64,000 nt of DNA, from the IMG/VR virus record IMGVR_UViG_3300045988_069864; one strand, 5' to 3'. Source of the DNA: a virus. The position numbers and the translations under genes are program-made. How positions within the stretch are numbered: position 1 is the stretch's first letter; each line of letters starts with the position of its first letter. Below, one piece after another: positions 1 through 64,000 of this stretch. The notes under the pieces were generated by a model that saw only the letters and a program-made list of their open reading frames with translations, searched no databases and was not told the origin of the DNA.

Positions 1-2787
1 GAAAAACTAAAAAGTAAAGGCTGGACCGAGACACCTGAAAACATCAAGAACGAATTTGGTCTGACTACTACTCAATATCGAGCTCAGAAAGCATTGGCTA
101 AAGATGAACGTCGAGGCTATGACGTGGCGAGAGCTAAATCGTTGGAAAGTGACGGTTTGGGTCCTACTGCCATTGCCAAAAAGATGTCTGAAGAACAAGG
201 CAAAAACATCAACGAATCTACTATTCGTTCTTGGCTTAATGAAGAGTCCGAAGCTCGTATGAATCAGGCTAAACAGACTGCTGAATTTATTAAGAAACAA
301 ATCGACGAAAAAGGCATGATTGATGTCGGTGTTGGTGTTGAACGAGAACTTGGTATATCCAAAGAAAAACTTAATCAAGCACTGGCAATTCTCGAAGCTG
401 AAGGCTATGAGCTTTATGGCGGTCGTGTTCCGCAGGTTACTAATCCTAATCAAATGACCACTCTTAAAGTCATTTGTCCTCCTGGTACTGAACATAAAGA
501 TATTTATGACTACGAAAATGTACATTCTCTGAATGAATATATTTCTCGTGACGGTGGCGAAACTTACGAAAAGAAGTTCCACTATCCTGAAAGCATGGAT
601 GCTAGTCGTCTTATGATTCGGTATAAAGAAGATGGCGGTATCGATAAAGATGGTGTTATTGAACTTCGTCGAGGCGTTCCTGATTTGTCTCTTGGTGAAT
701 CTCGTATCTCTCAGGTTCGAATCCTCGTTGACGGTGACAGATATTTGAAGGGCATGGCTGTTTATTCGGATAATATGCCTGATGGTGTCGATGTTATATT
801 TAACACCAATAAGTCCAAAGACGTTGCTATGCGAGATGTCCTCAAAAAGATTAAGGATGATCCGGACAATCCCTTTGGTTCCGCTATCAAGGATGTGGAA
901 AAGGGCGGTCAGTATTGGTATGATCCTAAAACCGGTAAACAAGTATCGGCATCAACTCCTGGTGCTAAGTTGGGTCTGATCAATAAACGAGCTGATGAGG
1001 GCGATTGGTCTGAATGGAAAGATGCACTTCCTGCTCAGTTCTTGTCTAAGCAATCATTGCATTTGGCTAAACAGCAGCTGAACATTGCCGCTTCTGATAA
1101 AGAGGCTGAGTTTGCAGAACTAAGTTCACTTACTAATCCTACTGTAAAGAAGTATTTACTTAATAAATTTGCAGATGAGTGTGATTCAGCAGCTGTACAT
1201 CTTCAAGCAGCAGCTCTGCCTGGTCAGAAGTATCATGTTATATTACCTGTTACTTCTATGAAGGACACCGAAGTGTATGCTCCAAGGTATGAAAATGGAT
1301 CTAAGCTCGCACTTATTCGATATCCTCATGGCGGCACCTTTGAGATTCCTATCTTGACTGTTAATAATAAACAGAAAGACGCCAAAGCTTTGCTTGGCAC
1401 TGATATTTCGGATGCTATCGCTATCAATAGTAAGGTTGCTGAGCGTCTGTCTGGTGCCGACTTTGATGGCGATACCGTTATGTGTATTCCTACTCATGAC
1501 AAAGCTGGCAAGGTCAAGATTACATCTACGAATCCGCTTAAGGGTCTCGAAGGATTTGATCCCAAGACTTCTTATGGTGCTACGAAGACTGTCAAAGATT
1601 CCGATGGCACTGAACATTATCTTCGTAACGGTAAAGAATATAAGATTATGAAGAATACTCAGACCGAAATGGGTAAGATCTCTAATCTTATCAGCGATAT
1701 GACACTGAAAGGTGCTAATGATGACGAGTTAGCTAGAGCTGTTCGTCATAGCATGGTTGTCATCGATGCCGAGAAACATAAGCTTGACTATAAGCAGAGC
1801 GAGATCGACAATAACATCTCCGCTCTTAAGAAGGAGTACCAGAATGGCGGCGGTGCATCCACCTTGATCTCTAGAAGTAAAGGCGAAATCCCGGTTCTTA
1901 AACGACAGGGTAGCCCTATAGTCAATACCAAGACCAAGAACGGAAAACCCAACCCCGACTATGATTCTAGTAAGCCTGAAGGGTCTCTCATATGGAAGAC
2001 TGCCGATGATGTGAATTACCAGTATACAAAAGTAAACAAGAAAACTGGTGAAGTTACTACCATCACCAAGCAACGTACTCAGAAGAGTACTCGTATGGCG
2101 GAGACAACCGATGCACGTACCCTTATCTCGGATGCAGATACCCCCATGGAACGGGCCTATGCGGACTATGCTAACCATATGAAGAACCTGGCCAATAAGG
2201 CCCGCATTGAGGTATCCACTACCGGTAAGATAGCATACTCCTCTAAGGCTAAAGCTACCTATCAGACCGAGGTAAAGAGTCTCAATGATAAGCTGAATAA
2301 TGCCTTACTTAATGCTCCACGAGAGCGACAGGCTACCCTTAAGGCTAATGCAGAGGTACAGCGCAAGGTTGATGCTGCTAAGGCCGCTATCAAAAAAGAG
2401 AACCCCGAGGCCACTAATAGGGAGATTAACAAGCTTGTTCGTAAGAAGATTGATGTTAAGAAGACCGGACAGCAGGCTCTTACTAAATATCGTACTGAGG
2501 CTGGTTCTGTAAAACGTAGTGATCGATCTATTAAGATTACTGATAAGGAATGGGAAGCTATTCAGGCTGGTGCTATTAGTGAGAATGTACTTAAGAAGAT
2601 CCTTGCTAACTCTGACGTGGATAGTCTTAGACAAAGAGCAACGCCTCGTTCTACAACAACGCTTAGTACAGCTAAGATTAATAGAATCAAAGCTATGCGC
2701 GCTTCTGGTAAAACACTTAATGAAATCGCAAATGCGCTTAATGTTTCTGCATCAACAGTTGCAACTTATGTGAAAGGAGTGAATTGA
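1..2787 (+). CDS. Single-polypeptide two-barrel RNA polymerase homolog (YonO-like), 5' end cut by window edge
   Basis: Frame is open from nt 1; the track start at 94 is an internal TTG. Beta-like barrel signature DGDRYLKGMAVYSDNMPDGVDVIFN (nt 730-804; compare bacterial beta GDK..RHGNKG..EDMP..G..VDI.LNP). Beta-prime-like catalytic loop RYPHGG...LSGADFDGDTVM (nt 1318-1482; compare NADFDGD). HTH-like segments near both ends. Confidence 0.6.
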   Translation, partial: EKLKSKGWTETPENIKNEFGLTTTQYRAQKALAKDERRGYDVARAKSLESDGLGPTAIAKKMSEEQGKNINESTIRSWLNEESEARMNQAKQTAEFIKKQIDEKGMIDVGVGVERELGISKEKLNQALAILEAEGYELYGGRVPQVTNPNQMTTLKVICPPGTEHKDIYDYENVHSLNEYISRDGGETYEKKFHYPESMDASRLMIRYKEDGGIDKDGVIELRRGVPDLSLGESRISQVRILVDGDRYLKGMAVYSDNMPDGVDVIFNTNKSKDVAMRDVLKKIKDDPDNPFGSAIKDVEKGGQYWYDPKTGKQVSASTPGAKLGLINKRADEGDWSEWKDALPAQFLSKQSLHLAKQQLNIAASDKEAEFAELSSLTNPTVKKYLLNKFADECDSAAVHLQAAALPGQKYHVILPVTSMKDTEVYAPRYENGSKLALIRYPHGGTFEIPILTVNNKQKDAKALLGTDISDAIAINSKVAERLSGADFDGDTVMCIPTHDKAGKVKITSTNPLKGLEGFDPKTSYGATKTVKDSDGTEHYLRNGKEYKIMKNTQTEMGKISNLISDMTLKGANDDELARAVRHSMVVIDAEKHKLDYKQSEIDNNISALKKEYQNGGGASTLISRSKGEIPVLKRQGSPIVNTKTKNGKPNPDYDSSKPEGSLIWKTADDVNYQYTKVNKKTGEVTTITKQRTQKSTRMAETTDARTLISDADTPMERAYADYANHMKNLANKARIEVSTTGKIAYSSKAKATYQTEVKSLNDKLNNALLNAPRERQATLKANAEVQRKVDAAKAAIKKENPEATNREINKLVRKKIDVKKTGQQALTKYRTEAGSVKRSDRSIKITDKEWEAIQAGAISENVLKKILANSDVDSLRQRATPRSTTTLSTAKINRIKAMRASGKTLNEIANALNVSASTVATYVKGVN

Positions 2788-2789
2788 TC

Positions 2790-3038
2790 ATGGAAAACGT
2801 TTGTGCATTGACCACAATTGACAATCCTTTTGATCCTTTTGATCAATTCAGTCAATGGTTTCTCTTTGATACAGAAAAAGGTTACAATTCTTGTTCTTAT
2901 CTTGCTCGAATTGCACAAACTTCTGATGAAATGTCTGAACAAGAATACAATCATGAAGTTGAACGAGCAATTGACGAAATTGTCACGATTAATCCTTTAG
3001 GAATTTACAAGAAAGTAACCAAACCCCAGGTAAATTAA
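2790..3038 (+). CDS. Small conserved phage protein, function unknown
   Basis: ATG 2790 lies 10 nt after GAAAGGAG and the ORF overlaps the RNAP stop. 82 aa, acidic, no motif I can name. Confidence 0.5.
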   Translation: MENVCALTTIDNPFDPFDQFSQWFLFDTEKGYNSCSYLARIAQTSDEMSEQEYNHEVERAIDEIVTINPLGIYKKVTKPQVN

Positions 3039-3058
3039 AAAGATGTAGAGCTAATGAT

Positions 3059-3067
3059 GGGGGGGGG
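3059..3067. repeat. Poly-G tract (about G9) that can pair with CCCCCTCC at 3082-3089
   Basis: Homopolymer read directly from the sequence, in an otherwise AT-rich intergenic leader. Confidence 0.6.
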
Positions 3068-3225
3068 TCGCTAAAACTACACCCCCTCCTCACATCGCCG
3101 GCCTCCTTGAAAATTCTCCGGAGGGATTTTTCAGAAAAGCATTTATATTTGAGGTAATGACGATACCAGTACGCTTAAGGTCGAGGAAGTTACGAATTGA
3201 TTGAGAATTAGATTGCTATTTTCCT

Positions 3226-3326
3226 GGGTAGTGTTTAGACGAGTTCATAAGGTTGAATATTGGTCATACTTTGCGCTCCTTTCAGTGAATCGTTATTGAC
3301 CTTATGGGCTCCTTTAAGCACTACCC
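3226..3326 (+). promoter_or_regulatory. 28-nt imperfect inverted repeat (long hairpin) in the leader of the late operon
   Basis: GGGTAGTG..CATAAGGT (3226-3253) against ACCTTATG..CACTACCC (3299-3326). Both 8-nt ends are perfect and 7 of 12 internal positions match. The loop is 45 nt. Confidence 0.45.
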
Positions 3327-3375
3327 AAAACTGTAACTAAAGTCATTAATAACTGTATGAAAGGAGGCAGGATTA

Positions 3376-3720
3376 TTGGCTAAAGTTAAATCAAAACCAA
3401 AGTATTCTAAAGAAAACCAACCCAAAATAAGGCCAGCTCTTACCCCAGAAGCAAGAGAGAATCAGCTTATTTCTTTAGCAGTCGACTTAGTGGAACAGAG
3501 ATTGCTTGATGGTACTGCCTCTTCTCAGGAAACTACTCATTTTCTCAAACTCGGTTCTATGAAGAATCGTCTTGAGATGGAAAAACTTCAAGAAGAGAAC
3601 AAGTTACTCCAGGCAAAGACTGAAGCGCTTCAATCCGCTAAACGAGTTGAAGAACTGTATTCCGAAGCTATCTCTGCCATGCGTCGATATAGCGGTAATG
3701 GTGATCCTGATGAGTATTAG
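3376..3720 (+). CDS. Putative small terminase / DNA-packaging protein
   Basis: First gene of the late operon, TTG start after AAAGGAGG. 114 aa, basic N-terminus plus coiled coil. Its position upstream of HNH and TerL supports the call; the family assignment is not certain. Confidence 0.4.
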   Translation: MAKVKSKPKYSKENQPKIRPALTPEARENQLISLAVDLVEQRLLDGTASSQETTHFLKLGSMKNRLEMEKLQEENKLLQAKTEALQSAKRVEELYSEAISAMRRYSGNGDPDEY

Positions 3721-4159
3721 ACGATATTCCGAGCTAATTACCATTCCTACATACGAGGAACGATTTAAGTATCTTCAACTTAAAGGTGCTGTTGGCGCTG
3801 ATACCTTTGGCTATGATCGATATTTGAATCAGATTCTGTATAACTCTCCGGAGTGGAAGCGATTCAGAAATGACATCATCATTCGAGATAATGGCTGTGA
3901 TCTTGCTTGTGAAGGATATGAGATTAAAGGTTGGAAAGATCAAGAAGGTAAGATTCATAGAGCTAGAATAATCATTCATCATATGAATCCTATCACAGTC
4001 GACGACATTCTTAATCATAATCCAATGGTGTTTGATCCTGAGAATGTTATAACTACAGTTCTCAATACTCACAACGCCATTCATTACGGTGACGAGAAGT
4101 TATTAGTTACTGGACCAGTCACAAGGTCTCCTAACGATACGTGTCTCTGGCGAAAATAA
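3710..4159 (+). CDS. HNH endonuclease (packaging-associated type)
   Basis: ATG 3710 overlaps the previous stop. The protein has the IIIHHMNPI...N...LNTHNAIH H-N-H pattern. HNH genes next to terminase are typical of cos-type phages. Confidence 0.8.
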   Translation: MSIRRYSELITIPTYEERFKYLQLKGAVGADTFGYDRYLNQILYNSPEWKRFRNDIIIRDNGCDLACEGYEIKGWKDQEGKIHRARIIIHHMNPITVDDILNHNPMVFDPENVITTVLNTHNAIHYGDEKLLVTGPVTRSPNDTCLWRK

Positions 4160-4176
4160 TCAAAAGGAGAATAATT

Positions 4177-4518
4177 GTGGAAAGTATTCTGACATCAATT
4201 AAAAAGTTACTCGGAATCGCCGAAGAAGATACCAACTTTGATCAGGATCTTATTATGCATATCAACTCGGTATTCATGATCCTAACTCAACTTGGTGTTG
4301 GTCCTTCCAAGGGATTCTCCATCAAAGATGAGAATGACGTCTGGTCCGATTTTATACCAGAACAGTCTCCTCTCGAGGCAGTCAAAACTTATGTCTACAT
4401 GAAAGTTAGACTTATGTTTGATCCTCCTTTAAGTTCCGCAGTCGTAGACGCCATTAATAGAAACATCTCCGAACTTGAGTGGCGACTTAATGTTGGTGCT
4501 GAGAATGGAGGTGAGTAA
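4177..4518 (+). CDS. Putative gp6-like head-tail connector / packaging accessory protein
   Basis: GTG 4177 lies 7 nt after AAAGGAG. The N-terminus ILTSIKKLLGI..D..FD.DLIMHINSVF resembles gp6-like connector proteins. Confidence 0.4.
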   Translation: MESILTSIKKLLGIAEEDTNFDQDLIMHINSVFMILTQLGVGPSKGFSIKDENDVWSDFIPEQSPLEAVKTYVYMKVRLMFDPPLSSAVVDAINRNISELEWRLNVGAENGGE

Positions 4519-4519
4519 T

Positions 4520-4792
4520 ATGACAGAATGGATGGTTGCTGGGATCGTTGTAACAATTATTGGCGGTGGTTGGGCAGTTATTAAAGCTATTTCCGGTATT
4601 GTTCAACCATTGACAGAACAAATCACAAGACTCAATGATAGCATGAAATCGATCACTAATGATATGAACGAACTTACTGAACGAAACAGTAAAACTCATA
4701 CCCGATTGTTTCAAGCTATCGAAGAGCATGGTAAAATGCTAAGCGAACATGAAATTCGAATTGTAAAACTGGAAGAACATGAAAAGAAATGA
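4520..4792 (+). CDS. Small membrane protein, N-terminal TM helix plus coiled coil (BhlA/XhlA-like architecture)
   Basis: ATG 4520 follows GGAGGTGAG. The TM segment is MVAGIVVTIIGGGWAVIKAI, followed by a heptad-like charged tail. Confidence 0.4.
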   Translation: MTEWMVAGIVVTIIGGGWAVIKAISGIVQPLTEQITRLNDSMKSITNDMNELTERNSKTHTRLFQAIEEHGKMLSEHEIRIVKLEEHEKK

Positions 4793-4809
4793 GTGAAAGG
4801 AGGGATAGT

Positions 4810-5364
4810 ATGAAGTCTTATAATCACTCTGAAGAACTCTATCATCATGGCATCAAAGGTATGAAATGGGGTGTCCGGCGCTATCAGAATTCCGATGGTT
4901 CGCTTACTGCGGCTGGTCAGAAACGATACGCGAGAGATGCTCGAGAAAAAGAATTTAATAAGTATGATTCGTCCACTAAGACATATTACAAAACGTCTAA
5001 GAAAAATGGGCGAAGTGATTTGGAAGCAGATCCTAAACGTTATGCTAAAGAGGATCTATCTCGAACCAAAAAACTTGCTGACGAGTCAGCCAATCTTACA
5101 AGAAATCTAAAAACTGCTAATGATCAGGCTATCAAAAGTAAACCCAAGACTCGAATGGACCTTAGCAAGATGACTGACCAGGAGATGCGGGAAAAGATTA
5201 ATCGAGAATTACTTGAACGACAGTATAACGATGTCTTTAATCCTCCTACTGTTTCTAAGGGTCGGGAGTATGCAAGCAAAGTTCTCGATACTACTGGTAC
5301 TGTTTTGGCTATTACTAGTTCCGCATTGGGAATCGCCCTGGCTATTAAAGATCTTAAGGGGTGA
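4810..5364 (+). CDS. YHHG-motif paralog 1 of 4 (unknown function)
   Basis: ATG 4810 follows GAAAGGAGGG. N-terminus is ELYHHGIKGMKWGVRRYQNSDGSLTAAGQKRY. The body is Lys/Arg-rich and there is a C-terminal hydrophobic helix. Confidence 0.7.
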   Translation: MKSYNHSEELYHHGIKGMKWGVRRYQNSDGSLTAAGQKRYARDAREKEFNKYDSSTKTYYKTSKKNGRSDLEADPKRYAKEDLSRTKKLADESANLTRNLKTANDQAIKSKPKTRMDLSKMTDQEMREKINRELLERQYNDVFNPPTVSKGREYASKVLDTTGTVLAITSSALGIALAIKDLKG

Positions 5365-5372
5365 TCGTCAAA

Positions 5373-6428
5373 ATGGAATTGTATCACCACGGAATCAAGG
5401 GACAGAAGTGGGGCATTCGCCGGTATCAATATGCTGACGGTACTTATACTCCTGCTGGTAGGAAGCGATACGGCGTTAGTCAAAGTTCAAGTAATGCTCA
5501 ACGTGTTGCAACCATGATGGGTATGAGAGTAAAAGATGTGGTTAACACAGCGAGAACTCAAGTTACCGGAAGACAGTATGTTGATACATATCTGAAACGA
5601 GGTACAACATTTGCAAGAATTCAAACTTCTAAAGAGTTTGAAAATTTTGCATTCTACGCCACTTATAAGAAGGCTGACTCTGATAAGTATATGGGTCTGT
5701 TTGGGAAGAATCTGACTAGTCGTGCAAACAGTGATGCTAAGCGAGCAGAGAAAACAGCCAATGCTTCCGGTAGTGAAGCTGATGCCGCCACAGCTAAGCA
5801 ACTTCGAGATAAAGCTAACAACATGAAAGTTTATCAGCTGAAGCTAGAGACTACTAAGAAACTGAAAGTTCCGTCAGATGAGAATGCTAGTGACATCACT
5901 GCTAATCTACTGAAAGACTCTGAGTTTAAGAAGAATGTTGTTGCTTCAATTGAGGACTCGAAGGAAAAGATGCGTCGTCCTACTCAACAGGTCTTGTTTA
6001 AGCAAGCTCAAAATGCTTTGAATAAAGATCCGAGTAGGATGACAACTTCAGAGAAGGTTGCAGTCTACAAAGCTTTGAATCTGTCTTTGACTAATCACAA
6101 TCAGCAGGAAGTTGCAGCTCAGGCTAAGTTCTACTCGGAACTAAAGAAGAAAGGTTACAATGCACTGCTCGATTATAATGACAAAGATTATTCGAGTTAT
6201 CATGCTAAGCGACCAATGATCGTGTTCGATACTGACTCCGTGAAGCTTCAATCAGTGGCTGAGGCTAATCCGAAGGTCGTGGAAAAGATGTATGCGAAGT
6301 ATAACGCTGAACGAATCATGAAGGAAGTCGGAGCCAATACAATTGGCTATGTCGGCAAACTTGGTAAAAAGACTGTATCCGAATGCGAATCTTATGTGAA
6401 ACAGAAAACTGACAGCTATTTGAGTTAA
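5373..6428 (+). CDS. YHHG-motif paralog 2 of 4
   Basis: N-terminus is ELYHHGIKGQKWGIRRYQYADGTYTPAGRKRY. At 351 aa it is the longest member. Confidence 0.7.
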   Translation: MELYHHGIKGQKWGIRRYQYADGTYTPAGRKRYGVSQSSSNAQRVATMMGMRVKDVVNTARTQVTGRQYVDTYLKRGTTFARIQTSKEFENFAFYATYKKADSDKYMGLFGKNLTSRANSDAKRAEKTANASGSEADAATAKQLRDKANNMKVYQLKLETTKKLKVPSDENASDITANLLKDSEFKKNVVASIEDSKEKMRRPTQQVLFKQAQNALNKDPSRMTTSEKVAVYKALNLSLTNHNQQEVAAQAKFYSELKKKGYNALLDYNDKDYSSYHAKRPMIVFDTDSVKLQSVAEANPKVVEKMYAKYNAERIMKEVGANTIGYVGKLGKKTVSECESYVKQKTDSYLS

Positions 6429-6433
6429 TTTTA

Positions 6434-6443
6434 GGGGGGGGGG
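6434..6443. repeat. Poly-G tract G10 immediately upstream of paralog 3
   Basis: The 22-nt gap between stop 6428 and ATG 6451 reads TTTTA-G10-TAGATTA. The count is fixed by the flanking ORF coordinates. Confidence 0.9.
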
Positions 6444-6450
6444 TAGATTA

Positions 6451-7170
6451 ATGAATTCCAATGAACTTTACCACCATGGCGTCAAAGGCATGAAATGGGG
6501 TGTTCGCAAAGATCGATCTAGCTACACATCGACTGGACTTAGAGCTGCTATTGCTAGAAGACAGAATGAAAAAGTAGATGCGAACTTTAAAAACTGGAAA
6601 GAAAATTCTGAGAAAAGGACCAATGCCATTGAGCTCGGCAAGAAAATGAACCAATCCAAGATGGCATACGAAAATAACAAATCCGATAAGACATTTCGGC
6701 AGACGTATAAGCAGGACAGTAAAGCTTATAAAAAGGCTCTTAGAAGTAACACTACTTATCGCAAAGGTCAGATTAAGCAGGAAGTTGGTCAGGATGCTTC
6801 TCGGAAATACCTGAGCGAAGCTAAAAAGATAAAGAAACAGTTGGATTCCGATCCTTCTAATAAGCAGCTCCAAAAGAAGTATAATGATCTGATGAGTAAG
6901 CACGACATTGAACGAGCTAATGCTCGTAGAGCTCCAGAAGTAGCAGCGAACCGGTCTAGAAAGAAAGCTGCCATCAAGAGAGCGATGACAATGTCCGTAA
7001 AAGCTGCAGCTACAACCGCTGTTGTTACTGCTGGAACATACGCGGTAAATAAGTATTTGTCAGATCATAATGTAACTTTGAATGGCAACAATCTTCGAGT
7101 CGATTCTAACATGGTCAACACATTTAGTAATGCTGTCAAAGTTGGTAGCGAAATTTTTAAGTATATTTAA
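6451..7170 (+). CDS. YHHG-motif paralog 3 of 4
   Basis: N-terminus is ELYHHGVKGMKWGVRK. The body is K-rich with a hydrophobic segment near the C-terminus. About 43 nt of the 5' end is identical to paralog 4. Confidence 0.7.
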   Translation: MNSNELYHHGVKGMKWGVRKDRSSYTSTGLRAAIARRQNEKVDANFKNWKENSEKRTNAIELGKKMNQSKMAYENNKSDKTFRQTYKQDSKAYKKALRSNTTYRKGQIKQEVGQDASRKYLSEAKKIKKQLDSDPSNKQLQKKYNDLMSKHDIERANARRAPEVAANRSRKKAAIKRAMTMSVKAAATTAVVTAGTYAVNKYLSDHNVTLNGNNLRVDSNMVNTFSNAVKVGSEIFKYI

Positions 7171-7207
7171 CATTTGAGTTCCAGATTAAAGGAGGTGACA
7201 ACTCTAA

Positions 7208-7795
7208 GTGGATTCCAGTGAACTTTACCACCATGGCGTCAAAGGCATGAAATGGGGTGTTAGGCGGTATCAGCGTGAAGATGGTACTCGTACTATTGCT
7301 GGACAGAAGCACGCTCAGACATTAACCGGCGGAGTTGCTGGTGTGATCAGAAAGAAGCAGCGCAGTAATGCTGAAAAAGACTTAGCACGAACGATCTCTA
7401 AGCAAAAGCAAGTCAATAGTGAACTGCGTGAACTTCGCGGTTATTCAAAAAACCCAAGTAAAATCGGTCGTTCAAAATTGGCTACTGCTATTCGAAATCA
7501 GCAGATTAAGTCTTTGGAACGGACCAATTCTAAGCTCGACCAGCGTAAAAAAGAGAGCACGAGCGCTTTGAAAGAGCTGAAACAGATCGATGAATATCAG
7601 GCAAAGAAAGCTGCCGACAGAGCGCAGAGGAAACTCGCTAATGCAAAGATCAAAGATCTTCAGAAGAAGTATGGGCGTCTCGAAGATCAGATGACTTATG
7701 GTAAAAACGCCGACACTAAGGCTAACGCTCGTATTCAGAAGCAGATGTCTAGTATCGACACTCAGATTAACAAGCTTAAAAAGTCTACACGATAA
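7208..7795 (+). CDS. YHHG-motif paralog 4 of 4
   Basis: GTG 7208 lies 9 nt after AAAGGAGGTGA. N-terminus is ELYHHGVKGMKWGVRRYQREDGTRTIAGQKH, followed by a K/R/Q-rich coiled-coil-like tail. Confidence 0.7.
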   Translation: MDSSELYHHGVKGMKWGVRRYQREDGTRTIAGQKHAQTLTGGVAGVIRKKQRSNAEKDLARTISKQKQVNSELRELRGYSKNPSKIGRSKLATAIRNQQIKSLERTNSKLDQRKKESTSALKELKQIDEYQAKKAADRAQRKLANAKIKDLQKKYGRLEDQMTYGKNADTKANARIQKQMSSIDTQINKLKKSTR

Positions 7796-7809
7796 GGAGC
7801 TAATTCAAA

Positions 7810-9555
7810 ATGGCATTATCAAATACTGCCGTGCCAATCTATTACGGCCAGTTTCGTGATGCCGTATTGAGAGGCGAAATTCCAGTATGTAAAGAAATCT
7901 CTATGGAGATGAACCGAATAGATGGACTCATTGCAAACCCCGGCATTTGGTATGATGACCAAGCTGTCGAGGGTTTTATTGCATTTTGTGAGAATGAACT
8001 TACGTTGACTGACGGAGAAGACCTTAAGCTTCTAGATTCATTCAAACTTTGGGCTGAGTCAATTTTCGGTTGGTATTACTTTGTAGAGAGAAGTGTATAT
8101 GTTCCGTCTCCGGATGGTCATGGCGGTCACTATGAAAGAAAGTCTATTAAGAAACGATTAGTTAACAAGCAATATCTCATCGTTGCTCGCGGTGCGGCTA
8201 AATCAATGTATGGTGCATGTCTTCAGAGTTTCTTCTTGAATGTGGATACCTCAACTACAAATCAGATCACGACTGCTCCGACAATGAAGCAGGCTGAAGA
8301 AGTTATGAGTCCAATTCGAACCGCAATTACTCGATCCCGTGGACCATTGTTTAAGTTCTTAACCGAAGGTTCACTTCAGAATACGACCGGATCTAAAGCC
8401 AATCGTCAGAAGCTTGTACCTACCAAAAAGGGTATTGAGAATTTCTTAACTGGTTCTCTTCTTGAGATCCGACCGATGACAATCGACAAGATTCAGGGTT
8501 CTCGTGCGAAGATCTGGACAATCGATGAATGGCTTTCTGGCGATGTTCGAGAGGACATTGTTGGTGCTGCTGAACAGGGTGCTTCCAAGAACGACGACTA
8601 TCTGATCGTAGCTATCAGCTCAGAAGGTACCGTCCGTAATGGTAGTGGTGATACGATCAAAATGGAATTGATGGACATCTTAAAAGGTGATTACATCAAT
8701 CCTCATGTGTCAATCTGGTGGTACAAGCTGGATGACATTGACGAAGTCGCTAATCCTGATATGTGGCTCAAAGCCAACCCGAATCTCGGTAAGACTGTCA
8801 GCTATGAAACTTATCAGCTTGACGTCGATCGAGCCGAAAAAGCTCCTGCTACACGAAACGACATCCTGGCAAAGCGCTTCGGTATTCCGTGCGAAGGCTA
8901 TACGTATTACTTTACGTACGAGGAAACTCTTCCTCATCGGAGACGAGATTACTGGAGTATGCCGTGTGCACTTGGCGCTGACCTTTCTCAGGGCGATGAC
9001 TTCTGTGCATTTACGTTCATGTTTCCATTGTCCGATGGTTCATTCGGAATCAAGACTCGTAACTACATAACCGAGCTTACATTGATGAAGCTTCCCGGTG
9101 CTATGCGGAACAAGTACAACGAGTTCATGCGCGAAGGAAGCTTAATTGTTATGCCCGGAACTGTTCTTGACATGATGCAAGTTTATGAGGATCTGGATGA
9201 CCACATCGCCAAGTGCGAGTATGACGTTCGTTGCTTCGGTTTCGACCCCTACAATGCTCGTGAGTTTGTAGAACGATGGGAAAGAGAGAATGGTCCTTTT
9301 GGTATTGAAAAAGTCATTCAGGGTGCCAAAACTGAGTCTGTGCCTTTGGGTGAACTGAAGAAACTTTCTGAGGAAAGAATGCTTAGGTTCGATGAAGATC
9401 TTATGACTTTCGCTATGGGTAACTGCATTACTTTGGAAGATACCAACGGTAACCGTAAACTTTTGAAAAAGCGATATGATCAGAAGATCGATGCTGTTGC
9501 AGCTATGATGGATGCTTATGTGGCATTCAAACTTAATCGAGAAGCATTTGAATAA
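7810..9555 (+). CDS. terL: Terminase large subunit
   Basis: 581 aa. The N-terminal pattern (YYGQFRD..L.GEIP....I......ID) and overall layout are typical of TerL, and the gene precedes portal. Confidence 0.85.
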   Translation: MALSNTAVPIYYGQFRDAVLRGEIPVCKEISMEMNRIDGLIANPGIWYDDQAVEGFIAFCENELTLTDGEDLKLLDSFKLWAESIFGWYYFVERSVYVPSPDGHGGHYERKSIKKRLVNKQYLIVARGAAKSMYGACLQSFFLNVDTSTTNQITTAPTMKQAEEVMSPIRTAITRSRGPLFKFLTEGSLQNTTGSKANRQKLVPTKKGIENFLTGSLLEIRPMTIDKIQGSRAKIWTIDEWLSGDVREDIVGAAEQGASKNDDYLIVAISSEGTVRNGSGDTIKMELMDILKGDYINPHVSIWWYKLDDIDEVANPDMWLKANPNLGKTVSYETYQLDVDRAEKAPATRNDILAKRFGIPCEGYTYYFTYEETLPHRRRDYWSMPCALGADLSQGDDFCAFTFMFPLSDGSFGIKTRNYITELTLMKLPGAMRNKYNEFMREGSLIVMPGTVLDMMQVYEDLDDHIAKCEYDVRCFGFDPYNAREFVERWERENGPFGIEKVIQGAKTESVPLGELKKLSEERMLRFDEDLMTFAMGNCITLEDTNGNRKLLKKRYDQKIDAVAAMMDAYVAFKLNREAFE

Positions 9556-9575
9556 TTCAAAATGGAGATGATTGA

Positions 9576-10823
9576 ATGGGTTTTATAGACCGGCTTCAGC
9601 ATGGATGGAACGCATTCATGAGCAGAGCCCCCACTGGAAGCTATTACGACATTGGACAGAGCTATTCATATCGACCGGATCGAGTGGTTTTTACCCGAGG
9701 CAATGAACGTTCCATTATTACGTCGGTATACAACCGAATTGCTTTGGACGTTTCTGCAATCAATATCAAACATTGCCGTCTGGATAATAATGATCGATAC
9801 ATGTCTGTAATCGACTCTGGTTTGAATAGCTGTTTGAATCTGGAGGCTAATATCGACCAAACTGGACGAGCCTTCATCCAGGATATTGTCATGTCGATGC
9901 TGGACGAAGGTTGCGTAGCTATTGTTCCAGTCGATACGTCTATCGATCCCAAGGTGAGTAGTTCGTACGATATTTTATCGATGCGAACTGGTAAGATCTT
10001 GGATTGGTATCCGGAGCATGTGAAAGTTCGACTCTATAATGAGCGAACAGGTAATAAGGAGGAAATCATCGTCCCGAAGAAAACGGTGGCGATCATTGAG
10101 AATCCTCTTTATGCAGTGACTAATGCTCCTAACTCAACAATGCAACGTCTTATTAGGAAGCTTAGTCTACTCGACGTAACAGATGAGAAGACCGCTTCAG
10201 GTAAATTGGATTTGATCATTCAGTTGCCCTATGTTATTAAGACGGAAGCTAGACGTCAACAAGCCGAAACAAGGCGCAAAGATATCGAGATGCAGCTTGC
10301 CGGAAGTAAGTATGGTATTGCGTACACGGATGGCACTGAAAAGATCACACAGTTAAATCGTTCTGTTGAGAACAATCTTATGTCTCAGATTGAATACTTG
10401 ACGAGCATGCTTTATAGCCAGTTAGGTATCACTCAGAGTATTTTGGATGGTTCTGCAGATGAGAAAACTATGCTGAACTACCATAATCGAACTATCGAAC
10501 CAATTGTTTCTGCGATTGTTGACGAAATGAAACGAAAATTCTTAACTAAAACTGCTCGGTCACAACAGCAGTCTATCTTGTTCTTTAGAGATCCGTTTAA
10601 ACTTGTTCCGTTGAATGACATCGCTGAAATTGGCGATAAATTTACCAGAAATGAGATTATGACGTCTAATGAAATTAGGCAAATCATTGGTATGACACCG
10701 TCTAACGATCCGAAGGCTGACCAGTTGGTTAACAGTAATCTGAATCATCCCGATGAGGAGTCTATGGTACCTGCGGTTTTGACCGAAAACTCTAACGAAG
10801 GGAGAATAAATCAAAATGGTTAA
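9576..10823 (+). CDS. Portal protein
   Basis: 415 aa, immediately after TerL and before the protease-capsid gene. Its size fits HK97-type portals. Confidence 0.7.
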   Translation: MGFIDRLQHGWNAFMSRAPTGSYYDIGQSYSYRPDRVVFTRGNERSIITSVYNRIALDVSAINIKHCRLDNNDRYMSVIDSGLNSCLNLEANIDQTGRAFIQDIVMSMLDEGCVAIVPVDTSIDPKVSSSYDILSMRTGKILDWYPEHVKVRLYNERTGNKEEIIVPKKTVAIIENPLYAVTNAPNSTMQRLIRKLSLLDVTDEKTASGKLDLIIQLPYVIKTEARRQQAETRRKDIEMQLAGSKYGIAYTDGTEKITQLNRSVENNLMSQIEYLTSMLYSQLGITQSILDGSADEKTMLNYHNRTIEPIVSAIVDEMKRKFLTKTARSQQQSILFFRDPFKLVPLNDIAEIGDKFTRNEIMTSNEIRQIIGMTPSNDPKADQLVNSNLNHPDEESMVPAVLTENSNEGRINQNG

Positions 10824-12645
10824 ATGCGATTTTGCTGGTTGGGCCACGCGAAACGATTTGTTGTGTGGCGATGGCAGAATTATTAAGAAAGATGCGTTTA
10901 AGGATAACGATGGCGACACGGTATCGTTGGTTTGGAATCACGATCATTCTGATCCTAATGCAGTTCTGGGTCATGCTCTGCTTGAGAATCGAGACGAAGG
11001 TGTTTATGCATATTGCACCTTCAATGACACTGAGCAGGGTCGAAACGCCAAGGAACTGGTTCGTCATGGTGATGTAAGTGCTCTTTCCATTTATGCTAAT
11101 AAGCTGAAACAGAATGGTAAAGAAGTTGTTCATGGTGCAATTCGGGAGCTGAGTCTCGTACTTGCTGGCGCTAATCCCGGTGCATATATCGATTTCGTCA
11201 TGGCTCACAGTGACGATGGCGAAGAATCTGTAGATGGTCTGTATGCTGGATACAATGAAAACATTGTGCTCTATCATTCGGATGAGTCTAGTAATGAAAC
11301 TGACAGTAAAAAGGAGGATTCCAAAGTGGCAGAAGAAACTAAGAAGCCCGAGAGTGAAAAGACTGTTAAAGATGTGTTCGATACTCTCAATGAAGAGCAG
11401 AAGACCGTTGTTTACGCACTGATTGGTCAGGCATTGGAAGATGCCGGTGTTAGTGACGATGACAATGATGCTAATAACGATGACAACAAGGAGGACGACG
11501 AGATGAAACACAATGTATTTGACAATGATGATCAGGAGATGGATAATGTTCTGACTCATTCCGCCATGAATGATGTTCTGGACCTGGCTAAGACGCCCAG
11601 TGTGGGTAGCTTCAAGCAGGCCATGAAAATCTACGAGAATGAGAATGAGCTTCAGCATGACGCTTTCGATAGCGAGACCATGGACATGCTGTTGCCGGAG
11701 TATAAGCTGATCGATCCTGCCGAACCGAAGATTCTGTATCCTGATGACACTTGGGTGTCCAGCGTTATCAATGGTGTACATAAGTCTCCGTATAGCCGTG
11801 TCCGTACTCGTCGTGCTGATGCTCGTCAGGCTGAACTGCAGGCCCTGGGTTACAAGAAGGGTGACTACAAGAAGGAAGGTCAGAAGATCAAACTGCTGGG
11901 TCGTACTCACGATGCTCAGACGGTTTATGTAAAAGATAAGATCAACCGTGATGACGTTCTGGACATCACTGATTTCGACATCGTCGCTTACCAGTGGAAG
12001 ATCATGCGTCACGCTATGGACCAGACTCTGGCCACTGCAATTCTGATTGGCGATGGTCGTGATGATCTGGACCCGGATAAGATCAAGGAAGATCACATTC
12101 GTCCTATTTGGAAGGATGATGATATGTACTGCATCCATCAGGATATCGATATCGCTTCCGCTAAGGCAGAACTTCAGGGCACCAATACTGGCGCTAATTT
12201 CGGCGAGAACTACATTTATGCTGAAGCAATCATCACTGCTGCTCTGTATTCTCGTGAAAAGTATAAGGGTTCTGGCAATCTGACTTTCTTCTGCACTCCG
12301 CATCTGCTGAATGTCATGCTGCTGGCTCGTGATCTGAATGGTCGTCGTATCTATTCTTCTAAGAATGATCTGGTTGCAGCACTGAACGTTAAGGATATTC
12401 AGACCGTCGAACAGTTTGAGGGTCTGACTCGTACCACTACTGATAGCAAGACTAAGAAGCTGCTGGGTCTGTTCGTTAATCTGGCTGACTATCAGCTGGG
12501 CTGTGTCAAGGGCGGCGAGATTACCAAGTTCGAAGGCTTCGATATCGATTTCAACCAGCACAAACTGCTGCTGGAGACTCGTGCTTCTGGTGCCTTGGTT
12601 GAGTGGTATTCCGCTATTGCTCTGGAAGAAGACGTTACTGAATAA
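10816..12645 (+). CDS. Prohead protease (HK97/S78-like) fused to HK97-fold major capsid protein
   Basis: The N-terminal ~180 aa carry LVWNHD...VLG...SIYA...IRELSLVLAGANPGA. An acidic ~80-aa linker (DDDNDANNDDNKEDDE) follows, then a ~350-aa capsid-sized C-terminal part. No separate scaffold gene is present. Confidence 0.65.
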   Translation: MVKCDFAGWATRNDLLCGDGRIIKKDAFKDNDGDTVSLVWNHDHSDPNAVLGHALLENRDEGVYAYCTFNDTEQGRNAKELVRHGDVSALSIYANKLKQNGKEVVHGAIRELSLVLAGANPGAYIDFVMAHSDDGEESVDGLYAGYNENIVLYHSDESSNETDSKKEDSKVAEETKKPESEKTVKDVFDTLNEEQKTVVYALIGQALEDAGVSDDDNDANNDDNKEDDEMKHNVFDNDDQEMDNVLTHSAMNDVLDLAKTPSVGSFKQAMKIYENENELQHDAFDSETMDMLLPEYKLIDPAEPKILYPDDTWVSSVINGVHKSPYSRVRTRRADARQAELQALGYKKGDYKKEGQKIKLLGRTHDAQTVYVKDKINRDDVLDITDFDIVAYQWKIMRHAMDQTLATAILIGDGRDDLDPDKIKEDHIRPIWKDDDMYCIHQDIDIASAKAELQGTNTGANFGENYIYAEAIITAALYSREKYKGSGNLTFFCTPHLLNVMLLARDLNGRRIYSSKNDLVAALNVKDIQTVEQFEGLTRTTTDSKTKKLLGLFVNLADYQLGCVKGGEITKFEGFDIDFNQHKLLLETRASGALVEWYSAIALEEDVTE

Positions 12646-12659
12646 GGAGGAAATTAATT

Positions 12660-12941
12660 ATGGCTATGATTACTATTATGGAACACGCTGACGATCAGCA
12701 CGTTCGCGCTTATGTTGTCTATGGTAAGGCCGCTGACCATAAGCTGTATTACGAGAAGGATTATAAGACTCAGGTCACCCAGGCTGATGCTGAGAACGCT
12801 TTCAAGAAGAACCTGCTGCAGATCGTGGATACTACCACTACTCTGGTTCCGGTTGCCATGACTGGTACTACTGTTAAGACTGTTGCTGGTTCCAGCACTG
12901 CTGCCACTCTGACTGATTGGGCTGTTAAGGCTGATAGCTAA
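12660..12941 (+). CDS. Small head-associated protein (hypothetical)
   Basis: Strong SD (AAGGAGG), position directly after the capsid gene, 93 aa. Confidence 0.5.
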   Translation: MAMITIMEHADDQHVRAYVVYGKAADHKLYYEKDYKTQVTQADAENAFKKNLLQIVDTTTTLVPVAMTGTTVKTVAGSSTAATLTDWAVKADS

Positions 12942-12969
12942 AACTATTAAGTTGAGGTGAGAATTCAAA

Positions 12970-13284
12970 ATGGCAAAATACTGTGGAAAAATTGGATTCG
13001 CGGTTACCGAGGAAACCAAACCCGGTGTATGGACCGAGCAAATGGTGGAACGACGGTATTACGGTGATCTAACGAGAAATACTCGGCGACTTCAATCGTC
13101 TGGTAATCTCAACGATAACGTAACCATCTCTAATCAGATTTCTATCGTGGCTGATCCTTTTGCCAATGAGAATTTTCATGCGATGCGTTACGCTGAGTTT
13201 ATGGGTACTAAATGGAAGATCGCTAGTGTCGAAGTTCAGTACCCTAGACTGATACTGGAATTGGGGGATGTGTTCAATGCATGA
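12970..13284 (+). CDS. Putative head-tail adaptor/neck protein
   Basis: Position between capsid and tail tube genes, 104 aa, SD GAGGTGA. Confidence 0.45.
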   Translation: MAKYCGKIGFAVTEETKPGVWTEQMVERRYYGDLTRNTRRLQSSGNLNDNVTISNQISIVADPFANENFHAMRYAEFMGTKWKIASVEVQYPRLILELGDVFNA

Positions 13285-13582
13285 CCGCTTAGGTTTACAC
13301 GAGGAATTATGTAAAATCCTCGGATCAAGGAACGTATATTTTCAACCCCCAGTATCAGTATCAATGAAGTATCCGGCGATTGTGTATGAACGTGATAACA
13401 TTCGTAATGAACATGCGAATGATAGCGTTTACATGCAACCTCTGGTATATTCTTTAACGGTTATCGATTCAGATCCCGATAGTGAGATTGTCGAGAAGAT
13501 TTCTAAACTTCCCAAATGCAGTTTCTCTCGGCATTTCACATCGGATAATCTTAATCATGATGTATTTACTATATATTATTAA
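13268..13582 (+). CDS. Putative neck/tail-completion protein
   Basis: Overlaps the upstream stop (alternative ATG at 13277). 104 aa, in the neck module. Confidence 0.45.
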   Translation: MCSMHDRLGLHEELCKILGSRNVYFQPPVSVSMKYPAIVYERDNIRNEHANDSVYMQPLVYSLTVIDSDPDSEIVEKISKLPKCSFSRHFTSDNLNHDVFTIYY

Positions 13583-13600
13583 CAAAAGGAGGAATAATAA

Positions 13601-14272
13601 ATGCCTGAAACTTCTAAAGCTCTTGTTTGGGATGCTGCCGGTGAGCGTCTGTATGAGACTGGCGTAAAGAAAGGTGTTCTTTATGTTCAGGGCGATGACG
13701 GCAAGTATCCGAAAGGCGTTGCCTGGAACGGTCTGACTGGTGTTACGGAATCTCCGTCTGGTGCAGAAGCAAACGCTATCTATGCCGACGATATGAAGTA
13801 TCTGAACCTGTATTCTGCAGAGGAGTTCGGTGCAACCATCGAGGCTTACACCTATCCTGATGAATTTGCAGAATGTGATGGTTCTGCTGAACTGACGAAG
13901 GGTGTTAATATCGGTCAGCAGAAGCGTAAAGCATTTGGTATGTGCTATCGTACTGTGCTGGGTAACGACATTACTGGTGAAGATTACGGTTATAAGTTGC
14001 ATATCATTTATGGCGCTATGGCATCTCCGTCTGAGAAGGCTTATGCAACTATCAACGATAGCCCCGAGGCTATCACTTTCTCTTGGGAGATTACTACTAC
14101 CCCTGTCAACGTCGCTGGTCTGAAGCCGACCGCTTCTTTGGTGATCGATTCCACTAAAGCAGATTCTACTAAACTGACTGCTCTGGAAACTATTCTGTAT
14201 GGTAGTGAGAGTGTTGATCCTCGTCTGCCGCTGCCTGATGAAATCAAGACTCTGATGACTGCTGGCGGCTGA
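13601..14272 (+). CDS. Major tail (tube) protein
   Basis: 223 aa. The N-terminus (WDAAGERLYETGVKKGVLY...GVAWNGLTGVTESPSG) is typical of siphovirus tube proteins, and the chaperone genes follow. Confidence 0.7.
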   Translation: MPETSKALVWDAAGERLYETGVKKGVLYVQGDDGKYPKGVAWNGLTGVTESPSGAEANAIYADDMKYLNLYSAEEFGATIEAYTYPDEFAECDGSAELTKGVNIGQQKRKAFGMCYRTVLGNDITGEDYGYKLHIIYGAMASPSEKAYATINDSPEAITFSWEITTTPVNVAGLKPTASLVIDSTKADSTKLTALETILYGSESVDPRLPLPDEIKTLMTAGG

Positions 14273-14344
14273 TCAAATTATTTACATGCGTGAAATTCGT
14301 AGCATTGACCGTTATAGCCGGTTTTATTTGAAAGGAGATTTATT

Positions 14345-14713
14345 ATGCTGAAAAAATCTATTACTTATTACGATTACAATGGTGTTGAGCGTACTGAGGA
14401 TTTCCGTTTTAATCTGTCCAAGGCAGAACTGATGGAAATGGAGATGAGTACTAATGGCGGTCTGACTGAAATGATCGATAAGATTGTCGCTGCTCAAGAC
14501 ATTCCGGCAATTATTAAAGTCTTCAAGGATCTTATCCTGAAGGCTTATGGTGAGAAGAGCCCGGATGGTAAGCGATTCATTAAGTCTGAAGAGCTCTCCA
14601 CTGCGTTTGCTCAGACTGAAGCCTACTCTCAGTTGTTTATGGAATTGGCTACTAATCCGGAAGAAGCCGCCAAGTTTATTAATGGCATTATTCCAACGGA
14701 TGCCGACAAATAA
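14345..14713 (+). CDS. Tail assembly chaperone
   Basis: 122 aa, acidic, between the tube and tape-measure genes. Confidence 0.6.
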   Translation: MLKKSITYYDYNGVERTEDFRFNLSKAELMEMEMSTNGGLTEMIDKIVAAQDIPAIIKVFKDLILKAYGEKSPDGKRFIKSEELSTAFAQTEAYSQLFMELATNPEEAAKFINGIIPTDADK

Positions 14714-14739
14714 TGTGAATATAATAGAGGTGATAAGAA

Positions 14740-15285
14740 ATGCTTCGAATAATAGTACCGGCAGTCGAAGGGTGGGATGAAGCTAAGCAAGAATTTGTTG
14801 ATCTAAAACCAGCCCAAACATTGTCGCTTGAACATTCTCTTGTCTCTCTTTCAAAATGGGAATCGAAATGGTGCAAACCGTTTGTTTCTACAAAAGATAA
14901 AACTTCAGAAGAAATGATCGACTACATTAAATGTATGACATTAACACAGAATGTCAGTGACGATGTTTATAATCGATTATCTACTGAAAACATTAGACAA
15001 ATAAATGAATACATAAATGCTCCGATGACTGCTACCTGGTTTAATGAACGAAAAAATGGATCACAACGTAGTGAGCAGATTACATCGGAGCTTATTTATT
15101 ATTGGATGATTGCTTTGAACATTCCTTTTGAGTGTCAAAAGTGGCATCTAAATCGTCTTCTCACTTTGGTGCGGATTTGTAATATAAAGAATCAGCCATC
15201 TAAAAAGATGAGTAGAAATGAGATATTGAGTCAAAACGCAGCGTTAAATGCTGCTCGAAAAAAGCAACTTAATTCAAGAGGGTGA
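14740..15285 (+). CDS. Second tail chaperone-like protein (Gp15-like)
   Basis: Has its own SD (GAGGTGA). 181 aa. Position is equivalent to gpT or Listeria A118 gp15. Confidence 0.5.
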   Translation: MLRIIVPAVEGWDEAKQEFVDLKPAQTLSLEHSLVSLSKWESKWCKPFVSTKDKTSEEMIDYIKCMTLTQNVSDDVYNRLSTENIRQINEYINAPMTATWFNERKNGSQRSEQITSELIYYWMIALNIPFECQKWHLNRLLTLVRICNIKNQPSKKMSRNEILSQNAALNAARKKQLNSRG

Positions 15286-15291
15286 TAGTTT

Positions 15292-16695
15292 ATGAGTAAC
15301 AGTCCTTTGGTTGTTTATACAAAAATCAGTCCTAACCGAAATAGTCCTCGTAATCGGCCGATTCGTAAGATCACCATTCATCACATGGCCGGTAATCTGA
15401 GTATTGAGCGATGTGGTGAAGTATTTGCACCGGTTAGTCGCCAAGCTTCTAGTAATTATGGTATTGGTACTGACGGCCGAATCGGAATGTATGTTGAAGA
15501 GAAGGATCGTGCTTGGACAAGTTCTAGTCCGGAGAATGATCATCAGGCTATCACGATCGAAGTGGCTAATGATGAGATTGGTGGGCAGTGGCATGTTTCT
15601 GACAAAGCTATGGTCTCTCTGATTAACTTGTGTGCCGACATTTGTAAACGCAATGGTATCAAGAAGCTGAACTATACCGGCGACAAATCTGGTAACTTGA
15701 CGATGCATTGTTGGTTTGCAAATACTCTTTGTCCAGGTCCGTATTTGAAGAGTAAATTCCCTTATATCGCCGAAGAAGTGAACAAGCGTCTTGGCCAGAG
15801 TTCTGCAAATCAAACCGGAACTCAAGCCGCTGATTTGGGAAGCCTGTCTGAAGAGGCGATCATATCTAAAATCGGCCCGTTGTTTACTGCCGATCAGAAG
15901 AAGACTGGCGTTCTGGCATCTGTATCTATGGCTCAGTTTATTCTTGAATCCGCTTATGGCAAAAGCGAGCTTGCTAAGAATGCTAACAACTGTTTTGGCA
16001 TGAAGACTCAGTTGTCCGGTAATACTTGGTCGGGTTCTACTTGGGACGGAAGTGTTTATATCAAAGAAACTAAAGAGTTTACGAATGGCACATATACGAC
16101 CATCACTGCAAATTTTCGTAAGTATTCGTCCATTGAAGATTCTATTGCCGACCATTCTGCATATTTGCTTGGCGCTATGAACGGTTCCAAGAAGCGTTAT
16201 GAAGGTTTGAAAGGTGAACCTAATTATAAGAAAGCTGCTCAGCTGATTAAGGATGGCGGTTATGCAACATCACCTACTTATGTCGAGAACCTTTGCAAAG
16301 TGATCGAAAAATGGAATCTTACCAAATACGAATGTAAACAGACAGAAAGTGAGTCTAGTGATATGGCATTTCCTAATGTCCCGTTTGCGGTAACGGTACT
16401 TGTAAACGATTTGAACTATCGTTCGGAGCCTTCTATGAAGGGGGCTGTTAAGGGTCAGACTGGTAAAGGCATCTTCACGATTGTCAAAGTTTCCGATGGT
16501 TGGGGTAAACTCAAATCTGGTGTTGGTTGGATTTGGCTTGGAAACAGTGACTATTGCACTTTTGAAAAGCCTGCCGCTCCTAAATCTATTTGGGACACTA
16601 ACGGACCATGGCGAATTGAAGGCGCTACTGGTACTGATAAAACTGCGTTGAAAGAAGTATGTGAGAAATACGGTCTTAAGGTGACGTCTATCTAA
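15292..16695 (+). CDS. Peptidoglycan hydrolase: N-acetylmuramoyl-L-alanine amidase + glucosaminidase + SH3-like domain
   Basis: Amidase_2-like ITIHHMAG...SSNYGIGTDGRI...AITIEVAN. Glucosaminidase-like AQFILESAYGKSELAKNANNCFGMK. SH3-like VNDLNYRSEPS...GWGKLKSGVGWIW. Confidence 0.8.
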   Translation: MSNSPLVVYTKISPNRNSPRNRPIRKITIHHMAGNLSIERCGEVFAPVSRQASSNYGIGTDGRIGMYVEEKDRAWTSSSPENDHQAITIEVANDEIGGQWHVSDKAMVSLINLCADICKRNGIKKLNYTGDKSGNLTMHCWFANTLCPGPYLKSKFPYIAEEVNKRLGQSSANQTGTQAADLGSLSEEAIISKIGPLFTADQKKTGVLASVSMAQFILESAYGKSELAKNANNCFGMKTQLSGNTWSGSTWDGSVYIKETKEFTNGTYTTITANFRKYSSIEDSIADHSAYLLGAMNGSKKRYEGLKGEPNYKKAAQLIKDGGYATSPTYVENLCKVIEKWNLTKYECKQTESESSDMAFPNVPFAVTVLVNDLNYRSEPSMKGAVKGQTGKGIFTIVKVSDGWGKLKSGVGWIWLGNSDYCTFEKPAAPKSIWDTNGPWRIEGATGTDKTALKEVCEKYGLKVTSI

Positions 16696-16706
16696 CGGAG
16701 GGTCAA

Positions 16707-17084
16707 ATGATCACATTTAGACAAAAGGGTGACTTTTCTAAGTTAACTCAATACTTGGAAAGAGTAAAGGGGGTCGTTAAATTAAGTCAACTTGATAAAT
16801 ACGGCCAACAAGGTGTAGCTGCCCTTTCGTCTGCGACACCAGTTGATTCAGGATTGACGGCTACTTCTTGGTATTATAAGGTCGAACATCAAAATGGTTC
16901 GACTTCGATTAATTTCTATAATTCGAATACGAACAAAGGGGTCAACATCGCCATCATTTTACAGTATGGTCATGGAACTCGCAATGGTGGCTGGGTTCAG
17001 GGTCGAGATTATATCAATCCTGCAATTCAGCCTATTTTTGATAAGATCGCGAATGATGCATGGGAGGAGGTTACTAAAGTATGA
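16707..17084 (+). CDS. HK97 gp10-like neck/tail-terminator family protein
   Basis: 125 aa with the pattern GVAALSSATPVDSGLTATSW...ILQYGHGTRNGG, which is typical of that family. Confidence 0.55.
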   Translation: MITFRQKGDFSKLTQYLERVKGVVKLSQLDKYGQQGVAALSSATPVDSGLTATSWYYKVEHQNGSTSINFYNSNTNKGVNIAIILQYGHGTRNGGWVQGRDYINPAIQPIFDKIANDAWEEVTKV

Positions 17085-20000
17085 GTCGAACAATTGATGA
17101 AAAAATTGTATCGATGCAATTCGACAATAAACAGTTTGAAAGCAATGTTAAGACGAGTCTGTCCACTTTGGATAAACTTAAGCAAAGTTTGAAATTGGAC
17201 GGAGCTTCTAAAGGTCTTGAGAATGTTAGCTCTGCAGCTAAAAGTTTCGATATGTCTCCTATGGGTAATGGCATCGAAATGGTCCAGGCTAAATTTTCAG
17301 CTTTGGAGGTTATGGCTGTAACCGCCCTTGCAAATATTACTAATTCCGTGGTCAATGCCGGTAAAAAGTTGGTTTCTGCTATAACAATTGAACCAATCAA
17401 AAGCGGTTTCCAAGAATATGAGACACAGATGAATGCCGTTCAGACCATTTTAGCTAATACGCAAAAAGAAGGTACGAACGTTAAAATTGTAAATGCGGCA
17501 CTCGATGATTTGAATCATTATGCTGATAAGACGATCTATAACTTTACTGAGATGACTCGTAACATCGGCACCTTTACTGCTGCTGGCGTTAAGTTGGATA
17601 CATCAGTATCGGCAATTAAGGGTATTGCTAACCTCGCAGCTGTATCGGGATCTAGTTCTCAGCAGGCGTCTACGGCTATGTATCAGCTATCACAGGCAAT
17701 TGCTTCCGGTACTGTAAAACTTATGGACTGGAACTCGGTTGTTAATGCCGGTATGGGTGGTCAGGTATTTCAGGATGCTCTTATTAGAACATCTGAACAT
17801 CTGAAGACTGGTGCAAATGCTGCGATTAAGGCGAAAGGCTCTTTCCGAGAGTCTTTGCAAGAAGGATGGCTTACAACTGAAGTTCTTACTCAAACTTTGG
17901 ACCAATTTGCAACCGCTGCAGATACTCAAGAAGAGTATGAAGCTGCTGTTAAGAAGTTTGTTGACCAAGGGTATACTCAAGAAGAAGCAAAGCAGATGGC
18001 CAATATGGCTAGAACGGCTGGCGATGCTGCTACTAAAGTTAAAACCTTCTCTCAGCTTATTGATACCTTGAAGGAAGCTCTTGGTTCTGGTTGGACTGAG
18101 AGTTGGCGACTCATAATTGGTGACTTTGAGGAAGCAAAAGAATTATGGACACAAGCTTCTGATTATTTTAGCGAAGCAATCAATAAATCTTCGGATGCTC
18201 GTAATGAATTGATAAAAGCTTGGGCTGATGGTGGCGGACGTGAAATGGGCATCGAGGCCATCAAAAATGCATTCGATGCTCTTCTTAGAATAGTCAAACC
18301 AATCAAAGAGGCTCTTAGCGAGGTATTTCCTCGAGTAACATCTGATCAACTGCTCAAAATCACTAAAAGTATTAAAGACTTCACAGAAAAATTGAAGATA
18401 AGCGATGAGACCGCAGATAAACTTAAGAGAACATTCAAGGGCGTCTTTTCTGTCTTTGATATTTTCAAAAAAGTGCTAGGGACTGTCGGAAAAGCTATTG
18501 CAAGTCTCCTCGGTTCGGATGGTGTATCTAGTCTTGGCAGTTTCCTTCTCGATATTACGGCAAGTATTGGTGACTTCTTGACCTCGCTTAATGAGGGTTT
18601 TAGTACAGATGGCATTTCTGGAATCATTTCGAAAGCTGTTTCCGGGATATCTAATGCTCTAAAGGGAGCAGTCAGCGGTCTTGGCAGTTTTGGGGACATG
18701 CTCTCATCAGTAGGAAGCACTATCACTACTGTTGCCGGTAAAATCTGGGAAGCTCTTAAAGGCTTTTTTGGATGGCTTACCGAAAATATGTCTTTCAAAG
18801 GAATTTTGAGTGCTATTGCCGGAATATTCGGAGTTTTAACTGGTAAAAAGCTGTATAACGCCGCATCCGGTGTTCAAGAGTTCATTCAGAAAATATTTGA
18901 TAAGAGTGGATTCAAGCAGATGGGTATCAAAGAGAAAATCAGTGATTTGCTTAATTCGGTACACGATTCTCTTCAATCGTTCACTAGTGGAATTAAGGTG
19001 TCGTCGCTTCTTGCAATTGCAGCTGCCATCGGAATTCTTGCTGCATCCATGAATACTATAGCTAAACTTAAATTCCCAGACGTATTAAAGTCTTTGACCG
19101 CTATCGGCGTTATGTTCAAAATGCTTAGTGTTACACTTGACTCCGTAACCAAATCGTTGTCTAAAAATGGCTCTAAAGGTTTGATCAAAGCCGGTGTATC
19201 GCTTTTACTTATAGCAGAAGCCATTAGTATTTTGGCTAAAGCTATGACCAAAATGGCTGGATTGTCTCTTAAAGAGATTGGTAAAGGTCTTATAGGCATT
19301 GGTGGAGGTCTGGCTGAACTTTGTGCTGGTCTTAAAGTTCTAGACGGTACAAAAGTTTCGCTTCGCACGAGTGTGGCTATGCTTGCGTTGGCTGAAAGCT
19401 GTAAGATTCTTGCAGATGCACTTGAAAAGTTTGGCAAAATGAAATGGGACGAGATCAAGCATGGTCTTGTTGGCATGGGTGGAGCTCTTGCTGAACTCGT
19501 CATCTCTCTTGGAGTGTTGAATAAATTTGGTGGTGGCGGTTCTCTTCTTGGAAGCGTCAGTATATTAATCGTGGTTCAATCTCTAAAGAAAATGGCTGAC
19601 GGTCTTAAGAGCTTTGGCGACATGAAATGGGATGAGATCAAACGTGGTCTTGCCGGCATGGGCGGAGCTCTTGCTGAATTGAGTGTAGCTGTTGGAGCTC
19701 TTGGCAAATTTTCTGGATTCTCTGGTGTTCTTGGATCGGTATCGATTCTTCTTGTTGTACAGTCTCTACAGAAAATGGCAGATGCATTCAAAGATTTCGG
19801 TAGTATGTCCTGGGATGAGATCAAACGTGGTCTTGCCGGCATGGGCGGAGCATTAACCGAAGTCGGTGTCATTAGTGGCGCGCTTGGATATTTGACTAAT
19901 TTTGCTGGATTACTTGGTAGTGGCTCACTGCTCTTGGCAATTCAGGGCTTAGGCGATTTAGCCGATGCTTTTAAGAAATTTGGAGAAATGTCTTGGGATG

Positions 20001-22435
20001 AGATCAAACAGGGTCTGGCTGGAATGGCCGGAGCTCTTGGTGAGACTGCTCTCGGCGGTTTGTTAAATACCTTCTCTGGTTTCGGTGCTGCAGCTATAGG
20101 TGAAATGGCTCAACCTTTGGGTGATTTAGCTGATGCGGTCAAGAAATGGAGTGGAGTAACTGTTCCTGAAGGTCTGAGTCTTCAGCTTGGGTCTCTTGCT
20201 AGTGGCGTTAATACTTTTATGTTTTCTGGCATGGGTGCTGACGCCATTGCTACTGCAGCTCCTGGCGTCGGTGCTATGGCCGATGCTGTTAAAAAATGGA
20301 GTGGTGTAACAATACCCGAGGGGATAGGGTCTAGTTTAGGATCGCTTGCTAATGGTGTCAACACTTTTACATTCAGTGGTCTAGGTGCAAGTGCTATTGC
20401 TACGGTAGCTCCTGGAATTGGAACTTTAGCTGATTCTGTTAAAAAATGGAGTGGTGTGACAGTTCCTGAGGGCATTGGCACAAAACTTATGGCTCTTGCT
20501 AATGGCATCAATTCTTTCACATTCAGTGGAATGGGCGCTGGTGCAATCGCTACAGCAGCTCCGGCTATTGGAACGATGGCTGATTCCATTAAAAAGTGGT
20601 CGAACGTTACCATACCAGAGAATATTGGTACTCAACTTAGCGATCTAGCTAATGGTGTTAAAGCGTTTAGCTTTGCATTTATGGGCGGATTGAGTATAGC
20701 TACACTCGTCGAGCCTCTTGGTAATTTGGCTGGTTCTGTTAAGAAATGGAACGGAGTGAAGATTCCCGATACCCTTGGCGATCAACTTGATAAACTCGCC
20801 AGTGGTGTAAAAGCGTTTACGTTCGCTTTCATAGGTGCATGGACGATTGACACACTCGTCGAGCCTCTTGGTAATTTGGCTGGGGCCGTTAAGAAGTGGA
20901 ATGGCGTTAGTATTCCAGAGGGTCTCGGCGATCAGTTATCGACACTTGCTACTGGAGTAAAATCGTTCGCCAATGTTGGTGATATATCTGGTGCAACTTC
21001 CGGTATGAAGACCATTGTTTCCTCGGTAAACACCCTTTCGAGTATTAATTTTGGGACCATATCTGATGGCTTTACGAGTTTAATCACATCCATAACCAAT
21101 CTGAGTGCGGCTGGCCCTATCATTAGTTCGGCAGCTCAACAGATATCGTCGTCGATTTCCAGTTTGATGACCGGTCTTGTTGTGAGTATCGCTTCTAGTG
21201 GTCCGATGATTAGTATGGCATTTTCTAGTGTAATAACTAATGCTTTAAATTCTGTAGTTAGTAATCAGCAATCTTTTTATTTTGCTGGCACGAATGCCAT
21301 ACAGAGTTTCGCTAGTGGTATTACTGCTGGTGGTGGTTCGGTTATGGTGTCTGTATCGGCGTTTGTTAGTATGATTGCGACTAGCATTTCTGGTTGTCAG
21401 GGTCTATTTCAAAATGCTGGTATTATGCTTATGACTCAATTTTATGCTGGTATAAATATAGGCATGAACAATGTTCAGGTGACAGTATCGTCTGCTATTA
21501 CTAGAATCGTATCTTATCTTAATAACAATCAGGGTAGATTCCAAGCTTCTGGTATGATGCTGATGACTCAGTTTAATAGCGCTATACTTTCCGGCAGCAG
21601 CATGGTAATTTCGACGATGAACGTTTTTATTACGCGTCTGCTTACCATGATAACTAATCGGGCTGCTTTGTTCAGCAATGCCGGTAGGATGCTTATGGAA
21701 CGAATGAAACAAGGTATCATGATCGGCGGCGCTGGATTCTCGGCCGCTATAGCATCGATTATTGTCAGTGCCGTGAGTACGATCAATAGTTGCTATCAGT
21801 CTTTCTACAGCGCTGGTGCATATCTGGGTGATGGTTTGATCGATGGTATTGAGTCTAAAGAAACAGAAGCTTATGATGCTGGTTATGCTCTGGGTCAAGC
21901 TGCTGTTCAGGGCGAGAAGGATGGTCAGCAATCCAATTCTCCGTCCAAGCTTACCATTAAAGCTGGTAAATGGATTGGGGAAGGTCTCGTTATTGGCATG
22001 AATCAGATGAGTAAATCTGTATACAAAGCCGGCGAAAATATGGGCGGTTCTGCTGTTGATAGTATTTCTGGTGCATTGGCGCGAGTGTCCAATTCTACTA
22101 AATACGCTATGGATGTTCAACCTACCATTAGACCGGTCGTAGATTTGAGTAACGTTAATGCTATGAATTTCGATCTTGGATCTACCGTCAAATTCTCAAT
22201 GGCTAAACCGATTAACTCTTTGTCTCAAATCGTTACCGATGCACAATCTAGTATTGATGCTAGTAATCGAGAAGTTGTGTCGGCTATTGATGGCTTGCGA
22301 AAAGATCTTTCGGAATTGTATTCTTCCGATGGACAAGAGGTAGCTCTCTACGTTGACTCTAAGAAGCTCGCAAGCTCTATTGCTAAACCCATGAATCGTC
22401 AACTCAATATTCTTTCGAAAAGGGGTGATTACTAA
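17081..22435 (+). CDS. Tail tape measure protein (1784 aa)
   Basis: TP901-type core (YNFTEMTRNIGTFTAAGV...SQQASTAMYQLSQAIASG..KLMDWNSV), long helical and Gly/Ala-rich repeats, and position before Dit. Confidence 0.9.
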   Translation: MSRTIDEKIVSMQFDNKQFESNVKTSLSTLDKLKQSLKLDGASKGLENVSSAAKSFDMSPMGNGIEMVQAKFSALEVMAVTALANITNSVVNAGKKLVSAITIEPIKSGFQEYETQMNAVQTILANTQKEGTNVKIVNAALDDLNHYADKTIYNFTEMTRNIGTFTAAGVKLDTSVSAIKGIANLAAVSGSSSQQASTAMYQLSQAIASGTVKLMDWNSVVNAGMGGQVFQDALIRTSEHLKTGANAAIKAKGSFRESLQEGWLTTEVLTQTLDQFATAADTQEEYEAAVKKFVDQGYTQEEAKQMANMARTAGDAATKVKTFSQLIDTLKEALGSGWTESWRLIIGDFEEAKELWTQASDYFSEAINKSSDARNELIKAWADGGGREMGIEAIKNAFDALLRIVKPIKEALSEVFPRVTSDQLLKITKSIKDFTEKLKISDETADKLKRTFKGVFSVFDIFKKVLGTVGKAIASLLGSDGVSSLGSFLLDITASIGDFLTSLNEGFSTDGISGIISKAVSGISNALKGAVSGLGSFGDMLSSVGSTITTVAGKIWEALKGFFGWLTENMSFKGILSAIAGIFGVLTGKKLYNAASGVQEFIQKIFDKSGFKQMGIKEKISDLLNSVHDSLQSFTSGIKVSSLLAIAAAIGILAASMNTIAKLKFPDVLKSLTAIGVMFKMLSVTLDSVTKSLSKNGSKGLIKAGVSLLLIAEAISILAKAMTKMAGLSLKEIGKGLIGIGGGLAELCAGLKVLDGTKVSLRTSVAMLALAESCKILADALEKFGKMKWDEIKHGLVGMGGALAELVISLGVLNKFGGGGSLLGSVSILIVVQSLKKMADGLKSFGDMKWDEIKRGLAGMGGALAELSVAVGALGKFSGFSGVLGSVSILLVVQSLQKMADAFKDFGSMSWDEIKRGLAGMGGALTEVGVISGALGYLTNFAGLLGSGSLLLAIQGLGDLADAFKKFGEMSWDEIKQGLAGMAGALGETALGGLLNTFSGFGAAAIGEMAQPLGDLADAVKKWSGVTVPEGLSLQLGSLASGVNTFMFSGMGADAIATAAPGVGAMADAVKKWSGVTIPEGIGSSLGSLANGVNTFTFSGLGASAIATVAPGIGTLADSVKKWSGVTVPEGIGTKLMALANGINSFTFSGMGAGAIATAAPAIGTMADSIKKWSNVTIPENIGTQLSDLANGVKAFSFAFMGGLSIATLVEPLGNLAGSVKKWNGVKIPDTLGDQLDKLASGVKAFTFAFIGAWTIDTLVEPLGNLAGAVKKWNGVSIPEGLGDQLSTLATGVKSFANVGDISGATSGMKTIVSSVNTLSSINFGTISDGFTSLITSITNLSAAGPIISSAAQQISSSISSLMTGLVVSIASSGPMISMAFSSVITNALNSVVSNQQSFYFAGTNAIQSFASGITAGGGSVMVSVSAFVSMIATSISGCQGLFQNAGIMLMTQFYAGINIGMNNVQVTVSSAITRIVSYLNNNQGRFQASGMMLMTQFNSAILSGSSMVISTMNVFITRLLTMITNRAALFSNAGRMLMERMKQGIMIGGAGFSAAIASIIVSAVSTINSCYQSFYSAGAYLGDGLIDGIESKETEAYDAGYALGQAAVQGEKDGQQSNSPSKLTIKAGKWIGEGLVIGMNQMSKSVYKAGENMGGSAVDSISGALARVSNSTKYAMDVQPTIRPVVDLSNVNAMNFDLGSTVKFSMAKPINSLSQIVTDAQSSIDASNREVVSAIDGLRKDLSELYSSDGQEVALYVDSKKLASSIAKPMNRQLNILSKRGDY
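19244..20137 (+). repeat. Tandem 183-nt (61-aa) coding repeats, about 5 units, inside the tape measure gene
   Basis: The unit core FG.M.WDEIK.GLAGMGGAL recurs at 19427, 19610, 19793 and 19976, with a degenerate copy near 19244. Confidence 0.8.
20138..21037 (+). repeat. Six tandem 150-nt (50-aa) coding repeats inside the tape measure gene
   Basis: VKKW(S/N)GV.(V/I)PE... begins at 20138, 20288, 20438, 20588, 20738 and 20888, an exact 150-nt period. Confidence 0.9.
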
Positions 22436-23328
22436 TGGGTTATCCGGATTTCCCTAAAAATAGATTGATTGTCGATGGTGCTGATCTATCTGAGACATTT
22501 GGTATGATTTTGGTCGATGGATATACATTAGAGCCTCCTGAACCGAAGCTATACAAAGTTGATGTTCCTGGCGGTGATGGATGTTTGGATTTAACGGAGG
22601 CTATCACAGGAGACGTTTTGTTTTCAAATCGAAAACAAGAATTCGAATTTTATGTGATCGCACCTGAAAACTTTGAAAAAGTAAAGACGAGAGTTACAAA
22701 CTTTCTTCATGGAAAAGCATATGACTATAAAATGACCATGGACCCGGATTATACCTACCATGGTCGTTTTACTGTTTCTAGCTATACACATGAGGCATAC
22801 TCCATAGGAAAAGTTGGAATCATCAAAATAGCAGTCGATAGCGATCCGTACAAATTTAAAAAGCCAATCACCTTATTTGTCGATAATTCATACGGTCAAT
22901 ATCTTACCCTTGAAAGTGGTAGGAAAATAGTCCAACCTACATTCGAGTTTTCTTGTCCGTCCGTAATCATATTTGATAAGTATCGATATGAAGTCGTCGA
23001 AGGTTCTTATAAATTTGAAAATATTTGGTTTACTAGCGGCTATAACAATGTTTACATCGGTCGTGTAGGATTTCAAAGCGCAATGATGTATAGTGATATG
23101 GCATCTTATACATACAGCACGCTAAAAAGTAAATACCGAATTTTTGAATGGTATAAAGGGACTGACGAAGGAAGTGCTAAAAAGACGGCGACATTTGGCG
23201 ACTATGCTAAAGCGGGATCAAATCCTAAGACGTATAGCCAGATGAAGAAAATGATTTCTCGTTTGTATTTGATTGACGACAGCGCTTCGTATCCAACCTA
23301 TATACAATATGATTGGAGGGATTTGTGA
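22435..23328 (+). CDS. Distal tail protein (Dit)
   Basis: 297 aa, directly after the tape measure gene. The N-terminus resembles the siphovirus tail-component family. Confidence 0.6.
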   Translation: MGYPDFPKNRLIVDGADLSETFGMILVDGYTLEPPEPKLYKVDVPGGDGCLDLTEAITGDVLFSNRKQEFEFYVIAPENFEKVKTRVTNFLHGKAYDYKMTMDPDYTYHGRFTVSSYTHEAYSIGKVGIIKIAVDSDPYKFKKPITLFVDNSYGQYLTLESGRKIVQPTFEFSCPSVIIFDKYRYEVVEGSYKFENIWFTSGYNNVYIGRVGFQSAMMYSDMASYTYSTLKSKYRIFEWYKGTDEGSAKKTATFGDYAKAGSNPKTYSQMKKMISRLYLIDDSASYPTYIQYDWRDL

Positions 23329-23861
23329 TGGGTACAACCACGTCAAAACTTAAACTCACTAAACCGTACGAAAGTGATTATTTTGATATCGGTGTTTTTA
23401 ATGATAACGCTGATAAGATTGATGCTCTTACGCATATCGTTGCTTCTGGTAGCACCACTTCCACTAAGTATGCTATTAATTCCACCAGTACCTCGGATGG
23501 AACGTTTACCTGGTATTACAAGAAGTATGACGATAAAACATTTGAAGCCATGGGTAATTTTACAACGACTAATCTCCGTTGTAATGAATCTTGGGGGGAA
23601 GACGGAACATATATTAGTGGCTATATTCGTATCAAACTTCCTAGTTTGGGAATCAAGTCTATCTATATGAAATCCCTCAACATCGCAGCAAACGGAGCTA
23701 GTGAAACGGGTTATTGTCGCTTCAATTGGACTGTCGACACCACGGAGATTGGTAGCGTTCTTCAGCATGTTGACGTCCGCCTTGCTGGTTTCTCCAATGA
23801 ACCTGTCTCGGAGGCAATCAACAAGACTATTTACATTAGTATTCATGGGACCTGGGGTTAA
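23328..23861 (+). CDS. Tail fibre-like / baseplate protein
   Basis: ATG 23328 lies 7 nt after GGAGGG. The N-terminus TSKLKLTKP...D..DIGVFN.NADKID is a motif common at the N-termini of phage fibres. Confidence 0.45.
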   Translation: MGTTTSKLKLTKPYESDYFDIGVFNDNADKIDALTHIVASGSTTSTKYAINSTSTSDGTFTWYYKKYDDKTFEAMGNFTTTNLRCNESWGEDGTYISGYIRIKLPSLGIKSIYMKSLNIAANGASETGYCRFNWTVDTTEIGSVLQHVDVRLAGFSNEPVSEAINKTIYISIHGTWG

Positions 23862-23864
23862 TCT

Positions 23865-26186
23865 ATGTACCTCGTAAAATATGGAACTGAGTGTCTGCAT
23901 GATGTTCGCACTGATAACTGTCAACTATTAAGCTTGACTCTGGACGGCGAATCAAATGCGTGTGATCACTGCGAATTTGAAATAGCTACCAATCATCCTA
24001 TGTATGACAAACTAAAGGAACGAGATCTTAGTTCTCCTGTATGCGTATATGATGGCGAGGAGATGATATTCTCTGGCTTTATCTATGAGATTGGCGAGGA
24101 ATTTAATCGAACCAAAACCATCAAATGTAAGGGCGAATTAGCATATCTTGGAGACACTGTCGTCAGACCATATTCTACACTTAAAGGCGAGTACGGAGAA
24201 ATCGTTCCGAATTATCTATCCGGATATTTCGAATGGCTTATCGATCAGCATAATCTTCAAGTCGATGTCTCTAAGCAGTTTGTTGTTGGTTATAACGAAG
24301 GCTCCATGCTGTATTCTGGACTGGTTTACAAATCGTCCGTTGAATATCCAACGACTTCTACTGAAATTAAAGAACAAATTTTGGACTCGTTTGGAGGTTA
24401 CCTTCGGATCAGAAGAGAAAATGGAATTCGGTACATCGATTTGCTTAGCGAGTATACAGATGTCAATGAGCAATTGATTGACTTTGGTGTTAACATTCTA
24501 GATTATGCCAAGACCGACGATTCCCTTGATGTTTATACGGCTATTGTTCCTCTTGGTGCGAATATGTCCGAAACAGATTACTATTATTCTGATGGATATT
24601 TTCTAACCAAAGATAAAACCCCCAGCTCGATCAAGACTTATTATTCTCAAAGTACTTATGAGCGATGCAGCGATATTGAGACTTTTGAGTCTGGTGTAAA
24701 ATATTTCGAGTTACTTACTAGAGATACTTATACACGGACTGCTGACACGACTCCGAGTACGTTTAAAACGTATTATACAAAAGGGAGTATGTCTGAACAG
24801 TCGAAATTGTTGTATTTTACATATGGCATTGAGTATTACGAAAAGAACGGGGACTCTTACTATAGAACCCCAGATTTAACGCCCAATTATCGCAAATCGT
24901 ATTATACGCAATCTTGGTCGAGTAATACTGGAGTAGCAGAATGGGAAGCAAATACCGTATATTACGAGCTATCGAGCTACCAGTGGTATAGTGAAACAAA
25001 AGACAGTAAACCTATTTACGGTAAAACGTATTATACTATGGCTGTGTACAGTACTTCTAAAACTGAAGAAGAAGGTCTTACTGCGTTTGCCAATGATAAA
25101 ACGTATTATGAGTTCGACGAATCACTAAATCAATCGGACAAACCGCTTACCCTATCGATGATTGCCGACTGGAAAGTAACGGATGATCTTTATCATACCG
25201 GCGACTATATATTTTCTAAGGAGAATGTTGCTGCTCATGGTTTGAGGGTTTTCTCCTCTAAAAATACCGACATTATTACCGTTGGTGATCTTCTTATGTG
25301 GGGAACAAAAGAGCTAAATTCGGTTCTTTCTCCGATTACAACAATCGAAATCAAGGCAATCGATTTGTCGTTGGTGGATAAAAATTATAAGGGGATTCGA
25401 GTTGGGCAATATGTTCGAGTTCGTAGTAAACCACATGGGTTTGACTCGTACATGCTTTGTGACAGTATCGATCTGGATTTAGTAAATCCGGAGAATACGA
25501 CATATACATTTGGTATGTCTTATGATACATTCACTGGCCAGCAAAGTAAGAAAATTAGTGCTCTGAATAGTACGATTAACAAAGAGTATCAAAATGCGGC
25601 CACTATAAGTCAGGAAGCTAAGAAAACAGCTCAAGATGCGCTAAACATATCCAAAGATGCTAATAACAACGCTAGTTCTGCTAAAGATACTGCCAGTTCT
25701 GCCGTAGTATCTGTAACTGAGCAATATGCTGTATCTGCTTCAAGGACTGAAGTTCCAACCGAAGGATGGTCTACAGAGACGCCGTCGGATACTGATAAAT
25801 ACGTTTGGCATCGAATAGTCACAACCTATGGAGACGGTTCGACTGTTGTTGGTGAACCAGCATTGCTTACTGGACCGAATGGTGAAAATGCGGTGCTTCT
25901 TCGAATCGATAGTAGTCGCGGAACTGTATTCAAGAACGACTCTATTTCAACGGTGTTAAGTGCTGTTATTTATAATGGTTCCAACCGAATTACTGGAATT
26001 GACGATCTACATTCCATTTTTGGTTCTGGGGCTTATTTGCAATGGTATTGGCAAAAAGTTGACGATGAAACATTTGGTGTCATTTCTTCTGGTGATAGCA
26101 TGATTAGTAATAACGGTTTTACTCTTACAATCGCCGCGAATCAAGTGGACACCAAAGTTACTTTTATGTGCGAACTTATAACTTAA
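23865..26186 (+). CDS. Tail-associated lysin-type baseplate hub protein (Tal) with repeat region and C-terminal Ig-like module
   Basis: 773 aa. The N-terminal ~350 aa resemble prophage tail endopeptidase/Tal proteins. Internal (T/S)P...KTYY repeats lie at nt ~24600-25125. Confidence 0.65.
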   Translation: MYLVKYGTECLHDVRTDNCQLLSLTLDGESNACDHCEFEIATNHPMYDKLKERDLSSPVCVYDGEEMIFSGFIYEIGEEFNRTKTIKCKGELAYLGDTVVRPYSTLKGEYGEIVPNYLSGYFEWLIDQHNLQVDVSKQFVVGYNEGSMLYSGLVYKSSVEYPTTSTEIKEQILDSFGGYLRIRRENGIRYIDLLSEYTDVNEQLIDFGVNILDYAKTDDSLDVYTAIVPLGANMSETDYYYSDGYFLTKDKTPSSIKTYYSQSTYERCSDIETFESGVKYFELLTRDTYTRTADTTPSTFKTYYTKGSMSEQSKLLYFTYGIEYYEKNGDSYYRTPDLTPNYRKSYYTQSWSSNTGVAEWEANTVYYELSSYQWYSETKDSKPIYGKTYYTMAVYSTSKTEEEGLTAFANDKTYYEFDESLNQSDKPLTLSMIADWKVTDDLYHTGDYIFSKENVAAHGLRVFSSKNTDIITVGDLLMWGTKELNSVLSPITTIEIKAIDLSLVDKNYKGIRVGQYVRVRSKPHGFDSYMLCDSIDLDLVNPENTTYTFGMSYDTFTGQQSKKISALNSTINKEYQNAATISQEAKKTAQDALNISKDANNNASSAKDTASSAVVSVTEQYAVSASRTEVPTEGWSTETPSDTDKYVWHRIVTTYGDGSTVVGEPALLTGPNGENAVLLRIDSSRGTVFKNDSISTVLSAVIYNGSNRITGIDDLHSIFGSGAYLQWYWQKVDDETFGVISSGDSMISNNGFTLTIAANQVDTKVTFMCELIT

Positions 26187-26207
26187 TAGTAAAGGAGAAA
26201 ATTCAAA

Positions 26208-26897
26208 ATGGCAGTTAAAGCTTCTGATCAAATTTCAATTGTTGACGTAACCGATGCTTATTCAATTACTCTTACTTCCGAGGCTTACACTTTTGTCGGT
26301 AGTGCATCTGGTGTAGCCTCTGGTAATTCTTGTAGTACTCAGGTGGTTGCCTATTGTGGTACCAACCAATGTTCTAGTGTGACCGTGGATGCTAGTAAAA
26401 TTACCTGTCCTACAGGTATTTCCGCTTCGGTATCCAATAGCGGAAGTTCAGTTGTAACTATTTCTTTTACTACTACTGCCACTATTTCCAAAGCTTGTGA
26501 GGCGACCATTCCTGTATCTGTAGATGGTATCGCGATTAACAAGAAGTTCTCTTTTGCCGTCGCCATTGCAGGTCAAAAAGGTGAGAAAGGTAAAGATGGT
26601 ACCAACGGTAAAGATGGCACTAATGGTAAAAACGGAGCGGATGCTATTACTATGAGTATTAGTTCTAGTAACGGTACTGTCTTTAAAAACAGCTCCGGTT
26701 CTACTGTACTGACAGCTCATGTGTACAAAGGCGGTGCTGAACAAACTATTACGGATGCCGGTGTTTGCGGTTCTCTTGGTTCCGTTAAATGGTATAAAGG
26801 TACTTCGACCACTGCTTTCAAGACGTCTAAAACCATTACTGTTTCTGCTTCTGAAGTCGATAATGCTTTGGCATATACTTGTCAGCTGGAGGGATGA
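26208..26897 (+). CDS. Collagen-like repeat fibre protein with Ig-like C-terminal module
   Basis: Eight G-X-Y triplets (GQKGEKGKDGTNGKDGTNGKNGAD, nt 26571-26642). The C-terminus is homologous to the Tal C-terminus (SS.GTVFKN.S.STVL.A.(V/I)Y). Confidence 0.7.
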   Translation: MAVKASDQISIVDVTDAYSITLTSEAYTFVGSASGVASGNSCSTQVVAYCGTNQCSSVTVDASKITCPTGISASVSNSGSSVVTISFTTTATISKACEATIPVSVDGIAINKKFSFAVAIAGQKGEKGKDGTNGKDGTNGKNGADAITMSISSSNGTVFKNSSGSTVLTAHVYKGGAEQTITDAGVCGSLGSVKWYKGTSTTAFKTSKTITVSASEVDNALAYTCQLEG

Positions 26898-26900
26898 TGT

Positions 26901-28538
26901 ATGGCGGTAAAAGCTAGTGCATCAATTACTTTGAGTTTTATGGTGGATGTCTACGCTAGTTATCGCTATTACAAATTGCAGGCATCTACCGCATCTGCTC
27001 CTAATGCGCCTACAGTATTTCCTCCAAGTACTTCCAGTGGTTGGGACGATACAGAGCCAAGCTATACAAGTGGAAGTACCAATACGTTATACTTCGTTGA
27101 CTGTACCGTATTTACTGACGATAGCTTTGCGTATTCCAAAGTATCCATATCTAGCAGCTATGAAGCAGCTAAGGAGGCATGGAATAAAGCTAATAACGCC
27201 CAGAAGACAGCTGACGATGCTAAGGACAAAGCAAATGATGCAAATGTCAAGATTGATAATCTGGAAGTCGGCGGAAGGAATCTGCTTGTTAATGGAACGC
27301 TAGTTAACGGTTACCCATCTGCTAGTACTGGACAAATGGCATCAACAAGTGCTAATTTCAGAACGTCTGATTTTATTCCTTTAAAAACTGGAGAAACGTA
27401 TACGATAAGTTGGAGAAGAAACAGTAAAATAATTCGCCAATGGCTCGGTGTGTTTTACTATAAGTCAGACAAGACATTTATTAGTTGCGAAGATTTACAA
27501 CGAACTGGCGATCCAGTCATTCTAACAAAAGTGGCTCCTACTGAATGCGCTTATTTAAGAATCTATTGGCAATACTCGGTTGATGATAAAGTCAAAGTCG
27601 AAAAAGGCAACAAAGCTACCGACTGGACTCCTGCACCAGAAGATGTTGACAATGCTATTGACGATGCTGCCAAAACTGCAACCAATTATATGGAATTCAC
27701 CGAAGGAACTGGTTTGGTAGTTGGTGACATGACATCTGATACATTAGGGAAGAACTCTTTGATCGACTCCGATGGAATGGCTATTCGAGATGGCACTACA
27801 GAAATAGCTAGATTTTGTGCTAATAAGATTGAACTTGGTAAAAATAACGATTCATCTAAAACTAGCATAAGTCTGCTAAATGGATATGGAAACATAGATA
27901 CTACAACTGTTAATATAACCGACGTAGGAGAATACAAGTATTTGGATATATATGCAGAGAAAATTAGCATGGCATCCCAAACCGCAGCAAATAACATAGA
28001 TGGTTATATCCCAAGTATTATTATTACTCCAGATATTGCATCACTAAGATCCAGAGGCGCTTATGTTAGTGCTAATGCTGATGGGTCGGTATCTATACAT
28101 TCGGGCCTTAATAATGTATCTATTGAAGCAGGGTCTGTTAATTTCAAAACCGGTAATACTTCCTTGACCAAAAACTCGAATTATCGTATTTATGGTGGTC
28201 GCGTACTTTATAGTAATTCCAGCGGATCAACCGGAACCATTACTTTAAATGAAACAGCTAATAACTTTTCCATGATTGAAATATTTTACGGAAAAGACGG
28301 TCAAGGATATGACTCTACTAAAATATTTCTTCCGAATGGAAAAACGGCATCTCTTACCGTCACGAATATGTATAGTACTACTGGGATTCAGACGGCAACC
28401 AAACTTGTGACTATTTCCGGAACATCAGTTACCCCCAATACATCAAGATGCGGTTATGTTAACTTGGATGGTTCTAGTTTTTCAAAGACAGGCGCAGAAA
28501 ATACGATAAAAATACGCTATGTTGTCGGATACAAATAA
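26901..28538 (+). CDS. Receptor-binding / tail fibre protein 1
   Basis: 545 aa. Starts MAVKAS like the previous gene, has a coiled-coil neck (AKEAWNKANNAQKTADDAKDKANDANVKIDNLE) and a beta-rich head. Confidence 0.6.
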   Translation: MAVKASASITLSFMVDVYASYRYYKLQASTASAPNAPTVFPPSTSSGWDDTEPSYTSGSTNTLYFVDCTVFTDDSFAYSKVSISSSYEAAKEAWNKANNAQKTADDAKDKANDANVKIDNLEVGGRNLLVNGTLVNGYPSASTGQMASTSANFRTSDFIPLKTGETYTISWRRNSKIIRQWLGVFYYKSDKTFISCEDLQRTGDPVILTKVAPTECAYLRIYWQYSVDDKVKVEKGNKATDWTPAPEDVDNAIDDAAKTATNYMEFTEGTGLVVGDMTSDTLGKNSLIDSDGMAIRDGTTEIARFCANKIELGKNNDSSKTSISLLNGYGNIDTTTVNITDVGEYKYLDIYAEKISMASQTAANNIDGYIPSIIITPDIASLRSRGAYVSANADGSVSIHSGLNNVSIEAGSVNFKTGNTSLTKNSNYRIYGGRVLYSNSSGSTGTITLNETANNFSMIEIFYGKDGQGYDSTKIFLPNGKTASLTVTNMYSTTGIQTATKLVTISGTSVTPNTSRCGYVNLDGSSFSKTGAENTIKIRYVVGYK

Positions 28539-28554
28539 AAAAGGAGTAATGAAT

Positions 28555-28842
28555 ATGGCCCTGTATAAAGAAATTGATCTTGATAATGGAGTAACTGTTA
28601 GGTATCACCGAGTAGTATCTGTCAATACGATCACTAATGTTCAGAACATCATCGAAGTGGCAAGCTATACCAGCAAAGAAAAACGCGATGAAGAGAAAAA
28701 ATCGATTGAGACTGGGGGCGATTCCAATGTCTTCATTGAAACGACATTTGTAAATGCCGATTATAATCAAAGTATGACCATTATCGATGCGTATGATTAT
28801 TTGAAAGCGCTTCCCGAGTATGAGGGAGCAATTGAGGTGTGA
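28555..28842 (+). CDS. Small fibre-module protein (hypothetical)
   Basis: ATG 28555 follows AAAAGGAG. 95 aa. Confidence 0.5.
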   Translation: MALYKEIDLDNGVTVRYHRVVSVNTITNVQNIIEVASYTSKEKRDEEKKSIETGGDSNVFIETTFVNADYNQSMTIIDAYDYLKALPEYEGAIEV

Positions 28843-28858
28843 ACCAAAGGAGTTTATT

Positions 28859-29725
28859 ATGGTAGTTAAAAAGGGAACCTTGAGTGTAAGTTTGTATGAG
28901 GGCGCTCCCTCCACAATCTATACCGTTTGGGAATTCATCGAAGATGTTGAAAATTTGATTGTAATGCGTAATGAAGCATTTCCGTCCGAACAGGCAAAAG
29001 CTTATGCCGGAATTGACGTATCTGAGATTGCGTCGATCTTTGATTCTGCTCAGTATCCCGATCCCATTTGTACATGGGATGTCGAATTGACTCCGGTATC
29101 TGAAGAATCCGAGTCGGTTGACGTCAATCTTATTCCCAATGCTTCTGTTGATTGCAACCTCGTTGATACAAGCGGAAAACTCTATAACATGTTCTCCAGA
29201 GATTCTGATGAAACTAGAAACTTCCCTATTAGAATTAATGGTTGGCTTGAAACCATGGTTTATTCTAGTGATACAAACTACAGAACTCAACGCTATACTA
29301 CCTACAAAGGCGTCGTATATGAACGAAATATGATCGATGGCGTGTGGACTGCTTGGGCTAGACAGATGCGACAGTATGTTCTGTTTAACAATGATTCGGC
29401 TAGCCTTAGCGGTTCTGTCACTTTGTCCGAAAGTGCAGCAAATTTCGATAAGCTTACCATCATGTACCGCTCCAATGATAACTATTTTGCCAGTATTGAT
29501 GTGTGGAATCCGAATGGGAAATATGCAGTTCTTACGTCTTCCAGTTATACAAGTGTTTCTAACGTTATCCTGAAGAGTAAGACTATTTATATTTCTGGAA
29601 CCAGTATCACTACTCATCATAATAGCTCTAATTTCTATTATACAGGAGAAGCAGCTGTTAATGGGAATCAGCCGACTACTCATAAAGATTCGGTATGTGT
29701 GACTCAGGTAATCGGTTGGAAGTAA
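28859..29725 (+). CDS. Receptor-binding protein 2 (C-terminal head homologous to RBP 1)
   Basis: ATG 28859 follows AAAGGAG. The last ~120 aa align with the last ~120 aa of the 26901 product (L.N..S...G..TL.E.A.NF....I.Y........S...........L...). Confidence 0.55.
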   Translation: MVVKKGTLSVSLYEGAPSTIYTVWEFIEDVENLIVMRNEAFPSEQAKAYAGIDVSEIASIFDSAQYPDPICTWDVELTPVSEESESVDVNLIPNASVDCNLVDTSGKLYNMFSRDSDETRNFPIRINGWLETMVYSSDTNYRTQRYTTYKGVVYERNMIDGVWTAWARQMRQYVLFNNDSASLSGSVTLSESAANFDKLTIMYRSNDNYFASIDVWNPNGKYAVLTSSSYTSVSNVILKSKTIYISGTSITTHHNSSNFYYTGEAAVNGNQPTTHKDSVCVTQVIGWK

Positions 29726-29787
29726 TTTAATATTACTTATAAATCATGTCCTGCGATATATAGCTATGGACATAGTAAGGAGGCGTA

Positions 29788-30102
29788 ATGATGAGACTTC
29801 TACAGTTTATGGTTGATAACCAGAAATTAACTAGAAATGGAGATTTCTCTCATATTATTCGAGGTACAAAGGGCTACTTGAGATGCTTCTTCGAGTTCCA
29901 TGGTAACGAATGGACAAATTGCAATATTGTAGCTATTTTTGAAAAAGGCTCTGAAGAATTTTATGAAAGGGTATCTAAAAATGGAATGTGCAAAGTTCCA
30001 GACGAGGTAACTGATAATGCAAGTTTTCGAGTTAAACTCGTAGGGGCAAGAAACAACATTAGACTTGTAACGAATAAAATTCTCATAAGTCAGGAGGGAT
30101 GA
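29788..30102 (+). CDS. Small structural-module protein (hypothetical)
   Basis: SD AAGGAGG, 104 aa, immediately precedes and abuts the spike gene. Confidence 0.5.
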   Translation: MMRLLQFMVDNQKLTRNGDFSHIIRGTKGYLRCFFEFHGNEWTNCNIVAIFEKGSEEFYERVSKNGMCKVPDEVTDNASFRVKLVGARNNIRLVTNKILISQEG

Positions 30103-30103
30103 T

Positions 30104-32362
30104 ATGGCGAATCTTGAGGAATTACTTACTACCTCCACAAACACAGACGATAACAACATAGATTATTACAATGATGAGATCCAGTTTGATATTGATAATG
30201 ATCTAAGAGCAATTTCCTATTCGAGTAAAGGTGCCGTTATTGGTGTAGTTGGAGATAAGAATGTAAATCGCATTAATTTTCGAATGCCAAGATACTATAA
30301 CGGCTTTGATATGTCTGAATTTTCAATCAGAGTCAACTATGTAAATGCCAATGGTGATCCCAACTATTATGATGTTAATGATGGAATTGTTGAAGAAGAT
30401 AAAATTAAATTTACCTGGTTAGTAGATTCAGATGTTACTGCATATATTGGCGATGTGAATTTCGCAATCGAGTTGTATAAATTAATCGATACCGATACTA
30501 TCACCCAGTCGTTCAATACGACAACAACATCATGTAAAGTTCTTAAGGGTTTAAATGCTAATTCTTATATAACTCCAGAACAAATTCAGGATCTCATTGC
30601 GCATTTGCAATCGGATCTTGACGCGTATAGTGACATCAAGAAAAAAGAGATATCCAATTCTAGCATGCAGACAGTTACGACTGGCGGACGCCGTATACGT
30701 CCTATTATTAGTTTTATTGATGACGACTGTCGTGACACTGTATACACCACGTTGTATCCGCTTATTAAGGAACTAAATATTCCGTATGCATTGGCTTGTC
30801 CAGCGCAGCAGATTGACACAAATGGGTATCTCACATCATCACAAATCAAAGAAATGATGAATGATGGAGTTGAGATTTCTTGTCATTTTGCTAAACAAGA
30901 ATCGATGGGGTCTTTTACCACAGTCGACGATCTGACCAAAAACTTGGATGCTTGTATGACGGTATATCGTTCTCTTGGTGCACAAGTAAATTCGATTGCT
31001 TATCCAAATGGCATATATGTATCCGATTATTTAAATACCATTAGGAAATATTTCAAACTTGGAATGACTGTTACTCGTGGTATAAATAAAATTCCATATT
31101 CTAGTTCAGTGATGATGCGTGTGGAAGTATTTCCGAGAGCGAATACGAGTGGTACATATCCATATTCTTTTAGCGATGTGAAAAAATATGTAGATATGGT
31201 AAATGCTAACGGCGGTTGGTTGATCTTGATGACACACTGTTGGTATACCAGTTTCGATGCTGATAAGTTAAACGAATTGGTACAGTATATCCAGAGTAAT
31301 GGTATTGATATTGTTGGTATAAATGAAGCCATGGAACTGACCGAAAACCCGGTTGATTGCGGTAGCTCTACTGAAACTTCAAAATACAATGCAGATGCCT
31401 ACACAATTATAGATGCGAATGGTGAATTGTGGACAAACGCATTTCATGACATGGGTACTGGATACGGTGTGGAGAATATCGAAATCGAGTTTAGTCCAGG
31501 GAGTGAATCGAAACCTGGATGCATGCTAGATGGGACTACTGGAAAGAAAACCACCACAAGTGACCCCTCGTATAAAATTACGCAGGAGATCGATTGCAGT
31601 GGTTATGGCGCGGTAATCGTATCTGGCTGGGCTTGTGATGGTTATAACATCTATTCGTTCTTTGACGAAAATAGAGCATATATTAGCGGCTATAGTAGTA
31701 CTGGAACTTACAATGAGGCTCAAACGCTGAGCGAGTATATCGTGGAGATCCCGTCTAATGCCAAGTACGTACGAATTGCTGGTTATCTTTATAAGCAGTT
31801 GCCAAAAGCTACTCTGATAAGTAAAGATCGTTATGTCGTATATAATACCAATGTTACACCTGCTTGGAATAGCGGATATAAACTAAGTACAAATGGTAAG
31901 TTACTTAACAAAAAAGAAAGTTCTTTCCGTGTAAGTGTGGATGTGGCAGCGGAAGAAGGCGACATCTTTGAAATCTCAGCTAGTTCGAATTACAACAATG
32001 CTTTGTATGTTGTTTACGATGCAAATAATAATGTCGTAACTTATTTAGCAGACACTACCAATACGGTTGCAGGTACTACAATTACAGATTATCGTGTTGT
32101 GATGCCGGCAGATACAGCTAAGTTCAAAGTAGCCACAAATATCACGGTACAGCCAAATGGATTTTCTGTAAAACATCTTGGTTCAATTAATGCTAGTAAA
32201 TATGATGTAACTTTAACTCGACGCGATCAAGCTCCTGATTCCCAGGTAGTTGGGGAGAAATTGAATAAAAATTCCAACGATATTACAGCTTTGCAAACAA
32301 TAATCGCATCACTCGAACAACGTATCACTAAACTCGAAAATCCTTCAGATACTGGTACCTAA
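30104..32362 (+). CDS. Tail spike/baseplate protein: BppU-like N-terminus + polysaccharide deacetylase-like (NodB/CE4) domain + beta-rich C-terminal domains
   Basis: The N-terminus (RINFRMPRYYNGFDMSEFSIRVNY...KFTWLV...GDVNFAI) is BppU_N-like. ISFIDDDCRD...EISCH...IAYPNG resembles NodB motifs. The C-terminus is a coiled coil. Confidence 0.5.
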   Translation: MANLEELLTTSTNTDDNNIDYYNDEIQFDIDNDLRAISYSSKGAVIGVVGDKNVNRINFRMPRYYNGFDMSEFSIRVNYVNANGDPNYYDVNDGIVEEDKIKFTWLVDSDVTAYIGDVNFAIELYKLIDTDTITQSFNTTTTSCKVLKGLNANSYITPEQIQDLIAHLQSDLDAYSDIKKKEISNSSMQTVTTGGRRIRPIISFIDDDCRDTVYTTLYPLIKELNIPYALACPAQQIDTNGYLTSSQIKEMMNDGVEISCHFAKQESMGSFTTVDDLTKNLDACMTVYRSLGAQVNSIAYPNGIYVSDYLNTIRKYFKLGMTVTRGINKIPYSSSVMMRVEVFPRANTSGTYPYSFSDVKKYVDMVNANGGWLILMTHCWYTSFDADKLNELVQYIQSNGIDIVGINEAMELTENPVDCGSSTETSKYNADAYTIIDANGELWTNAFHDMGTGYGVENIEIEFSPGSESKPGCMLDGTTGKKTTTSDPSYKITQEIDCSGYGAVIVSGWACDGYNIYSFFDENRAYISGYSSTGTYNEAQTLSEYIVEIPSNAKYVRIAGYLYKQLPKATLISKDRYVVYNTNVTPAWNSGYKLSTNGKLLNKKESSFRVSVDVAAEEGDIFEISASSNYNNALYVVYDANNNVVTYLADTTNTVAGTTITDYRVVMPADTAKFKVATNITVQPNGFSVKHLGSINASKYDVTLTRRDQAPDSQVVGEKLNKNSNDITALQTIIASLEQRITKLENPSDTGT

Positions 32363-32411
32363 GCTCGGTTCACGGATATTAAAGTTTCAAAAAAATAAGG
32401 AGGTAACATTT

Positions 32412-32672
32412 ATGGACTTCACTGTGTTTGAAAACTATTTCGTTCTTTCGGTTGTACTGGCCTGCCTTATTGTGGGCTACATTATCAAAAAATGGATTAA
32501 GGATGTAGATAATAAGTACATTCCCACCATTGTCACCGTTGTTGGTATGCTGCTGAATCTGGCAGTAAGCGGCGTTTCCATTGAATCCGCTATTTTTGGC
32601 GCATTTATGGGTCTCGCTTCCACTGGTCTGCATCAGGCATTCAAACAGTATATTGAGAAAGATAAAGAATGA
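32412..32672 (+). CDS. Holin
   Basis: 86 aa with multiple hydrophobic helices and a charged C-terminus (KQYIEKDKE). It is the last gene of the late operon and has a strong SD. Confidence 0.7.
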   Translation: MDFTVFENYFVLSVVLACLIVGYIIKKWIKDVDNKYIPTIVTVVGMLLNLAVSGVSIESAIFGAFMGLASTGLHQAFKQYIEKDKE

Positions 32673-32676
32673 AAAC

Positions 32677-32720
32677 AAGGAGGGGCAGTCCGTGTGGGCT
32701 ACTCCTCCTTTTATTTTTTA
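32677..32720 (+). terminator. Intrinsic terminator after holin
   Basis: AAGGAGG...CCTCCTT stem followed by TTATTTTTTATTT. Confidence 0.75.
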
Positions 32721-32725
32721 TTTAC

Positions 32726-32754
32726 TTCGCGTAAAATGCACCTCTTTTTATGAA
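32726..32754 (+). promoter_or_regulatory. TTCGCG-N17-TATG motif copy 1
   Basis: TTCGCG 32726-32731, 17-nt spacer, TATGAA 32749-32754. The SD follows directly. Precedes the gene at 32769. Confidence 0.5.
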
Positions 32755-32768
32755 AGGAGGCAATAAAT

Positions 32769-33059
32769 ATGTTGCTAAAAACAGTTGCATTCAATGCGGA
32801 ATGCGCTAATTGGACGGACGATATAAAAATCAATGTTGCATTTTTGAAGAATGCTGAACATCATCTGAATACAATTATTCAATACAGAGGATACGTATAT
32901 CTAAATCAGATATATGAACACTTAGGTATCAAGTGGAATCCAGAAGATGAAAACATATGTATCAAAAATGACAACACGGATCAAAATGCGTTCATCGAAT
33001 TTAAGGTGTTTCCAAATTTGAAAAATTCGTTTTTAATTAACATTTATTCCCGCGAATAA
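32769..33059 (+). CDS. Hypothetical protein (moron-like unit next to integrase)
   Basis: 96 aa, bracketed by its own motif copy and its own terminator. Confidence 0.55.
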   Translation: MLLKTVAFNAECANWTDDIKINVAFLKNAEHHLNTIIQYRGYVYLNQIYEHLGIKWNPEDENICIKNDNTDQNAFIEFKVFPNLKNSFLINIYSRE

Positions 33060-33066
33060 GAAAAAG

Positions 33067-33100
33067 AGGCTCTGCCACTATGACAGGGCCTTTTATTTTT
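33067..33100 (+). terminator. Intrinsic terminator
   Basis: AGGCTCTG...CAGGGCCT stem (one G-T pair) followed by TTTTATTTTT. Confidence 0.75.
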
Positions 33101-33203
33101 GCTCGTGTTATTGACCTGAATAAATAAAACTTTTAGAATAATAAGAGAGACGGATGCCATTGCATATTAAGTACATCTACTTTGGAGAAGATTCTCTTAA
33201 TAC

Positions 33204-33238
33204 GCAAAAGAACCCAAGCCAGTGATAGCAAGGGTTCC
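33204..33238 (-). terminator. Terminator-like hairpin downstream of integrase
   Basis: On the minus strand: GGAACCC-loop-GGGTTC followed by TTTTG. The T-run is short. Confidence 0.45.
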
Positions 33239-33247
33239 ACGTATATT

Positions 33248-34705
33248 TTATGCAAATTTCCAGTAGACATGAAGATCTTCTTCGTCTACGACAATCTCTT
33301 TAATCAGCTCTTGTACAAGGGCTTTGATCTCGTCAATATCTCCACTATCAATCACATCACACAAACTCGATGCGATTTCTACAGCTTCTTCTTTTGACAT
33401 CTTCTCTTTATTTTCTAAAGATCTCATGTTAACTTCTAGCTTTTCTTTTTCAGCGAGCAATGCATCGGTTCTACTCTTAATCACATTTATATCTAGAGTT
33501 CCAAGAGTATATAAATCTATCAATTTATCAAGTTGTGAATCTATTTCTTCGATACGTTTGGAGATGACTTTTATTTTCATCGCATTCTCATCGCTTTCGG
33601 TTGAACCAATATCAAACGATTCCGGATGTAATGCAAGTTTACGAACTTCATCAAACACTTCTTTCTCGAGTTCTTCAGCTTTCCAAATTTTATTTTTGCA
33701 ACGTTCTTCTTTGGGTATGTCTTTCCACTTACCAGCACGACAAGATCGTTTGTAGCAATTGCAATACAACTTCGCACTGTTCTTGGTCTTCGCTCGACGG
33801 AAGAAGAACTTATTTCCGCAGTGACCGCAACGTATCATTCCAGCAAGAGGAGCATTAATTCGAGATATACGACTGTTAGCATCTTCGTCACGCTCGGCTA
33901 GTATAGCCTGTGTTTTTTCAAATGTTTCCTTATCTATAATCGGTTTGTGAATTCCTTCGTACCATTCACCTTTATATGATACCATGCCGATATAATGCTT
34001 ATTTTCTAGCAATGGTCTAATATTATGTCGATTCCAGTTTCCATCGTAAGTAGTTCTATACCCCTTTGATTGTAGCATTTCTGCAACTCGTCTTTGCGAT
34101 ATTCTCATGTTGAACAGTCTAAACATTTCTCGAATTTGCATTGCCTCATATTCGTGGACTACGAGTTCATCATTTTCGACTCGATATCCGATAGGTACGT
34201 AACGACTACCACACCATTTTCCTTCTTTGGCTCTACCGATCTTACCAACTTCCATACGCTCTTTTATTTGTTCACGTTCAAGTTGGGCGAAAACACTTAG
34301 AATACCAATCATAGCTCGTCCGAACGGCGTACTCGTATCTAGATTCTCAGTCATACTAATGAAATCTACGTTGTTTGGAAGGAACACGTCCTCGATAAGA
34401 GTCAGTGTATCCTTCTGCGAACGTGAAAGTCGATCGAGTTTATATACTAAAACGGCGTTGACCTTGTTACTTTCTGCATCTTTAATTAAAGACTGTAGTC
34501 CGGGACGATCTGTGTCTGCTCCAGAGTAACCAGCATCTGTGTATATTTTATGAACTACCCAACCTTTAGCTTCACAGTATTTAATCATTCTCTCAGTTTG
34601 TTCATTGATAGAGTATCCATCCTTAGCTTGCTCTAATGTAGATACGCGTGGATATAATGCTACACGCATGGCGTTTCTATTGACCACTCCGTATGTTTCG
34701 CCCAT
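33248..34705 (-). CDS. int: Large serine recombinase (integrase)
   Basis: Resolvase-type N-terminus (YPRVSTLEQ...GYSGA..DRPGL...VLVYKLDRLSRS), a recombinase domain, Cys-rich zinc ribbon (CGHCG...CNCYKRSC) and a C-terminal coiled coil. Confidence 0.9.
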   Translation of the reverse strand: MGETYGVVNRNAMRVALYPRVSTLEQAKDGYSINEQTERMIKYCEAKGWVVHKIYTDAGYSGADTDRPGLQSLIKDAESNKVNAVLVYKLDRLSRSQKDTLTLIEDVFLPNNVDFISMTENLDTSTPFGRAMIGILSVFAQLEREQIKERMEVGKIGRAKEGKWCGSRYVPIGYRVENDELVVHEYEAMQIREMFRLFNMRISQRRVAEMLQSKGYRTTYDGNWNRHNIRPLLENKHYIGMVSYKGEWYEGIHKPIIDKETFEKTQAILAERDEDANSRISRINAPLAGMIRCGHCGNKFFFRRAKTKNSAKLYCNCYKRSCRAGKWKDIPKEERCKNKIWKAEELEKEVFDEVRKLALHPESFDIGSTESDENAMKIKVISKRIEEIDSQLDKLIDLYTLGTLDINVIKSRTDALLAEKEKLEVNMRSLENKEKMSKEEAVEIASSLCDVIDSGDIDEIKALVQELIKEIVVDEEDLHVYWKFA

Positions 34706-34710
34706 TTAAA

Positions 34711-35100
34711 TCATTCCCCTTTATCTAAGATGTCTTTAGCCAATTGTAGAATTTTAATAAGCATATATTTTTCTCGCTCAGTGACTTGCCTCGAGCCGAT
34801 TGTCAGATATTTAGAGTTCTTTACATAATTAATGAAATGATCCAATGAAAACAACAAATTGGTCGTCTTCCCTTCATTTCGTTCTTTAATGTCTGATTTA
34901 CCAATAAGCCAAGCAGGATTCACATTGAGCATAGATGCTATAGTTTCTAAAACTGGCAACTTGATGTCTTTTATTTCTCCATTCTCGTATCTGTGTATTG
35001 TAGCTTTACTCAGTCCTGTATAAGCAGCTACATCCGCAACTGATATATTTAAGGCTTTGCGTTGCTGTCGTATTCGCTTGCCTATTTCCATGTTCTTCAT
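34711..35100 (-). CDS. XRE-family repressor (cI-like)
   Basis: HTH IGKRIRQQRKALNISVADVAAYTGLSKATIHRYENG. Divergent from the early operon, and 5 nt upstream of int on the same strand. Confidence 0.8.
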   Translation of the reverse strand: MKNMEIGKRIRQQRKALNISVADVAAYTGLSKATIHRYENGEIKDIKLPVLETIASMLNVNPAWLIGKSDIKERNEGKTTNLLFSLDHFINYVKNSKYLTIGSRQVTEREKYMLIKILQLAKDILDKGE

Positions 35101-35122
35101 ATATTCACTCCTTCCATGTATA

Positions 35123-35152
35123 ATTATAAGCTAAAAAATTGCGCCATGCGAA
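35123..35152 (-). promoter_or_regulatory. Candidate repressor/integrase promoter: TTCGCA-N18-TATAAT (minus strand)
   Basis: Reverse complement of 35147-35152 is TTCGCA and of 35123-35128 is TATAAT. The SD GGAAGGAG and ATG 35100 lie downstream. Confidence 0.45.
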
Positions 35153-35161
35153 TGATTTGTA

Positions 35162-35172
35162 TGCGTAACGCA
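35162..35172. promoter_or_regulatory. Operator-like palindrome TGCGTAACGCA
   Basis: Perfect 11-bp palindrome in the divergent intergenic region. Shares the GC(G/A)TAACGC core with 35238-35252. Confidence 0.5.
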
Positions 35173-35187
35173 ACTTTCTATGTTATT

Positions 35188-35212
35188 TCAAACTTTTTTC
35201 AAACTTTTTTCA
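35188..35212. repeat. Tandem 11-bp direct repeat TCAAACTTTTT x2 (+TCA)
   Basis: Read directly; lies between the two palindromes. Confidence 0.8.
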
Positions 35213-35237
35213 TAAATTCGAGTTATTATTCTTTTTA

Positions 35238-35252
35238 GTCGCATAACGCGAC
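35238..35252. promoter_or_regulatory. Operator-like palindrome GTCGCATAACGCGAC
   Basis: 15-bp palindrome with one mismatch, 26 nt upstream of the TTG start of the first early gene. Confidence 0.5.
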
Positions 35253-35277
35253 AAAATTTTATAAGGAGTGACGCATT

Positions 35278-35499
35278 TTGATAAACACTAAAGAATTAAA
35301 GAAACTACTTATAGATAAAAATTTGAAAGTTAGCGATATAGCTGTACATATAGAGAAATCATATTCTAGCACAATGCTTAAGATAAACGGTAAATCTTCG
35401 ATGTCGTTAGGAGAAGCAGAGAAGATTCAGTTTCTTTTAGATATAGATGACAATGACTTTTGTTTTTATTTCTTGAGTCATGAGTCCGGGCTATGGTAA
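35278..35499 (+). CDS. Cro-like small DNA-binding protein (first early gene)
   Basis: TTG start 9 nt after AAGGAG. 73 aa with an HTH-like segment (LKVSDIAVHIEKSYSSTMLKING). Divergent from the repressor gene. Confidence 0.5.
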   Translation: MINTKELKKLLIDKNLKVSDIAVHIEKSYSSTMLKINGKSSMSLGEAEKIQFLLDIDDNDFCFYFLSHESGLW

Positions 35500-35607
35500 T
35501 CCATCACATGGTCGATGGAACGATAAGGCATAGTATAGATGGTCTTATCATTCCCAAAAGTTTTGTGACTGTATACGAATTAGCAAACAAAAGAAGAGGA
35601 ATACAAA

Positions 35608-36027
35608 ATGGCAACAGTAATACGAGCGGAACTATCAAAAAGAAATAAGTACTGGGTCGAGAAACACCGATACTACGAATTGAAACATTTTTGCTTGCAA
35701 TATCCAATTTGGAAACGAGCATATTCCGAGATTGAAATGCTAGGTGGGTGTACGTACGATCCAATGATATTTCATAGATCGAGTTCGCCAGGCGACCCAA
35801 CCGGACGACTAGCCGAGAAGCGGATGCTGTACCACGATCGAATGAAACTTGTCGAGCAAACAGCATTAGCCGCCGATTCGGAACTAGCCACTTATATTTT
35901 AAAGGGGGTGACTGAAGAACTAAGTTTTAACATGCTGAAATCAAAGTTGGACATACCGTGTAGTAAAGATACTTACTACGATCGGTACAGAAGATTCTTT
36001 TGGTTATTGGATGAAATAAGAGATTGA
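35608..36027 (+). CDS. RinA/ArpU-like (sigma region-4-like) transcription regulator candidate
   Basis: 139 aa. The YYELKHFCLQYP..K pattern and a C-terminal HTH-like segment (CSKDTYYDRYRRFFWLLDE) resemble phage late activators. Confidence 0.4.
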   Translation: MATVIRAELSKRNKYWVEKHRYYELKHFCLQYPIWKRAYSEIEMLGGCTYDPMIFHRSSSPGDPTGRLAEKRMLYHDRMKLVEQTALAADSELATYILKGVTEELSFNMLKSKLDIPCSKDTYYDRYRRFFWLLDEIRD

Positions 36028-36047
36028 TATTTTAGGAGGAAACAACA

Positions 36048-36194
36048 ATGGAAAACAAAATTCTTAATGCAGTAATGATTGCAGTAGCAGGCGGTATCGT
36101 GGCTAAAGTATTGAAAACAGTAAGAGATAGAAAGATCGAAAAAGAATTATATGATACGGAGGTTGTTTGCGATGAACAATCAGATAAAGAGTAG
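36048..36194 (+). CDS. 48-aa membrane peptide
   Basis: ATG 8 nt after AGGAGGA. TM segment ILNAVMIAVAGGIVAKVL. Below the track's size cutoff. Confidence 0.4.
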   Translation: MENKILNAVMIAVAGGIVAKVLKTVRDRKIEKELYDTEVVCDEQSDKE

Positions 36195-36402
36195 TATTCG
36201 TGCAAAAGCTAGATTAATTTACGGATTACTGAATGTTCTTGAATACGATATTGATAATCTTCGTTCAGATGTAAACACTTGCGAAGTTGCTAGTTTGATG
36301 AAAACCATCCAAGATACTAACATGACACTTGAAAACCTAATCGATATTGTAGCTGAGATCGAATACTTATTATATTTACATAATGCAGAGGAGTCCCTAT
36401 AG
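36172..36402 (+). CDS. Hypothetical 76-aa protein
   Basis: ATG 36172 lies 9 nt after GGAGG. Overlaps the end of the 48-aa ORF. Confidence 0.45.
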   Translation: MNNQIKSSIRAKARLIYGLLNVLEYDIDNLRSDVNTCEVASLMKTIQDTNMTLENLIDIVAEIEYLLYLHNAEESL

Positions 36403-36414
36403 GGGCTCTTTTTG
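36391..36414 (+). terminator. Intrinsic terminator
   Basis: GAGTCCC-TATA-GGGGCTC followed by TTTTTG. Confidence 0.6.
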
Positions 36415-36443
36415 TTCGCGCGAAAAGCATGTTCATTTATGAA
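36415..36443 (+). promoter_or_regulatory. TTCGCG-N17-TATG motif copy 2
   Basis: TTCGCG 36415-36420 and TATGAA 36438-36443. Heads ORF-less unit A. Confidence 0.5.
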
Positions 36444-36544
36444 GAGAGAACAAAAGTGAACATTAGAAAGACAAATTTATAAGATGCGACCGTCTATGCC
36501 TTCGCAAGAAGGAGGGAACACATATCGCACTCTCTTTTCATTTT
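36441..36544 (+). ncRNA. ORF-less transcription unit A (candidate ~100-nt RNA)
   Basis: No SD-preceded ORF. The 5' GAAGAGAGA (36441-36449) pairs with CTCTCTTTTC (36530-36539), which precedes ATTTT. There is an internal CCTTC-GCAA-GAAGG hairpin. Confidence 0.3.
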
Positions 36545-36571
36545 CGCGAAAAAAACTTGTTCCTTTATGCA
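36543..36571 (+). promoter_or_regulatory. TTCGCG-N17-TATG motif copy 3
   Basis: TTCGCG 36543-36548 (inside the palindrome TTTTCGCGAAAA) and TATGCA 36566-36571. Confidence 0.5.
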
Positions 36572-36597
36572 AATAAAACTTTTAGGAGGAATTTATT

Positions 36598-36750
36598 ATG
36601 ATGCCTGTAGGAGCTAAAATTGTGTCGAATATTGCTATTGGAATTATTTATATATGCACGATTCCAGTTGTAGTTACGACAATCAAAGCTGTCATTGCAG
36701 AAATCAAAAATATTCTTAGCGAAGAAGCATTTGACGACGAGGAGAGCTGA
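36598..36750 (+). CDS. 50-aa membrane peptide
   Basis: ATG after TAGGAGGA. TM segment IVSNIAIGIIYICTIPVVVTTI and an acidic tail. Confidence 0.5.
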   Translation: MMPVGAKIVSNIAIGIIYICTIPVVVTTIKAVIAEIKNILSEEAFDDEES

Positions 36751-36767
36751 GCAAGCTCTTCTTTTTT
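36743..36767 (+). terminator. Intrinsic terminator
   Basis: AGAGCT-GAGCA-AGCTCT followed by TCTTTTTT. Confidence 0.7.
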
Positions 36768-36769
36768 AT

Positions 36770-36798
36770 TTCGCGTAGAAAACATCCTCCTTTATGCA
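36770..36798 (+). promoter_or_regulatory. TTCGCG-N17-TATG motif copy 4
   Basis: TTCGCG 36770-36775 and TATGCA 36793-36798. The downstream leader is nearly identical to that of copy 3 (AATAAAACTTTTAGGAGG). Confidence 0.5.
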
Positions 36799-36825
36799 GA
36801 ATAAAACTTTTAGGAGGTATTTATT

Positions 36826-37026
36826 ATGAGTAACAGTATTATTCACAAGGTATTGGATTGGACTGAGAAAACAACGAATGAACTCGATCCTAAGACTGAC
36901 AAACATGCCTACGCAAAAGCGTTTGGTTTGGGTGCCATTGAAGGATTGATTGATTCCGCTGTATTCTGGTATCTGCCATTGCTTGCATTGTGCTATTACT
37001 GGAAAGGTAAGGCTGAAAAGAAGTAA
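36826..37026 (+). CDS. 66-aa membrane protein
   Basis: Strong SD and a C-terminal TM segment (AVFWYLPLLALCYYW). Confidence 0.55.
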   Translation: MSNSIIHKVLDWTEKTTNELDPKTDKHAYAKAFGLGAIEGLIDSAVFWYLPLLALCYYWKGKAEKK

Positions 37027-37034
37027 TTCTGAGG

Positions 37035-37072
37035 TGAGGGCCATCTAAACGATGGCTCTTTCTTTTATATTT
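37035..37072 (+). terminator. Intrinsic terminator
   Basis: GAGGGCCATC-TAAAC-GATGGCTCTT followed by TCTTTTATATTTT. Confidence 0.7.
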
Positions 37073-37207
37073 TCTAATCTAGATTAAGTATCCTAACCTA
37101 GCTTTAAAAGTTCCGTACTCGGGTGACGACAAACAATGTTATTTTTATAAAGTCGAAATTTTCCCGGGTGGGATTTTTGAAAAAACAAAATGAAAGGAGG
37201 TGGGTAT

Positions 37208-37423
37208 ATGGATTACATAATTCTCTTTGTTGTCTGTATCTTGGTTAATATTGCGATCAACATTATATTTTTCGATCATAAACCATCCGGAACCCTTCGA
37301 ATCGATCATTCTAATCCTGAGAAAGATATCTATCGTTTTGAAATAAACGATTTTGATGCACTGTCCAAGAAAAAGCGAATCGTCATCAATGTGGATAACA
37401 ATGCTTATCTTTCGCAAGAGTAG
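37208..37423 (+). CDS. 71-aa membrane protein
   Basis: ATG 37208 follows AAAGGAGGTGGG. N-terminal TM segment IILFVVCILVNIAINIIFF. Confidence 0.55.
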   Translation: MDYIILFVVCILVNIAINIIFFDHKPSGTLRIDHSNPEKDIYRFEINDFDALSKKKRIVINVDNNAYLSQE

Positions 37424-37439
37424 CATGCACTATTATGGA
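37411..37439 (+). promoter_or_regulatory. TTCGCG-N17-TATG motif copy 5 (TTCGCA / TATGGA)
   Basis: TTCGCA 37411-37416 overlaps the last codons of the upstream gene. TATGGA is at 37434-37439. Confidence 0.4.
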
Positions 37440-37474
37440 ACGTAAGTTCACATATTTGAAAGGAGTAGTTATTT

Positions 37475-37858
37475 ATGAGCTACAAGACCCTGTTGAATGA
37501 AGAAATCGAAAACGAGTTCAAAGAATTAAAGAAATTGAATGTTGGCTCGGAACAGTACAAAACGGCAGTTGATGGTCTGACCAAACTGATGGACAAAAAT
37601 CTTGAGATTCAGAAGTTCGAAGCGGAACGTTCGGAGAAGGATACTAGTCATTGTGACGACTATGAACTTCAAACGAAACAGTTCGAAAGCGAACGTCGGG
37701 ATCGCATTGTGAAGAACGTCCTGACTGCGGCCGGTATCGTATTGCCGCTTGGTGTAACTATCTGGGGAACAATCGTATCGATGGATTTTGAGAAGGAGGA
37801 GACGTTTACTACGATCATGGGTCGAGGCTTTATCCAAAAGCTTCTTCCAAAGAAGTAA
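37475..37858 (+). CDS. Hypothetical 127-aa protein with one TM helix
   Basis: SD GAAAGGAG, a coiled-coil N-terminal part and TM segment VLTAAGIVLPLGVTIWGTIV. Confidence 0.6.
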   Translation: MSYKTLLNEEIENEFKELKKLNVGSEQYKTAVDGLTKLMDKNLEIQKFEAERSEKDTSHCDDYELQTKQFESERRDRIVKNVLTAAGIVLPLGVTIWGTIVSMDFEKEETFTTIMGRGFIQKLLPKK

Positions 37859-37870
37859 GAACTAAGTTTT

Positions 37871-37903
37871 AAGAAGGGGCCGTGGAAACATGGTCTCTTC
37901 TTT
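37871..37903 (+). terminator. Intrinsic terminator (GAAACATGG-loop family)
   Basis: AAGAAGGGGCC-GTGGAAACATGG-TCTCTTCTT followed by TTT. Confidence 0.55.
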
Positions 37904-37932
37904 TTCGCGAAATTTACAGCGTGTATTATGAG
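37904..37932 (+). promoter_or_regulatory. TTCGCG-N17-TATG motif copy 6
   Basis: TTCGCG 37904-37909 and TATGAG 37927-37932. Heads ORF-less unit D. Confidence 0.5.
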
Positions 37933-38080
37933 AGAAAGCAATGGATAAATGCTGGTGGAAATCCAGCGGTGAGACACGAAGGCGGTGCGCCAAGTAATAA
38001 CTTAATAAAAGATGCACCCTACCGGGCAACGGTTTTCGTTGGGCCGACCCTGAAGTCATTACTTTCTCTCTTTTATTTTT
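37930..38080 (+). ncRNA. ORF-less unit D (candidate ~150-nt structured RNA or terminator-containing leader of gene 38109)
   Basis: The 5' GAGAGAAAG (37930-37938) is the perfect complement of CTTTCTCTC (38062-38070), which precedes TTTTATTTTT. Internal hairpins are GCTGG..CCAGC, GGCG-GTG-CGCC and CGGGCAACG..CGTTGGGCCG. Confidence 0.35.
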
Positions 38081-38108
38081 ACAAAACTTTTACAAGGAGA
38101 GGATTGTC

Positions 38109-38850
38109 ATGAGATTACGTCCCAGGCTTAGAAAGATTCATTAAAAAGAATGGAGCAACTATTCTAACTGGTATCGGGGTCACCGGAGTTGTGGCTACTT
38201 CAGTTTTAGTCGGTAAAGCTACATTCAAAGCTTCCGAAATTTTAGAAGAAACCAAGAAAGAAAAAGGTGGAAAACTGGAAACTATGGAAGCCGTTAAACT
38301 TGTAGCTCCGGTTTATATTCCGTCAATCGTAATGGGCGCATCTACTATTGCTTGTATTCTTGGTGCGAACGTACTGAACAGACATCATCAAGCAGCTTTA
38401 ACTAGTGCGTATGCGTTTGTTGATCAATCTTTCAAAGAGTACAAAGCAAAAGTTACTGAATTGTATGGTGAAGAAGCCGATCAAGCAGTAGAAGAGGCAA
38501 TCGAGCAAGATCATGTTTCAGGAGAAAACGATCTTCAATTATTCTATGATGAATTATCAGACCGATATTTTGAATCTACGCCATACAGAGTCCAAAGAGC
38601 AGAATACGAGTTGAATAGAAATATGCTTAAGCGAGACTATGCATACTTGAATGAATGGTATGAAGAATTAGACCTAGACATCGTAGAGAACGGCTATGCT
38701 TTAGGTTGGTCTACATTCCAATGTATGGAAATGTACTGGCAACCATGGATTGACTTCGATCACTATTCATTCACCACTGAAGATGGTCGAGAATGTATGG
38801 GACTTTGCATTATCCAACAACCGATCTTAGATTTTGAGGATTATTGCTAA
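38109..38850 (+). CDS. TM-anchored paralog A (family of 3); needs a +1 shift at CCC-AGG-C (38121-38127), or is a pseudogene
   Basis: ATG 38109 lies 7 nt after AAGGAGAGG, and the zero frame stops at 38144. The +1 frame from 38113 encodes GLERFIKKNGATILTGIGVTGVV, which aligns with paralogs B and C. Confidence 0.5.
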
Positions 38851-38879
38851 TTCGCGATAGAAACTCCTTCTTTAATGAA
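38851..38879 (+). promoter_or_regulatory. TTCGCG-N17-TATG motif copy 7 (AATGAA)
   Basis: TTCGCG 38851-38856 starts 1 nt after the stop of the upstream gene. AATGAA is at 38874-38879. Confidence 0.45.
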
Positions 38880-38903
38880 AGATATTTAAAGGAGGAACCT
38901 ACT

Positions 38904-39203
38904 ATGTTAAACAAACAAGTTAAAAACCTATTCGAAAGCGAAAAGATGGCTAGAAACATAGAAAACTTTGTGGAAAATATCTACATTGACCAGCTTGTAC
39001 GAGATGATCTCGGAGTTGAAGAGAAAGAAGACATTGCCAAAAGAGCTAAGGAACATTTAGCTAATATGGGAAAGTACGAAGAACAAAACTCTGAGTACTG
39101 GTACAAGTATGGCATTATTGAAGGTGAAATCAAAGGTATGTGGAAAGCTATTGGTGTCTTTGCAGTAAGTTATGCACTTGGAGCTTTACTATTTAGAAAA
39201 TGA
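38904..39203 (+). CDS. Hypothetical 99-aa protein with C-terminal TM helix
   Basis: ATG 38904 follows AAAGGAGGA. C-terminal segment AIGVFAVSYALGALLF. Confidence 0.55.
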   Translation: MLNKQVKNLFESEKMARNIENFVENIYIDQLVRDDLGVEEKEDIAKRAKEHLANMGKYEEQNSEYWYKYGIIEGEIKGMWKAIGVFAVSYALGALLFRK

Positions 39204-39216
39204 CTTAAAATCTTTC

Positions 39217-39256
39217 AAGGGGAGGGTCCTTGGTCGGACTCTTCCTTTTATTTTTC
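39217..39256 (+). terminator. Terminator-like hairpin
   Basis: AAGGGGAGGGTCC..GGACTCTTCCTT imperfect stem followed by TTATTTTT. Confidence 0.5.
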
Positions 39257-39267
39257 CGGAGATAACA

Positions 39268-39624
39268 ATGAGATACCATTATGAAAAACCAGCTATATAT
39301 TCGTCTAAATATGGTGCTACATATACATGTAACCATCCAGTTTACAATAAATGTACTTTATATTTAATTGACGGGAAAGGATTAGCCGTAATCCAGCAGC
39401 GATGTGACGATGAAAAACGAACCTGGTGGGATGAGATAGATCCATGGTTAACTAATGAATTATATTTACATCCAAGATTCAAAAAATTCTTCGATACTCG
39501 CGCAGGAAAGCATGACGAGGGATTATATCCAACTGTGACCATTAGACAAATAATGTGGGCATTAAGAATGAAACCTTTAAAACGTGAGCGATGGGAAACA
39601 TGTTTTGATAAAAAAGATATTTAG
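39268..39624 (+). CDS. Hypothetical 118-aa protein
   Basis: ATG 39268 follows GGAG. No recognisable motif. Confidence 0.5.
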   Translation: MRYHYEKPAIYSSKYGATYTCNHPVYNKCTLYLIDGKGLAVIQQRCDDEKRTWWDEIDPWLTNELYLHPRFKKFFDTRAGKHDEGLYPTVTIRQIMWALRMKPLKRERWETCFDKKDI

Positions 39625-39625
39625 T

Positions 39626-39654
39626 TTCGCGATGAAAACATTTTCCTTTATGAG
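39626..39654 (+). promoter_or_regulatory. TTCGCG-N17-TATG motif copy 8
   Basis: TTCGCG 39626-39631 starts 2 nt after the upstream stop. TATGAG is at 39649-39654. Confidence 0.5.
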
Positions 39655-39685
39655 AAAATAAACTTTCTGAAAAGGAGAAAGGAAT

Positions 39686-39910
39686 ATGTTTGACATTATG
39701 CAAATCAAAACTAAATTCATGAGAGGCATGATCGCAAAATTGATCGGAATAGCAATTAAGAACAAATTGGGCTGTAAGATTAAAGTCCAATTTGACGATA
39801 TTGATATTCGCATCGATGACGAGATTGCTCACGTACATGTGAACGGTGGATTTGACATGAAAGTCGACGATCTAAAAAAGTTCACAAAGTTTATCGACGA
39901 AGAGGACTGA
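39686..39910 (+). CDS. Hypothetical 74-aa protein
   Basis: SD AAAGGAG, 74 aa. Confidence 0.55.
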   Translation: MFDIMQIKTKFMRGMIAKLIGIAIKNKLGCKIKVQFDDIDIRIDDEIAHVHVNGGFDMKVDDLKKFTKFIDEED

Positions 39911-39937
39911 GCTAGCAATAGCTCTTCCTTTTGATAT
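39909..39937 (+). terminator. Intrinsic terminator
   Basis: GAGCTA-GCAA-TAGCTC (GNRA loop) followed by TTCCTTTTGATATTT. Confidence 0.65.
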
Positions 39938-39966
39938 TTCGCAAAAATTACAAGCTGTATTATGAG
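39938..39966 (+). promoter_or_regulatory. TTCGCG-N17-TATG motif copy 9 (TTCGCA)
   Basis: TTCGCA 39938-39943 and TATGAG 39961-39966. The SD (AAAGGAGG) follows immediately. Confidence 0.45.
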
Positions 39967-39983
39967 AAAGGAGGTAATGCTTT

Positions 39984-40130
39984 ATGAACGGAACTACATT
40001 GAAAATTATCAAAACTACTCTTACCGTTATCGGTTTGGGCGTAAATATCGCCTCTACCGTTTTGGCAGAGAAAGAACTTGATGTTAAGATTGCAAAAGCT
40101 GTTAGCAAAGCAGTTACCCGCCACAAGTAA
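39984..40130 (+). CDS. 48-aa membrane peptide
   Basis: ATG 39984, TM segment LKIIKTTLTVIGLGVNIASTVL. Below the track cutoff. Confidence 0.45.
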   Translation: MNGTTLKIIKTTLTVIGLGVNIASTVLAEKELDVKIAKAVSKAVTRHK

Positions 40131-40132
40131 TG

Positions 40133-40164
40133 AGAGGGGCCCACATCGGGCCTCTTTTATTTTT
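40133..40164 (+). terminator. Intrinsic terminator
   Basis: AGAGGGGCCC-ACATC-GGGCCTCT followed by TTTATTTTT. Confidence 0.7.
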
Positions 40165-40187
40165 CCACAAATGAAAGGAGTTTAACT

Positions 40188-40961
40188 ATGAACGCATCAA
40201 TCGTAACTAATTTTATCAAAAGCATTAGAAGTACCGCGACTAAGCATAGTCCTGAAATTCTCACTGGCATCGGCATTGCTGGTATGGTTACTACTACCGT
40301 ATTGGCTGTACGAGCTACTCCGAAAGCTATGACGCTCATCGAGGATAAGAAAGAGGAATTGAAAACCGAAAAATTGCCGGTGATAGAAACCGTAAAAACA
40401 ACGTGGAAATGCTATATTCCGGCGGTTATCACTGGTGCTCTTTCTGTTTCTTGTCTTGTAGGCGCAAGTGCGACTAACCTGAAACGTAATGCAGCTCTTG
40501 CTACTGCATATAAACTGTCTGAAACAGCTCTTAGTGAGTATAAGGACGCAGTAGTTGAGACTATTGGCGAGAAAAAGATGCAGGACGTTAAAGATAAAGT
40601 TGCTGAAAAACAGCTTGAGAGAAGTTCTGCTACTAGATCTGACGTGATTGTTGAGGGTAAGGGTACTACACTTTGCTGCGAAGGTTTCACTGGCAGACGT
40701 TTCTATTGCGATATGGACACATTGAAGAAAGCTGAGAACGAACTCAACCGTAATATTATTAACAACATGTATCAATCTTTGAATGATTTCTACGATTTAC
40801 TTGGGGTTGAATACAGTGAAATGGGTGACGAACTTGGCTGGAATCTTGATAGCGGGACAATTGAATTAAGTTTTAGTTCTCAGCTTACTAGTGATGGTCG
40901 TCCTTGCCTTGTTTATGACTTTAATCATGCCCCGGAGTATAACTTTTCCAACTTTCTATGA
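40188..40961 (+). CDS. TM-anchored paralog B (unknown function)
   Basis: 257 aa with an N-terminal TM segment (ILTGIGIAGMVTTTVLAV). Blocks shared with A and C: RNAALA.AY....EY...V.E..G and LN..Y..LG.....G..LGW. Confidence 0.65.
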   Translation: MNASIVTNFIKSIRSTATKHSPEILTGIGIAGMVTTTVLAVRATPKAMTLIEDKKEELKTEKLPVIETVKTTWKCYIPAVITGALSVSCLVGASATNLKRNAALATAYKLSETALSEYKDAVVETIGEKKMQDVKDKVAEKQLERSSATRSDVIVEGKGTTLCCEGFTGRRFYCDMDTLKKAENELNRNIINNMYQSLNDFYDLLGVEYSEMGDELGWNLDSGTIELSFSSQLTSDGRPCLVYDFNHAPEYNFSNFL

Positions 40962-40994
40962 TTGGTTTACACCATATATTCCGTACTATATACG

Positions 40995-41023
40995 TCCGCG
41001 AAATTTGCAAGTTATTTTATGAG
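40995..41023 (+). promoter_or_regulatory. TTCGCG-N17-TATG motif copy 10 (TCCGCG)
   Basis: TCCGCG 40995-41000 and TATGAG 41018-41023. Confidence 0.45.
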
Positions 41024-41065
41024 AAGCAGATAGCTTCCGTTATATTTCGAAAGGAGTAATTAATC

Positions 41066-41338
41066 ATGAGTGAAAATGTTGAAATGAATGCAGTTGAGGT
41101 CAAGGAAACTGTCGAAACCAAAAAGAACTTTGGTTCCAAACTTATCGATGGCATCAAGGAGCATAAGAAGGAAATCGCAGGTATTGCGGTGACCGCCGTA
41201 TGCAGCTATGCCGCATATAAGTATGGTGTCAAGGTCGGACTTAAAAAGATCGACGTTAAACCTGTCATCGAAGCTGTAGCTGACACTGACATTGGCGACG
41301 TGGTTGAGGACGTTATTGAAGACACAACGGAAATCTGA
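41066..41338 (+). CDS. Hypothetical 90-aa protein with central TM helix and acidic tail
   Basis: SD GAAAGGAG, TM segment IAGIAVTAVCSYAAY. Confidence 0.55.
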   Translation: MSENVEMNAVEVKETVETKKNFGSKLIDGIKEHKKEIAGIAVTAVCSYAAYKYGVKVGLKKIDVKPVIEAVADTDIGDVVEDVIEDTTEI

Positions 41339-41345
41339 TTACTAA

Positions 41346-41390
41346 AAGGGGAGGCACCCATAACAAGGTGCTTTCCCTTTTTACTTTTTG
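41346..41390 (+). terminator. Intrinsic terminator
   Basis: AAGGGGAGGCACC-loop-GGTGCTTTCCCTT followed by TTTACTTTTT. Confidence 0.65.
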
Positions 41391-41399
41391 GAGGTTAGG

Positions 41400-41600
41400 A
41401 TGAGCGAGTATCATCGATATGTTTATATAGGCCCGGTGTTGTTATTTGACAGCTGCATCACTGGAAATTGGAAAGCAGAGACAATGGCTGTCTCTAAAGA
41501 GAAAGCTTTGAGTAATCTCAAACATCAATATAAGAAAAAACAACGATTGGCAGTTAATTCCAAAATTGATTTGCCTGGAAAATTAAAAGCTGTCGATTAA
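41400..41600 (+). CDS. Hypothetical 66-aa protein
   Basis: ATG 41400 follows GGAGGTTAGG. Confidence 0.45.
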   Translation: MSEYHRYVYIGPVLLFDSCITGNWKAETMAVSKEKALSNLKHQYKKKQRLAVNSKIDLPGKLKAVD

Positions 41601-41614
41601 AGGAGGCATTTATC

Positions 41615-42226
41615 ATGGATGATTTTAAACCAAACTCTCACCGTTTCAAAGAAGAACAGAACAACCTGCCCGCATTGCCGGAGCCAAAGAAAGTTGAAAA
41701 GGTTGTAACTGGCACCGTTAAAACTCGAAAGAAAACTGAGTTTGACAAGATCAAAGAAACGTTTATTTCCGAAGACGCTCGTAATATCAAAAGTTTTGTG
41801 ATTGACGACGTTCTTATTCCGTCCATCAAGAAAGCGATCAGCGATATTGTTGTTAATAGTATCGACATGCTCCTTTATGGAGATAGTGGTAGACCTAATA
41901 GACGTACTACTGTAACTGATCGTTTCTCTTATGATCAATGCAGTCGAAATCGTACTACTAGAACTGAATCTCGTGGACGTTCCGGGTATGACTTCGATGA
42001 TATTGTTCTCGAGACTAGGGGTGAAGCTGAAGCTGTCTTGTCTCAAATGGATGCAATTATTGATACTTACGGTGTGGCGAAAGTATCTGACTTGTATGAT
42101 CTTGTCGGTAAAACTTGCGCTTACACTGATAATAAATACGGTTGGACCAATCTTCGCAATGCCGAACCGATTCGAGTTCGTGATGGATATTTGTTGAAGA
42201 TGCCCAAAGCAATTCCCATTGATTAA
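41615..42226 (+). CDS. Hypothetical 203-aa protein
   Basis: SD AAAGGAGG. Conserved-looking C-terminal block YGVAKVSDLYDLVGK....DNKYGW, but no function can be assigned. Confidence 0.6.
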   Translation: MDDFKPNSHRFKEEQNNLPALPEPKKVEKVVTGTVKTRKKTEFDKIKETFISEDARNIKSFVIDDVLIPSIKKAISDIVVNSIDMLLYGDSGRPNRRTTVTDRFSYDQCSRNRTTRTESRGRSGYDFDDIVLETRGEAEAVLSQMDAIIDTYGVAKVSDLYDLVGKTCAYTDNKYGWTNLRNAEPIRVRDGYLLKMPKAIPID

Positions 42227-42236
42227 GGAGTAACAA

Positions 42237-42578
42237 ATGATTAGGAATGATATTTTGGAAAAGGCTCGTTCTATCATTAACGGTGAGCGAGCCGGTACTT
42301 ATGGTAAAGCGGAAGATAGCTTTGCTACCATTGCCCAAATGTGGAGCGCATATTTGGACCATCCGGTTACTAGTGCCGATGTGGCAAATATGATGATTCT
42401 TTTGAAAATTGCTCGTAATTCCAGTGGTGTTTATAAGGATGACAATTGGATTGATATTTGTGGCTATGCGGCTTTGGGTGCCGAAATTCAGAGCGATGCA
42501 AGTAAAACAGAATTTGGAAAAATGTATTCTGAAACTATCGCGGCCATGAAAAAATATGCTAATAACGAAAAGGAGTAA
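42237..42578 (+). CDS. Hypothetical protein (GER..YG / LK.AR pattern, DUF6378-like)
   Basis: INGERAGTYGKAEDSFATIAQMW...ADVANMMILLKIAR matches a small family common in phages. I am recalling the family name from memory. Confidence 0.5.
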   Translation: MIRNDILEKARSIINGERAGTYGKAEDSFATIAQMWSAYLDHPVTSADVANMMILLKIARNSSGVYKDDNWIDICGYAALGAEIQSDASKTEFGKMYSETIAAMKKYANNEKE

Positions 42579-42584
42579 TGAACT

Positions 42585-43511
42585 ATGAAATTCAATGATA
42601 TTATGGCGAGTGCATCTCGTACGTTCAGCAAGGTAAGTCTGCAGGGCAAGAAGTATGCACCCGAGGTTATGATTGTTGTCGGTGTCGTTGGTGTTGTAGC
42701 CAGTGCTGTTATGGCATGCAAAGCCACTACTAAGGCCGGTGCTATTGTAGAAGATACCAAGGATCAGATGGATCAGATCCATGAAGTAGCTGAAACTCAT
42801 GCTGAGGAATATTCTGAAGACGATATGAAGAAAGACACTGTCATCGTCTACACTCAGACTGCTGTCAAATTCGCAAAACTGTACGGTCCAGCGGTTATTC
42901 TTGGCGCTGCTTCTATCGCATGCATCCTTGGTTCTCATCATATTTTGAGTAAACGTAATGCTGCTTTGGCTGCTGCTTACGCAACTGTGGATAAAGGATT
43001 TAAAGAATACCGTGGTCGTGTAATCGAGCGTTTCGGCAGGGAACTCGATAAAGAACTTCGCTATAATGTCAAGGCGAAAGACTTTGAGGAAACTGTAGTC
43101 AACGAAGAAACCGGTGAAGAGACTAAAGTTACGAACACTGTAAACGTAGCTGATCCTAATGATTATAGTGACTATGCTCGTTTCTTTGATGATGGATGCA
43201 CTGGTTGGACCAAGGATTCTGAGCAGAATTTATATTTCCTGAAATGTCAGCAGAACTATGCTAATGAGCGTCTTCAGAAAAAAGGCTATTTGTTCCTGAA
43301 TGATGTGTATGAAATGCTTGGTATTCCTAAGACCAAGGCTGGTCAGATTGTTGGTTGGATCTATGACAAGAAGAATCCTGTAGGCGACAACTTTGTAGAT
43401 TTCGGCATTTACAACATGAACCGTGAGAAAGCTCGCGACTTTGTTAACGGTTATGAACGCACTATCCTGCTTGACTTCAATGTCGATGGTAATATTCTCG
43501 ACTTGATCTAA
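42585..43511 (+). CDS. TM-anchored paralog C (unknown function)
   Basis: 308 aa with an N-terminal TM segment (VMIVVGVVGVVASAVMA) and the same conserved blocks as paralogs A and B. Confidence 0.65.
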   Translation: MKFNDIMASASRTFSKVSLQGKKYAPEVMIVVGVVGVVASAVMACKATTKAGAIVEDTKDQMDQIHEVAETHAEEYSEDDMKKDTVIVYTQTAVKFAKLYGPAVILGAASIACILGSHHILSKRNAALAAAYATVDKGFKEYRGRVIERFGRELDKELRYNVKAKDFEETVVNEETGEETKVTNTVNVADPNDYSDYARFFDDGCTGWTKDSEQNLYFLKCQQNYANERLQKKGYLFLNDVYEMLGIPKTKAGQIVGWIYDKKNPVGDNFVDFGIYNMNREKARDFVNGYERTILLDFNVDGNILDLI

Positions 43512-43518
43512 TCTCAAA

Positions 43519-43562
43519 TTACCTTTGTCTCTTTGCTAGCGGAGACAGGGGTAATTATATTT
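43519..43562 (+). terminator. Terminator-like hairpin
   Basis: TTACCTTTGTCTC-loop-GAGACAGGGGTAA followed by TTATATTT, a weak T-run. Confidence 0.45.
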
Positions 43563-43578
43563 GAAAGGAGTGACTTAA

Positions 43579-43806
43579 ATGACTGGGCGAGATCTGATCG
43601 TGTATATTCTTCAGAACAATCTTGAAGATACAGACGTGGACTCCATTATGTCATCGGTTTTCATTGATGAGGAAAAAGTTGCTAAGAAGTTTAACGTTGG
43701 TGTTGCAACGGTAAGAACTTGGTATGCTCTTGGAATCATTAGAGGTTTCGAGGACCATAACAAGTTATATTTCCCAATCACCATTAAAGATCCTAGAAAG
43801 GAATGA
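43579..43806 (+). CDS. Small HTH DNA-binding protein
   Basis: 75 aa. VAKKFNVGVATVRTWYALGII resembles a MerR/excisionase-type HTH. Confidence 0.5.
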   Translation: MTGRDLIVYILQNNLEDTDVDSIMSSVFIDEEKVAKKFNVGVATVRTWYALGIIRGFEDHNKLYFPITIKDPRKE

Positions 43807-43898
43807 GCAATATGCTAAAAACCCTAGAAGCAGTTTTTGCAGTAATGTCAGCTCTATGTCTTGCTAGTGGTATCGCAATCCTACACGGAAGGGGCTGA
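43803..43898 (+). CDS. 31-aa membrane peptide (tentative)
   Basis: ATGA overlap with the upstream stop. Segment LEAVFAVMSALCLASGIAIL. Confidence 0.3.
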   Translation: MSNMLKTLEAVFAVMSALCLASGIAILHGRG

Positions 43899-43902
43899 TC
43901 TT

Positions 43903-44049
43903 ATGGACAGATTCGAAGAGATTCTATCTATTATAGATGAAGCATTAAACACAAAACGGAAGCGTCATATTGTTGGTGGAGTTCTTTTGAGTACCGCATT
44001 ACTTTTCGGGAGGCTTAGCTTTCACCGTTATAACGTTACGAGAGGATGA
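43903..44049 (+). CDS. 48-aa protein with TM segment (tentative)
   Basis: ATG 43903 follows GGAAGGGG. Overlaps the next start. Confidence 0.3.
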   Translation: MDRFEEILSIIDEALNTKRKRHIVGGVLLSTALLFGRLSFHRYNVTRG

Positions 44050-44627
44050 AGATGATGGGAGATAAAATTGTAAAACTTCTTATATTTGGAGTAGGTGCTG
44101 CTATCGGTTCGGTCGTAACTTGGAAACTTGTAAAAACAAAATATAAGCGAATTGCAGACGAAGAGATCGAGTCTGTGAAAAAAATCTACAATTATAAAAA
44201 GATCGCTGAAGAACACGCAGCAAAGCCTGAAGTTAAGGTTCAAAATGTTGTTGAAGTTGAGCCAAAGGTTAACCAGGATCGTGTCGATTATTCGAAGTTA
44301 ACCGTGGATCTTGGTTATACAAATGAATCTAAGGAAGGAGGAGAGGACATGCATGAGAAGCCCTATGTGATTGCTCCAGAAGAATTCGGCGAAATGGATG
44401 ACTACGAAACTGTTAGTCTGACATACTATTCCGATGGTGTTTTGACTGACGACTTTGACAATGAGATTGAAGATGTCGAAGGTATGGTCGGTGAAGATTC
44501 GCTGGATCATTTTGGTGAGTATGAGGACGACTCTGTCTTTGTACGAAATGACCGATATAAAACCGATTATGAAATTCTTCTGGATCTTCGTAAGTATTCT
44601 GATGTTAAAAAGTCCAATCCTAATTAA
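44046..44627 (+). CDS. Hypothetical 193-aa protein, N-terminal TM helix and acidic C-terminal half
   Basis: Clean ORF with TM segment IVKLLIFGVGAAIGSVVTW. Confidence 0.6.
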   Translation: MKMMGDKIVKLLIFGVGAAIGSVVTWKLVKTKYKRIADEEIESVKKIYNYKKIAEEHAAKPEVKVQNVVEVEPKVNQDRVDYSKLTVDLGYTNESKEGGEDMHEKPYVIAPEEFGEMDDYETVSLTYYSDGVLTDDFDNEIEDVEGMVGEDSLDHFGEYEDDSVFVRNDRYKTDYEILLDLRKYSDVKKSNPN

Positions 44628-44641
44628 GGAGTGGATAGTTT

Positions 44642-45196
44642 ATGACATTTGGAGATCGAATAACTAATGAATACTTCGATTGGATGTATGATCTAGCTTG
44701 TAAAGATCGATATCCTGAACAAATCTCATATCGAAAACTGTTTGTGCTGCTTCATGATACCGAATTCATCTATTCTATTCCGAGAGATAAAAACCGAGCT
44801 GAGGATGGAATAGATTTACGTTATCGATTTTCTCGTCTTAAAGGCTATGAGCAAGATGGTATTGATATTTATCAGTATCTCGACATGCCATGTAGTGTGC
44901 TTGAGATGATTCTTGCACTGGCTATCAGATGCGAAGAAACGATAATGGACGATCCAAGCATTGGTGATCGAACTCAGCAATGGTTTTGGGGGATGATCAC
45001 TAATCTTGGTCTTGGTTCTATGACTGATAGCAGATTTGACAGAGATGCCGCGAATGATATTCTTGAACGGTTTCTTAATCGAGAATATGAGCCCGATGGT
45101 AAGGGCGGATTATTCACGGTTAGAAATTGCGATTCCGATCTACGAGATGTTGAAATCTGGTATCAGATGTGCGGGTATCTCAACCATATTACTTGA
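44642..45196 (+). CDS. Hypothetical 184-aa protein
   Basis: SD AAGGAGTGG. Looks like a conserved phage protein, but I recognise no domain. Confidence 0.6.
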   Translation: MTFGDRITNEYFDWMYDLACKDRYPEQISYRKLFVLLHDTEFIYSIPRDKNRAEDGIDLRYRFSRLKGYEQDGIDIYQYLDMPCSVLEMILALAIRCEETIMDDPSIGDRTQQWFWGMITNLGLGSMTDSRFDRDAANDILERFLNREYEPDGKGGLFTVRNCDSDLRDVEIWYQMCGYLNHIT

Positions 45197-45215
45197 TATT
45201 TGAAAGGAGTCATAA

Positions 45216-45479
45216 ATGGAACCACTCTATATTCAGCTTGCTAAAGAATGTGAAATGATCAATCGTAACTTTGCTAATGTTGGTGAGGATATTAACGCTA
45301 TCGCCAAAGCACTTGCGAAGCAGCGTAGATTCAATACTAAGACTACTATCCTTCTAGTTGTGGGCGGTATTTGTATCTATGGCATTGCCGAACAGTGTAA
45401 AGAGCTGACCAAAAAAGTAAATGATTTAGAGCAAGAGGTCTACAAACTCAAATATCCCGACGTGTTCAAGGAGGATTGA
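45216..45479 (+). CDS. Hypothetical 87-aa protein with TM helix
   Basis: SD GAAAGGAG, TM segment TTILLVVGGICIYGI. Confidence 0.55.
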   Translation: MEPLYIQLAKECEMINRNFANVGEDINAIAKALAKQRRFNTKTTILLVVGGICIYGIAEQCKELTKKVNDLEQEVYKLKYPDVFKED

Positions 45480-45483
45480 GAAT

Positions 45484-48400
45484 GTGCTTGATTTCTTGCT
45501 GATTTCAACAAGATCCAAGAAGCAAGGAGTCGTCGAGGTATATCCTAAGTTCGTGATAAAGAAAAGTAAGGACTTAATGATCCGAGGCGGCGATTTCTAT
45601 GCTGTTTGGATCGAGGATCGGGGCTTGTGGTCCACAGATGAGCAGGACGCTTTATATTTGATTGACCAAGCGTTGGATGCATACGCAAATGATTATAAAC
45701 AGAAAACTTCTGATACGGTCATAACCCTTCATTTGTGGGATGCTGGCTCAGGAATGATTGACGCTTGGCATAAGTATTGTCAGAAGCAGATGCGTGATAA
45801 CTTCCACATGCTTGATGAAAAATTGATATTCTTGAACACTCCTACGAATAAGAAGGATTATGCAAGTAAAAAGCTCAATTATTCTCTTGAACCTGGCAGC
45901 ATTGATGCATATGAGAAGATCATTTCTACCTTATATTCTCCAGAAGAGCGCCACAAGATTGAATGGGCTATTGGGTCTATTATCGAAGGCGATTCGAAAA
46001 CGATTCAGAAATTTGTAGTCTTTTACGGTTCAATGGGCACAGGTAAATCTACGATTCTGAATATTATTCAACAGTTATTTGAGGGTTACTATTCGGTCTT
46101 TGATGCTAAGGCATTGGGATCGTCTAGTAACTCTTTTGCTTTGGAGCCGTTCAAAAACAATCCTCTTGTGGCTATTCAACATGATGGTGACTTATCGAAA
46201 ATCGAAGATAACACTCGTTTAAACAGTCTGGTTTCTCACGAGATGATGACCGTGAATGAGAAGTTTAAGTCTGCATATTCTAATCGATTTAAATGTTTCT
46301 TGTTCATGGGTACGAATAATCCTGTGAAGATTACTGACGGTAAATCCGGTTTGATTCGAAGACTGATTGATGTATCTCCATCTGGAAACAAGTTGAAGCC
46401 AAAAGAGTATAAGGCTGCTGTAAAGCAGGTGTCGTTTGAACTTGGAGCTATAGCAAGCCATTGTCATGAGGTATATTTAGACGATCCTGGAGCATACGAT
46501 GACTATATTCCGGTTGCAATGCTGGGAGCATCAAACGACTTCTACAACTTTATTGTCGATAACTATCATATTTTCAAGAAAGACGATGGAACGACACTGA
46601 AAGCTGCTTGGGAGATGTATAAAGTATATTGTGATGAGGCGAAGGTTCCTTTCTCGTTGAGTAAGATGAAATTCAAGGAGGAATTGAAGAACTATTTCTG
46701 GGACTTCAAAGAACGATTCGTAGCAGAAGATGGATCTCGTGTACGTAGCTACTACACAGGATTCAGAACTGATAAATTTGAAAACGAAATTGAAGATCCA
46801 AAAATTCCCAGGGAGGAAAAACCGTGGATTCAATTCAATTCGACGGAATCTATATTTGACAAAGAATGCGCGGATTGCTTTGCACAGTATGCTTCGTCAA
46901 AAGAGACTCCGAGTAAAAAATGGGATGACGTAACTTCTACTCTGAAAGATTTGGATACAACAAAGCTTCATTATGTGAAAGTTCCGGAGAATCATATAGT
47001 GATCGACTTCGATATTCCAGATGAGAAAGGAGAGAAGTCGCTTGAGAGAAACCTTGCTGCTGCTTCTTCTTGGCCTACTACTTATGCGGAACTTTCTAAA
47101 AGTGGTGCGGGTATCCACCTACATTATGTTTACGCTGGCGATGTTACTCGCCTTAGTCGGGTGTACGATGATCATATTGAAATAAAAGTATTTAACGGAA
47201 AAAGCTCGCTGAGGCGCAAATTAACCAAATGCAATGATATTCCGATCGCGACTATTAACTCCGGGTTGCCGTTGAAGGAGGATGCAAAATTGATTAATAA
47301 AGACGTAGTTCAGACTGAAAAAGGTCTTCGAACTACTATTAAGAAATGCCTAAACAAAGAGGTTCATCCGAACACGAGATGTAATGTTGATTTCATCAAT
47401 GATATTTTGACTAAAGCCTATGATAGTGGAATTTCATATGACGTATCTGATATGAAAAATGCTGTAATTGCTTTTGCAGCACAAAGCACCAATCAATCGG
47501 ACTATTGCATCAAGCTCGTCAATAGGATGAAATTCAAGTCGGACGAACCTTCAGTTAATAAAGAAGATGAGTCAGCAGACCTGGTCTTTTACGATGTAGA
47601 GGTCTTCCCGAACTTATTCCTTGTGAACTGGAAAATTGCTGGCGAAGGAAAACCGGTAGTCCGAATGATCAATCCTAAGCCGAGTGAGATTGAGGATTTA
47701 CTGAGATTCAAACTTGTTGGCTTTAACTGTCGTCGTTACGACAATCACATGCTTTATGCCAGAATGATTGGCTATACAACCGAGCAGTTGTATGAATTGT
47801 CTCAAAAGATCATTAACACCAAGAAAGGTACTAAAGGCGTATTCTTCGGTGAAGCCTATAACCTCTCGTACACTGATATTTACGACTTCGCTTCTGCCGG
47901 TAACAAAAAGAGCTTGAAGAAACTCGAGATCGAGATGGGTATCCATCATCAGGAGCTCGGACTTCCTTGGGATCAGCCGGTACCGAAAGAAAGATGGATT
48001 GAGGTTGCTGAATATTGCGATAATGACGTTATTGCGACCGAGGCAGCATTCAACTATCTGAAAGCGGATTGGACTGCTCGAGAAATTCTGGCTGACTTGG
48101 CTGGCATGACGGTTAATGATACGACTAACAGTCTCACAACCAAGATTATATTTGGTAACAACAAGAAACCCCAAGGATCTTTCTGTTATCGAGATATGTC
48201 GAAACCGGTCACGGCACTTGATCCGGAAGTCGAAGCATTCTTGAACATGGCTTGTCCCGAAATGATGCAGGCTGCTACTGATGAATCTTATCTCCCATAT
48301 TTTCCTGGGTACAAATTCGAGGGTGGCAAGTCTACTTACCGTGAGGAAGAAGTCGGTGAGGGTGGCTATGTATATTCTGAACCTGGCATATATTTCGATG

Positions 48401-49461
48401 TAGCGCTGCTTGATATTGCTTCCATGCATCCTCATAGTCTTATTGCCGAGTGTTTGTTGGGTGTCCAATTCACTAAAGCATTCCGTGATATTGTTGAGGG
48501 TCGAGTGAGTATCAAGCATGAAGCTTGGGATGAAGTTAGCCATATGCTGGATGGTAAGCTTGTTCCTTATATTCAGAAAGTAAAAGATGGAGAACTAACT
48601 TCAAAACAGCTTGCTGATGCACTTAAGACGGCCATTAACTCGGTTTATGGTTTAACATCTGCCAGCTTCGACAATCCGTTCCATGATCCTCGTAACAAGG
48701 ATAACATCGTAGCTAAGCGTGGCGCTCTATTCATGATCGACTTGAAACATGAAGTTCAGAAACGAGGATTCACTGTTGCTCATATCAAGACGGACTCAAT
48801 CAAGATCCCGAATGCTACTCCGGAGATTATTGAGTTTGTTATGGATTTCGGCAAGCGTTATGGCTACACATTCGAGCATGAGGCTACTTATGAACGTATG
48901 TGTCTCGTGAATGATGCTGTTTATATTGCTAAGTATAAAGACGGTAAACATGCTGGAGAATGGACTGCTACTGGTAAGCAATTCGCTGTTCCTTATTTGT
49001 TCAAGACTCTGTTTAGCAAGGAACCTATTGAATTCGACGACGTATGTGAGACTTTCTCGGTTAGCTCTGCTTTATATTTGGACATGAATGAACGTCTACC
49101 CGAAGGCGAACATAACTACCAATTCATCGGAAAGGTTGGTCAATTCTGTCCGATTAAACCTGGCTGCGGTGGCGGTGAACTTGTTCGGGAGGGTGTCGAT
49201 AAGGATGGTAACACCAAATACGATTCTGCTTCTGGTGCCAAAGGTTATCGTTGGCTTGAATCTGAGATGGTTCGAGTTCTTGGTAAAGAGGAAGATATTG
49301 ATCGCTCGTTCTATGGAAAACTCGTAGATGACGCTGTTGAATCTATTTCTCAGTACGGAGATTTCGAACAGTTTGTCGGAGATGATATTTCTAATGAGGA
49401 ACCTCCGTGGAATAATCCAGACGAGCCTTGGAACGAAACAACCGCATTCGATGTGCGATAA
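45484..49461 (+). CDS. Replicase fusion: SF3 (D5/P4-type) helicase + AEP primase-polymerase + family B DNA polymerase with 3'-5' exonuclease
   Basis: Walker A VVFYGSMGTGKST, then LFMGTNNP and RRL. AEP motifs VIDFDIPD and SGAGIHLHY. Exo motifs FYDVEVFPN and YCDNDV. PolB motifs DIASMHPHS, KTAINSVYG and HIKTDSI. Confidence 0.75.
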   Translation: MLDFLLISTRSKKQGVVEVYPKFVIKKSKDLMIRGGDFYAVWIEDRGLWSTDEQDALYLIDQALDAYANDYKQKTSDTVITLHLWDAGSGMIDAWHKYCQKQMRDNFHMLDEKLIFLNTPTNKKDYASKKLNYSLEPGSIDAYEKIISTLYSPEERHKIEWAIGSIIEGDSKTIQKFVVFYGSMGTGKSTILNIIQQLFEGYYSVFDAKALGSSSNSFALEPFKNNPLVAIQHDGDLSKIEDNTRLNSLVSHEMMTVNEKFKSAYSNRFKCFLFMGTNNPVKITDGKSGLIRRLIDVSPSGNKLKPKEYKAAVKQVSFELGAIASHCHEVYLDDPGAYDDYIPVAMLGASNDFYNFIVDNYHIFKKDDGTTLKAAWEMYKVYCDEAKVPFSLSKMKFKEELKNYFWDFKERFVAEDGSRVRSYYTGFRTDKFENEIEDPKIPREEKPWIQFNSTESIFDKECADCFAQYASSKETPSKKWDDVTSTLKDLDTTKLHYVKVPENHIVIDFDIPDEKGEKSLERNLAAASSWPTTYAELSKSGAGIHLHYVYAGDVTRLSRVYDDHIEIKVFNGKSSLRRKLTKCNDIPIATINSGLPLKEDAKLINKDVVQTEKGLRTTIKKCLNKEVHPNTRCNVDFINDILTKAYDSGISYDVSDMKNAVIAFAAQSTNQSDYCIKLVNRMKFKSDEPSVNKEDESADLVFYDVEVFPNLFLVNWKIAGEGKPVVRMINPKPSEIEDLLRFKLVGFNCRRYDNHMLYARMIGYTTEQLYELSQKIINTKKGTKGVFFGEAYNLSYTDIYDFASAGNKKSLKKLEIEMGIHHQELGLPWDQPVPKERWIEVAEYCDNDVIATEAAFNYLKADWTAREILADLAGMTVNDTTNSLTTKIIFGNNKKPQGSFCYRDMSKPVTALDPEVEAFLNMACPEMMQAATDESYLPYFPGYKFEGGKSTYREEEVGEGGYVYSEPGIYFDVALLDIASMHPHSLIAECLLGVQFTKAFRDIVEGRVSIKHEAWDEVSHMLDGKLVPYIQKVKDGELTSKQLADALKTAINSVYGLTSASFDNPFHDPRNKDNIVAKRGALFMIDLKHEVQKRGFTVAHIKTDSIKIPNATPEIIEFVMDFGKRYGYTFEHEATYERMCLVNDAVYIAKYKDGKHAGEWTATGKQFAVPYLFKTLFSKEPIEFDDVCETFSVSSALYLDMNERLPEGEHNYQFIGKVGQFCPIKPGCGGGELVREGVDKDGNTKYDSASGAKGYRWLESEMVRVLGKEEDIDRSFYGKLVDDAVESISQYGDFEQFVGDDISNEEPPWNNPDEPWNETTAFDVR

Positions 49462-49490
49462 TTCGCTAATTTTGCATGTCATATTATGAA
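49462..49490 (+). promoter_or_regulatory. TTCGCG-N17-TATG motif copy 11 (TTCGCT)
   Basis: TTCGCT 49462-49467 starts 1 nt after the replicase stop. TATGAA is at 49485-49490 and the SD follows directly. Confidence 0.45.
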
Positions 49491-49504
49491 AGGAGTGATT
49501 CTAA

Positions 49505-49705
49505 ATGAAAATCACTGATGGTATCAAACTCGGTTTTGGTCTTGCAATTGGTAAGACTCTGTATGACATCGCATTTGCTGCCGGTGGAACAGTATTGTTC
49601 CAGGTGGCTAGCAATGACGATAAGTTCGTAGAATGGTGTGAAACCAATGCACCCAAAACCTACGCGAACCTCATGAAATTCAAAGGTGAAAATCACACCG
49701 ACTAA
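49505..49705 (+). CDS. Hypothetical 66-aa protein
   Basis: SD AAAGGAGTG, with a hydrophobic N-terminal half. Confidence 0.55.
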   Translation: MKITDGIKLGFGLAIGKTLYDIAFAAGGTVLFQVASNDDKFVEWCETNAPKTYANLMKFKGENHTD

Positions 49706-49755
49706 AAAAGCCCAAAGGGCCCTGTAACAGGGGCTCTTTGCTTTTATATTTTACT
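49706..49755 (+). terminator. Intrinsic terminator
   Basis: GGGCCCTG-TAA-CAGGGGCTC with outer pairing, followed by TTTGCTTTTATATTTT. Confidence 0.7.
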
Positions 49756-49776
49756 ATTTTAAAGGAGACTCTACCA

Positions 49777-50028
49777 ATGGAAGAAAAGAAGAATGTGAAA
49801 TGCGTTTGCAAGAAATGCGGTAAAGAATTTACTGCGCCTAAAGCTTATGAGCTTTGCTACGATTGCAGTAACGAAGTAGTCGAAACTCGTAAGTGTCGTC
49901 AGTGCGGTAAGGAATTTAAAATCAAGCTTGGTGAATCCGTTTTTTATGAAAAGACGGGTCTTAAACTTCCTAATCGTTGTCCCGAGTGCCGCAAAGAACA
50001 TAAAGTACGTCCTAAGAAAATTAATTAA
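49777..50028 (+). CDS. Zinc-ribbon protein (4 x CxxC)
   Basis: ATG 49777 follows AAAGGAG. Cys pairs are CKKCG, CYDC, CRQCG and CPEC. Confidence 0.6.
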   Translation: MEEKKNVKCVCKKCGKEFTAPKAYELCYDCSNEVVETRKCRQCGKEFKIKLGESVFYEKTGLKLPNRCPECRKEHKVRPKKIN

Positions 50029-50058
50029 AAATATTTAAGAAAAAAGGAGAATTATATT

Positions 50059-50538
50059 ATGAACATTGCATATGCACCTCGCGGTATCCTTCAGATCGAT
50101 GATGCTCGTATCATTTACCGTAACTTTGCAGGCGTTGGTAGTAAGTTTAATCGTGATGGCGATCGCAACTTCGCAGTTATTATTCCTAATCAGGAGATTG
50201 CCGACGAGCTGATTGAAGCCGGTTGGAACATTAAGATCAAGCCTCCCAGAGATGATCAGGACATGCCGTTCATGTATCTGCCGGTTAAGATCAAGTTCAA
50301 TGACCGCGGTCCTAATGTATATTTGGTTACTGGTGACCGTCGTAATCCGCTGAATGAAGAGACTGTTGGCTGCATTGACGACATTGATATTTCCAGTGTA
50401 AATCTGGACATTCGCCCGTATGACTGGGAAGTGAATGGTAAGGCTGGTCGTACTGCGTATCTGCAGGCAATGGAAGTCATTCAGGAGATCGATCGCTTCG
50501 CAGCTCGCTATGCTGAGGAAGAACATCCTGAGGAATAA
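50059..50538 (+). CDS. Putative phage single-stranded DNA-binding protein (gp2.5-like architecture)
   Basis: 159 aa, beta-rich, with an acidic C-terminal tail (RYAEEEHPEE), in the replication module. Homology was not verified. Confidence 0.4.
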   Translation: MNIAYAPRGILQIDDARIIYRNFAGVGSKFNRDGDRNFAVIIPNQEIADELIEAGWNIKIKPPRDDQDMPFMYLPVKIKFNDRGPNVYLVTGDRRNPLNEETVGCIDDIDISSVNLDIRPYDWEVNGKAGRTAYLQAMEVIQEIDRFAARYAEEEHPEE

Positions 50539-50567
50539 ATCGCGAATCCTACTTCTTCTTTAATGAA
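50539..50567 (+). promoter_or_regulatory. TTCGCG-N17-TATG motif copy 12 (ATCGCG / AATGAA)
   Basis: ATCGCG 50539-50544 starts 1 nt after the upstream stop. AATGAA is at 50562-50567 and the SD follows directly. Confidence 0.4.
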
Positions 50568-50581
50568 GGAGGTTGATATTT

Positions 50582-50716
50582 ATGAAAAAACTCAAAGTAA
50601 TGGTATCTAAACTAATTTGGAAAATAGCTGGCATTTCTCCTGAGTGGGGAAATAGGGTTATGGATATTTTAGGTGAAGATCTGTACTGCAAAGTTATGAG
50701 GTATCAACAAATGTAA
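50582..50716 (+). CDS. 44-aa peptide (tentative)
   Basis: ATG 9 nt after GGAGG. Below the track cutoff. Confidence 0.35.
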   Translation: MKKLKVMVSKLIWKIAGISPEWGNRVMDILGEDLYCKVMRYQQM

Positions 50717-50721
50717 AAGTT

Positions 50722-50757
50722 TAGGGCATCTGAAACATGGTGTCCTATTCTCTTTAT
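50722..50757 (+). terminator. Terminator hairpin, variant of the GAAACATGG-loop family
   Basis: TAGGGCATC-TGAAACAT-GGTGTCCTA followed by TTCTCTTTAT. Confidence 0.6.
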
Positions 50758-50785
50758 CGCGAACTGAAAAACTAACTTAAAAGGG

Positions 50786-50826
50786 TAAGACCTGGTGGAA
50801 ACGCTGGGTCTTATTCTTTTATATTT
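50786..50826 (+). terminator. Hairpin + T-run immediately upstream of the tRNA
   Basis: TAAGACC-TGGTGGAAACGCTG-GGTCTTA followed by TTCTTTTATATTT. Preceded by a degenerate motif copy (ATCGCG 50756-50761, but AAAAGG in place of TATG). Confidence 0.5.
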
Positions 50827-50901
50827 GGGCCATTAGCTTAAGGGTAAAGCTGGCAGCTCATAACTGCTTGAGTGCGGGTTCGAATCCTGCATGGCCCACC
50901 A
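50827..50901 (+). tRNA. tRNA with anticodon CAT (elongator Met or Ile2-type), CCA encoded
   Basis: Hand fold: 7-bp acceptor stem (GGGCCAT/ATGGCCC), 4-bp D stem, anticodon stem GGCAG/CTGCT with loop CTCATAA, 5-nt variable loop, T arm GCGGG-TTCGAAT-CCTGC, then ACCA. Confidence 0.85.
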
Positions 50902-50932
50902 TTTATATTTTATAGAAAGGATGCGACTAATC

Positions 50933-51040
50933 ATGAGAAAGCGAGGACTTTTAGGTCTTATCTTGGACTTCATTTTAGTGTTCGCTACTGGTGGATTGTG
51001 GTTGATCTGGATCTTGATTCGATTTTTAAGAAATAGTTGA
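50933..51040 (+). CDS. 35-aa membrane peptide (tentative)
   Basis: ATG after AAAGGATG. Segment GLLGLILDFILVFATGGLWLIWILI. Confidence 0.35.
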   Translation: MRKRGLLGLILDFILVFATGGLWLIWILIRFLRNS

Positions 51041-51052
51041 GGAGTGATATTT

Positions 51053-51266
51053 ATGGCACGAATTATGTTCACTAATCAGAAATGCCCTATTTGTGGGAGG
51101 CGAAGTTCATTATCCAGTCGGTTATAATCCAAAGACGGCTAAAGATCATGGGAATGTCGAATGGATTGTAACTAAAAGAGGTTTAAAACAATTCTTTCAT
51201 ACTAATTGCTATTGGGCTTTAATTGAAGCACAAAAGATCGAAACCGAGATGAATTCTCATGACTAA
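51053..51266 (+). CDS. Zinc-finger-like 70-aa protein; needs a +1 shift at GGG-AGG-C (51095-51101), or is a pseudogene
   Basis: The zero frame gives MARIMFTNQKCPICG then stops at 51127. The +1 frame continues GEVHYPVGYNPKTAKDHGNVEWIVTKRGLKQFFHTNCYW... to TAA at 51266. Total length is 3n+1. Confidence 0.45.
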
Positions 51267-51429
51267 GTATGCAATATTTGTTCGTTTCGATGAGTCGGAG
51301 TCAGGAGATATTTGTGACTATGCTGATGATTTGGAAGAAGCACGCTATCTGCTTAACGAGTATTATGCAGCTTATCATGGCTATTGTGAATTCAAAGTGT
51401 TACCGATATCTGAAAAGGAGTCTGGTTAA
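51259..51429 (+). CDS. Hypothetical 56-aa acidic protein
   Basis: ATG 51259 overlaps the upstream gene's end. The protein begins MTKYAIFVRFDESESGD. Below the track cutoff; the overlapping track ORF at 51269 looks composite. Confidence 0.4.
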   Translation: MTKYAIFVRFDESESGDICDYADDLEEARYLLNEYYAAYHGYCEFKVLPISEKESG

Positions 51430-51430
51430 A

Positions 51431-51875
51431 ATGTTAGCACAAGCTTATCACGACTTACAGGAAAAACAACGACAAGAGATTAATGACTTCCCTATTGCTT
51501 ATGCATTCAGTAATGAACAATTAAAAGAAGCCCTTGTGAAGCTGAGGCAATGTTGAATTATCCGATTGCTGCACTGTAATGAATCATGGCGATATTATGC
51601 TGAAAAAAGACGCTAAACGTTTCATTGAAATGTTGAGACGTCATAATCAAGAAGTTCATGACTTACTCATGAGCAGCGATGATATTGCCTATGAAACATT
51701 CGTGTACGAAATGGATAATCATGAATACGCCATCAACTGGGATGGTGATTATGATGTATTGTGCTCTTTAGGATTAGATGCAAAAGACTTGGAAGACATG
51801 GGACTGCAATGTATCTACCAAAAAGCAAGACATGAACATCTGCGTAAAGCTCATGAAGAATGGGAGATTATTTGA
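51431..51875 (+). CDS. 148-aa protein; needs a +1 shift at CTG-AGG-C (51542-51548), or is a pseudogene
   Basis: Zero frame 51431-51556 ends ..KEALVKLRQC*. The frame of track ORF 51579 is open from 51546. Joining at L-G gives ..FSNEQLKEALVKLGNVELSD..DIMLKKDAKRF... The two halves look like one protein family. Confidence 0.5.
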
Positions 51876-51876
51876 T

Positions 51877-52071
51877 ATGAAAACTGCAAACTGGTATCGA
51901 CATCGATTGGCTAAATACACTGAGGATCATTATGGTAGATATTCGGATGAGATTGAGTTCTTTCCAGATCCGGATATTAATCAATGGAAATTCAAAATTC
52001 CATCTCTCAATCTCGTAGTGGTGTTGGTTTGTCTGGATAGCGGAAATATTAATGAATTTTCATTGTTTTAA
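51877..52071 (+). CDS. Hypothetical 64-aa protein
   Basis: ATG 51877 follows GGGAGA. The track ORF starts further upstream, inside the previous gene. Confidence 0.45.
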   Translation: MKTANWYRHRLAKYTEDHYGRYSDEIEFFPDPDINQWKFKIPSLNLVVVLVCLDSGNINEFSLF

Positions 52072-52098
52072 CGCGGCCTAAACAAGCCCCTTTATGAA
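52070..52098 (+). promoter_or_regulatory. TTCGCG-N17-TATG motif copy 13 (AACGCG)
   Basis: AACGCG 52070-52075 overlaps the upstream stop. TATGAA is at 52093-52098 and the SD follows directly. Confidence 0.4.
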
Positions 52099-52111
52099 AG
52101 GAGTGGTTTAA

Positions 52112-52393
52112 ATGACCGATAAACAAGTTTATATTTATGGAATTGGTGGAGCTGATAAGCAGTATAAAGTTTTAGCTTATTGTTTTGTCATGGACGAGGA
52201 GGTGACAATTAGAAATATTTTATACCAAGCAGCCATGCTTAAGGCTAGAAACCCGAGCGTGGAGAAGGTATATGCTATTGATAATTATCGCGGTTTGCGT
52301 CGTGACTTCAACGATAGCATAAGAAAAAATACCATCGAAAGCTGTGCCATTTTCAAGAACATTCTTGAATCCCAAGGTATTAAAATCCTCTAA
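52112..52393 (+). CDS. Hypothetical 93-aa protein
   Basis: SD AAAGGAGTGG. Confidence 0.55.
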   Translation: MTDKQVYIYGIGGADKQYKVLAYCFVMDEEVTIRNILYQAAMLKARNPSVEKVYAIDNYRGLRRDFNDSIRKNTIESCAIFKNILESQGIKIL

Positions 52394-52400
52394 AAAGGTT

Positions 52401-52444
52401 TAGGAGATCTGAAACATGGTCTCCTATTCTTTTATATTTGTAAA
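52401..52444 (+). terminator. Intrinsic terminator, copy 1 of an identical 44-nt element
   Basis: TAGGAGATCTGAAACATGGTCTCCTATTCTTTTATATTTGTAAA. The stem is AGGAGATC/GGTCTCCT and a T-run follows. Confidence 0.8.
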
Positions 52445-52470
52445 TTGGTAAAAATTGAAAGGAGTCGATC

Positions 52471-53130
52471 ATGACTTGGAAAGAATTTTCAGATCCTAAC
52501 CGAATTGATCAGCAAGCATCACAAAAACTCGTCGGCAATATTACTGATGGATATTCATTCGTCGATCCCATTAAGTATGCTGCACAACTTAAAACAGAAA
52601 GGAAGACGAATATGGGTTTTGCAAACGGTGACCGTGTAATGGTCGGCTATAACTCTGACGAATACAATGGTAAATTTCGTAGGACTTTTGGAGAGGTTAA
52701 ATTCGATTACGCAAAGGAATCCAAAATAGCCGTGGAAATTGATTACATTACAAACAAAGGGAGTAGATATGGATATTTCTATTTCGCTCCCGAGCATCTG
52801 ATCAAGGTACCCAACGATAAGAAACAGAATTTGGAGGATTATACTATGAATTCGCACGAAGATATTAACACCGCAATGTACAGAGCCTGCGTTAACGCTA
52901 CGTATGGTATCCCCACCAAGGTTCCTGGCATTAAAAACGTCATCTTCAACGCTCCTGCTACCATTGTCTTCTGGGCTGATGACACTAAGACCATTGTAAA
53001 ATGTGGTCCGAATGATATTTATGATCCTGAGAAGGGTTTGGCTATAGCAATTGCTAAGAAGCATTTTGGCAACGATAATTGCTTCCACAAGATCTTTAAG
53101 CAGTGGCTACCTAAGGAGGAAGAGAAATGA
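52471..53130 (+). CDS. Hypothetical 219-aa protein
   Basis: SD GAAAGGAG, clean ORF, no domain recognised. Confidence 0.6.
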   Translation: MTWKEFSDPNRIDQQASQKLVGNITDGYSFVDPIKYAAQLKTERKTNMGFANGDRVMVGYNSDEYNGKFRRTFGEVKFDYAKESKIAVEIDYITNKGSRYGYFYFAPEHLIKVPNDKKQNLEDYTMNSHEDINTAMYRACVNATYGIPTKVPGIKNVIFNAPATIVFWADDTKTIVKCGPNDIYDPEKGLAIAIAKKHFGNDNCFHKIFKQWLPKEEEK

Positions 53131-53420
53131 AAAAAGATGATATTTTGGTGGTTAAATGCAATGTTTTTCTGAAACAAGATAAATATAAGGATCTCTATCA
53201 AAGCATTCTTGAGCAAAAAATAAACGGTGTGGTTATTCTTCCAGCATATTGCGATGCCGTCATTGTTCCAAAAGATACTGAAATTAAGGTTGAACCTGAC
53301 TCTGACCAGCCTAACCATACATGTATAAATTGTAAGTGCGGTGATAATATAGCTTCTGATGATCCTTGTTACAGATGTATGGAAAAAAGTCTCTGGGAGC
53401 CTAAGGATGATCTTAAATGA
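53127..53420 (+). CDS. Hypothetical 97-aa protein with C-terminal Cys cluster
   Basis: Start/stop overlaps with both neighbours. Cys cluster CINCKCG....DDPCYRC. Confidence 0.55.
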   Translation: MKKDDILVVKCNVFLKQDKYKDLYQSILEQKINGVVILPAYCDAVIVPKDTEIKVEPDSDQPNHTCINCKCGDNIASDDPCYRCMEKSLWEPKDDLK

Positions 53421-55120
53421 ATAAGGAAATATGGAAGGATATCGAGGGCTTTCCTAATTATGAAGTAAGTAATCATGGACAAATTAGAAACAAAACAACT
53501 AACCATATTTTATCTCCGATCCCGGACAAAGACGGATACTTAAGAGTACATTTAAATACTGATAAAACTGTAAAAAGAGTTCATCGATTAGTGGCCGAAG
53601 CGTTTATTCTAAACCCGAACAATAAGTCCCAAGTTAATCATATAGACGGTGACAAAACTAACAATGATGAAACTAATCTCGAATGGGTTACTGTTGGAGA
53701 AAACAACATTCATGCATTAAAAACAGGATTACGAAATATTTCTAGACCAGTCCGAATAGTAGAAACAGGAGAAATTTTTAGCAGTATACGAGAGTGTGCT
53801 TCCGCAATAAATGCTAAAGAACAAAATGTCCAAGCAGTTGCTTCTGAAATGAAAAATCGTAAAACAGTAAATGGTCTACATATTGAATATATGGAAAAAC
53901 CTAAACGTACTCCATTCTTATACGATTATCAAATGGAAGCTGTGCAAAAACTCCATAACGGATGCATTCTTTGTGGTTCTGTGGGATCTGGCAAATCAAG
54001 AACAGGACTTTTCTATTATTTCAAAGAAAACGGTGGTTGGATTGATGAGAACGGTTATGTTCCAATGAAGAACCCTCAAGACTTAATTATCATTACAACT
54101 GCAAAAAAGAGAGATTCGCTCGAATGGGAAGGAGAGTTAGCTAATTTTCTAATTTCAAAAAATCCAGAAGTAAGTTATTACAAAAACAAAGTGATAATCG
54201 ATAGCTGGAATAATATCAAAAAGTACAAAGATGTAACTGGAGCATTCTTTTTGCTGGATGAACAACGATTAGTCGGTAGCGGTTCATGGGTTAAGACTTT
54301 TCTTAAGATTGCTAAATCAAATCAATGGATATTATTAAGTGCAACTCCTGGGGATTCGTACATGGACTATTTGCCGGTATTTTTGGCAAACGGTTTCTTC
54401 AGAAACAAAACCGAATTCACAAGAGAGCATGTTGTATATTCCAGATACACAAAGTATCCAAAGATCGATCACTATGTAGGTACACAATTTCTCAATCGAT
54501 TACGAGACAAAGTTCTTGTAAAAATGAACTATCAGCATAAGATTAATACTCATCATGAGGACATCTATTGCCGGTATGATATTTCAGCTTACAAAGACGC
54601 TATTCGTAACCGTTGGGACCCATATAAAAACGAACCAATTCAACAAGCATCGGGGCTTTGCTATGTTCTAAGAAGAATAGTCAATTCGGATGAATCAAGA
54701 CAGATACAGTTACTCGAAATTCTTGAGGACTACGATCGAGCAATTATATTCTATTCGTTTGACTATGAATTAGATATTCTTAGAAATCTTGGTTACGGCG
54801 AAGATGTTGAAGTTGCTGAATACAATGGGCACAAGCATCAGCCTGTTCCAGAAGGTAAGAAGTGGATATATTTATGTAACTATACATCAGCATGCGAAGG
54901 TTGGGAGAACACACGAACCAACTGTATTATATTTTACAGCCAAAGCTACTCATATAAAGTCATGACTCAAGCTGCTGGACGGATCGATCGACTGAACACT
55001 CCATACGCTGATTTATATTACTATCACCTCAAAAGCCGTTCTGGAATCGACCTAGCCATCTCTAAAGCTCTTAGAGAGAAGAAGCAATTTAATGAAGTTC
55101 GTTGGGTTAACGGACATTGA
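53417..55120 (+). CDS. HNH homing-endonuclease-like module (NUMOD4 + HNH + IENR-like) fused in frame to an SF2 (DEAD/SNF2-like) helicase
   Basis: aa 1-~155 carry WKDIEGFPNYEVSNHGQIRN, HRLVAEAF and VNHIDGDKTNN..NLEW. From the internal Met 159 (nt 53891) the helicase motifs follow: YDYQ, GSVGSGKS, LLDEQ and SATPG. Confidence 0.7.
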   Translation: MNKEIWKDIEGFPNYEVSNHGQIRNKTTNHILSPIPDKDGYLRVHLNTDKTVKRVHRLVAEAFILNPNNKSQVNHIDGDKTNNDETNLEWVTVGENNIHALKTGLRNISRPVRIVETGEIFSSIRECASAINAKEQNVQAVASEMKNRKTVNGLHIEYMEKPKRTPFLYDYQMEAVQKLHNGCILCGSVGSGKSRTGLFYYFKENGGWIDENGYVPMKNPQDLIIITTAKKRDSLEWEGELANFLISKNPEVSYYKNKVIIDSWNNIKKYKDVTGAFFLLDEQRLVGSGSWVKTFLKIAKSNQWILLSATPGDSYMDYLPVFLANGFFRNKTEFTREHVVYSRYTKYPKIDHYVGTQFLNRLRDKVLVKMNYQHKINTHHEDIYCRYDISAYKDAIRNRWDPYKNEPIQQASGLCYVLRRIVNSDESRQIQLLEILEDYDRAIIFYSFDYELDILRNLGYGEDVEVAEYNGHKHQPVPEGKKWIYLCNYTSACEGWENTRTNCIIFYSQSYSYKVMTQAAGRIDRLNTPYADLYYYHLKSRSGIDLAISKALREKKQFNEVRWVNGH

Positions 55121-55138
55121 TATTTAAGGAGAAAACTT

Positions 55139-55384
55139 ATGAAAAAACTCACAGCGATTCTTCTTGCAATCGGAATGACATTTATCATGACCGGATGCAA
55201 CAAGCAAATCATCGACACTACATACAAATACACTTATGCCTATGTGGAACTTCCGAACGGCAAATGTGTTGAAGGTAAGATTTCATCTTGGAAGGATTAT
55301 GATGACGGAGATCAGATCCAAGTTGTAATCGATGGTGTCACATATTTCACTGATACGACTCGTGTAGTTCTGACGACTAAGTAA
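55139..55384 (+). CDS. Lipoprotein (signal peptide + lipobox)
   Basis: MKKLTAILLAIGMTFIMTGC with Cys at position 20. 81 aa. Confidence 0.65.
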   Translation: MKKLTAILLAIGMTFIMTGCNKQIIDTTYKYTYAYVELPNGKCVEGKISSWKDYDDGDQIQVVIDGVTYFTDTTRVVLTTK

Positions 55385-55396
55385 AGGAGAAAAACC

Positions 55397-55564
55397 ATGG
55401 GTAACCCTTGTAAGGAATTCTTTCCATATTGTGTTTGTAATAAATGTCAGCATAAAGTAGAAAATCCAAAATGCTGCATTGATCATCATAAAAATTGTTA
55501 TCAAGATCAACAATACCCTGGACGAAAGTATTCATGCAAACAATTCGTCAGGATTAAACGCTAA
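55397..55564 (+). CDS. 55-aa Cys-rich protein
   Basis: ATG after AAAGGAG. Nine Cys residues (C..FFPYCVCNKC...CC...C...C). Below the track cutoff. Confidence 0.45.
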   Translation: MGNPCKEFFPYCVCNKCQHKVENPKCCIDHHKNCYQDQQYPGRKYSCKQFVRIKR

Positions 55565-55575
55565 CGGAGGCTTTT

Positions 55576-55671
55576 ATGTGTCCATTTTGTAAAGTGCCAC
55601 TAACTAAACTCCATGGAATTTATATTTGTCCATTGTGCGGAATGCAGTTTATTGACGAGGAGGATGTCTGA
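55576..55671 (+). CDS. 31-aa zinc-ribbon peptide
   Basis: MCPFC...ICPLCG. SD GGAGG lies 6 nt upstream. Confidence 0.4.
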   Translation: MCPFCKVPLTKLHGIYICPLCGMQFIDEEDV

Positions 55672-55826
55672 TGGAAGAGCAATTCAAAGAAGTATATTTC
55701 GATCAGTACTGTAAAACTTGCAAGCACGAAAAGGTAGCAGAAGAAAAAGATCCTTGTCACGAGTGTTTGAGTGAGCCTACTAATTTATATTCTCACACAC
55801 CTGTCAATTGGGAGGAAAAGGAATGA
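55671..55826 (+). CDS. 51-aa CxxC...CxxC protein
   Basis: The ATG shares its A with the preceding TGA. Cys pairs are CKTC...CHEC. Confidence 0.4.
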   Translation: MEEQFKEVYFDQYCKTCKHEKVAEEKDPCHECLSEPTNLYSHTPVNWEEKE

Positions 55827-56104
55827 ACTTCGAAGATTTTAAGATTCAGACTTTTGAGGAGAATCCAGAAGTAAAAGAAGAGTATGACCAGCATGACTAT
55901 ACCAAACTGTCAACAGGTCTTGAAGCAACTTTCGCTACATTTGTTAAAGTTTCAAAAGATGTTATGATGACCATTCTTGGGATTAAAGATTCAGTCCTTG
56001 ATATTTGTCCGAATAAACGAGTGGTTCATTTAGCTAAGCATGGCAGTAAAAAGACTCGTAAGAAGAATTTCCATAGAGCTATTAAAATTCTGGAGGAACG
56101 GTAA
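55823..56104 (+). CDS. Hypothetical 93-aa protein
   Basis: ATG 55823 follows GGGAGGAAAAGGA and overlaps the upstream stop. Confidence 0.55.
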   Translation: MNFEDFKIQTFEENPEVKEEYDQHDYTKLSTGLEATFATFVKVSKDVMMTILGIKDSVLDICPNKRVVHLAKHGSKKTRKKNFHRAIKILEER

Positions 56105-56316
56105 TGAGACGCTTTGAATTGATCATTGAAGATGACGGTGTTGGGAACCAAAATATTAAAGCTACCAACGATGGCTTTTATACCATAGAACTAATCGGGT
56201 CGCTGGAAATCGAACTGCACAGTCTTAAAGAGCAGGCTTATAATAAGACAAATTTCGATAGAACCTGTATTATGCCCGACGGTAAAATTATGAAAATCGA
56301 GGATAAAAAGGAGTAA
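56104..56316 (+). CDS. Hypothetical 70-aa protein
   Basis: ATG overlaps the upstream stop (TAATG). Confidence 0.55.
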   Translation: MRRFELIIEDDGVGNQNIKATNDGFYTIELIGSLEIELHSLKEQAYNKTNFDRTCIMPDGKIMKIEDKKE

Positions 56317-56320
56317 AACA

Positions 56321-56716
56321 ATGAGTACGCTGCATGATATTACAATCAAACTAGAACGACGGCTTTGCGAAGTTAACGGCGAACTTGGATATTTTCATTG
56401 CTGGGAACAGCATTCTACAACAGTACCTTCGATTGGATCATTACCAGGTGGACAAGAAACTCATATGTTTGGAATCGTGGAGTTTAAGGATCGTGTTGCA
56501 CGTATTCTCCCTTGGGAAATCAAATTCAATGATGAGGAAAATTATACACTTGGAATGATGCAGAAAGAATGGGACAAACGAAAATCCAAACATTGGATCG
56601 ATAATGCCGATTCTTATATTTGCCCGATCTGTGGCGAAGAGGTGCGAAGTCCAAGCGCTTACCCTGGATGCAAATGTCCGAAATGTGGATTCCAGGACGA
56701 AAAAGATAAGGAGTAA
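56321..56716 (+). CDS. Hypothetical 131-aa protein with C-terminal zinc ribbon
   Basis: Cys pattern CPICGEE...CKCPKCG. Confidence 0.55.
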   Translation: MSTLHDITIKLERRLCEVNGELGYFHCWEQHSTTVPSIGSLPGGQETHMFGIVEFKDRVARILPWEIKFNDEENYTLGMMQKEWDKRKSKHWIDNADSYICPICGEEVRSPSAYPGCKCPKCGFQDEKDKE

Positions 56717-56719
56717 ACT

Positions 56720-57214
56720 ATGAAAATCGAAAACTGGTGCGGTTATGATATTCGTTTTGTTGAGATCAATGGTGAATGGTGGGCTATTCTGAAGGATATT
56801 TGCGATGCATTGAATCTAAAGACATTTAAGATTGCCCAACGACTTAATCCCGACATGCTCACCAGAGTTACAGTTGAAGTATCTGATATACCTTCAAAGT
56901 ATAACAGATCACGAGGCGATAATATTACTCGATCTATGCTCGCAGTTAATGAGCTTGGCATATACGAGGCGCTCTTTGCTAGTAGGAAGCTTGAGGCTCG
57001 TAAATTCCGTATGTGGGCCGGCACTGTCATGCAGAAACTTCGTAAGAATGTTGGTCTCGAACAATATGAAGTCATGCGTATGACCGAACCGGAGATTCAG
57101 GATGAGATTGATGATATTCTTGATACCCTGTTCTATGACGAAGAGACTGGCAAGCTCATGCAGTCGGTTACAGTTCAGGGTGGGGATGTTGAACAGGTGC
57201 CGTTTGAGGAGTAA
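56720..57214 (+). CDS. Bro-N domain protein (antirepressor-like)
   Basis: The pattern IRFVEINGEWWAILKDICDALNL...LAVNELGIYEALFASRKLEARKFRMW is typical of Bro-N/KilA-type phage proteins. Confidence 0.65.
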   Translation: MKIENWCGYDIRFVEINGEWWAILKDICDALNLKTFKIAQRLNPDMLTRVTVEVSDIPSKYNRSRGDNITRSMLAVNELGIYEALFASRKLEARKFRMWAGTVMQKLRKNVGLEQYEVMRMTEPEIQDEIDDILDTLFYDEETGKLMQSVTVQGGDVEQVPFEE

Positions 57215-57218
57215 TATT

Positions 57219-57455
57219 TTGAAACGCGATAATTGTCCTATTTGCGATTACCCATTCGAGTACTGTCAGTGCTTATTTGCTGGAAATGCTCATCCGGATA
57301 GAGAAAAACGTAAGCAAGTGGTTAAAGATCATTTATATTTACTATCCAATGCCCAGATACGTCATCTCGCAAAACTCGAATCTTGGTGGGCCACTTCTTA
57401 CGATGACTATGAAAAGAACGTTATTTTAGAAGAACTTAAGGAGAAAAAGCAATGA
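57219..57455 (+). CDS. Hypothetical 78-aa protein (CPIC..C.C)
   Basis: TTG 57219 lies 7 nt after GAGGAG. The upstream part of the track ORF overlaps the Bro gene. Confidence 0.45.
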   Translation: MKRDNCPICDYPFEYCQCLFAGNAHPDREKRKQVVKDHLYLLSNAQIRHLAKLESWWATSYDDYEKNVILEELKEKKQ

Positions 57456-58246
57456 TTAAAATTGAAAATGTAGAGGTAATGGGCTGGGATGCTGCTATTA
57501 GAGGCATGCGTAATCCGATGAACTCTTGGGAGAAGAGTGATAGTAACTATAGACCAATTCTTGCTAGCAGATGTGATACATGTACGTCTTATCTACTCGA
57601 TAATTGGGACGACTGTGACAATTGCGAGGTGCATAAGCTGTGCAATTCGCCAAATTATTTTCTGGTTGGTCCGAATGACCTCGATCTCATGACCCGTCTT
57701 AGTAAAGCCGGTACAGATCATCGTAAGTTCATGCGGATGATTACCGTATACCTTGATATTACAGCTCCGCTGTATTGGTGGAAAGAATTTGATACATACA
57801 AGGTAGGTACTGTTGCGAACTCTTGCTCAACTATGCACAAGATTGCGGCGAAGGAGTTTACGCTGGAGGATTTTAGTTGTGAGCATTTGATGAACCTTAC
57901 GGACTATAAAGAAGCTCCTTGTTTAGAAGATGATTTTCCAGCGTTTGAAGAAAAAGATGGCGAATCATTGTTCTGGACGCCGACCGATATTTTGGTCCGG
58001 ACCATTGGCGGGCTTAATTTCTATCGCCAGCGTTATCTTGAAACCAAAAATAAAAAATACTGGTGGCAGCTCATCCAACTCTTGCCGAGCTCTTATAACC
58101 AACGCCGGACGATCATGCTGGATTACGAGGTGTTGGCGAATATTTATAAATCTCGTAAAGGGCATAAACTTGACGAATGGAATAGCTTCTGCGACTGGAT
58201 TGAAAGTCTGCCTTATGCTGAGCTGATCATGGGTAAAGAGAAATGA
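57452..58246 (+). CDS. Hypothetical 264-aa protein, possibly a degenerate ThyX-like fold
   Basis: GTDHRKFMRMITVYLDITAPLYWWKEFDTYKVGTVANSCSTMH loosely parallels the ThyX H..F.....I.....R....E..RHR......S.RY region, but the Arg residues are missing. Confidence 0.25.
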   Translation: MIKIENVEVMGWDAAIRGMRNPMNSWEKSDSNYRPILASRCDTCTSYLLDNWDDCDNCEVHKLCNSPNYFLVGPNDLDLMTRLSKAGTDHRKFMRMITVYLDITAPLYWWKEFDTYKVGTVANSCSTMHKIAAKEFTLEDFSCEHLMNLTDYKEAPCLEDDFPAFEEKDGESLFWTPTDILVRTIGGLNFYRQRYLETKNKKYWWQLIQLLPSSYNQRRTIMLDYEVLANIYKSRKGHKLDEWNSFCDWIESLPYAELIMGKEK

Positions 58247-58455
58247 TATTTTCCTGTAATCGGTTCGCTCTTTTTCCACGTATGTGTTCCGAATGCAAAC
58301 GTTATATTTGGATGGAACCTTATAGAAGATCAGACGTTTGGCATGGAGGTTTTGTCGATAGATATTTTAAGGGGGATTACAAGAAAGAAAACATTTGTAA
58401 GAAATGTCTACCTAAATTCTTACCAAAAACTGAGCAAGACACAACCGCGATATAA
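58243..58455 (+). CDS. Hypothetical 70-aa protein (CSEC...CKKC)
   Basis: ATGA overlap with the upstream gene. Confidence 0.5.
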   Translation: MIFSCNRFALFPRMCSECKRYIWMEPYRRSDVWHGGFVDRYFKGDYKKENICKKCLPKFLPKTEQDTTAI

Positions 58456-58472
58456 ACCGATCCTTTAATGAA
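58444..58472 (+). promoter_or_regulatory. TTCGCG-N17-TATG motif copy 14 (ACCGCG / AATGAA)
   Basis: ACCGCG 58444-58449 overlaps the last codons of the upstream gene. AATGAA is at 58467-58472 and the SD follows directly. Confidence 0.4.
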
Positions 58473-58487
58473 AGGAGTTGATTTAAC

Positions 58488-58814
58488 ATGACTATTAGAG
58501 ATTGGCTGAAGAAACCGGTAAGGACATACACCTGTTCTGATGGATCGTATGAAATCCAAGAGAATCGACCGAGATTGTACTGTAATGATGGATATTCCAT
58601 TTCGGTACAAGCCAGCAGCTTTCATTACTGTAAACCGAGACTTAATGGGATACGGGACTATGAAAGCGTTGAGCTTGGTTTTCCGAGTACGGAAGATGAA
58701 CTCATTAACGAGTATGCCGAGAATGATTCGATTTACACGCAAACCGTTTATGGTTATGTGCCTATCGAAATTATTGAAAAACTTATCAACAAGCATGGAG
58801 GAATAAAAGCTTAA
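58488..58814 (+). CDS. Hypothetical 108-aa protein
   Basis: SD AAAGGAG. Confidence 0.55.
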   Translation: MTIRDWLKKPVRTYTCSDGSYEIQENRPRLYCNDGYSISVQASSFHYCKPRLNGIRDYESVELGFPSTEDELINEYAENDSIYTQTVYGYVPIEIIEKLINKHGGIKA

Positions 58815-58825
58815 TAAAACAATGA

Positions 58826-58870
58826 AGTAAGAGGTCATAAAATTGGCCTTTTACTTTTTCTTTTTATCTA
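58826..58870 (+). terminator. Intrinsic terminator
   Basis: AGTAAGAGGTCA-TAAAAT-TGGCCTTTTACT (two G-T pairs) followed by TTTTCTTTTTAT. Confidence 0.65.
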
Positions 58871-58906
58871 ATTCTGAGTTGATTACGGGAAAGGAGAAAA
58901 AAGCAG

Positions 58907-59107
58907 ATGCCTGAAGAAGTATACGCTTATTTATGTGACACGCATAAGTGTGAGAAGTGCTCATTTCCTGAATGCTCCCATACAACCGATGAGAGACATC
59001 GATGTATTTCTAACGAAGCGACTGAGATGAGACTTGTCGGGTCGACCAATGGTATTAACTATTATATGGAATTTGTTGCGATAGAAGGGAGAAGCCATGA
59101 AAATTAA
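58907..59107 (+). CDS. Hypothetical 66-aa Cys/His-rich protein
   Basis: SD AAAGGAGAAAAAAG. Cys/His pattern CDTHKCEKCSFPECSH. Confidence 0.5.
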   Translation: MPEEVYAYLCDTHKCEKCSFPECSHTTDERHRCISNEATEMRLVGSTNGINYYMEFVAIEGRSHEN

Positions 59108-59450
59108 AAATGCAAAAATCCATTCCACAATGCTTGGACGAGAAGATCATGGAATTATGACATTCATGATTTATATTGATGCAGACGGTTCCGGTTGTGG
59201 CGTCGGAGGATATTGCCTTGATGAATTCAACTCTGCTACTCAGACAAGAGTGTTCCGAGCTGAGTCCATGGAAGCGATATCTAAGATTTTGGAAGTAGTC
59301 GGTGTGGATAAGTGGGAGGACCTTCCAGGAAAGTATATTCGCTTCGAGGATAACGGCTTGGGTTCTACGGTGACCAAGATTGGCAATATCATCAAGGATA
59401 AATGGTTCGATTTGGAAGAATTCTTTCTGCCAACGAAACACTTTTCCTAG
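59097..59450 (+). CDS. Hypothetical 117-aa protein
   Basis: Overlaps the upstream end. Clean ORF. Confidence 0.55.
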   Translation: MKIKNAKIHSTMLGREDHGIMTFMIYIDADGSGCGVGGYCLDEFNSATQTRVFRAESMEAISKILEVVGVDKWEDLPGKYIRFEDNGLGSTVTKIGNIIKDKWFDLEEFFLPTKHFS

Positions 59451-59464
59451 TTATTGCTAGGGGT

Positions 59465-59493
59465 CACGCGAGAATTACATATCGTATTATGAG
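59465..59493 (+). promoter_or_regulatory. TTCGCG-N17-TATG motif copy 15 (CACGCG)
   Basis: CACGCG 59465-59470 and TATGAG 59488-59493. Heads ORF-less unit L. Confidence 0.45.
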
Positions 59494-59600
59494 AGAAAAG
59501 AGAATCATGTATTGGTGATGACCTTTGCCCGGTGTGTAAGGGGAATTGTACATTATTACAACAATACAGTAGAACTCGCACTTTTCTCTTTTATTTTTTT
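59491..59600 (+). ncRNA. ORF-less unit L (candidate ~110-nt RNA or terminator-containing leader)
   Basis: The 5' GAGAGAAAAG (59491-59500) pairs with CTTTTCTCTT (59581-59590), which runs into TTTTATTTTTTT. Only 9-aa or shorter ORFs have any start signal. Confidence 0.3.
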
Positions 59601-59638
59601 GTTTGCGTGGCTAACGGGGAACCACCCATTGGAATCCC

Positions 59639-59682
59639 TAGGAGATCTGAAACATGGTCTCCTATTCTTTTATATTTGTAAA
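59639..59682 (+). terminator. Intrinsic terminator, copy 2 of the identical 44-nt element
   Basis: Identical over 44 nt to 52401-52444. Confidence 0.8.
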
Positions 59683-59793
59683 AAGGAGTAAAGTATGGAA
59701 TGGTGGCATCGTTGTTGAAGACGATAGCTTTTGTTACAGAGCAGATACCAGAAAACGCTGGTGCGATGATATTCATAGAAAGGACTGATAAAA

Positions 59794-59952
59794 ATGAAAG
59801 TATCTGAAATCTTCGAGACCATTAGTGATATTGAACGATTGCGCGGCGTTCTTGCTACAGATGGTTATCACCCGACAAATGTTGAGATATCTGAGATTCG
59901 TGATCTATTGTGGGGTTATCGGAATGAACTTCTTAAGAAGGAAGTTAAATGA
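59794..59952 (+). CDS. Hypothetical 52-aa protein (tentative)
   Basis: ATG 59794 follows AGAAAGGA. Below the track cutoff. The 59695-59807 stretch holds only 7- and 35-aa ORFs. Confidence 0.35.
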   Translation: MKVSEIFETISDIERLRGVLATDGYHPTNVEISEIRDLLWGYRNELLKKEVK

Positions 59953-59966
59953 AAGAGGAATAAAAA

Positions 59967-60083
59967 ATGTTAGCTGTCGCTTTCGCAATCCTATATCTCG
60001 CCAATGCACCATTACCCACATACATAGCAATCGCACTTGCGTGGTATGTCAGTAGTTCATTTAACATTCGTATTGACAAATGA
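59967..60083 (+). CDS. 38-aa membrane peptide (tentative)
   Basis: ATG after AAGAGGAATAAAAA. Sequence begins MLAVAFAILYLANAPLPTYIAIALAWYV. Confidence 0.35.
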   Translation: MLAVAFAILYLANAPLPTYIAIALAWYVSSSFNIRIDK

Positions 60084-60107
60084 TATTTGAGGATAAGGAG
60101 TCTAATT

Positions 60108-60185
60108 ATGAACGAACAGAAATTCATTGAGGAAATGCTTCTAAATATGAATGAACAGAAATTCACTGAGGAAACGCTTCATACG
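60108..60185 (+). repeat. Tandem 39-nt duplication (2 units) at the 5' end of the gene
   Basis: 60108-60146 against 60147-60185 differ at a few positions. Confidence 0.8.
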
Positions 60186-60491
60186 ATGCTTTATTTTTTT
60201 GAAAATCGTAAGAACAAAGAAATTAGCGATCTTGCAGACGAATATTTCGAACATGACATGAGACTGGATGATTTTATTCTTAAGGCACAAGCGATTGTCG
60301 ATAAGCTTGAGTATGTAGAGACTATCGTCAAAAAGATATACCATGGACTGAATCCGAGCGACAGACTTTATGTTTCTTGTCCTAAGTGCGGTGCGTTTAT
60401 GACTTATGATGGCGAGCTCGAAGAATGTTTTTGCCCAGTTTGCAATTTTCATGCAAGGGTAGACACGCGAGGAGGTAAAGCTAATGATTGA
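60108..60491 (+). CDS. Hypothetical 127-aa protein with C-terminal zinc ribbon and a duplicated N-terminus
   Basis: ATG 60108 follows AAGGAG. N-terminus MNEQKFIEEMLLN/MNEQKFTEETLHT, and Cys pairs CPKCG...CPVC. Confidence 0.55.
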   Translation: MNEQKFIEEMLLNMNEQKFTEETLHTMLYFFENRKNKEISDLADEYFEHDMRLDDFILKAQAIVDKLEYVETIVKKIYHGLNPSDRLYVSCPKCGAFMTYDGELEECFCPVCNFHARVDTRGGKAND

Positions 60492-60732
60492 ACGAACAGT
60501 AACTATTAGTGGCAGAGAAGAGGACGTTGCTACTGTACTTAGGCTCCTTAAACATATGGAGTATCTTGGAAATGTTGGAGTAAGCAGAAATCTCCTTGTA
60601 TGGGTCGACGGAGACGGCTGTGGTCAGATTCATGTAATGGACAAAAGCGGAGAGAAGCTAGATAATGTCCATTATAGCATAGAGCAGATCCCTACTATGG
60701 GTGCTGTTGCTGGCATTTACGATATCGGTTGA
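60484..60732 (+). CDS. Hypothetical 82-aa protein
   Basis: ATG overlaps the upstream end. The gene is flanked by the 39-nt repeat pair 60432-60470 / 60748-60786. Confidence 0.55.
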   Translation: MIERTVTISGREEDVATVLRLLKHMEYLGNVGVSRNLLVWVDGDGCGQIHVMDKSGEKLDNVHYSIEQIPTMGAVAGIYDIG

Positions 60733-60747
60733 AAAGAAAACAACAAT

Positions 60748-60786
60748 TGCCCAGTTTGCGATTTTCAAGGAAGAGTAGACACGCGA
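60748..60786 (+). repeat. Second copy of the 3' end of gene 60108 (start-less CPVC..RVDTR remnant)
   Basis: TGCCCAGTTTGC.ATTTTCA........TAGACACGCGA matches 60432-60470 at about 31 of 39 positions. There is no start codon in frame. Confidence 0.7.
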
Positions 60787-60819
60787 CTTGGTATTGTACG
60801 TATAGACGAAAAGGAGTGA

Positions 60820-60955
60820 ATGAAATATTTTATGCCCTAAATGCCAAAAAGCCGAAATGAATTATTATAAAATTCCGTATGATGGATGGATTTATATTTA
60901 CAGGTCTTGTCCAGCATGCGGGTTTTATATTAGTAAAGGAATTCGTAATTTATGA
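60820..60955 (+). pseudogene. Small zinc-ribbon gene with a disrupted or non-canonical 5' end
   Basis: The ATG 60820 frame stops after 6 codons. The +1 frame reads LCPKCQKAEMNYYKIPYDGWIYIYRSCPACGF.. to TGA at 60955. An ATT at 60827, 10 nt after GGAG, is an alternative start. Confidence 0.35.
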
Positions 60956-60977
60956 AAATTAAAAGGTGGTGTGTCAA

Positions 60978-61286
60978 ATGGATGTAGCCGATGCAAACTC
61001 TCTGTACACATTGAAAGTAATTGCATTGATATTCATTGGATGTCCTGCTCTTATGCTCACCGGTGCTTTTCTGCTATGGCCCGAGATTTGGGTAGCATCG
61101 CATATTTATAGTGAGATCAATAAGCGATTGCGAAAAGTTATTCGATGCAAGGACTGTCGGTATCGCAACGAAGAAGGCTGTCCGTTGAAAGGTAATTGTA
61201 CAGACTATGATTTCTGCTCAAAAGGAGAAGAAATTCCTTTAAAGCAATATGGTACGGCTTACGAAAATGAGGAGGACAACGCATGA
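60978..61286 (+). CDS. Hypothetical 102-aa protein, N-terminal TM helix and Cys-rich C-terminal part
   Basis: ATG 60978 follows AAGGTGG. TM segment VIALIFIGCPALMLTGAFLLW and Cys pattern CKDC...C...C...C. Confidence 0.55.
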   Translation: MDVADANSLYTLKVIALIFIGCPALMLTGAFLLWPEIWVASHIYSEINKRLRKVIRCKDCRYRNEEGCPLKGNCTDYDFCSKGEEIPLKQYGTAYENEEDNA

Positions 61287-61450
61287 CTAATCCGTGCGAT
61301 AAATGCAAGCACACTGACGTTTGTAAATACAAAGAAGAACTTAATAATTGTTTGAACGACATTGACAAAATTGCACACGGCGATTTCATAACAATTAAAG
61401 TCGAATGTATTTATAGAGATAATATTTTCACTGCGAAAAGAGGTATGTAA
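61283..61450 (+). CDS. 55-aa Cys-rich protein
   Basis: ATGA overlap with the upstream gene. Cys pattern CDKCKHTDVC...C. Below the track cutoff. Confidence 0.4.
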   Translation: MTNPCDKCKHTDVCKYKEELNNCLNDIDKIAHGDFITIKVECIYRDNIFTAKRGM

Positions 61451-61453
61451 ACG

Positions 61454-61639
61454 ATGGTTATACCGGTTATTCTTATCTGTTTTGCTGCAGGGTTCATTTG
61501 GTTACTAACATTGGGATCGGTCGGTAGTAATCTTGATAGACACAAATCTGATGCTATATGGCCATGCGTTGCGATGCTTTTCTGCTCTGCTTTAGTCTGT
61601 CTAACTCTGATTAAATTTAGTTTCAGTTTTTTACTATAA
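61454..61639 (+). CDS. 61-aa two-TM membrane protein
   Basis: TM segments VIPVILICFAAGFIWLLTL and PCVAMLFCSALVCLTLI. Confidence 0.5.
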   Translation: MVIPVILICFAAGFIWLLTLGSVGSNLDRHKSDAIWPCVAMLFCSALVCLTLIKFSFSFLL

Positions 61640-61657
61640 ATAAAAGAGGTATAAATT

Positions 61658-61984
61658 ATGAATTTCTTCGCAATTGTCTCCGCTTTCATCATTGGCGGTA
61701 CTGTTGGATATTTTTACTGCGGACTCACGACTGGCGCCAAGAATGAGAATCTTGATCAAGAAACTACTAGTGAGGATATTAATATTATTGCGCGTTGCGA
61801 TAAACGAATCAAAGAATATGAAAAGACAGTTGAAAAGTACAAACAGATTATCGAAAACGACAATAAAAACATTCAGTATCTTCGTACATTGTTTATGAAA
61901 GCTTGCAAAATGGGCAACATTGATCCATTGACGGTTGATATTTGTGAAGAGACGGATAAAGCCGATAAGGAGGCAACTAAATGA
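61658..61984 (+). CDS. Hypothetical 108-aa protein, N-terminal TM helix + coiled coil
   Basis: SD AAGAGG, TM segment FFAIVSAFIIGGTVGYFY. Confidence 0.55.
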   Translation: MNFFAIVSAFIIGGTVGYFYCGLTTGAKNENLDQETTSEDINIIARCDKRIKEYEKTVEKYKQIIENDNKNIQYLRTLFMKACKMGNIDPLTVDICEETDKADKEATK

Positions 61985-62196
61985 GTCCGATTCAAGGAAA
62001 CAAAAACGAACGCGGAAGAAACTCATCCGGATATTCTGATCCGACTATGACAGAGGCGGTCGATAAGGCCACTAAAGACCGTAAGCGAATGGAGAAGCTT
62101 GTGAAGACCATCTATTATATTTGTGAGATGGCAGGTTTCGAAGTTGGCGAACGGATTATATTAGTTGATAAAACCACAGGCAAGATTTGGAGGTAA
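61981..62196 (+). CDS. Hypothetical 71-aa protein
   Basis: ATGA overlap with the upstream gene. Carries a YSDPTMTEAV motif that I recall from small proteins of Firmicutes mobile elements. Confidence 0.5.
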   Translation: MSPIQGNKNERGRNSSGYSDPTMTEAVDKATKDRKRMEKLVKTIYYICEMAGFEVGERIILVDKTTGKIWR

Positions 62197-62202
62197 TATA
62201 TT

Positions 62203-62535
62203 ATGAATATGTTCGATTATCAGTACGCAGCAGCTCGTAGCATCAATTATGATCTGACCGATGCAGAGAAAGGTAAACACGCACTTCACGGTATGGTGGC
62301 AGAAATTGGCGAACTCCACTCGATCTATCAGAAACGGTATCAGGGTCATCCGTTCAATGAGGAGCATGCTAAAAAAGAGCTAGGCGACCTGATATGGTTC
62401 ATTGCCGAGTATTGCACTGCTCACAACTGGGACCTTAATGATATTTGCCAAATGAATATTGACAAGCTCAAAGCTCGCTATCCCGATGGTTTCGAGGTTG
62501 ATAAGAGTCTGCATCGTGCTGAGGGTGATATTTGA
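62203..62535 (+). CDS. MazG-like nucleoside triphosphate pyrophosphohydrolase
   Basis: HGMVAEIGELHSIYQK...ELGDLIWFIAEYC...NIDKLKARYP has the EXXE...E..D MazG helix pattern. Confidence 0.7.
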   Translation: MNMFDYQYAAARSINYDLTDAEKGKHALHGMVAEIGELHSIYQKRYQGHPFNEEHAKKELGDLIWFIAEYCTAHNWDLNDICQMNIDKLKARYPDGFEVDKSLHRAEGDI

Positions 62536-62870
62536 TGAAAGCTCATGTTGGAAAAAATGGCATAGCACCGTGGGTTTTGGATGAAGCTGTAGCAGAAGCT
62601 ATGAAACAAATTGATATTCAGTCTAATGAAATTAGTGCTCGTTGCTACAATGAGATGACGATTGCAATGGATCAGGCTGGATTTTCCAAAGATGATATTT
62701 GCAAAGTACATAAAGTGTTGAACGATGTAATCTTGCCTAAGATCAAGTCTGTCCGTGACGATGGGTATGCTAAGAACAAAGATGACAACTCGCAGGAGAT
62801 CTCCGACAGTGATATTTGGATGCAGATGTATTGTGAGAGTCATGATTTGCCTTATTTGGAGTGCGAATGA
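62532..62870 (+). CDS. Hypothetical 112-aa protein
   Basis: ATGA overlap with the upstream gene. Clean ORF. Confidence 0.55.
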   Translation: MMKAHVGKNGIAPWVLDEAVAEAMKQIDIQSNEISARCYNEMTIAMDQAGFSKDDICKVHKVLNDVILPKIKSVRDDGYAKNKDDNSQEISDSDIWMQMYCESHDLPYLECE

Positions 62871-62872
62871 TA

Positions 62873-62901
62873 ATCGCTAAATAAACACGTGCTGTTATGG
62901 A
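62873..62901 (+). promoter_or_regulatory. TTCGCG-N17-TATG motif copy 16 (ATCGCT / TATGGA)
   Basis: ATCGCT 62873-62878 and TATGGA 62896-62901. The spacer AAATAAAC.. fits the family. This is the most degenerate copy. Confidence 0.35.
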
Positions 62902-62935
62902 CCGAAAGGTTACTATATTTTGGAGGTACATATTT

Positions 62936-63277
62936 ATGAAAAAGGTAAAGGCATTTATCAATGAGCACGAGGACGAGATTAAAACCGTGGCTAAGGTATC
63001 TGTTTGCTTGATCGTAGGTGGAACTATTGGATATTTCATTGGATACAAAAACAGTCCGGGAAATCGTTATTGGATTCCTGATAGCATGATGGATGTGCTG
63101 AAGGACGCCAAGCATGTATACCCAAACAGATTTAGTGTTTTTAATGGATACACCAATCCAGATGGGATCAAGGTAATGGATCTTGGCGAACTCGGTAAAG
63201 AAATTGTCGAATCTGGCGGTAAAGATGATACTATCTATACCCATTTCATTGCAATTGGACCCGAATCGAAGACCTAA
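62936..63277 (+). CDS. Hypothetical 113-aa protein with TM helix
   Basis: ATG 62936 follows TGGAGGT. TM segment VSVCLIVGGTIGYFIGY. Confidence 0.55.
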   Translation: MKKVKAFINEHEDEIKTVAKVSVCLIVGGTIGYFIGYKNSPGNRYWIPDSMMDVLKDAKHVYPNRFSVFNGYTNPDGIKVMDLGELGKEIVESGGKDDTIYTHFIAIGPESKT

Positions 63278-63287
63278 AGGTTAAATT

Positions 63288-63324
63288 TAGGGGGCTTGCT
63301 AGCAACAAGTCCTCTTTATTTTTG
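63288..63324 (+). terminator. Terminator-like hairpin
   Basis: GGGGCTTG-CTAGCAA-CAAGTCCTC imperfect stem followed by TTTATTTTTG. Confidence 0.5.
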
Positions 63325-63420
63325 ACAAAAAATTATTACTATATATGAATTGACTCACAAAAAATTATTACTATATATGAATTGACTCACAAAAAATTAT
63401 TACTATATAGTAATAAATTC
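63325..63420. repeat. Tandem 32-bp direct repeat, 2 full units + 1 variant
   Basis: ACAAAAAATTATTACTATATATGAATTGACTC occurs at 63325 and 63357. The third unit (63389-) turns into the palindrome. Confidence 0.9.
63397..63416. repeat. Perfect 20-bp palindrome TTATTACTATATAGTAATAA (copy 1)
   Basis: Self-complementary; an identical copy lies at 63625-63644. Confidence 0.9.
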
Positions 63421-63693
63421 GTGGCCACTTTTTGGGTTATGCCCACTTTAGTTTTGGGCTTCAACAAAATTCAAGTGGTCGTGGTCAAACTTGTGGCCAA
63501 AAAAGTGGGCTTTTGCCCGGTTTTGAAAAGTAGTTTTGGCCACAAAAAATAACGATACATCGTCGTTTTTTCTCGAAATGGCCAAAAGCCCATTTATTTT
63601 TTAATAATTCTTTAAAAATTAAAATTATTACTATATAGTAATAAATCGAGTTTTTATATATAGATGAGAAAACAAAGTGGGTTTTTGGCCACG
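63421..63693. repeat. Iteron-like array: GTGGCCA / TGGCCA(C/A) paired with A/T5 + GTGGG/CCCAC elements, both orientations
   Basis: Copies lie at about 63421, 63481 (variant GTGGTCA), 63493, 63537, 63579 and 63675. One example is GTGGCCAAAAAAGTGGGC, and another is GTGGGTTTTTGGCCAC. Confidence 0.6.
63625..63644. repeat. Perfect 20-bp palindrome TTATTACTATATAGTAATAA (copy 2)
   Basis: Identical to 63397-63416. The two copies bracket the iteron-like array. Confidence 0.9.
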
Positions 63694-63717
63694 AGTTTTA
63701 GCTTTATGGAGGTTTTT

Positions 63718-64000
63718 ATGGCCAATTATATTTTTGAGAACATGCAATCCTATTACCCGTTTCTGAGCGAGCGAATGGTTTCATACAAGAAAGTTGGTCC
63801 GTATGAGTTGATCGTCAAGACCAATGACGGTGAGACTATTCTGTATGACGATGTCAATCATTCGATTAGGAGACTGCCTCGAGATAGCAATAATATGACC
63901 GAGCAAGAGGTGAGTGTTGAGTTTAGGCAAAGACTTCGTCGATTAATGACTCGACAAGGTGTTAGTCAATTAGAGCTTTCGGAACTTACTGGCATTCCTC
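63718..64000 (+). CDS. HTH (XRE-like) protein, 3' end cut by window edge
   Basis: ATG 63718 follows GGAGG. Open to the window end. FRQRLRRLMTRQGVSQLELSELTGI looks like the start of an XRE HTH. Confidence 0.5.
   Translation, partial: MANYIFENMQSYYPFLSERMVSYKKVGPYELIVKTNDGETILYDDVNHSIRRLPRDSNNMTEQEVSVEFRQRLRRLMTRQGVSQLELSELTGIP

Follow-up and report, generated by a model that had tools for sequence, protein, structure and literature searches.

Expression of the first DUF6353 paralog of a temperate human-gut phage probably depends on a programmed +1 ribosomal frameshift, which would take place at codons 5 and 6 of its gene. The phage DNA examined here, IMG/VR record IMGVR_UViG_3300045988_069864, is a single stretch of 64,000 nucleotides that we call the window; its relevant features are collected in Table 1, where the break in this gene is site 1. 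The zero frame from ATG 38109-38111 reads ATG AGA TTA CGT CCC AGG CTT AGA AAG ATT CAT TAA and ends after 11 codons, as a preliminary description of this DNA had reported. That description also placed a strong Shine-Dalgarno sequence in front of the ATG with a 7-nt spacer; the element is indeed there, at a spacing of 6 nt. The +1 frame contains a TGA at 38110-38112, is open from 38113 as previously noted, and runs to a TAA at 38848-38850. The two open frames overlap from 38113 to 38141, and a functional product requires a change from the zero frame to the +1 frame within that interval. Joining CCC directly to GGC, with A38124 skipped, gives a complete 246-amino-acid protein with an N-terminal transmembrane helix and the junction peptide LRPGLER, and the earlier proposal that this join restores a full-length paralog is borne out by the family profiles. 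The joined product matches PF19880 (DUF6353) over profile positions 1 to 252 of 253 (E = 2.7e-67; 227 bits against a gathering cutoff of 25), a whole-domain match obtained only with the joined product, and it also matches PHROG 2152. The genes at 40188 and 42585, which had been named as its intact paralogs, are both DUF6353 genes. A literature search found no mention of DUF6353, and no NCBIfam family was matched by any of the four joined proteins described here. The frame at site 1 could also be restored by deleting one base in CCC.

Table 1. Coordinates of the interrupted genes, their shift sites, and the in-frame controls in the window
Feature	Position	Strand	Remarks
Shine-Dalgarno sequence AAGGAGAGG	38094..38102	+	6 nt 5' of ATG 38109; read directly
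Zero-frame opening, ATG AGA TTA CGT CCC (M R L R P)	38109..38123	+	
Site 1, putative shift heptamer CCC-AGG-C	38121..38127	+	Conserved in orthologs; identical heptamer shifts in E. coli
Zero-frame stop TAA	38142..38144	+	Ends the 11-aa peptide MRLRPRLRKIH, predicted for ribosomes that do not shift
+1-frame DUF6353 body, GGC ... TAA	38125..38850	+	PF19880, PHROG 2152, purifying selection
DUF6353 paralog, uninterrupted	40188..40961	+	257 aa
DUF6353 paralog, uninterrupted	42585..43511	+	308 aa
Site 4, gene for small transmembrane protein	43903..44065	+	ATG 43903; GGG-AGG-C at 44008-44014; joined product 53 aa
In-frame control CCC-AGG-G	46807..46813	+	In the 1325-aa DUF5906 gene; no shift needed; +1 codon would be rare GGG
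In-frame control CTG-AGG-C (site-3 heptamer)	47209..47215	+	Read through in the 1325-aa DUF5906 gene
Site 2, zinc-ribbon gene (CPIC...HTNC)	51053..51266	+	GGG-AGG-C at 51095-51101; joined product 70 aa
Site 3, DUF7659 gene	51431..51875	+	CTG-AGG-C at 51542-51548; joined product 147 aa

The interruption is kept in related phages. Seven distinct ortholog sequences were drawn from Logan, ENA and IMG/VR assemblies, and in all seven of these diverged interrupted orthologs, whose pairwise identity falls to 60%, codons 5 and 6 and the next base read CCC-AGG-Y. The hexamer CCCAGG is invariant, C or T follows it at position seven (making the +1 codon GGC or GGT), and the flanks vary, with CGT, CAT or AAA before the hexamer and CTT or TGT after it. 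Where the residue is conserved there are 33 four-fold sites, of which only 2 are invariant; one of these is the CCC of the shift site, which sets the background at 1 in 32. Skipping the A yields 246 to 247 amino acids in all seven orthologs, with no further stops or indels, and a decaying pseudogene is not what such a pattern describes; neither relaxed constraint nor additional disabling mutations were found across the seven. In the +1 frame, dN/dS (NG86) is 0.05 to 0.48 over residues 6 to 28 and 0.03 to 0.21 over the rest, with dS saturated and mostly above 0.6. The heptamer is thus conserved beyond what the protein requires, and the frame downstream of it is under purifying selection. The zero-frame peptide is 11, 12 or 35 amino acids long in different orthologs, so the position of its stop is not conserved.

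The interrupted orthologs form one clade, and its sister, L004, is intact, reading TAT CCA GGC at the site with a protein that starts MRLYP-GLKVF. The window's own 90% protein cluster is found on more than 130 contigs. Among protein clusters at least 62% identical to the query, seven of seven are called as truncated, and their 62 member sequences include no revertant. The Shine-Dalgarno sequence AAGGAGAGG is also present 5' of the ATG in L001, L003, L006 and L029, and L005 and L030 carry GGGAGATGG there. Over its 5'-most 31 nt the gene is the same in the window as in L005, even though the two genes are only about 66% identical, so the 5' end may have been shared to some extent through recombination. 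A degenerate DNA pattern had no prophage match in species-representative genomes and matched only near-identical contigs in IMG/VR and metagenomes, and a megablast search of positions 36500 to 44000 against a phage collection gave no match.

The same orthologs bear on whether the upstream codons belong to the gene at all. Gene callers have annotated every database copy as a shorter protein (P0001-P0004, P0006, P0009, P0011), and in principle the real product could be an N-terminally truncated protein starting at GTG 38191, the first canonical start in the +1 frame, with the stretch from ATG 38109 to TAA 38144 acting as an unrelated leader or upstream ORF, a role that a short ORF with a strong Shine-Dalgarno sequence could serve. 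A start at GTG 38191 would, however, drop residues 1 to 27, which include PF19880 profile positions 1 to about 18 and the family's conserved first transmembrane helix, in keeping with the earlier observation that it would cut that helix. The 66 nt immediately 5' of this GTG encode the helix, and in the +1 frame they remain open, with purifying selection acting on them. The internal start differs from ortholog to ortholog (MATSV, MLTGK, MTGK, MEALK, MVATSV, MYIPS), those inspected have no Shine-Dalgarno sequence, and the upstream ORF is conserved neither in length nor in sequence. We consider truncation very unlikely. Between 38113 and 38190 no ortholog has a +1-frame start codon; a non-canonical start in that interval was also considered and was rejected, as no start-like codon is conserved there.

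The break at site 1 is found in at least 11 independent assemblies, which rules out an assembly error there. More generally, an extra consensus base could be suspected because at sites 1, 2 and 4 it can be read as a run of C's or G's lengthened by one. Against this, the same base recurs across many studies and assemblers (metaSPAdes NODE, MEGAHIT k141, Logan, IMG/VR) and in orthologs whose flanks have diverged, and the extra A at site 3 lies between two G's and extends no homopolymer. We regard a sequencing or assembly artifact as extremely improbable.

Breaks of the same form occur elsewhere in the window. The preliminary description counted three interrupted genes; there is a fourth, site 4, which was found in a gene for a small transmembrane protein. 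Its zero frame stops at TGA 44047-44049 and its +1 frame at TAA 44063-44065, and the joined product, unlike the zero-frame product, aligns with the C terminus of intact homologs in L022 and L005 (GGLAFT.ITL..ED..DGR). The break is common to L003, L034 and L032, and two substitutions 3' of the site in comparison with L003 are synonymous only in the +1 frame. At the other two sites the earlier description was right in its positions and in placing AGG in the zero-frame A site and GGC as the first +1 codon. P-site re-pairing can occur at site 2 and is impossible at site 3, where CTG followed by A would take CUG to UGA. Intact homologs of the site-2 zinc-ribbon protein (74 to 87% identity) read CPIC(K/N/G)(N/H/G)EVHYP, and the site-2 break is confined to the window's strain group. 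At site 3 the PF24692 (DUF7659) match spans the junction, intact homologs read KLGNVELSDCCTV there, and a +1-frame TGA at 51543-51545 fixes the junction as Leu-Gly; the DUF7659 gene is intact in relatives of up to 79% identity. The predicted junction peptides of the joined products are CPICGGEVHYPVGYNPK at site 2, LGNVELSDCCTVMNHGDIMLK at site 3 and HIVGGVLLSTALLFGGLAFTVITLR at site 4. Two further breaks, both at CCC-AGG-C, lie in the zinc-ribbon gene of L033 and of L035; they are independent, and each is sister to an intact gene with 91% identity. Sites 2 to 4 are younger than site 1.

All six independent events that require a +1 shift (the site-1 clade, L033, L035, and sites 2, 3 and 4) are thus at XXX-AGG-C. 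The preliminary description had judged the shared context unlikely to arise by chance, and that judgment is strengthened by site 4 and the two breaks in relatives. As a null model, 160,464 random 1-nt insertions were simulated in 32 window genes. An in-frame AGG-Y fell within the permissible shift window for 6.9% of these insertions and an AGG-C for 3.1%; skipping the A restored the exact ancestral sequence for 0.54% (AGG-Y) and 0.19% (AGG-C). Under this insertion null, the chance per break event is therefore 0.2 to 7%. In real genes of the window, in-frame (CCC/GGG)-AGG-Y heptamers number three, and all three are at a required shift. Breaks were detected by homology, because a crude scan of ORF geometry for NNN-AGG-N transitions picked up too many Shine-Dalgarno sites at the starts of genes. 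A CCC-AGG-C at 12778 was rejected as a further site, being out of frame in the real gene at 12660-12941, and the in-frame (CCC/GGG)-AGG-Y matches that turned up in relatives, like those on the minus strand, have the look of antisense shadow ORFs. When the whole genome was compared with MT835495 and MT835485, the structural genes proved to be without further breaks, and the zinc-ribbon YPPGY site had no match in IMG/VR scans, whether sought in its interrupted or its intact form.

A rival reading is that the breaks are leaky frameshift mutations ("savior indels"): one-base insertions that chanced to fall in shift-prone XXX-AGG-C, that are tolerated since spontaneous correction by the ribosome would supply barely sufficient protein, and that are neutral or on the way to gene loss. 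Sites 2 and 3 fit this description: they were found only in near-identical strains (97 to 99% DNA identity), and intact relatives (79 to 87% protein identity) have no AGG at these positions. Site 3 fits it best, and its gene may be a leaky pseudogene, because its CTG cannot re-pair, the same CTG-AGG-C is read in frame in the DUF5906 gene, and in L034 the frame of the gene is broken a second time, by an extra A in an A-run. The case of CCC-AGG-C known from the laboratory is a suppressed mutation too. On the other side, the break at site 1 has outlasted a divergence in which protein identity has fallen to 60% and dS is saturated, with an invariant heptamer, strong selection on the +1 frame and not one reversion among the 62 member sequences, and even at site 4 both substitutions that followed the break are silent in the +1 frame alone. 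Taken as the general explanation, tolerated mutation is unlikely; for sites 2 to 4, above all site 3, it is the most likely reading. The long retention of site 1 could likewise reflect frameshifting that is tolerated rather than advantageous.

The codon usage of the phage fits a shift at a slowly decoded codon. Just one sense codon in the 32 phage genes is rarer than AGG, which accounts for 34 of 13,372 codons and 6% of Arg, and CCC makes up 12% of Pro codons. GGT and GGC together account for 73% of Gly codons, a codon-usage proxy for an abundant tRNA, and the +1 A-site codon is GGC or GGT in each of the seven orthologs at site 1 and always GGC at the remaining sites. Re-pairing of the P-site tRNA is possible from CCC to CCA at site 1 and in L033 and L035, and from GGG to GGA at sites 2 and 4.

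From these features we propose the following course of events for a programmed shift at site 1. Ribosomes would initiate at ATG 38109 and, with CCC in the P site and AGG in the A site, would wait for tRNA-Arg(CCU). During the wait the peptidyl-tRNA-Pro, in all likelihood a U34 isoacceptor with weak pairing to CCC, would slip by one base onto CCA so that A38124 is skipped, and the abundant tRNA-Gly(GCC) would next decode GGC or GGT in the new frame, leading to the full 246-amino-acid membrane protein. Ribosomes that do not shift would release the 11-amino-acid peptide. The shift would probably cap protein output and may couple that output to the supply of Arg-tRNA(CCU). The combination of a re-pairable P-site codon, AGG and GGC has arisen repeatedly in this phage group through one-base insertions, from CCA GGC to CCC AGG C and from GGA GGC to GGG AGG C, and such insertions, we propose, survive because the ribosome corrects them.

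A P-site slip is not the only route that these bases might allow. A tRNA with an expanded anticodon loop could read CCCA or AGGC as four bases, or the transcript could be altered by polymerase slippage or editing, and what these routes need in the sequence overlaps with what the slip needs. RNA polymerase slippage is known only at runs far longer than three C's or G's. The window encodes a single tRNA, a tRNA-Met. A general quadruplet reading of AGGC is countered by AGG-C sequences that are decoded normally in frame at 7262, 10272, 10677 and 47212; those at 10677 (ATT-AGG-C, in the portal gene) and 7262 (GTT-AGG-C) had been given as counterexamples in the preliminary description and are real. 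In the mitochondrial cox1 of Perkinsus, AGGY and CCCCU are proposed to undergo quadruplet reading (PMC5009743). We think another route improbable, marginally more so than truncation, and retain the P-site slip.

How often the proposed slip would occur is constrained by the in-frame controls. The 1325-aa DUF5906 gene that carries both of them is primase-like and essential. Its CCC-AGG-G is not conserved, being CCC-CGG in L034 and absent from more distant relatives, and its CTG-AGG-C occurs in close strains only, relatives having CTT AGA C or CTT CGA A. Because the genome has other places where AGG and CCC-AGG-G are decoded in frame, the site cannot work with high efficiency wherever it occurs, and because the bare heptamer shifts only about 5% of ribosomes in E. 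coli, output of the DUF6353 protein may be low. No stimulator was recognized at site 1: the RNAalifold consensus of -6.7 kcal/mol, with a covariation term of -0.5, gave no stimulatory RNA structure, the single-sequence fold had a z-score of +1.44, and the codons before CCC (CGT, CAT or AAA in orthologs) provide no internal Shine-Dalgarno sequence. The Shine-Dalgarno sequence for initiation sits about 18 nt 5' of CCC. The phage probably infects a gut Firmicute and not E. coli. Conceivably, though we find it doubtful, this host decodes AGG so poorly that (CCC/GGG)-AGG-GGY is a general and efficient +1 signal, and the sites in early genes sense Arg-tRNA(CCU) or growth state. If so, the genes tied to that signal would be those for the DUF6353 membrane protein, the small transmembrane protein, the zinc-ribbon protein and the DUF7659 protein, and sites would be born continually from one-base insertions, making the birth of programmed frameshifting directly observable in nature.

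We know of few natural +1 sites at hungry sense codons in bacteria or phages. Known bacterial and phage +1 sites use stop codons, as in prfB and at the CCC_UGA of Listeria phage, and shifting at CCC-AGG-C is known to us only from a laboratory-selected E. coli mutant. The preliminary description had likened site 1 to hungry-codon +1 frameshifting, a reading that comparative evidence and the E. coli precedent support; so read, from sequence, site 1 is a new natural member of that class. In one phage group, a site that is old and fixed can be set beside sites that are young and polymorphic. Public gene calls are wrong for all of these proteins, which are given spurious GTG, TTG or ATG starts or are split in two, and frameshift predictors could include (CCC/GGG)-AGG-GGY as a +1 motif. 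Huseby et al. (2020) proposed that insertions which are spontaneously suppressed give rise to programmed frameshifting (PMC7022156), and a clade-wide natural site accompanied by at least five younger independent XXX-AGG-C breaks is the type of evidence they anticipated.

Among known systems, prfB (RF2), with CUU-UGA-C, is a bacterial +1 shift that is likewise obligatory for the full-length product, in which a slow A site permits a P-site slip and expression can report the supply of the A-site decoder. It differs in using a stop codon and an internal Shine-Dalgarno sequence 3 nt upstream, whereas site 1 has AGG and no Shine-Dalgarno-like element, and so is not of the prfB type; nor does it belong with structure-stimulated frameshifts, as no conserved stable RNA structure lies directly 3' of it. 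The Listeria phages PSA, A118 and A500 share low-GC Gram-positive hosts and a rare CCC as the slippery P-site codon, and shift +1 at CCC_UGA and ACA_CCC_(UCC) in structural genes (PMC5009743). Their A site is UGA or UCC near the 3' end, and the result is C-terminally extended capsid or tail proteins; site 1, by comparison, has a sense AGG at the 5' end and its shift would be obligatory for any functional product. The genome of PMC5009743 with frame breaks at AGG(Y) and CCC resembles the phage in having several such breaks and in resolving AGGY to Gly, but there every AGG or CCC shifts and the codons are effectively unassigned, whereas the phage also uses both in frame. Yeast Ty1 and ABP140, at CUU-AGG-C, similarly combine a P-site tRNA whose pairing is weak and that can re-pair at +1, a hungry AGG and a GGC read by abundant tRNA-Gly (PMC5009743). 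Ty1 is eukaryotic, has CUU (tRNA-Leu UAG) in the P site in place of the CCC or GGG seen here, and makes two functional products, Gag and Gag-Pol, where the zero-frame product of the phage is a short nonconserved peptide. The closest parallel is E. coli rpoB, in which CCC-AGG-C is the minimal sufficient heptamer and gives about 5% +1 shifting by mass spectrometry and reporters, a figure that belongs to E. coli and not to the phage (PMC7022156). Shifting there increases as demand on tRNA-Arg(CCU) grows, is reduced by additional tRNA-Arg(CCU), and needs the UGG tRNA-Pro (PMC7022156; PMC4519876). The heptamer is the same, the proposed slip of tRNA-Pro from CCC to CCA at a rare AGG is the same, 7 nt suffice there without a structural or Shine-Dalgarno stimulator, and in both a one-base insertion brought CCC-AGG into frame. 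The rpoB case is a laboratory-selected mutant of an essential bacterial gene, whereas the sites described here lie in natural phage genes, and site 1, at codons 5 and 6 beside the start codon, has been kept throughout a diverged clade.

At site 1, the CCC-AGG-C heptamer of the DUF6353 gene, the preliminary description had claimed an early zero-frame stop, an open +1 frame, and a heptamer geometry that could join the two, and the sequence reads exactly so. The strong Shine-Dalgarno sequence that it placed before the ATG is also present, although its spacer is 6 nt and not 7. The heptamer occupies codons 5-6 of the gene. Skipping A38124 gives a 246-aa protein that matches Pfam DUF6353 over profile positions 1 to 252 of 253 (E = 2.7e-67), and also matches PHROG 2152. 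Initiation at GTG 38191, the earliest canonical start in the +1 frame, would cut the first hydrophobic helix, as had been noted; residues 1-27, most of that helix, would be lost.

Coordinates of the frameshift sites and surrounding features in the window
Feature	Position	Strand	Detail
Serine recombinase and repressor	33-35 kb	minus	
Early and replication genes	after the recombinase/repressor region	plus	
Shine-Dalgarno sequence, site 1 gene	38094-38102		AAGGAGAGG; 6 nt before ATG 38109
Zero frame, site 1 gene	from 38109		ATG AGA TTA CGT CCC AGG CTT AGA AAG ATT CAT TAA; stop 38142-38144
+1 frame, site 1 gene	to 38848-38850		closed by TGA 38110-38112, thereafter open as far as TAA 38848-38850
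Site 1, DUF6353 gene	38121-38127		CCC-AGG-C
Site 4, small transmembrane-protein gene	44008-44014		GGG-AGG-C; ATG 43903; zero-frame stop 44047-44049; reads ...TTC GGG AGG CTT AGC...
tRNA-Met (CAU)	50827-50901		between SSB gene and interrupted zinc-ribbon gene; sole tRNA in window
Site 2, zinc-ribbon gene	51095-51101		GGG-AGG-C
Site 3, DUF7659 gene	51542-51548		CTG-AGG-C

The joined protein was used as a query against 5.8 billion protein clusters. All clusters at 62% identity or above (P0001-4, P0006, P0009, and P0011; 62 member sequences) are called as truncated proteins of 179-221 aa, and the sole full-length close relative in this search was cluster P0005, at 61% identity. The 90% cluster to which the window's protein belongs comprises 40 members on more than 130 contigs, and no listed member exceeds 219 aa. 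An ATG, three codons, and CCC AGG C/T recur in seven distinct ortholog sequences, obtained from separate samples and with separate assemblers, and the codons flanking the heptamer differ among them (CGT, CAT, or AAA before; CTT or TGT after). Skipping the A gives a product of 246-247 aa in all seven interrupted orthologs, and the zero-frame peptide, at 11, 12, or 35 aa, is not conserved in length. The recurrence of the break in seven orthologs and many assemblies excludes an assembly error at site 1.

Selection was examined by the Nei-Gojobori method, with dS mostly above 0.6 and often saturated. In the +1 frame, dN/dS was 0.05-0.48 for residues 6-28, upstream of any canonical start, and 0.03-0.21 over the remainder of the gene. 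Full-length joined products together with selection in the +1 frame exclude a decaying pseudogene. A third reading, that the gene simply makes an N-terminally truncated protein, is likewise excluded, because the stretch before the called starts, which encodes the helix, is clearly translated in the +1 frame; in none of the orthologs does a +1-frame start codon lie ahead of the called start. Site 1 looks like a fixed, used frameshift. The third base is invariant at 2 of the 33 four-fold sites with a conserved residue across the seven orthologs, one of these being the shift-site CCC, and the skipped A, which is non-coding, is likewise invariant. The first 31 nt of the gene (window 38109-38139) are identical to those of L005, a related phage sequence (9922-9952), and differ at 2 positions in a further relative, L030; overall, the site 1 genes of the window and these two relatives are 64-69% identical (about 66% for the window and L005), with dS saturated. 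This 5' identity may stem from extra constraint on the nucleotides around the heptamer or from a recombined 5' end.

Neighbor joining groups the interrupted genes, whose pairwise identities fall as low as 60%, into a single clade, and their sister is the intact gene of the related phage L004 (P0005), which reads ATG AGA CTA TAT CCA GGC TTG and encodes the equivalent protein without the extra C. This topology suggests that a single ancient insertion of C turned CCA GGC into CCC AGG C.

Codon usage was taken from 32 confident window genes (13,372 codons). With 34 uses (6% of Arg), AGG ranks second among the rarest sense codons, and CCC (12% of Pro) ranks fourth; GGG makes up 6% of Gly codons, and GGT plus GGC 73%. 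The heptamer therefore unites a rare, re-pairable P-site codon with an A-site codon that is also rare and a +1 codon that is common. With AGG slow to be read in the A site, the P-site tRNA would re-pair one base on, from CCC to CCA, and the early position of the site may enhance the pause. We found no conserved RNA structure at site 1 (RNAalifold consensus, -6.7 kcal/mol; single-sequence z-score, +1.44) and no internal Shine-Dalgarno sequence close to it. In E. coli, LC-MS/MS confirmed that a +1 shift on CCC-AGG-C suppresses a +1 insertion in rpoB (Huseby et al. 2020, PMC7022156). There the 7 nt are enough, basal shifting is 5% and rises with demand for tRNA-Arg(CCU), an excess of that tRNA reduces shifting, and the UGG tRNA-Pro drives the event (PMC7022156); this tRNA pairs weakly with CCC (PMC4519876). 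Retention of site 1 could be adaptive, by limiting dosage or by sensing how much Arg-tRNA is supplied, or it could merely be tolerated.

Sites 2 and 3 proved to be as first described, and a further break, site 4, was found in the window. At site 4 a +1 shift yields a protein of 53 aa that ends at TAA 44063-44065. This product aligns with the C-terminus of intact homologs in the related phages L022 (TTT GGT GGG CTT) and L005 (TTT GGA GGT CTG), and the tail read in the zero frame aligns with neither. The break is common to the window and relatives L003, L032, and L034, and downstream of it L003 differs from the window by two substitutions, both synonymous in the +1 frame and nonsynonymous in the zero frame. 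Sites 2 and 3 were found solely in strains that match the window at 97-99% identity; in relatives whose proteins are 79-87% identical, both genes are intact and lack AGG there. The relative L035 has TGC GGA GGC GAT in place of the window's TGT GGG AGG CGA A, so site 2 probably originated when a G was inserted into GGA GGC. Like site 4, it looks like a young insertion that the ribosome corrects.

At site 3 the inserted A makes a +1-frame TGA, and the junction is therefore pinned to Leu-Gly, the residues that intact homologs read at this position (KLGNVELSDCCTV). P-site re-pairing is impossible here, as it would set CUG against UGA; the 1325-aa DUF5906 gene contains an identical CTG-AGG-C (47209) that is read in frame; and L034 carries a second break in the already interrupted gene, an extra A at 10242-10252 (CAAAAAAGC, versus CAAAAAGC at about window 51815-51825) that truncates the conserved C-terminus RKAHEEWEII. 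For these reasons site 3 is most likely a leaky or dying gene. An in-frame CCC-AGG-G at 46807 is not conserved (L034 has CCC-CGG), and a shift there would land on rare GGG.

The relatives L033 (Logan SRR29752461) and L035 (ENA ERZ27237429) have zinc-ribbon genes reading CAT/TAT TAT CCT CCC AGG CTA..., broken at a different codon from site 2, with PGYNPK or PGYDPK restored in the +1 frame. Each has an intact sister gene that is 91% identical, so the two are independent events. In L010, a more distant phage (IMGVR_UViG_3300029358_000292), a gene intact in MT835485 is broken at TGC AAA AAA AGG GAA (4030-4071); the A7 run gives AAA-AGG-G, needs a +1 shift, and once more has AGG as the A-site codon. 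This could be a further AGG site capable of slippage, or else an error in the homopolymer. A zinc-ribbon member on a 539-nt ENA contig (P0260), called MWDLSAVGYNPK..., has its C-terminus fused to DUF7659-like sequence and looks like a deletion variant whose frame would have to change by -1 rather than +1.

Six breaks of independent origin require a +1 shift, and each falls at XXX-AGG-C: one in the DUF6353 clade, one each in DUF7659 and the small transmembrane-protein gene, and three among the zinc-ribbon genes. Five of the six have a P-site codon able to re-pair (CCC or GGG). When every single-base insertion in the 32 window genes was simulated (160,464 cases), 6.9% left any in-frame AGG-Y within the permissible shift window and 3.1% any in-frame AGG-C; an A-skip restored the exact ancestral sequence at AGG-Y in 0.54% and at AGG-C in 0.19%. 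Even by the lenient criterion, the chance for the three post-hypothesis events alone (site 4, L033, and L035) is below about 1e-4, and these breaks strengthen the original argument that the shared pattern is not accidental. On the plus strand of the window, (CCC or GGG)AGG(C or T) occurs seven times, three of them in frame in real genes, and all three require the shift. A homology-based frame-break scan found no other +1 or -1 breaks in the window and, in the relatives, solely those of L033 and L035, the L010 A7 run, and the L034 extra A.

The window is almost an entire temperate siphovirus-like phage of about 65 kb and about 40% GC from human gut metagenomes, with near-identical contigs including IMGVR_UViG_3300045988_029432 and ENA OOZQ01000135. 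It encodes no tRNA-Arg, tRNA-Pro, or tRNA-Gly, and has no match among isolate phages or prophages in species-representative genomes. Its large terminase (7810-9555) is 79-81% identical at the amino-acid level, over the full length, to those of high-GC Streptomyces and Rhodococcus phages, an unusually high conservation across such different hosts. The adjoining ORFs 4789-5364, 6451-7170, and 7208-7795 share a near-identical 5' stretch, ...CACCATGGCGTCAAAGGCATGAAATGGGGTGT..., roughly HHG(I/V)KGMKWGV, and resemble paralogs in which an N-terminal motif is conserved. An A-run at 37174-37190 differs in length between the window (GAAAAAAC) and the near-identical strain L021 (GAAAAAAAAC); it lies shortly before the Shine-Dalgarno sequence and ATG of a 77-aa gene (37190) and is probably non-coding.

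In the literature searched, we found no paper on DUF6353 and none that describes a phage or bacterium with a natural, conserved CCC-AGG-Y site. Site 1 is not prfB-like, because it has neither a stop codon nor an internal Shine-Dalgarno sequence, and it differs from structure-stimulated frameshifts in that no such structure was found. The +1 sites of Listeria phages (CCC_UGA, close to the 3' end) also differ, although the CCC P-site codon is common to both. The logic of Ty1 CUU-AGG-C is shared (PMC5009743), and the heptamer of the E. coli rpoB mutant is identical (PMC7022156). By analogy with these two systems, the proposed mechanism is hungry-codon +1 frameshifting of the known kind, of which we would class site 1 as a natural case; its distinctive feature is the repeated birth of one shift signal within a single phage group.

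What the first reader, a model, noticed from the sequence alone, without database searches (positions are those of the whole stretch)
51431..51875. Split gene 3 of 3: CTG-AGG-C junction joins two halves of one protein family
- ORF 51431-51556 ends ..FSNEQLKEALVKL-RQC*.
- The frame of the downstream ORF (track start 51579) is open only from 51546, so any joining event must fall in an 8-nt window, and AGG-C sits in it.
- The +1 product reads ..KEALVKLGNVELSDCCTVMNHGDIMLKKDAKRFIEMLRRHNQEVHDLL..YEMDNHEYAINWDGDYDVL..LGL.
- From memory, uninterrupted proteins of this type (..FAFS..QF.E.M.KLG... then ..NHEY..) occur in Firmicutes mobile elements. The Gly supplied by the +1 GGC codon matches their conserved KLG.
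- CTG cannot re-pair in +1, so the mechanism would be Ty3-like (no P-site slippage) if it is real.
Basis: partly seen in the sequence, partly recalled or inferred. Interest (0 to 1): 0.65.

Follow-up and report, generated by a model that had tools for sequence, protein, structure and literature searches.

The report
Conserved AGG-C frameshift site in phage gene
A human-gut phage gene of unknown function (DUF7659 family) is broken by one extra A that creates the rare codon AGG; two other genes in the same genome are broken in the same way, and all three still evolve as coding sequence, so ribosomes most likely skip that A to make the full protein.

Summary

**What is there**
- ORF A (51431-51556, 41 aa) and ORF B (51579-51875, 98 aa, +1 frame) are two parts of one DUF7659 (PF24692) protein.
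- Skipping A51545 gives a 147-aa product that aligns without gaps to more than 500 single-ORF homologues. It restores the family-invariant Leu38-Gly39.
- The extra A is not an assembly error. The split occurs in well over 100 contigs from independent human-gut metagenomes.
- All 11 haplotypes examined, which differ by up to 16% of nucleotides among themselves, keep CTG-AGG-C.

**Evidence that the gene is still used**
- Both halves are under purifying selection. In ORF A 19 of 25 changes fall at third codon positions, and in ORF B 52 of 69.
- The 33-nt stretch between the junction and ORF B's ATG contains no start codon, yet it changes mainly synonymously in the +1 frame.
- ORF B has no Shine-Dalgarno sequence.
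- The same genome has two more homology-verified +1 junctions of the same form: CCC-AGG-C (38121-38127) and GGG-AGG-C (51095-51101). Each restores a Gly codon.
- CCC-AGG-C is an experimentally proven +1 shift heptamer in E. coli.

**Verdict**
- Most likely this is conserved hungry-codon (Ty1-like) +1 ribosomal frameshifting, probably at low efficiency.
- No trans-frame protein has been shown.
- Rivals are two separate polypeptides or a decaying pseudogene.

The parts
51415..51420 (+). Shine-Dalgarno sequence AAGGAG of the recoded gene, 10 nt upstream of ATG 51431
51431..51556 (+). ORF A, zero frame, 41 aa. Codons 1-38 are the N-terminal part of DUF7659. The tail RQC plus TGA is what the zero frame gives if no shift occurs.
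   Evidence: Purifying selection: 19 synonymous against 5 non-synonymous codon variants.
51542..51548 (+). Proposed +1 shift heptamer CTG-AGG-C. A51545 is the skipped base and GGC (51546-51548) encodes the family-invariant Gly39.
   Evidence: Invariant in 11 haplotypes that differ by up to 16% of nucleotides. Gly39 is invariant in 58 homologues.
51543..51545 (+). TGA in the +1 frame. It closes that frame upstream and so fixes the 5' limit of the shift window.
51546..51578 (+). Linker: 11 codons in the +1 frame (GNVELSDCCTV) with no ATG, GTG or TTG. It can be translated only by ribosomes arriving from ORF A.
   Evidence: 7 of 11 changes fall at third positions (P=0.039). Family-conserved S44, C46, C47 and T48 change only synonymously. 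Residues 46-47 form a predicted beta-strand.
51554..51556 (+). Zero-frame stop TGA. It is the 3' limit of the shift window.
   Evidence: It is changed to TGG in L044/L045, with a new stop 3 codons later.
51579..51875 (+). ORF B, +1 frame, 98 aa: the C-terminal part of DUF7659 (HGD, EMDNHEY and INWDGD motifs). Its ATG has no Shine-Dalgarno sequence.
   Evidence: Selection: 54 synonymous against 14 non-synonymous.
51053..51266 (+). Sister site 2: a zinc-ribbon-like 70-aa gene. ATG is at 51053 and the shift heptamer GGG-AGG-C is at 51095-51101 (A51098 skipped). The zero-frame stop is at 51125-51127.
   Evidence: Uninterrupted homologues of 65-74 aa align without gaps. The junction is kept in relatives about 88-90% identical over this region, with synonymous changes on both sides.
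38109..38850 (+). Sister site 1: a DUF6353 (PF19880) membrane-protein gene of 246 aa. ATG is at 38109, preceded by AAGGAG. The shift heptamer CCC-AGG-C is at 38121-38127 (A38124 skipped). The zero-frame stop is at 38142-38144.
   Evidence: The single-ORF homologue P0170 starts MRLYPGLKVFVKKHG. The junction is kept as CCC-AGG-C in L050 (64% aa identity) and as CCC-AGG-T in L051/52 (81%). The +1 frame after the junction is coding.

Best explanation
The DUF7659 gene of this roughly 65-kb human-gut siphovirus carries a real, fixed one-base insertion (A51545) between the Leu38 and Gly39 codons. It is still expressed as one 147-aa protein by +1 ribosomal frameshifting on CUG-AGG-C.

**Proposed steps (inferred)**
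1. A ribosome with peptidyl-tRNA-Leu on CUG waits for the scarce tRNA-Arg(CCU) at AGG, which is the rarest Arg codon in the phage.
2. Meanwhile Gly-tRNA(GCC) decodes the overlapping GGC.
3. [quoted passage not shown]
4. Ribosomes that do decode AGG terminate three codons later and release a 41-aa peptide.

Efficiency is probably low, a few per cent. The site would then act as an expression attenuator, or as a sensor of tRNA-Arg supply.

**Shown**
- The insertion exists and is widespread.
- Selection acts on both halves and on the linker.
- NNN-AGG-Y recurs at three split genes.

**Inferred**
- The ribosomal event itself, its exact site and its efficiency.
For: 1. **One family, one domain.** Pfam DUF7659 matches as a single stretch across the junction. 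Of the 510 homologues found, nearly all of those listed are single ORFs. The AlphaFold model has pLDDT 94 and one compact domain whose predicted strands (22-24, 46-47, 54-57) come from ORF A, the linker and ORF B.
2. **The insertion is real.**
   - The 41-aa ORF A sequence occurs on 131 contigs.
   - The 98-aa ORF B sequence occurs on 86, 28 and further contigs from NCBI, JGI, ENA and Logan.
   - The junction DNA is identical in independent assemblies.
3. **The gene did not decay after the split.** Across 11 haplotypes (84-99.8% identity) there are no indels.
   - ORF A: 19 of 25 changes at third positions (P=1.6e-5).
   - ORF B: 52 of 69 (P=1e-12).
   - Linker: 7 of 11 (P=0.039).
   - In the linker, the family-conserved residues S44, C46, C47 and T48 change only synonymously, while the family-variable positions 41-43 change amino acid.
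4. **No route to the linker except from ORF A.** The linker has no start codon, and ORF B's ATG has no Shine-Dalgarno sequence, whereas most genes here have AAGGAG or AGGAGG.
5. **Recurrence.**
   - All three homology-verified split genes in the window break at NNN-AGG-C, and skipping the A restores a Gly codon in each.
   - Site 1 persists to 64% protein identity and tolerates AGG-C changing to AGG-T, which is still Gly.
6. **Precedent.**
   - CCC-AGG-C alone gives 5% +1 frameshifting in E. coli, verified by mass spectrometry and dependent on tRNA-Arg(CCU) (PMC7022156).
   - Ty1 uses CUU-AGG-C with GGC as the +1 codon (PMC5009743).
7. **Codon rarity.** AGG is the rarest Arg codon in the phage: 35 of 15,562 codons.
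Against: - **No protein, ribosome-profiling or reporter data.**
- **Poor re-pairing.** tRNA-Leu on CUG re-pairs poorly on UGA, unlike CCC to CCA and GGG to GGA at the sister sites.
- **The same heptamer is tolerated in frame.** CTG-AGG-C occurs in frame in the essential DNA polymerase gene (47209). CTT-AGG-T, CTT-AGG-C and CCC-AGG-G also occur in frame. In-frame AGG-Y is not depleted. The heptamer therefore cannot be very efficient by itself.
- **No stimulator found.** No downstream RNA structure was detected (z=0.51).
- **Weak linker statistics.** They rest on only 11 changes.
- **Dispensable in some relatives.** Some have deleted part of the gene (L026, L042/43).
- **Host unknown.** The host and its tRNA-Arg(CCU) level are not known.
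Confidence: 0.65

Rival explanations
1. Split gene expressed as two polypeptides. ORF A gives a 41-aa peptide. ORF B starts at ATG 51579 by termination-reinitiation after the TGA 22 nt upstream. The two pieces assemble non-covalently and the linker is not translated.
For: - ATG 51579 is present and invariant, and lies 22 nt after the zero-frame stop.
- Both ORFs are under purifying selection.
- A second lineage (L034) carries an independent frame break only 3 nt away. This fits a tolerated split point.
Against: - There is no Shine-Dalgarno sequence before ATG 51579 in a genome that otherwise uses strong ones.
- The untranslated linker would not be expected to keep family-conserved codons with only synonymous changes.
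- Residues 39-49 include the family-invariant Gly39 and the near-invariant E45, C46 and T48, plus a predicted strand of the single domain.
- This model cannot work at sister site 1. There the upstream part is only 5 codons, and the first downstream start is not conserved.
Confidence: 0.17
2. An inactivating frameshift mutation in a dispensable accessory gene, that is, a pseudogene. The apparent selection would be inherited from before the break, or would be due to recombination.
For: - The gene is partly deleted in some relatives (L026, L042/43). Site 2 is deleted in L018/L021.
- The same heptamer is read in frame in the DNA polymerase gene.
Against: - Eleven haplotypes that all share the break differ at up to 16% of nucleotides, almost entirely synonymously and with no further indels or stops.
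- No intact relative closer than 81% nucleotide identity was found that could donate sequence.
- Three unrelated genes carry the same AGG-C lesion.
Confidence: 0.12
3. The frameshift occurs elsewhere in the 8-nt window by a prfB-like mechanism. The internal SD-like GAGG (51544-51547), a 3-nt spacer, UGU in the P site and the UGA stop in the A site would give ..KLRQC-ELSD...
For: - The arrangement GAGG-CAA-TGT-TGA mimics prfB's AGGGGG-UAU-CUU-UGA spacing (prfB from PMC5009743 and PMC10885494).
- The RQC tail and the TGA are kept in 10 of 11 haplotypes.
Against: - tRNA-Cys on UGU or UGC cannot re-pair on GUU or GCU.
- The product would lose the family-invariant Gly39.
- In L044 the stop is moved 3 codons downstream.
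- The sister sites have no stop adjacent to the AGG.
Confidence: 0.04
4. A sequencing or assembly artefact: the A is not in the phage DNA.
For: None was found. Reads were not available.
Against: - The junction is identical in many assemblies from different studies, assemblers and archives.
- The site is not a homopolymer.
Confidence: 0.02

Closest known systems
[quoted passage not shown] 2020, PMC7022156)
   Same: - A one-base insertion is corrected by a +1 shift when the rare AGG is in the A site and GGC is the +1 codon.
- The heptamer is sufficient without stimulators.
- Sister site 1 of this phage is the identical heptamer.
   Different: - That case is a laboratory or clinical mutant, not an evolutionarily conserved arrangement.
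- Here the P-site codon is CUG, which cannot re-pair.
- The organism is a phage of gut Clostridia, not E. coli.
Yeast Ty1 programmed +1 frameshift, CUU-AGG-C (reviewed in PMC5009743)
   Same: - The motif has the same AGG-C core.
- It works by a hungry AGG codon, an abundant tRNA-Gly for GGC, and no RNA structure.
- Both a short and a long product are made.
   Different: - It is a eukaryotic retrotransposon.
- tRNA-Leu(UAG) slips from CUU to UUA, whereas CUG to UGA gives at best two non-adjacent pairs.
- The trans-frame product of Ty1 is a fusion of two different proteins (Gag-Pol). Here the shift merely restores one ancestral protein.
Yeast Ty3 +1 frameshift, GCG-AGU-U (own knowledge; reviewed in PMC5009743)
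   Same: The P-site tRNA cannot slip, so the out-of-frame aminoacyl-tRNA would bind directly.
   Different: Ty3 needs a 3' stimulatory sequence. Nothing comparable was detected here.
Perkinsus marinus mitochondrial cox1, AGGY read as Gly (Masuda et al. 2010, cited in PMC5009743)
   Same: AGG followed by Y is decoded as glycine by skipping the A. There are several such sites, all restoring the conserved protein.
   Different: There, every AGG shifts because the codon is unassigned. Here 35 AGG codons are read in frame elsewhere in the genome.
Listeria phage PSA +1 frameshifts in capsid and tail genes, and prfB CUU-UGA-C (own knowledge; prfB in PMC10885494)
   Same: Natural +1 recoding in a phage or a bacterium.
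   Different: - Those sites pause on a stop codon, not on a rare sense codon.
- They produce C-terminally extended structural proteins or autoregulate RF2.

Membership tests
Pfam DUF7659 (PF24692) | Profile score above the curated cut-off (27 bits) over most of the model | tested here: met
   The joined 147-aa product scores 88 bits (E=7e-25). Residues 6-123 match model positions 2-122 of 135 as one stretch across the junction.
Pfam DUF7659 (PF24692) | Family-invariant residues are present (Leu38-Gly39, G53-D54, E93-M94, N96-H97-E98-Y99, I101-N102, D106) | tested here: met
   The 58-sequence alignment A5 lists these columns as invariant, with the joined product as first row. Gly39 exists only if A51545 is skipped.
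Hungry-codon +1 ribosomal frameshift (Ty1 / rpoB CCC-AGG-C type) | A rare, slowly decoded zero-frame codon in the A site | tested here: inconclusive
   AGG is the rarest Arg codon in the phage (2.25 per 1000). The host and its tRNA-Arg(CCU) level are unknown.
Hungry-codon +1 ribosomal frameshift (Ty1 / rpoB CCC-AGG-C type) | The overlapping +1 codon is read by an abundant tRNA (GGC/GGU, Gly) | tested here: inconclusive
   The +1 codon is GGC at all three sites and GGT in L051. tRNA abundance cannot be tested here.
Hungry-codon +1 ribosomal frameshift (Ty1 / rpoB CCC-AGG-C type) | Peptidyl-tRNA can re-pair in the +1 frame | tested here: not met
   At this site CUG would shift to UGA, which pairs poorly. 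The feature is met at the sister sites (CCC to CCA, GGG to GGA).
Hungry-codon +1 ribosomal frameshift (Ty1 / rpoB CCC-AGG-C type) | The site is conserved and coding constraint switches frame at it | tested here: met
   CTGAGGC is invariant in 11 haplotypes. Third-position bias is seen in frame 0 upstream of the site and in frame +1 downstream, including the start-less linker.
Hungry-codon +1 ribosomal frameshift (Ty1 / rpoB CCC-AGG-C type) | A trans-frame polypeptide is demonstrated | not testable with these tools
   This needs mass spectrometry, a reporter assay or ribosome profiling.
Ty3-type +1 frameshift (no P-site slippage) | A non-slipping P-site tRNA, a hungry A-site codon and a 3' stimulator | tested here: inconclusive
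   The first two features fit CUG-AGG. No downstream structure or shared 3' context was found among the three sites.
prfB-type +1 frameshift | A stop codon in the A site, a slippery P-site codon, and an SD-like element 3 nt upstream | tested here: not met
   GAGG-CAA-TGT-TGA has the right spacing and a stop. However, UGU cannot re-pair, and the product would lack the invariant Gly39.
Independently translated split gene | The downstream ORF has its own ribosome-binding site and start codon | tested here: not met
   ATG 51579 is present, but no SD-like motif lies 4-20 nt upstream of it.

The most novel reading that the evidence does not exclude
A lineage of phages of gut Clostridia uses NNN-AGG-Y hungry-codon +1 frameshifting as a repeated, conserved device in at least three accessory or early genes (DUF6353, a zinc-ribbon protein and DUF7659). 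This would be the first natural Ty1-like recoding system in a bacterial virus.

Because the shift rate depends on charged tRNA-Arg(CCU), it could couple expression of these genes to the host's tRNA-Arg supply. One example would be switching them on when a host defence or starvation depletes tRNA-Arg. In related phages DUF7659 sits next to the anti-defence genes Tad3 and Sequestin.
Probability: 0.4. Interest if true: 0.8.

Novelty: new variant of a known kind. Interest (0 to 1): 0.68.

Why it matters
**Recoding biology.** Natural programmed +1 frameshifting in bacteria and phages is known from only a handful of cases, and those mostly pause on stop codons. If confirmed, three conserved AGG-Y sites in one phage would show that the rare-sense-codon mechanism is also used in nature by bacterial viruses. 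Until now it is known from yeast Ty1 and, in bacteria, only as accidental suppression. It would also provide a simple sequence rule for finding more cases: NNN-AGG-Y with Gly restored.

**Annotation.** Gene callers currently split or truncate all three genes, into 41 aa plus 98 aa, a 219-aa N-truncated DUF6353, and an uncalled zinc-ribbon gene. This inflates counts of hypothetical small ORFs in gut-phage catalogues.

**Function.** It gives a testable link between tRNA-Arg availability and expression of phage accessory genes.

Tried and rejected
**Searches that found little or nothing**
- Megablast of the region against GenBank phages found no match. tblastn found only two distant uncultured 'Bacteriophage sp.' records.
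- The metagenome DNA-pattern scan gave only 4 loci, one a chance match.
- The IMG/VR pattern scan for the site-1 cassette found only the same lineage plus one chance hit.
- PHROGs gave no hit for DUF7659.
- Fold searches of the confident model found no PDB chain with E<=0.001. They found only a weak match to a viral protein labelled 'Queuosine biosynthesis protein', so the function stays unknown.
- The geometry scan of all held loci for further AGG junctions found none beyond the three sites.

**Explanations checked and not supported**
- CTGAGGC as an over-represented genome-wide signal: 4 copies against 4.2 expected, and the other three are in frame inside long ORFs.
- A phage-encoded frameshift-suppressor tRNA: the window has only tRNA-Met(CAT).
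- A downstream RNA stimulator: the fold is no better than shuffled sequence.
- Depletion of in-frame AGG-Y: not significant (P=0.24).
- Transcriptional slippage: there is no homopolymer at the site.

**Other candidate frame junctions dismissed**
- 3376-3720 / 3572-4159.
- 6486 and 7243, which are a repeated 5' sequence of two paralogues.
- 41429 and 44093.
- All of these are ordinary gene starts.

**Host identification**
- The GTDB genome scan gave only phage-like contigs in MAGs, plus Eubacterium ramulus and Eisenbergiella contigs carrying distant family members.

Full report
**1. The observation**

- The window reads ...GCC CTT GTG AAG CTG AGG CAA TGT TGA in the frame of ATG 51431. That ATG follows a strong Shine-Dalgarno sequence (AAGGAG, 51415-51420) and lies one base after the stop of the upstream gene.
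- This 41-codon ORF A ends ..KEALVKLRQC*.
- The +1 frame has TGA at 51543-51545, is open from 51546, has its first ATG at 51579 and runs to 51875 (98 aa from that ATG).
- A +1 event can therefore only skip base 51545, 51548, 51551 or 51554.
- Skipping A51545 gives a 147-aa product.

**2. The two ORFs are one gene**

- The joined product matches Pfam DUF7659 (PF24692) at 88 bits against a cut-off of 27. Residues 6-123 match as one stretch across the junction.
- A search of 5.8 billion proteins found 510 relatives. Nearly all of the 120 listed are 143-147 aa and cover 96-100% of the query.
- The alignment is gap-free through the junction: the window has LKEALVKLGNVELSDCCTVMNHGD and P0001 has LKEALKKLGNVELSDCCTVMNHGD.
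- In a 58-sequence alignment Leu38 and Gly39 are invariant. The extra base is therefore the A of AGG, because deleting either G would give Ser.
- An AlphaFold2 model (pLDDT 94, pTM 0.84) is one compact domain. Its predicted strands at residues 22-24, 46-47 and 54-57 come from ORF A, the linker and ORF B respectively.
- No solved structure resembles the model, and PHROGs has no family for it. The biochemical function remains unknown.
- In related phages the intact gene lies in the variable region after the replication genes, next to Bro-N, Tad3 or Sequestin genes.

**3. The extra A is real and old**

- The exact 41-aa sequence is on record from 131 contigs. The 98-aa sequence is on record from 86, 28, 7 and further contigs in NCBI, JGI/IMG, ENA and Logan, some of them 62-65.6 kb long.
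- The phage is an uncultured siphovirus of about 65 kb from human gut samples, with 40% GC.
- Distant family members sit on Eubacterium ramulus and Eisenbergiella contigs. This points to Lachnospiraceae-type hosts.
- I collected 11 distinct haplotypes of 51431-51875 from independent assemblies. They are 84-99.8% identical to each other, and the most distant are 87% identical to the window.
- All 11 keep CTGAGGC and have no indels.
- Synonymous sites next to the heptamer do vary (GCC/GCT, GTG/GTA, AAG/AAA).

**4. The gene did not decay after the break**

| Segment | Changes at third codon positions | P | Synonymous : non-synonymous codon variants |
|---|---|---|---|
| ORF A (codons 1-38, frame 0) | 19 of 25 | 1.6e-5 | 19 : 5 |
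| ORF B (frame +1) | 52 of 69 | 1e-12 | 54 : 14 |
| Linker 51546-51578 (frame +1) | 7 of 11 | 0.039 | 5 : 5 |

- The linker is the informative segment. It has no ATG, GTG or TTG in the +1 frame, so only ribosomes coming from ORF A can translate it.
- The pattern inside the linker mirrors the family.
  - The near-invariant residues S44, C46, C47 and T48 show only synonymous changes (TCC/TCG/TCT, TGC/TGT twice, ACT/ACC).
  - The family-variable positions 41-43 change amino acid (V to A, E to D or G, L to I).
- For residues 44-49 that is 5 synonymous and 1 non-synonymous change. About 22-33% synonymous would be expected for random changes, which gives P of roughly 0.003-0.02 by my own calculation.
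- ORF B's ATG has no Shine-Dalgarno motif. Most genes in the window have AAGGAG or AGGAGG.

**5. Two more breaks of the same form in the same genome**

A scan for AGG codons at frame junctions, followed by inspection, found two further cases.

*Site 1*
- AAGGAG-N9-ATG AGA TTA CGT CCC AGG C TTA GAA..., with ATG at 38109 and AGG at 38124.
- The zero frame stops after 11 codons. Skipping the A gives MRLRPGLERFIKKNGATILTG..., a 246-aa DUF6353 (PF19880) protein.
- Single-ORF homologues start the same way: P0170 begins MRLYPGLKVFVKKHGATILT.
- The junction is kept as CCC-AGG-C in L050 (64% protein identity). It is kept as CCC-AGG-T in L051/L052 (81% identity), where the codons on both sides differ but +1 GGT still gives Gly.
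- The 22 codons after the junction are clearly coding in the +1 frame. The window's first downstream start (GTG 38191) is GTA in L051.

*Site 2*
- AGGAG-N8-ATG 51053 ... TGT GGG AGG C GAA GTT, with AGG at 51098.
- Skipping the A gives MARIMFTNQKCPICGGEVHYPVGYNPK..HTNCYW.., 70 aa.
- It aligns without gaps to uninterrupted 65-74-aa homologues.
- This junction is also kept in relatives about 88-90% identical over this region, with synonymous changes on both sides.

*Taken together*
- All three homology-defined frame breaks in this genome are NNN-AGG-C, and in each one skipping the A restores a glycine codon.
- AGGY occupies 0.5% of positions. Three coincidences have a probability of about 1e-7, or a few 1e-6 if a few positions of leeway are allowed.
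- An unbiased geometry scan that ignored the codon recovered sites 1 and 3 among only four candidate regions on the plus strand.

**6. Mechanism**

- The motif is that of known hungry-codon +1 frameshifting.
  - In E. coli, CCC-AGG-C by itself gives 5% +1 shifting. That was verified by mass spectrometry, is reduced by extra tRNA-Arg(CCU), and rescues a one-base insertion in rpoB (PMC7022156).
  - Yeast Ty1 uses CUU-AGG-C with abundant tRNA-Gly reading the +1 GGC (PMC5009743).
  - In Perkinsus mitochondria AGGY is read as Gly (cited).
- AGG is the rarest Arg codon in this phage (35 of 15,562 codons).
- At sites 1 and 2 the P-site tRNA can re-pair perfectly (CCC to CCA, GGG to GGA).
- At the finding's site CUG to UGA cannot re-pair.
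- No downstream RNA structure is predicted (z=0.51), as is usual for this class.
- Efficiency must be modest. The identical heptamer CTG-AGG-C is read in frame in the DNA polymerase gene (47209). CTT-AGG-T (terminase, 9382), CTT-AGG-C (60538) and CCC-AGG-G (46807) are also in frame. In-frame AGG-Y is not depleted.
- I therefore see the sites as low-efficiency recoding that sets a low or conditional level of the full-length proteins. Most ribosomes would terminate shortly after the AGG.

**7. Rivals**

- *Two separate polypeptides with reinitiation at ATG 51579.* This remains possible for this site. An independent extra A in an A7 run only 3 nt upstream in another lineage (L034, 80% identity) hints that this point of the protein tolerates a break. 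The model fails to explain the linker's coding pattern and the missing ribosome-binding site, and it cannot apply at site 1.
- *A pseudogene.* This is contradicted by the selection data. However, the gene is dispensable in some relatives that have deleted parts of it.
- *A prfB-like shift at TGT-TGA with the internal GAGG.* This fits the spacing, but the product would lose the invariant Gly39.
- *An assembly artefact.* This is excluded for practical purposes by the many independent assemblies.

**8. Verdict**

- Alone it would be an interesting conserved frame break in a gene of unknown function.
- Together with its two sister sites it is good comparative evidence for natural, conserved AGG-Y +1 recoding in a bacteriophage. 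That is a new variant of a known mechanism.
- What is missing is any protein-level proof, the efficiency, the host, and the function of DUF7659.

Noticed in passing
L034:704-932 (ENA ERZ27255444 contig k115_238105): A lineage 80% identical to the window carries an independent frame break in the same gene, only 3 nt upstream of the window's junction. An A7 run (CTT AAA AAA A CTT GGA) gives a 41-aa ORF ending KKTWKC*. The contigs are short (about 930 nt), so it is unclear whether this is slippage-prone recoding, a mutation or an error.
   Followed up: partly
window 38904-39203 and 39172-39624: Two plus-strand ORFs overlap by 32 nt in a +1 relation. The downstream ORF (150 aa) has no Shine-Dalgarno sequence, and there is no AGG in the overlap. 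I did not resolve whether this is one gene or two. The relative L051 appears to lack the 150-aa ORF.
   Followed up: partly
window 38109-38850 and 40188-40961: The genome has two DUF6353 (phrog_2152) paralogues. The first needs the CCC-AGG-C shift and the second is an uninterrupted 257-aa ORF. The relatives L050 and L051 also carry two copies.
   Followed up: partly
window 6428-6500 and 7208-7270: The tandem genes 6451-7170 and 7208-7795 share an identical stretch near their 5' ends (CCATGGCGTCAAAGGCATGAAATGGGGT). The first is preceded by a G10 run (6434-6443) just upstream of its ATG, which is a possible slippage tract.
   Followed up: no
window 50827-50901: tRNA gene with anticodon CAT (Met, or Ile2 if modified). 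It is the only tRNA in the window and lies between the ssDNA-binding-protein gene and split-gene site 2.
   Followed up: no
window 7810-9555: The large terminase gives tblastn matches reported at about 79-81% identity to terminases of Streptomyces phages (RosaAsantewaa, ClubPenguin and others). That is unexpectedly high for a 40% GC human-gut phage.
   Followed up: no
L026:2649-2870; L042/L043:1319-1501; L018/L021 around 2034-2120: Relatives carry deletions in this accessory region.
- L026 lost the 3' part of ORF B plus two downstream genes.
- L042/43 lost ORF A and the 5' part of ORF B.
- L018/L021 have a 36-nt deletion that removes the CPIC motif and the GGG-AGG-C junction of site 2.
   Followed up: partly
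window 53417-55120: This 567-aa ORF has NUMOD4/HNH_3 hits. The corresponding gene in relatives L015 and L018 is 405 aa with no Pfam hit on record. This suggests a homing-endonuclease-like module fused to it in the window's lineage.
   Followed up: no
window 47209-47215, 46807-46813, 9382-9388, 60538-60544: Shift-prone heptamers occur in frame inside long genes: CTG-AGG-C and CCC-AGG-G in the DNA polymerase gene, CTT-AGG-T in the terminase gene, and the exact Ty1 heptamer CTT-AGG-C in a small ORF. They should yield some truncated product if AGG is hungry in the host.
   Followed up: partly
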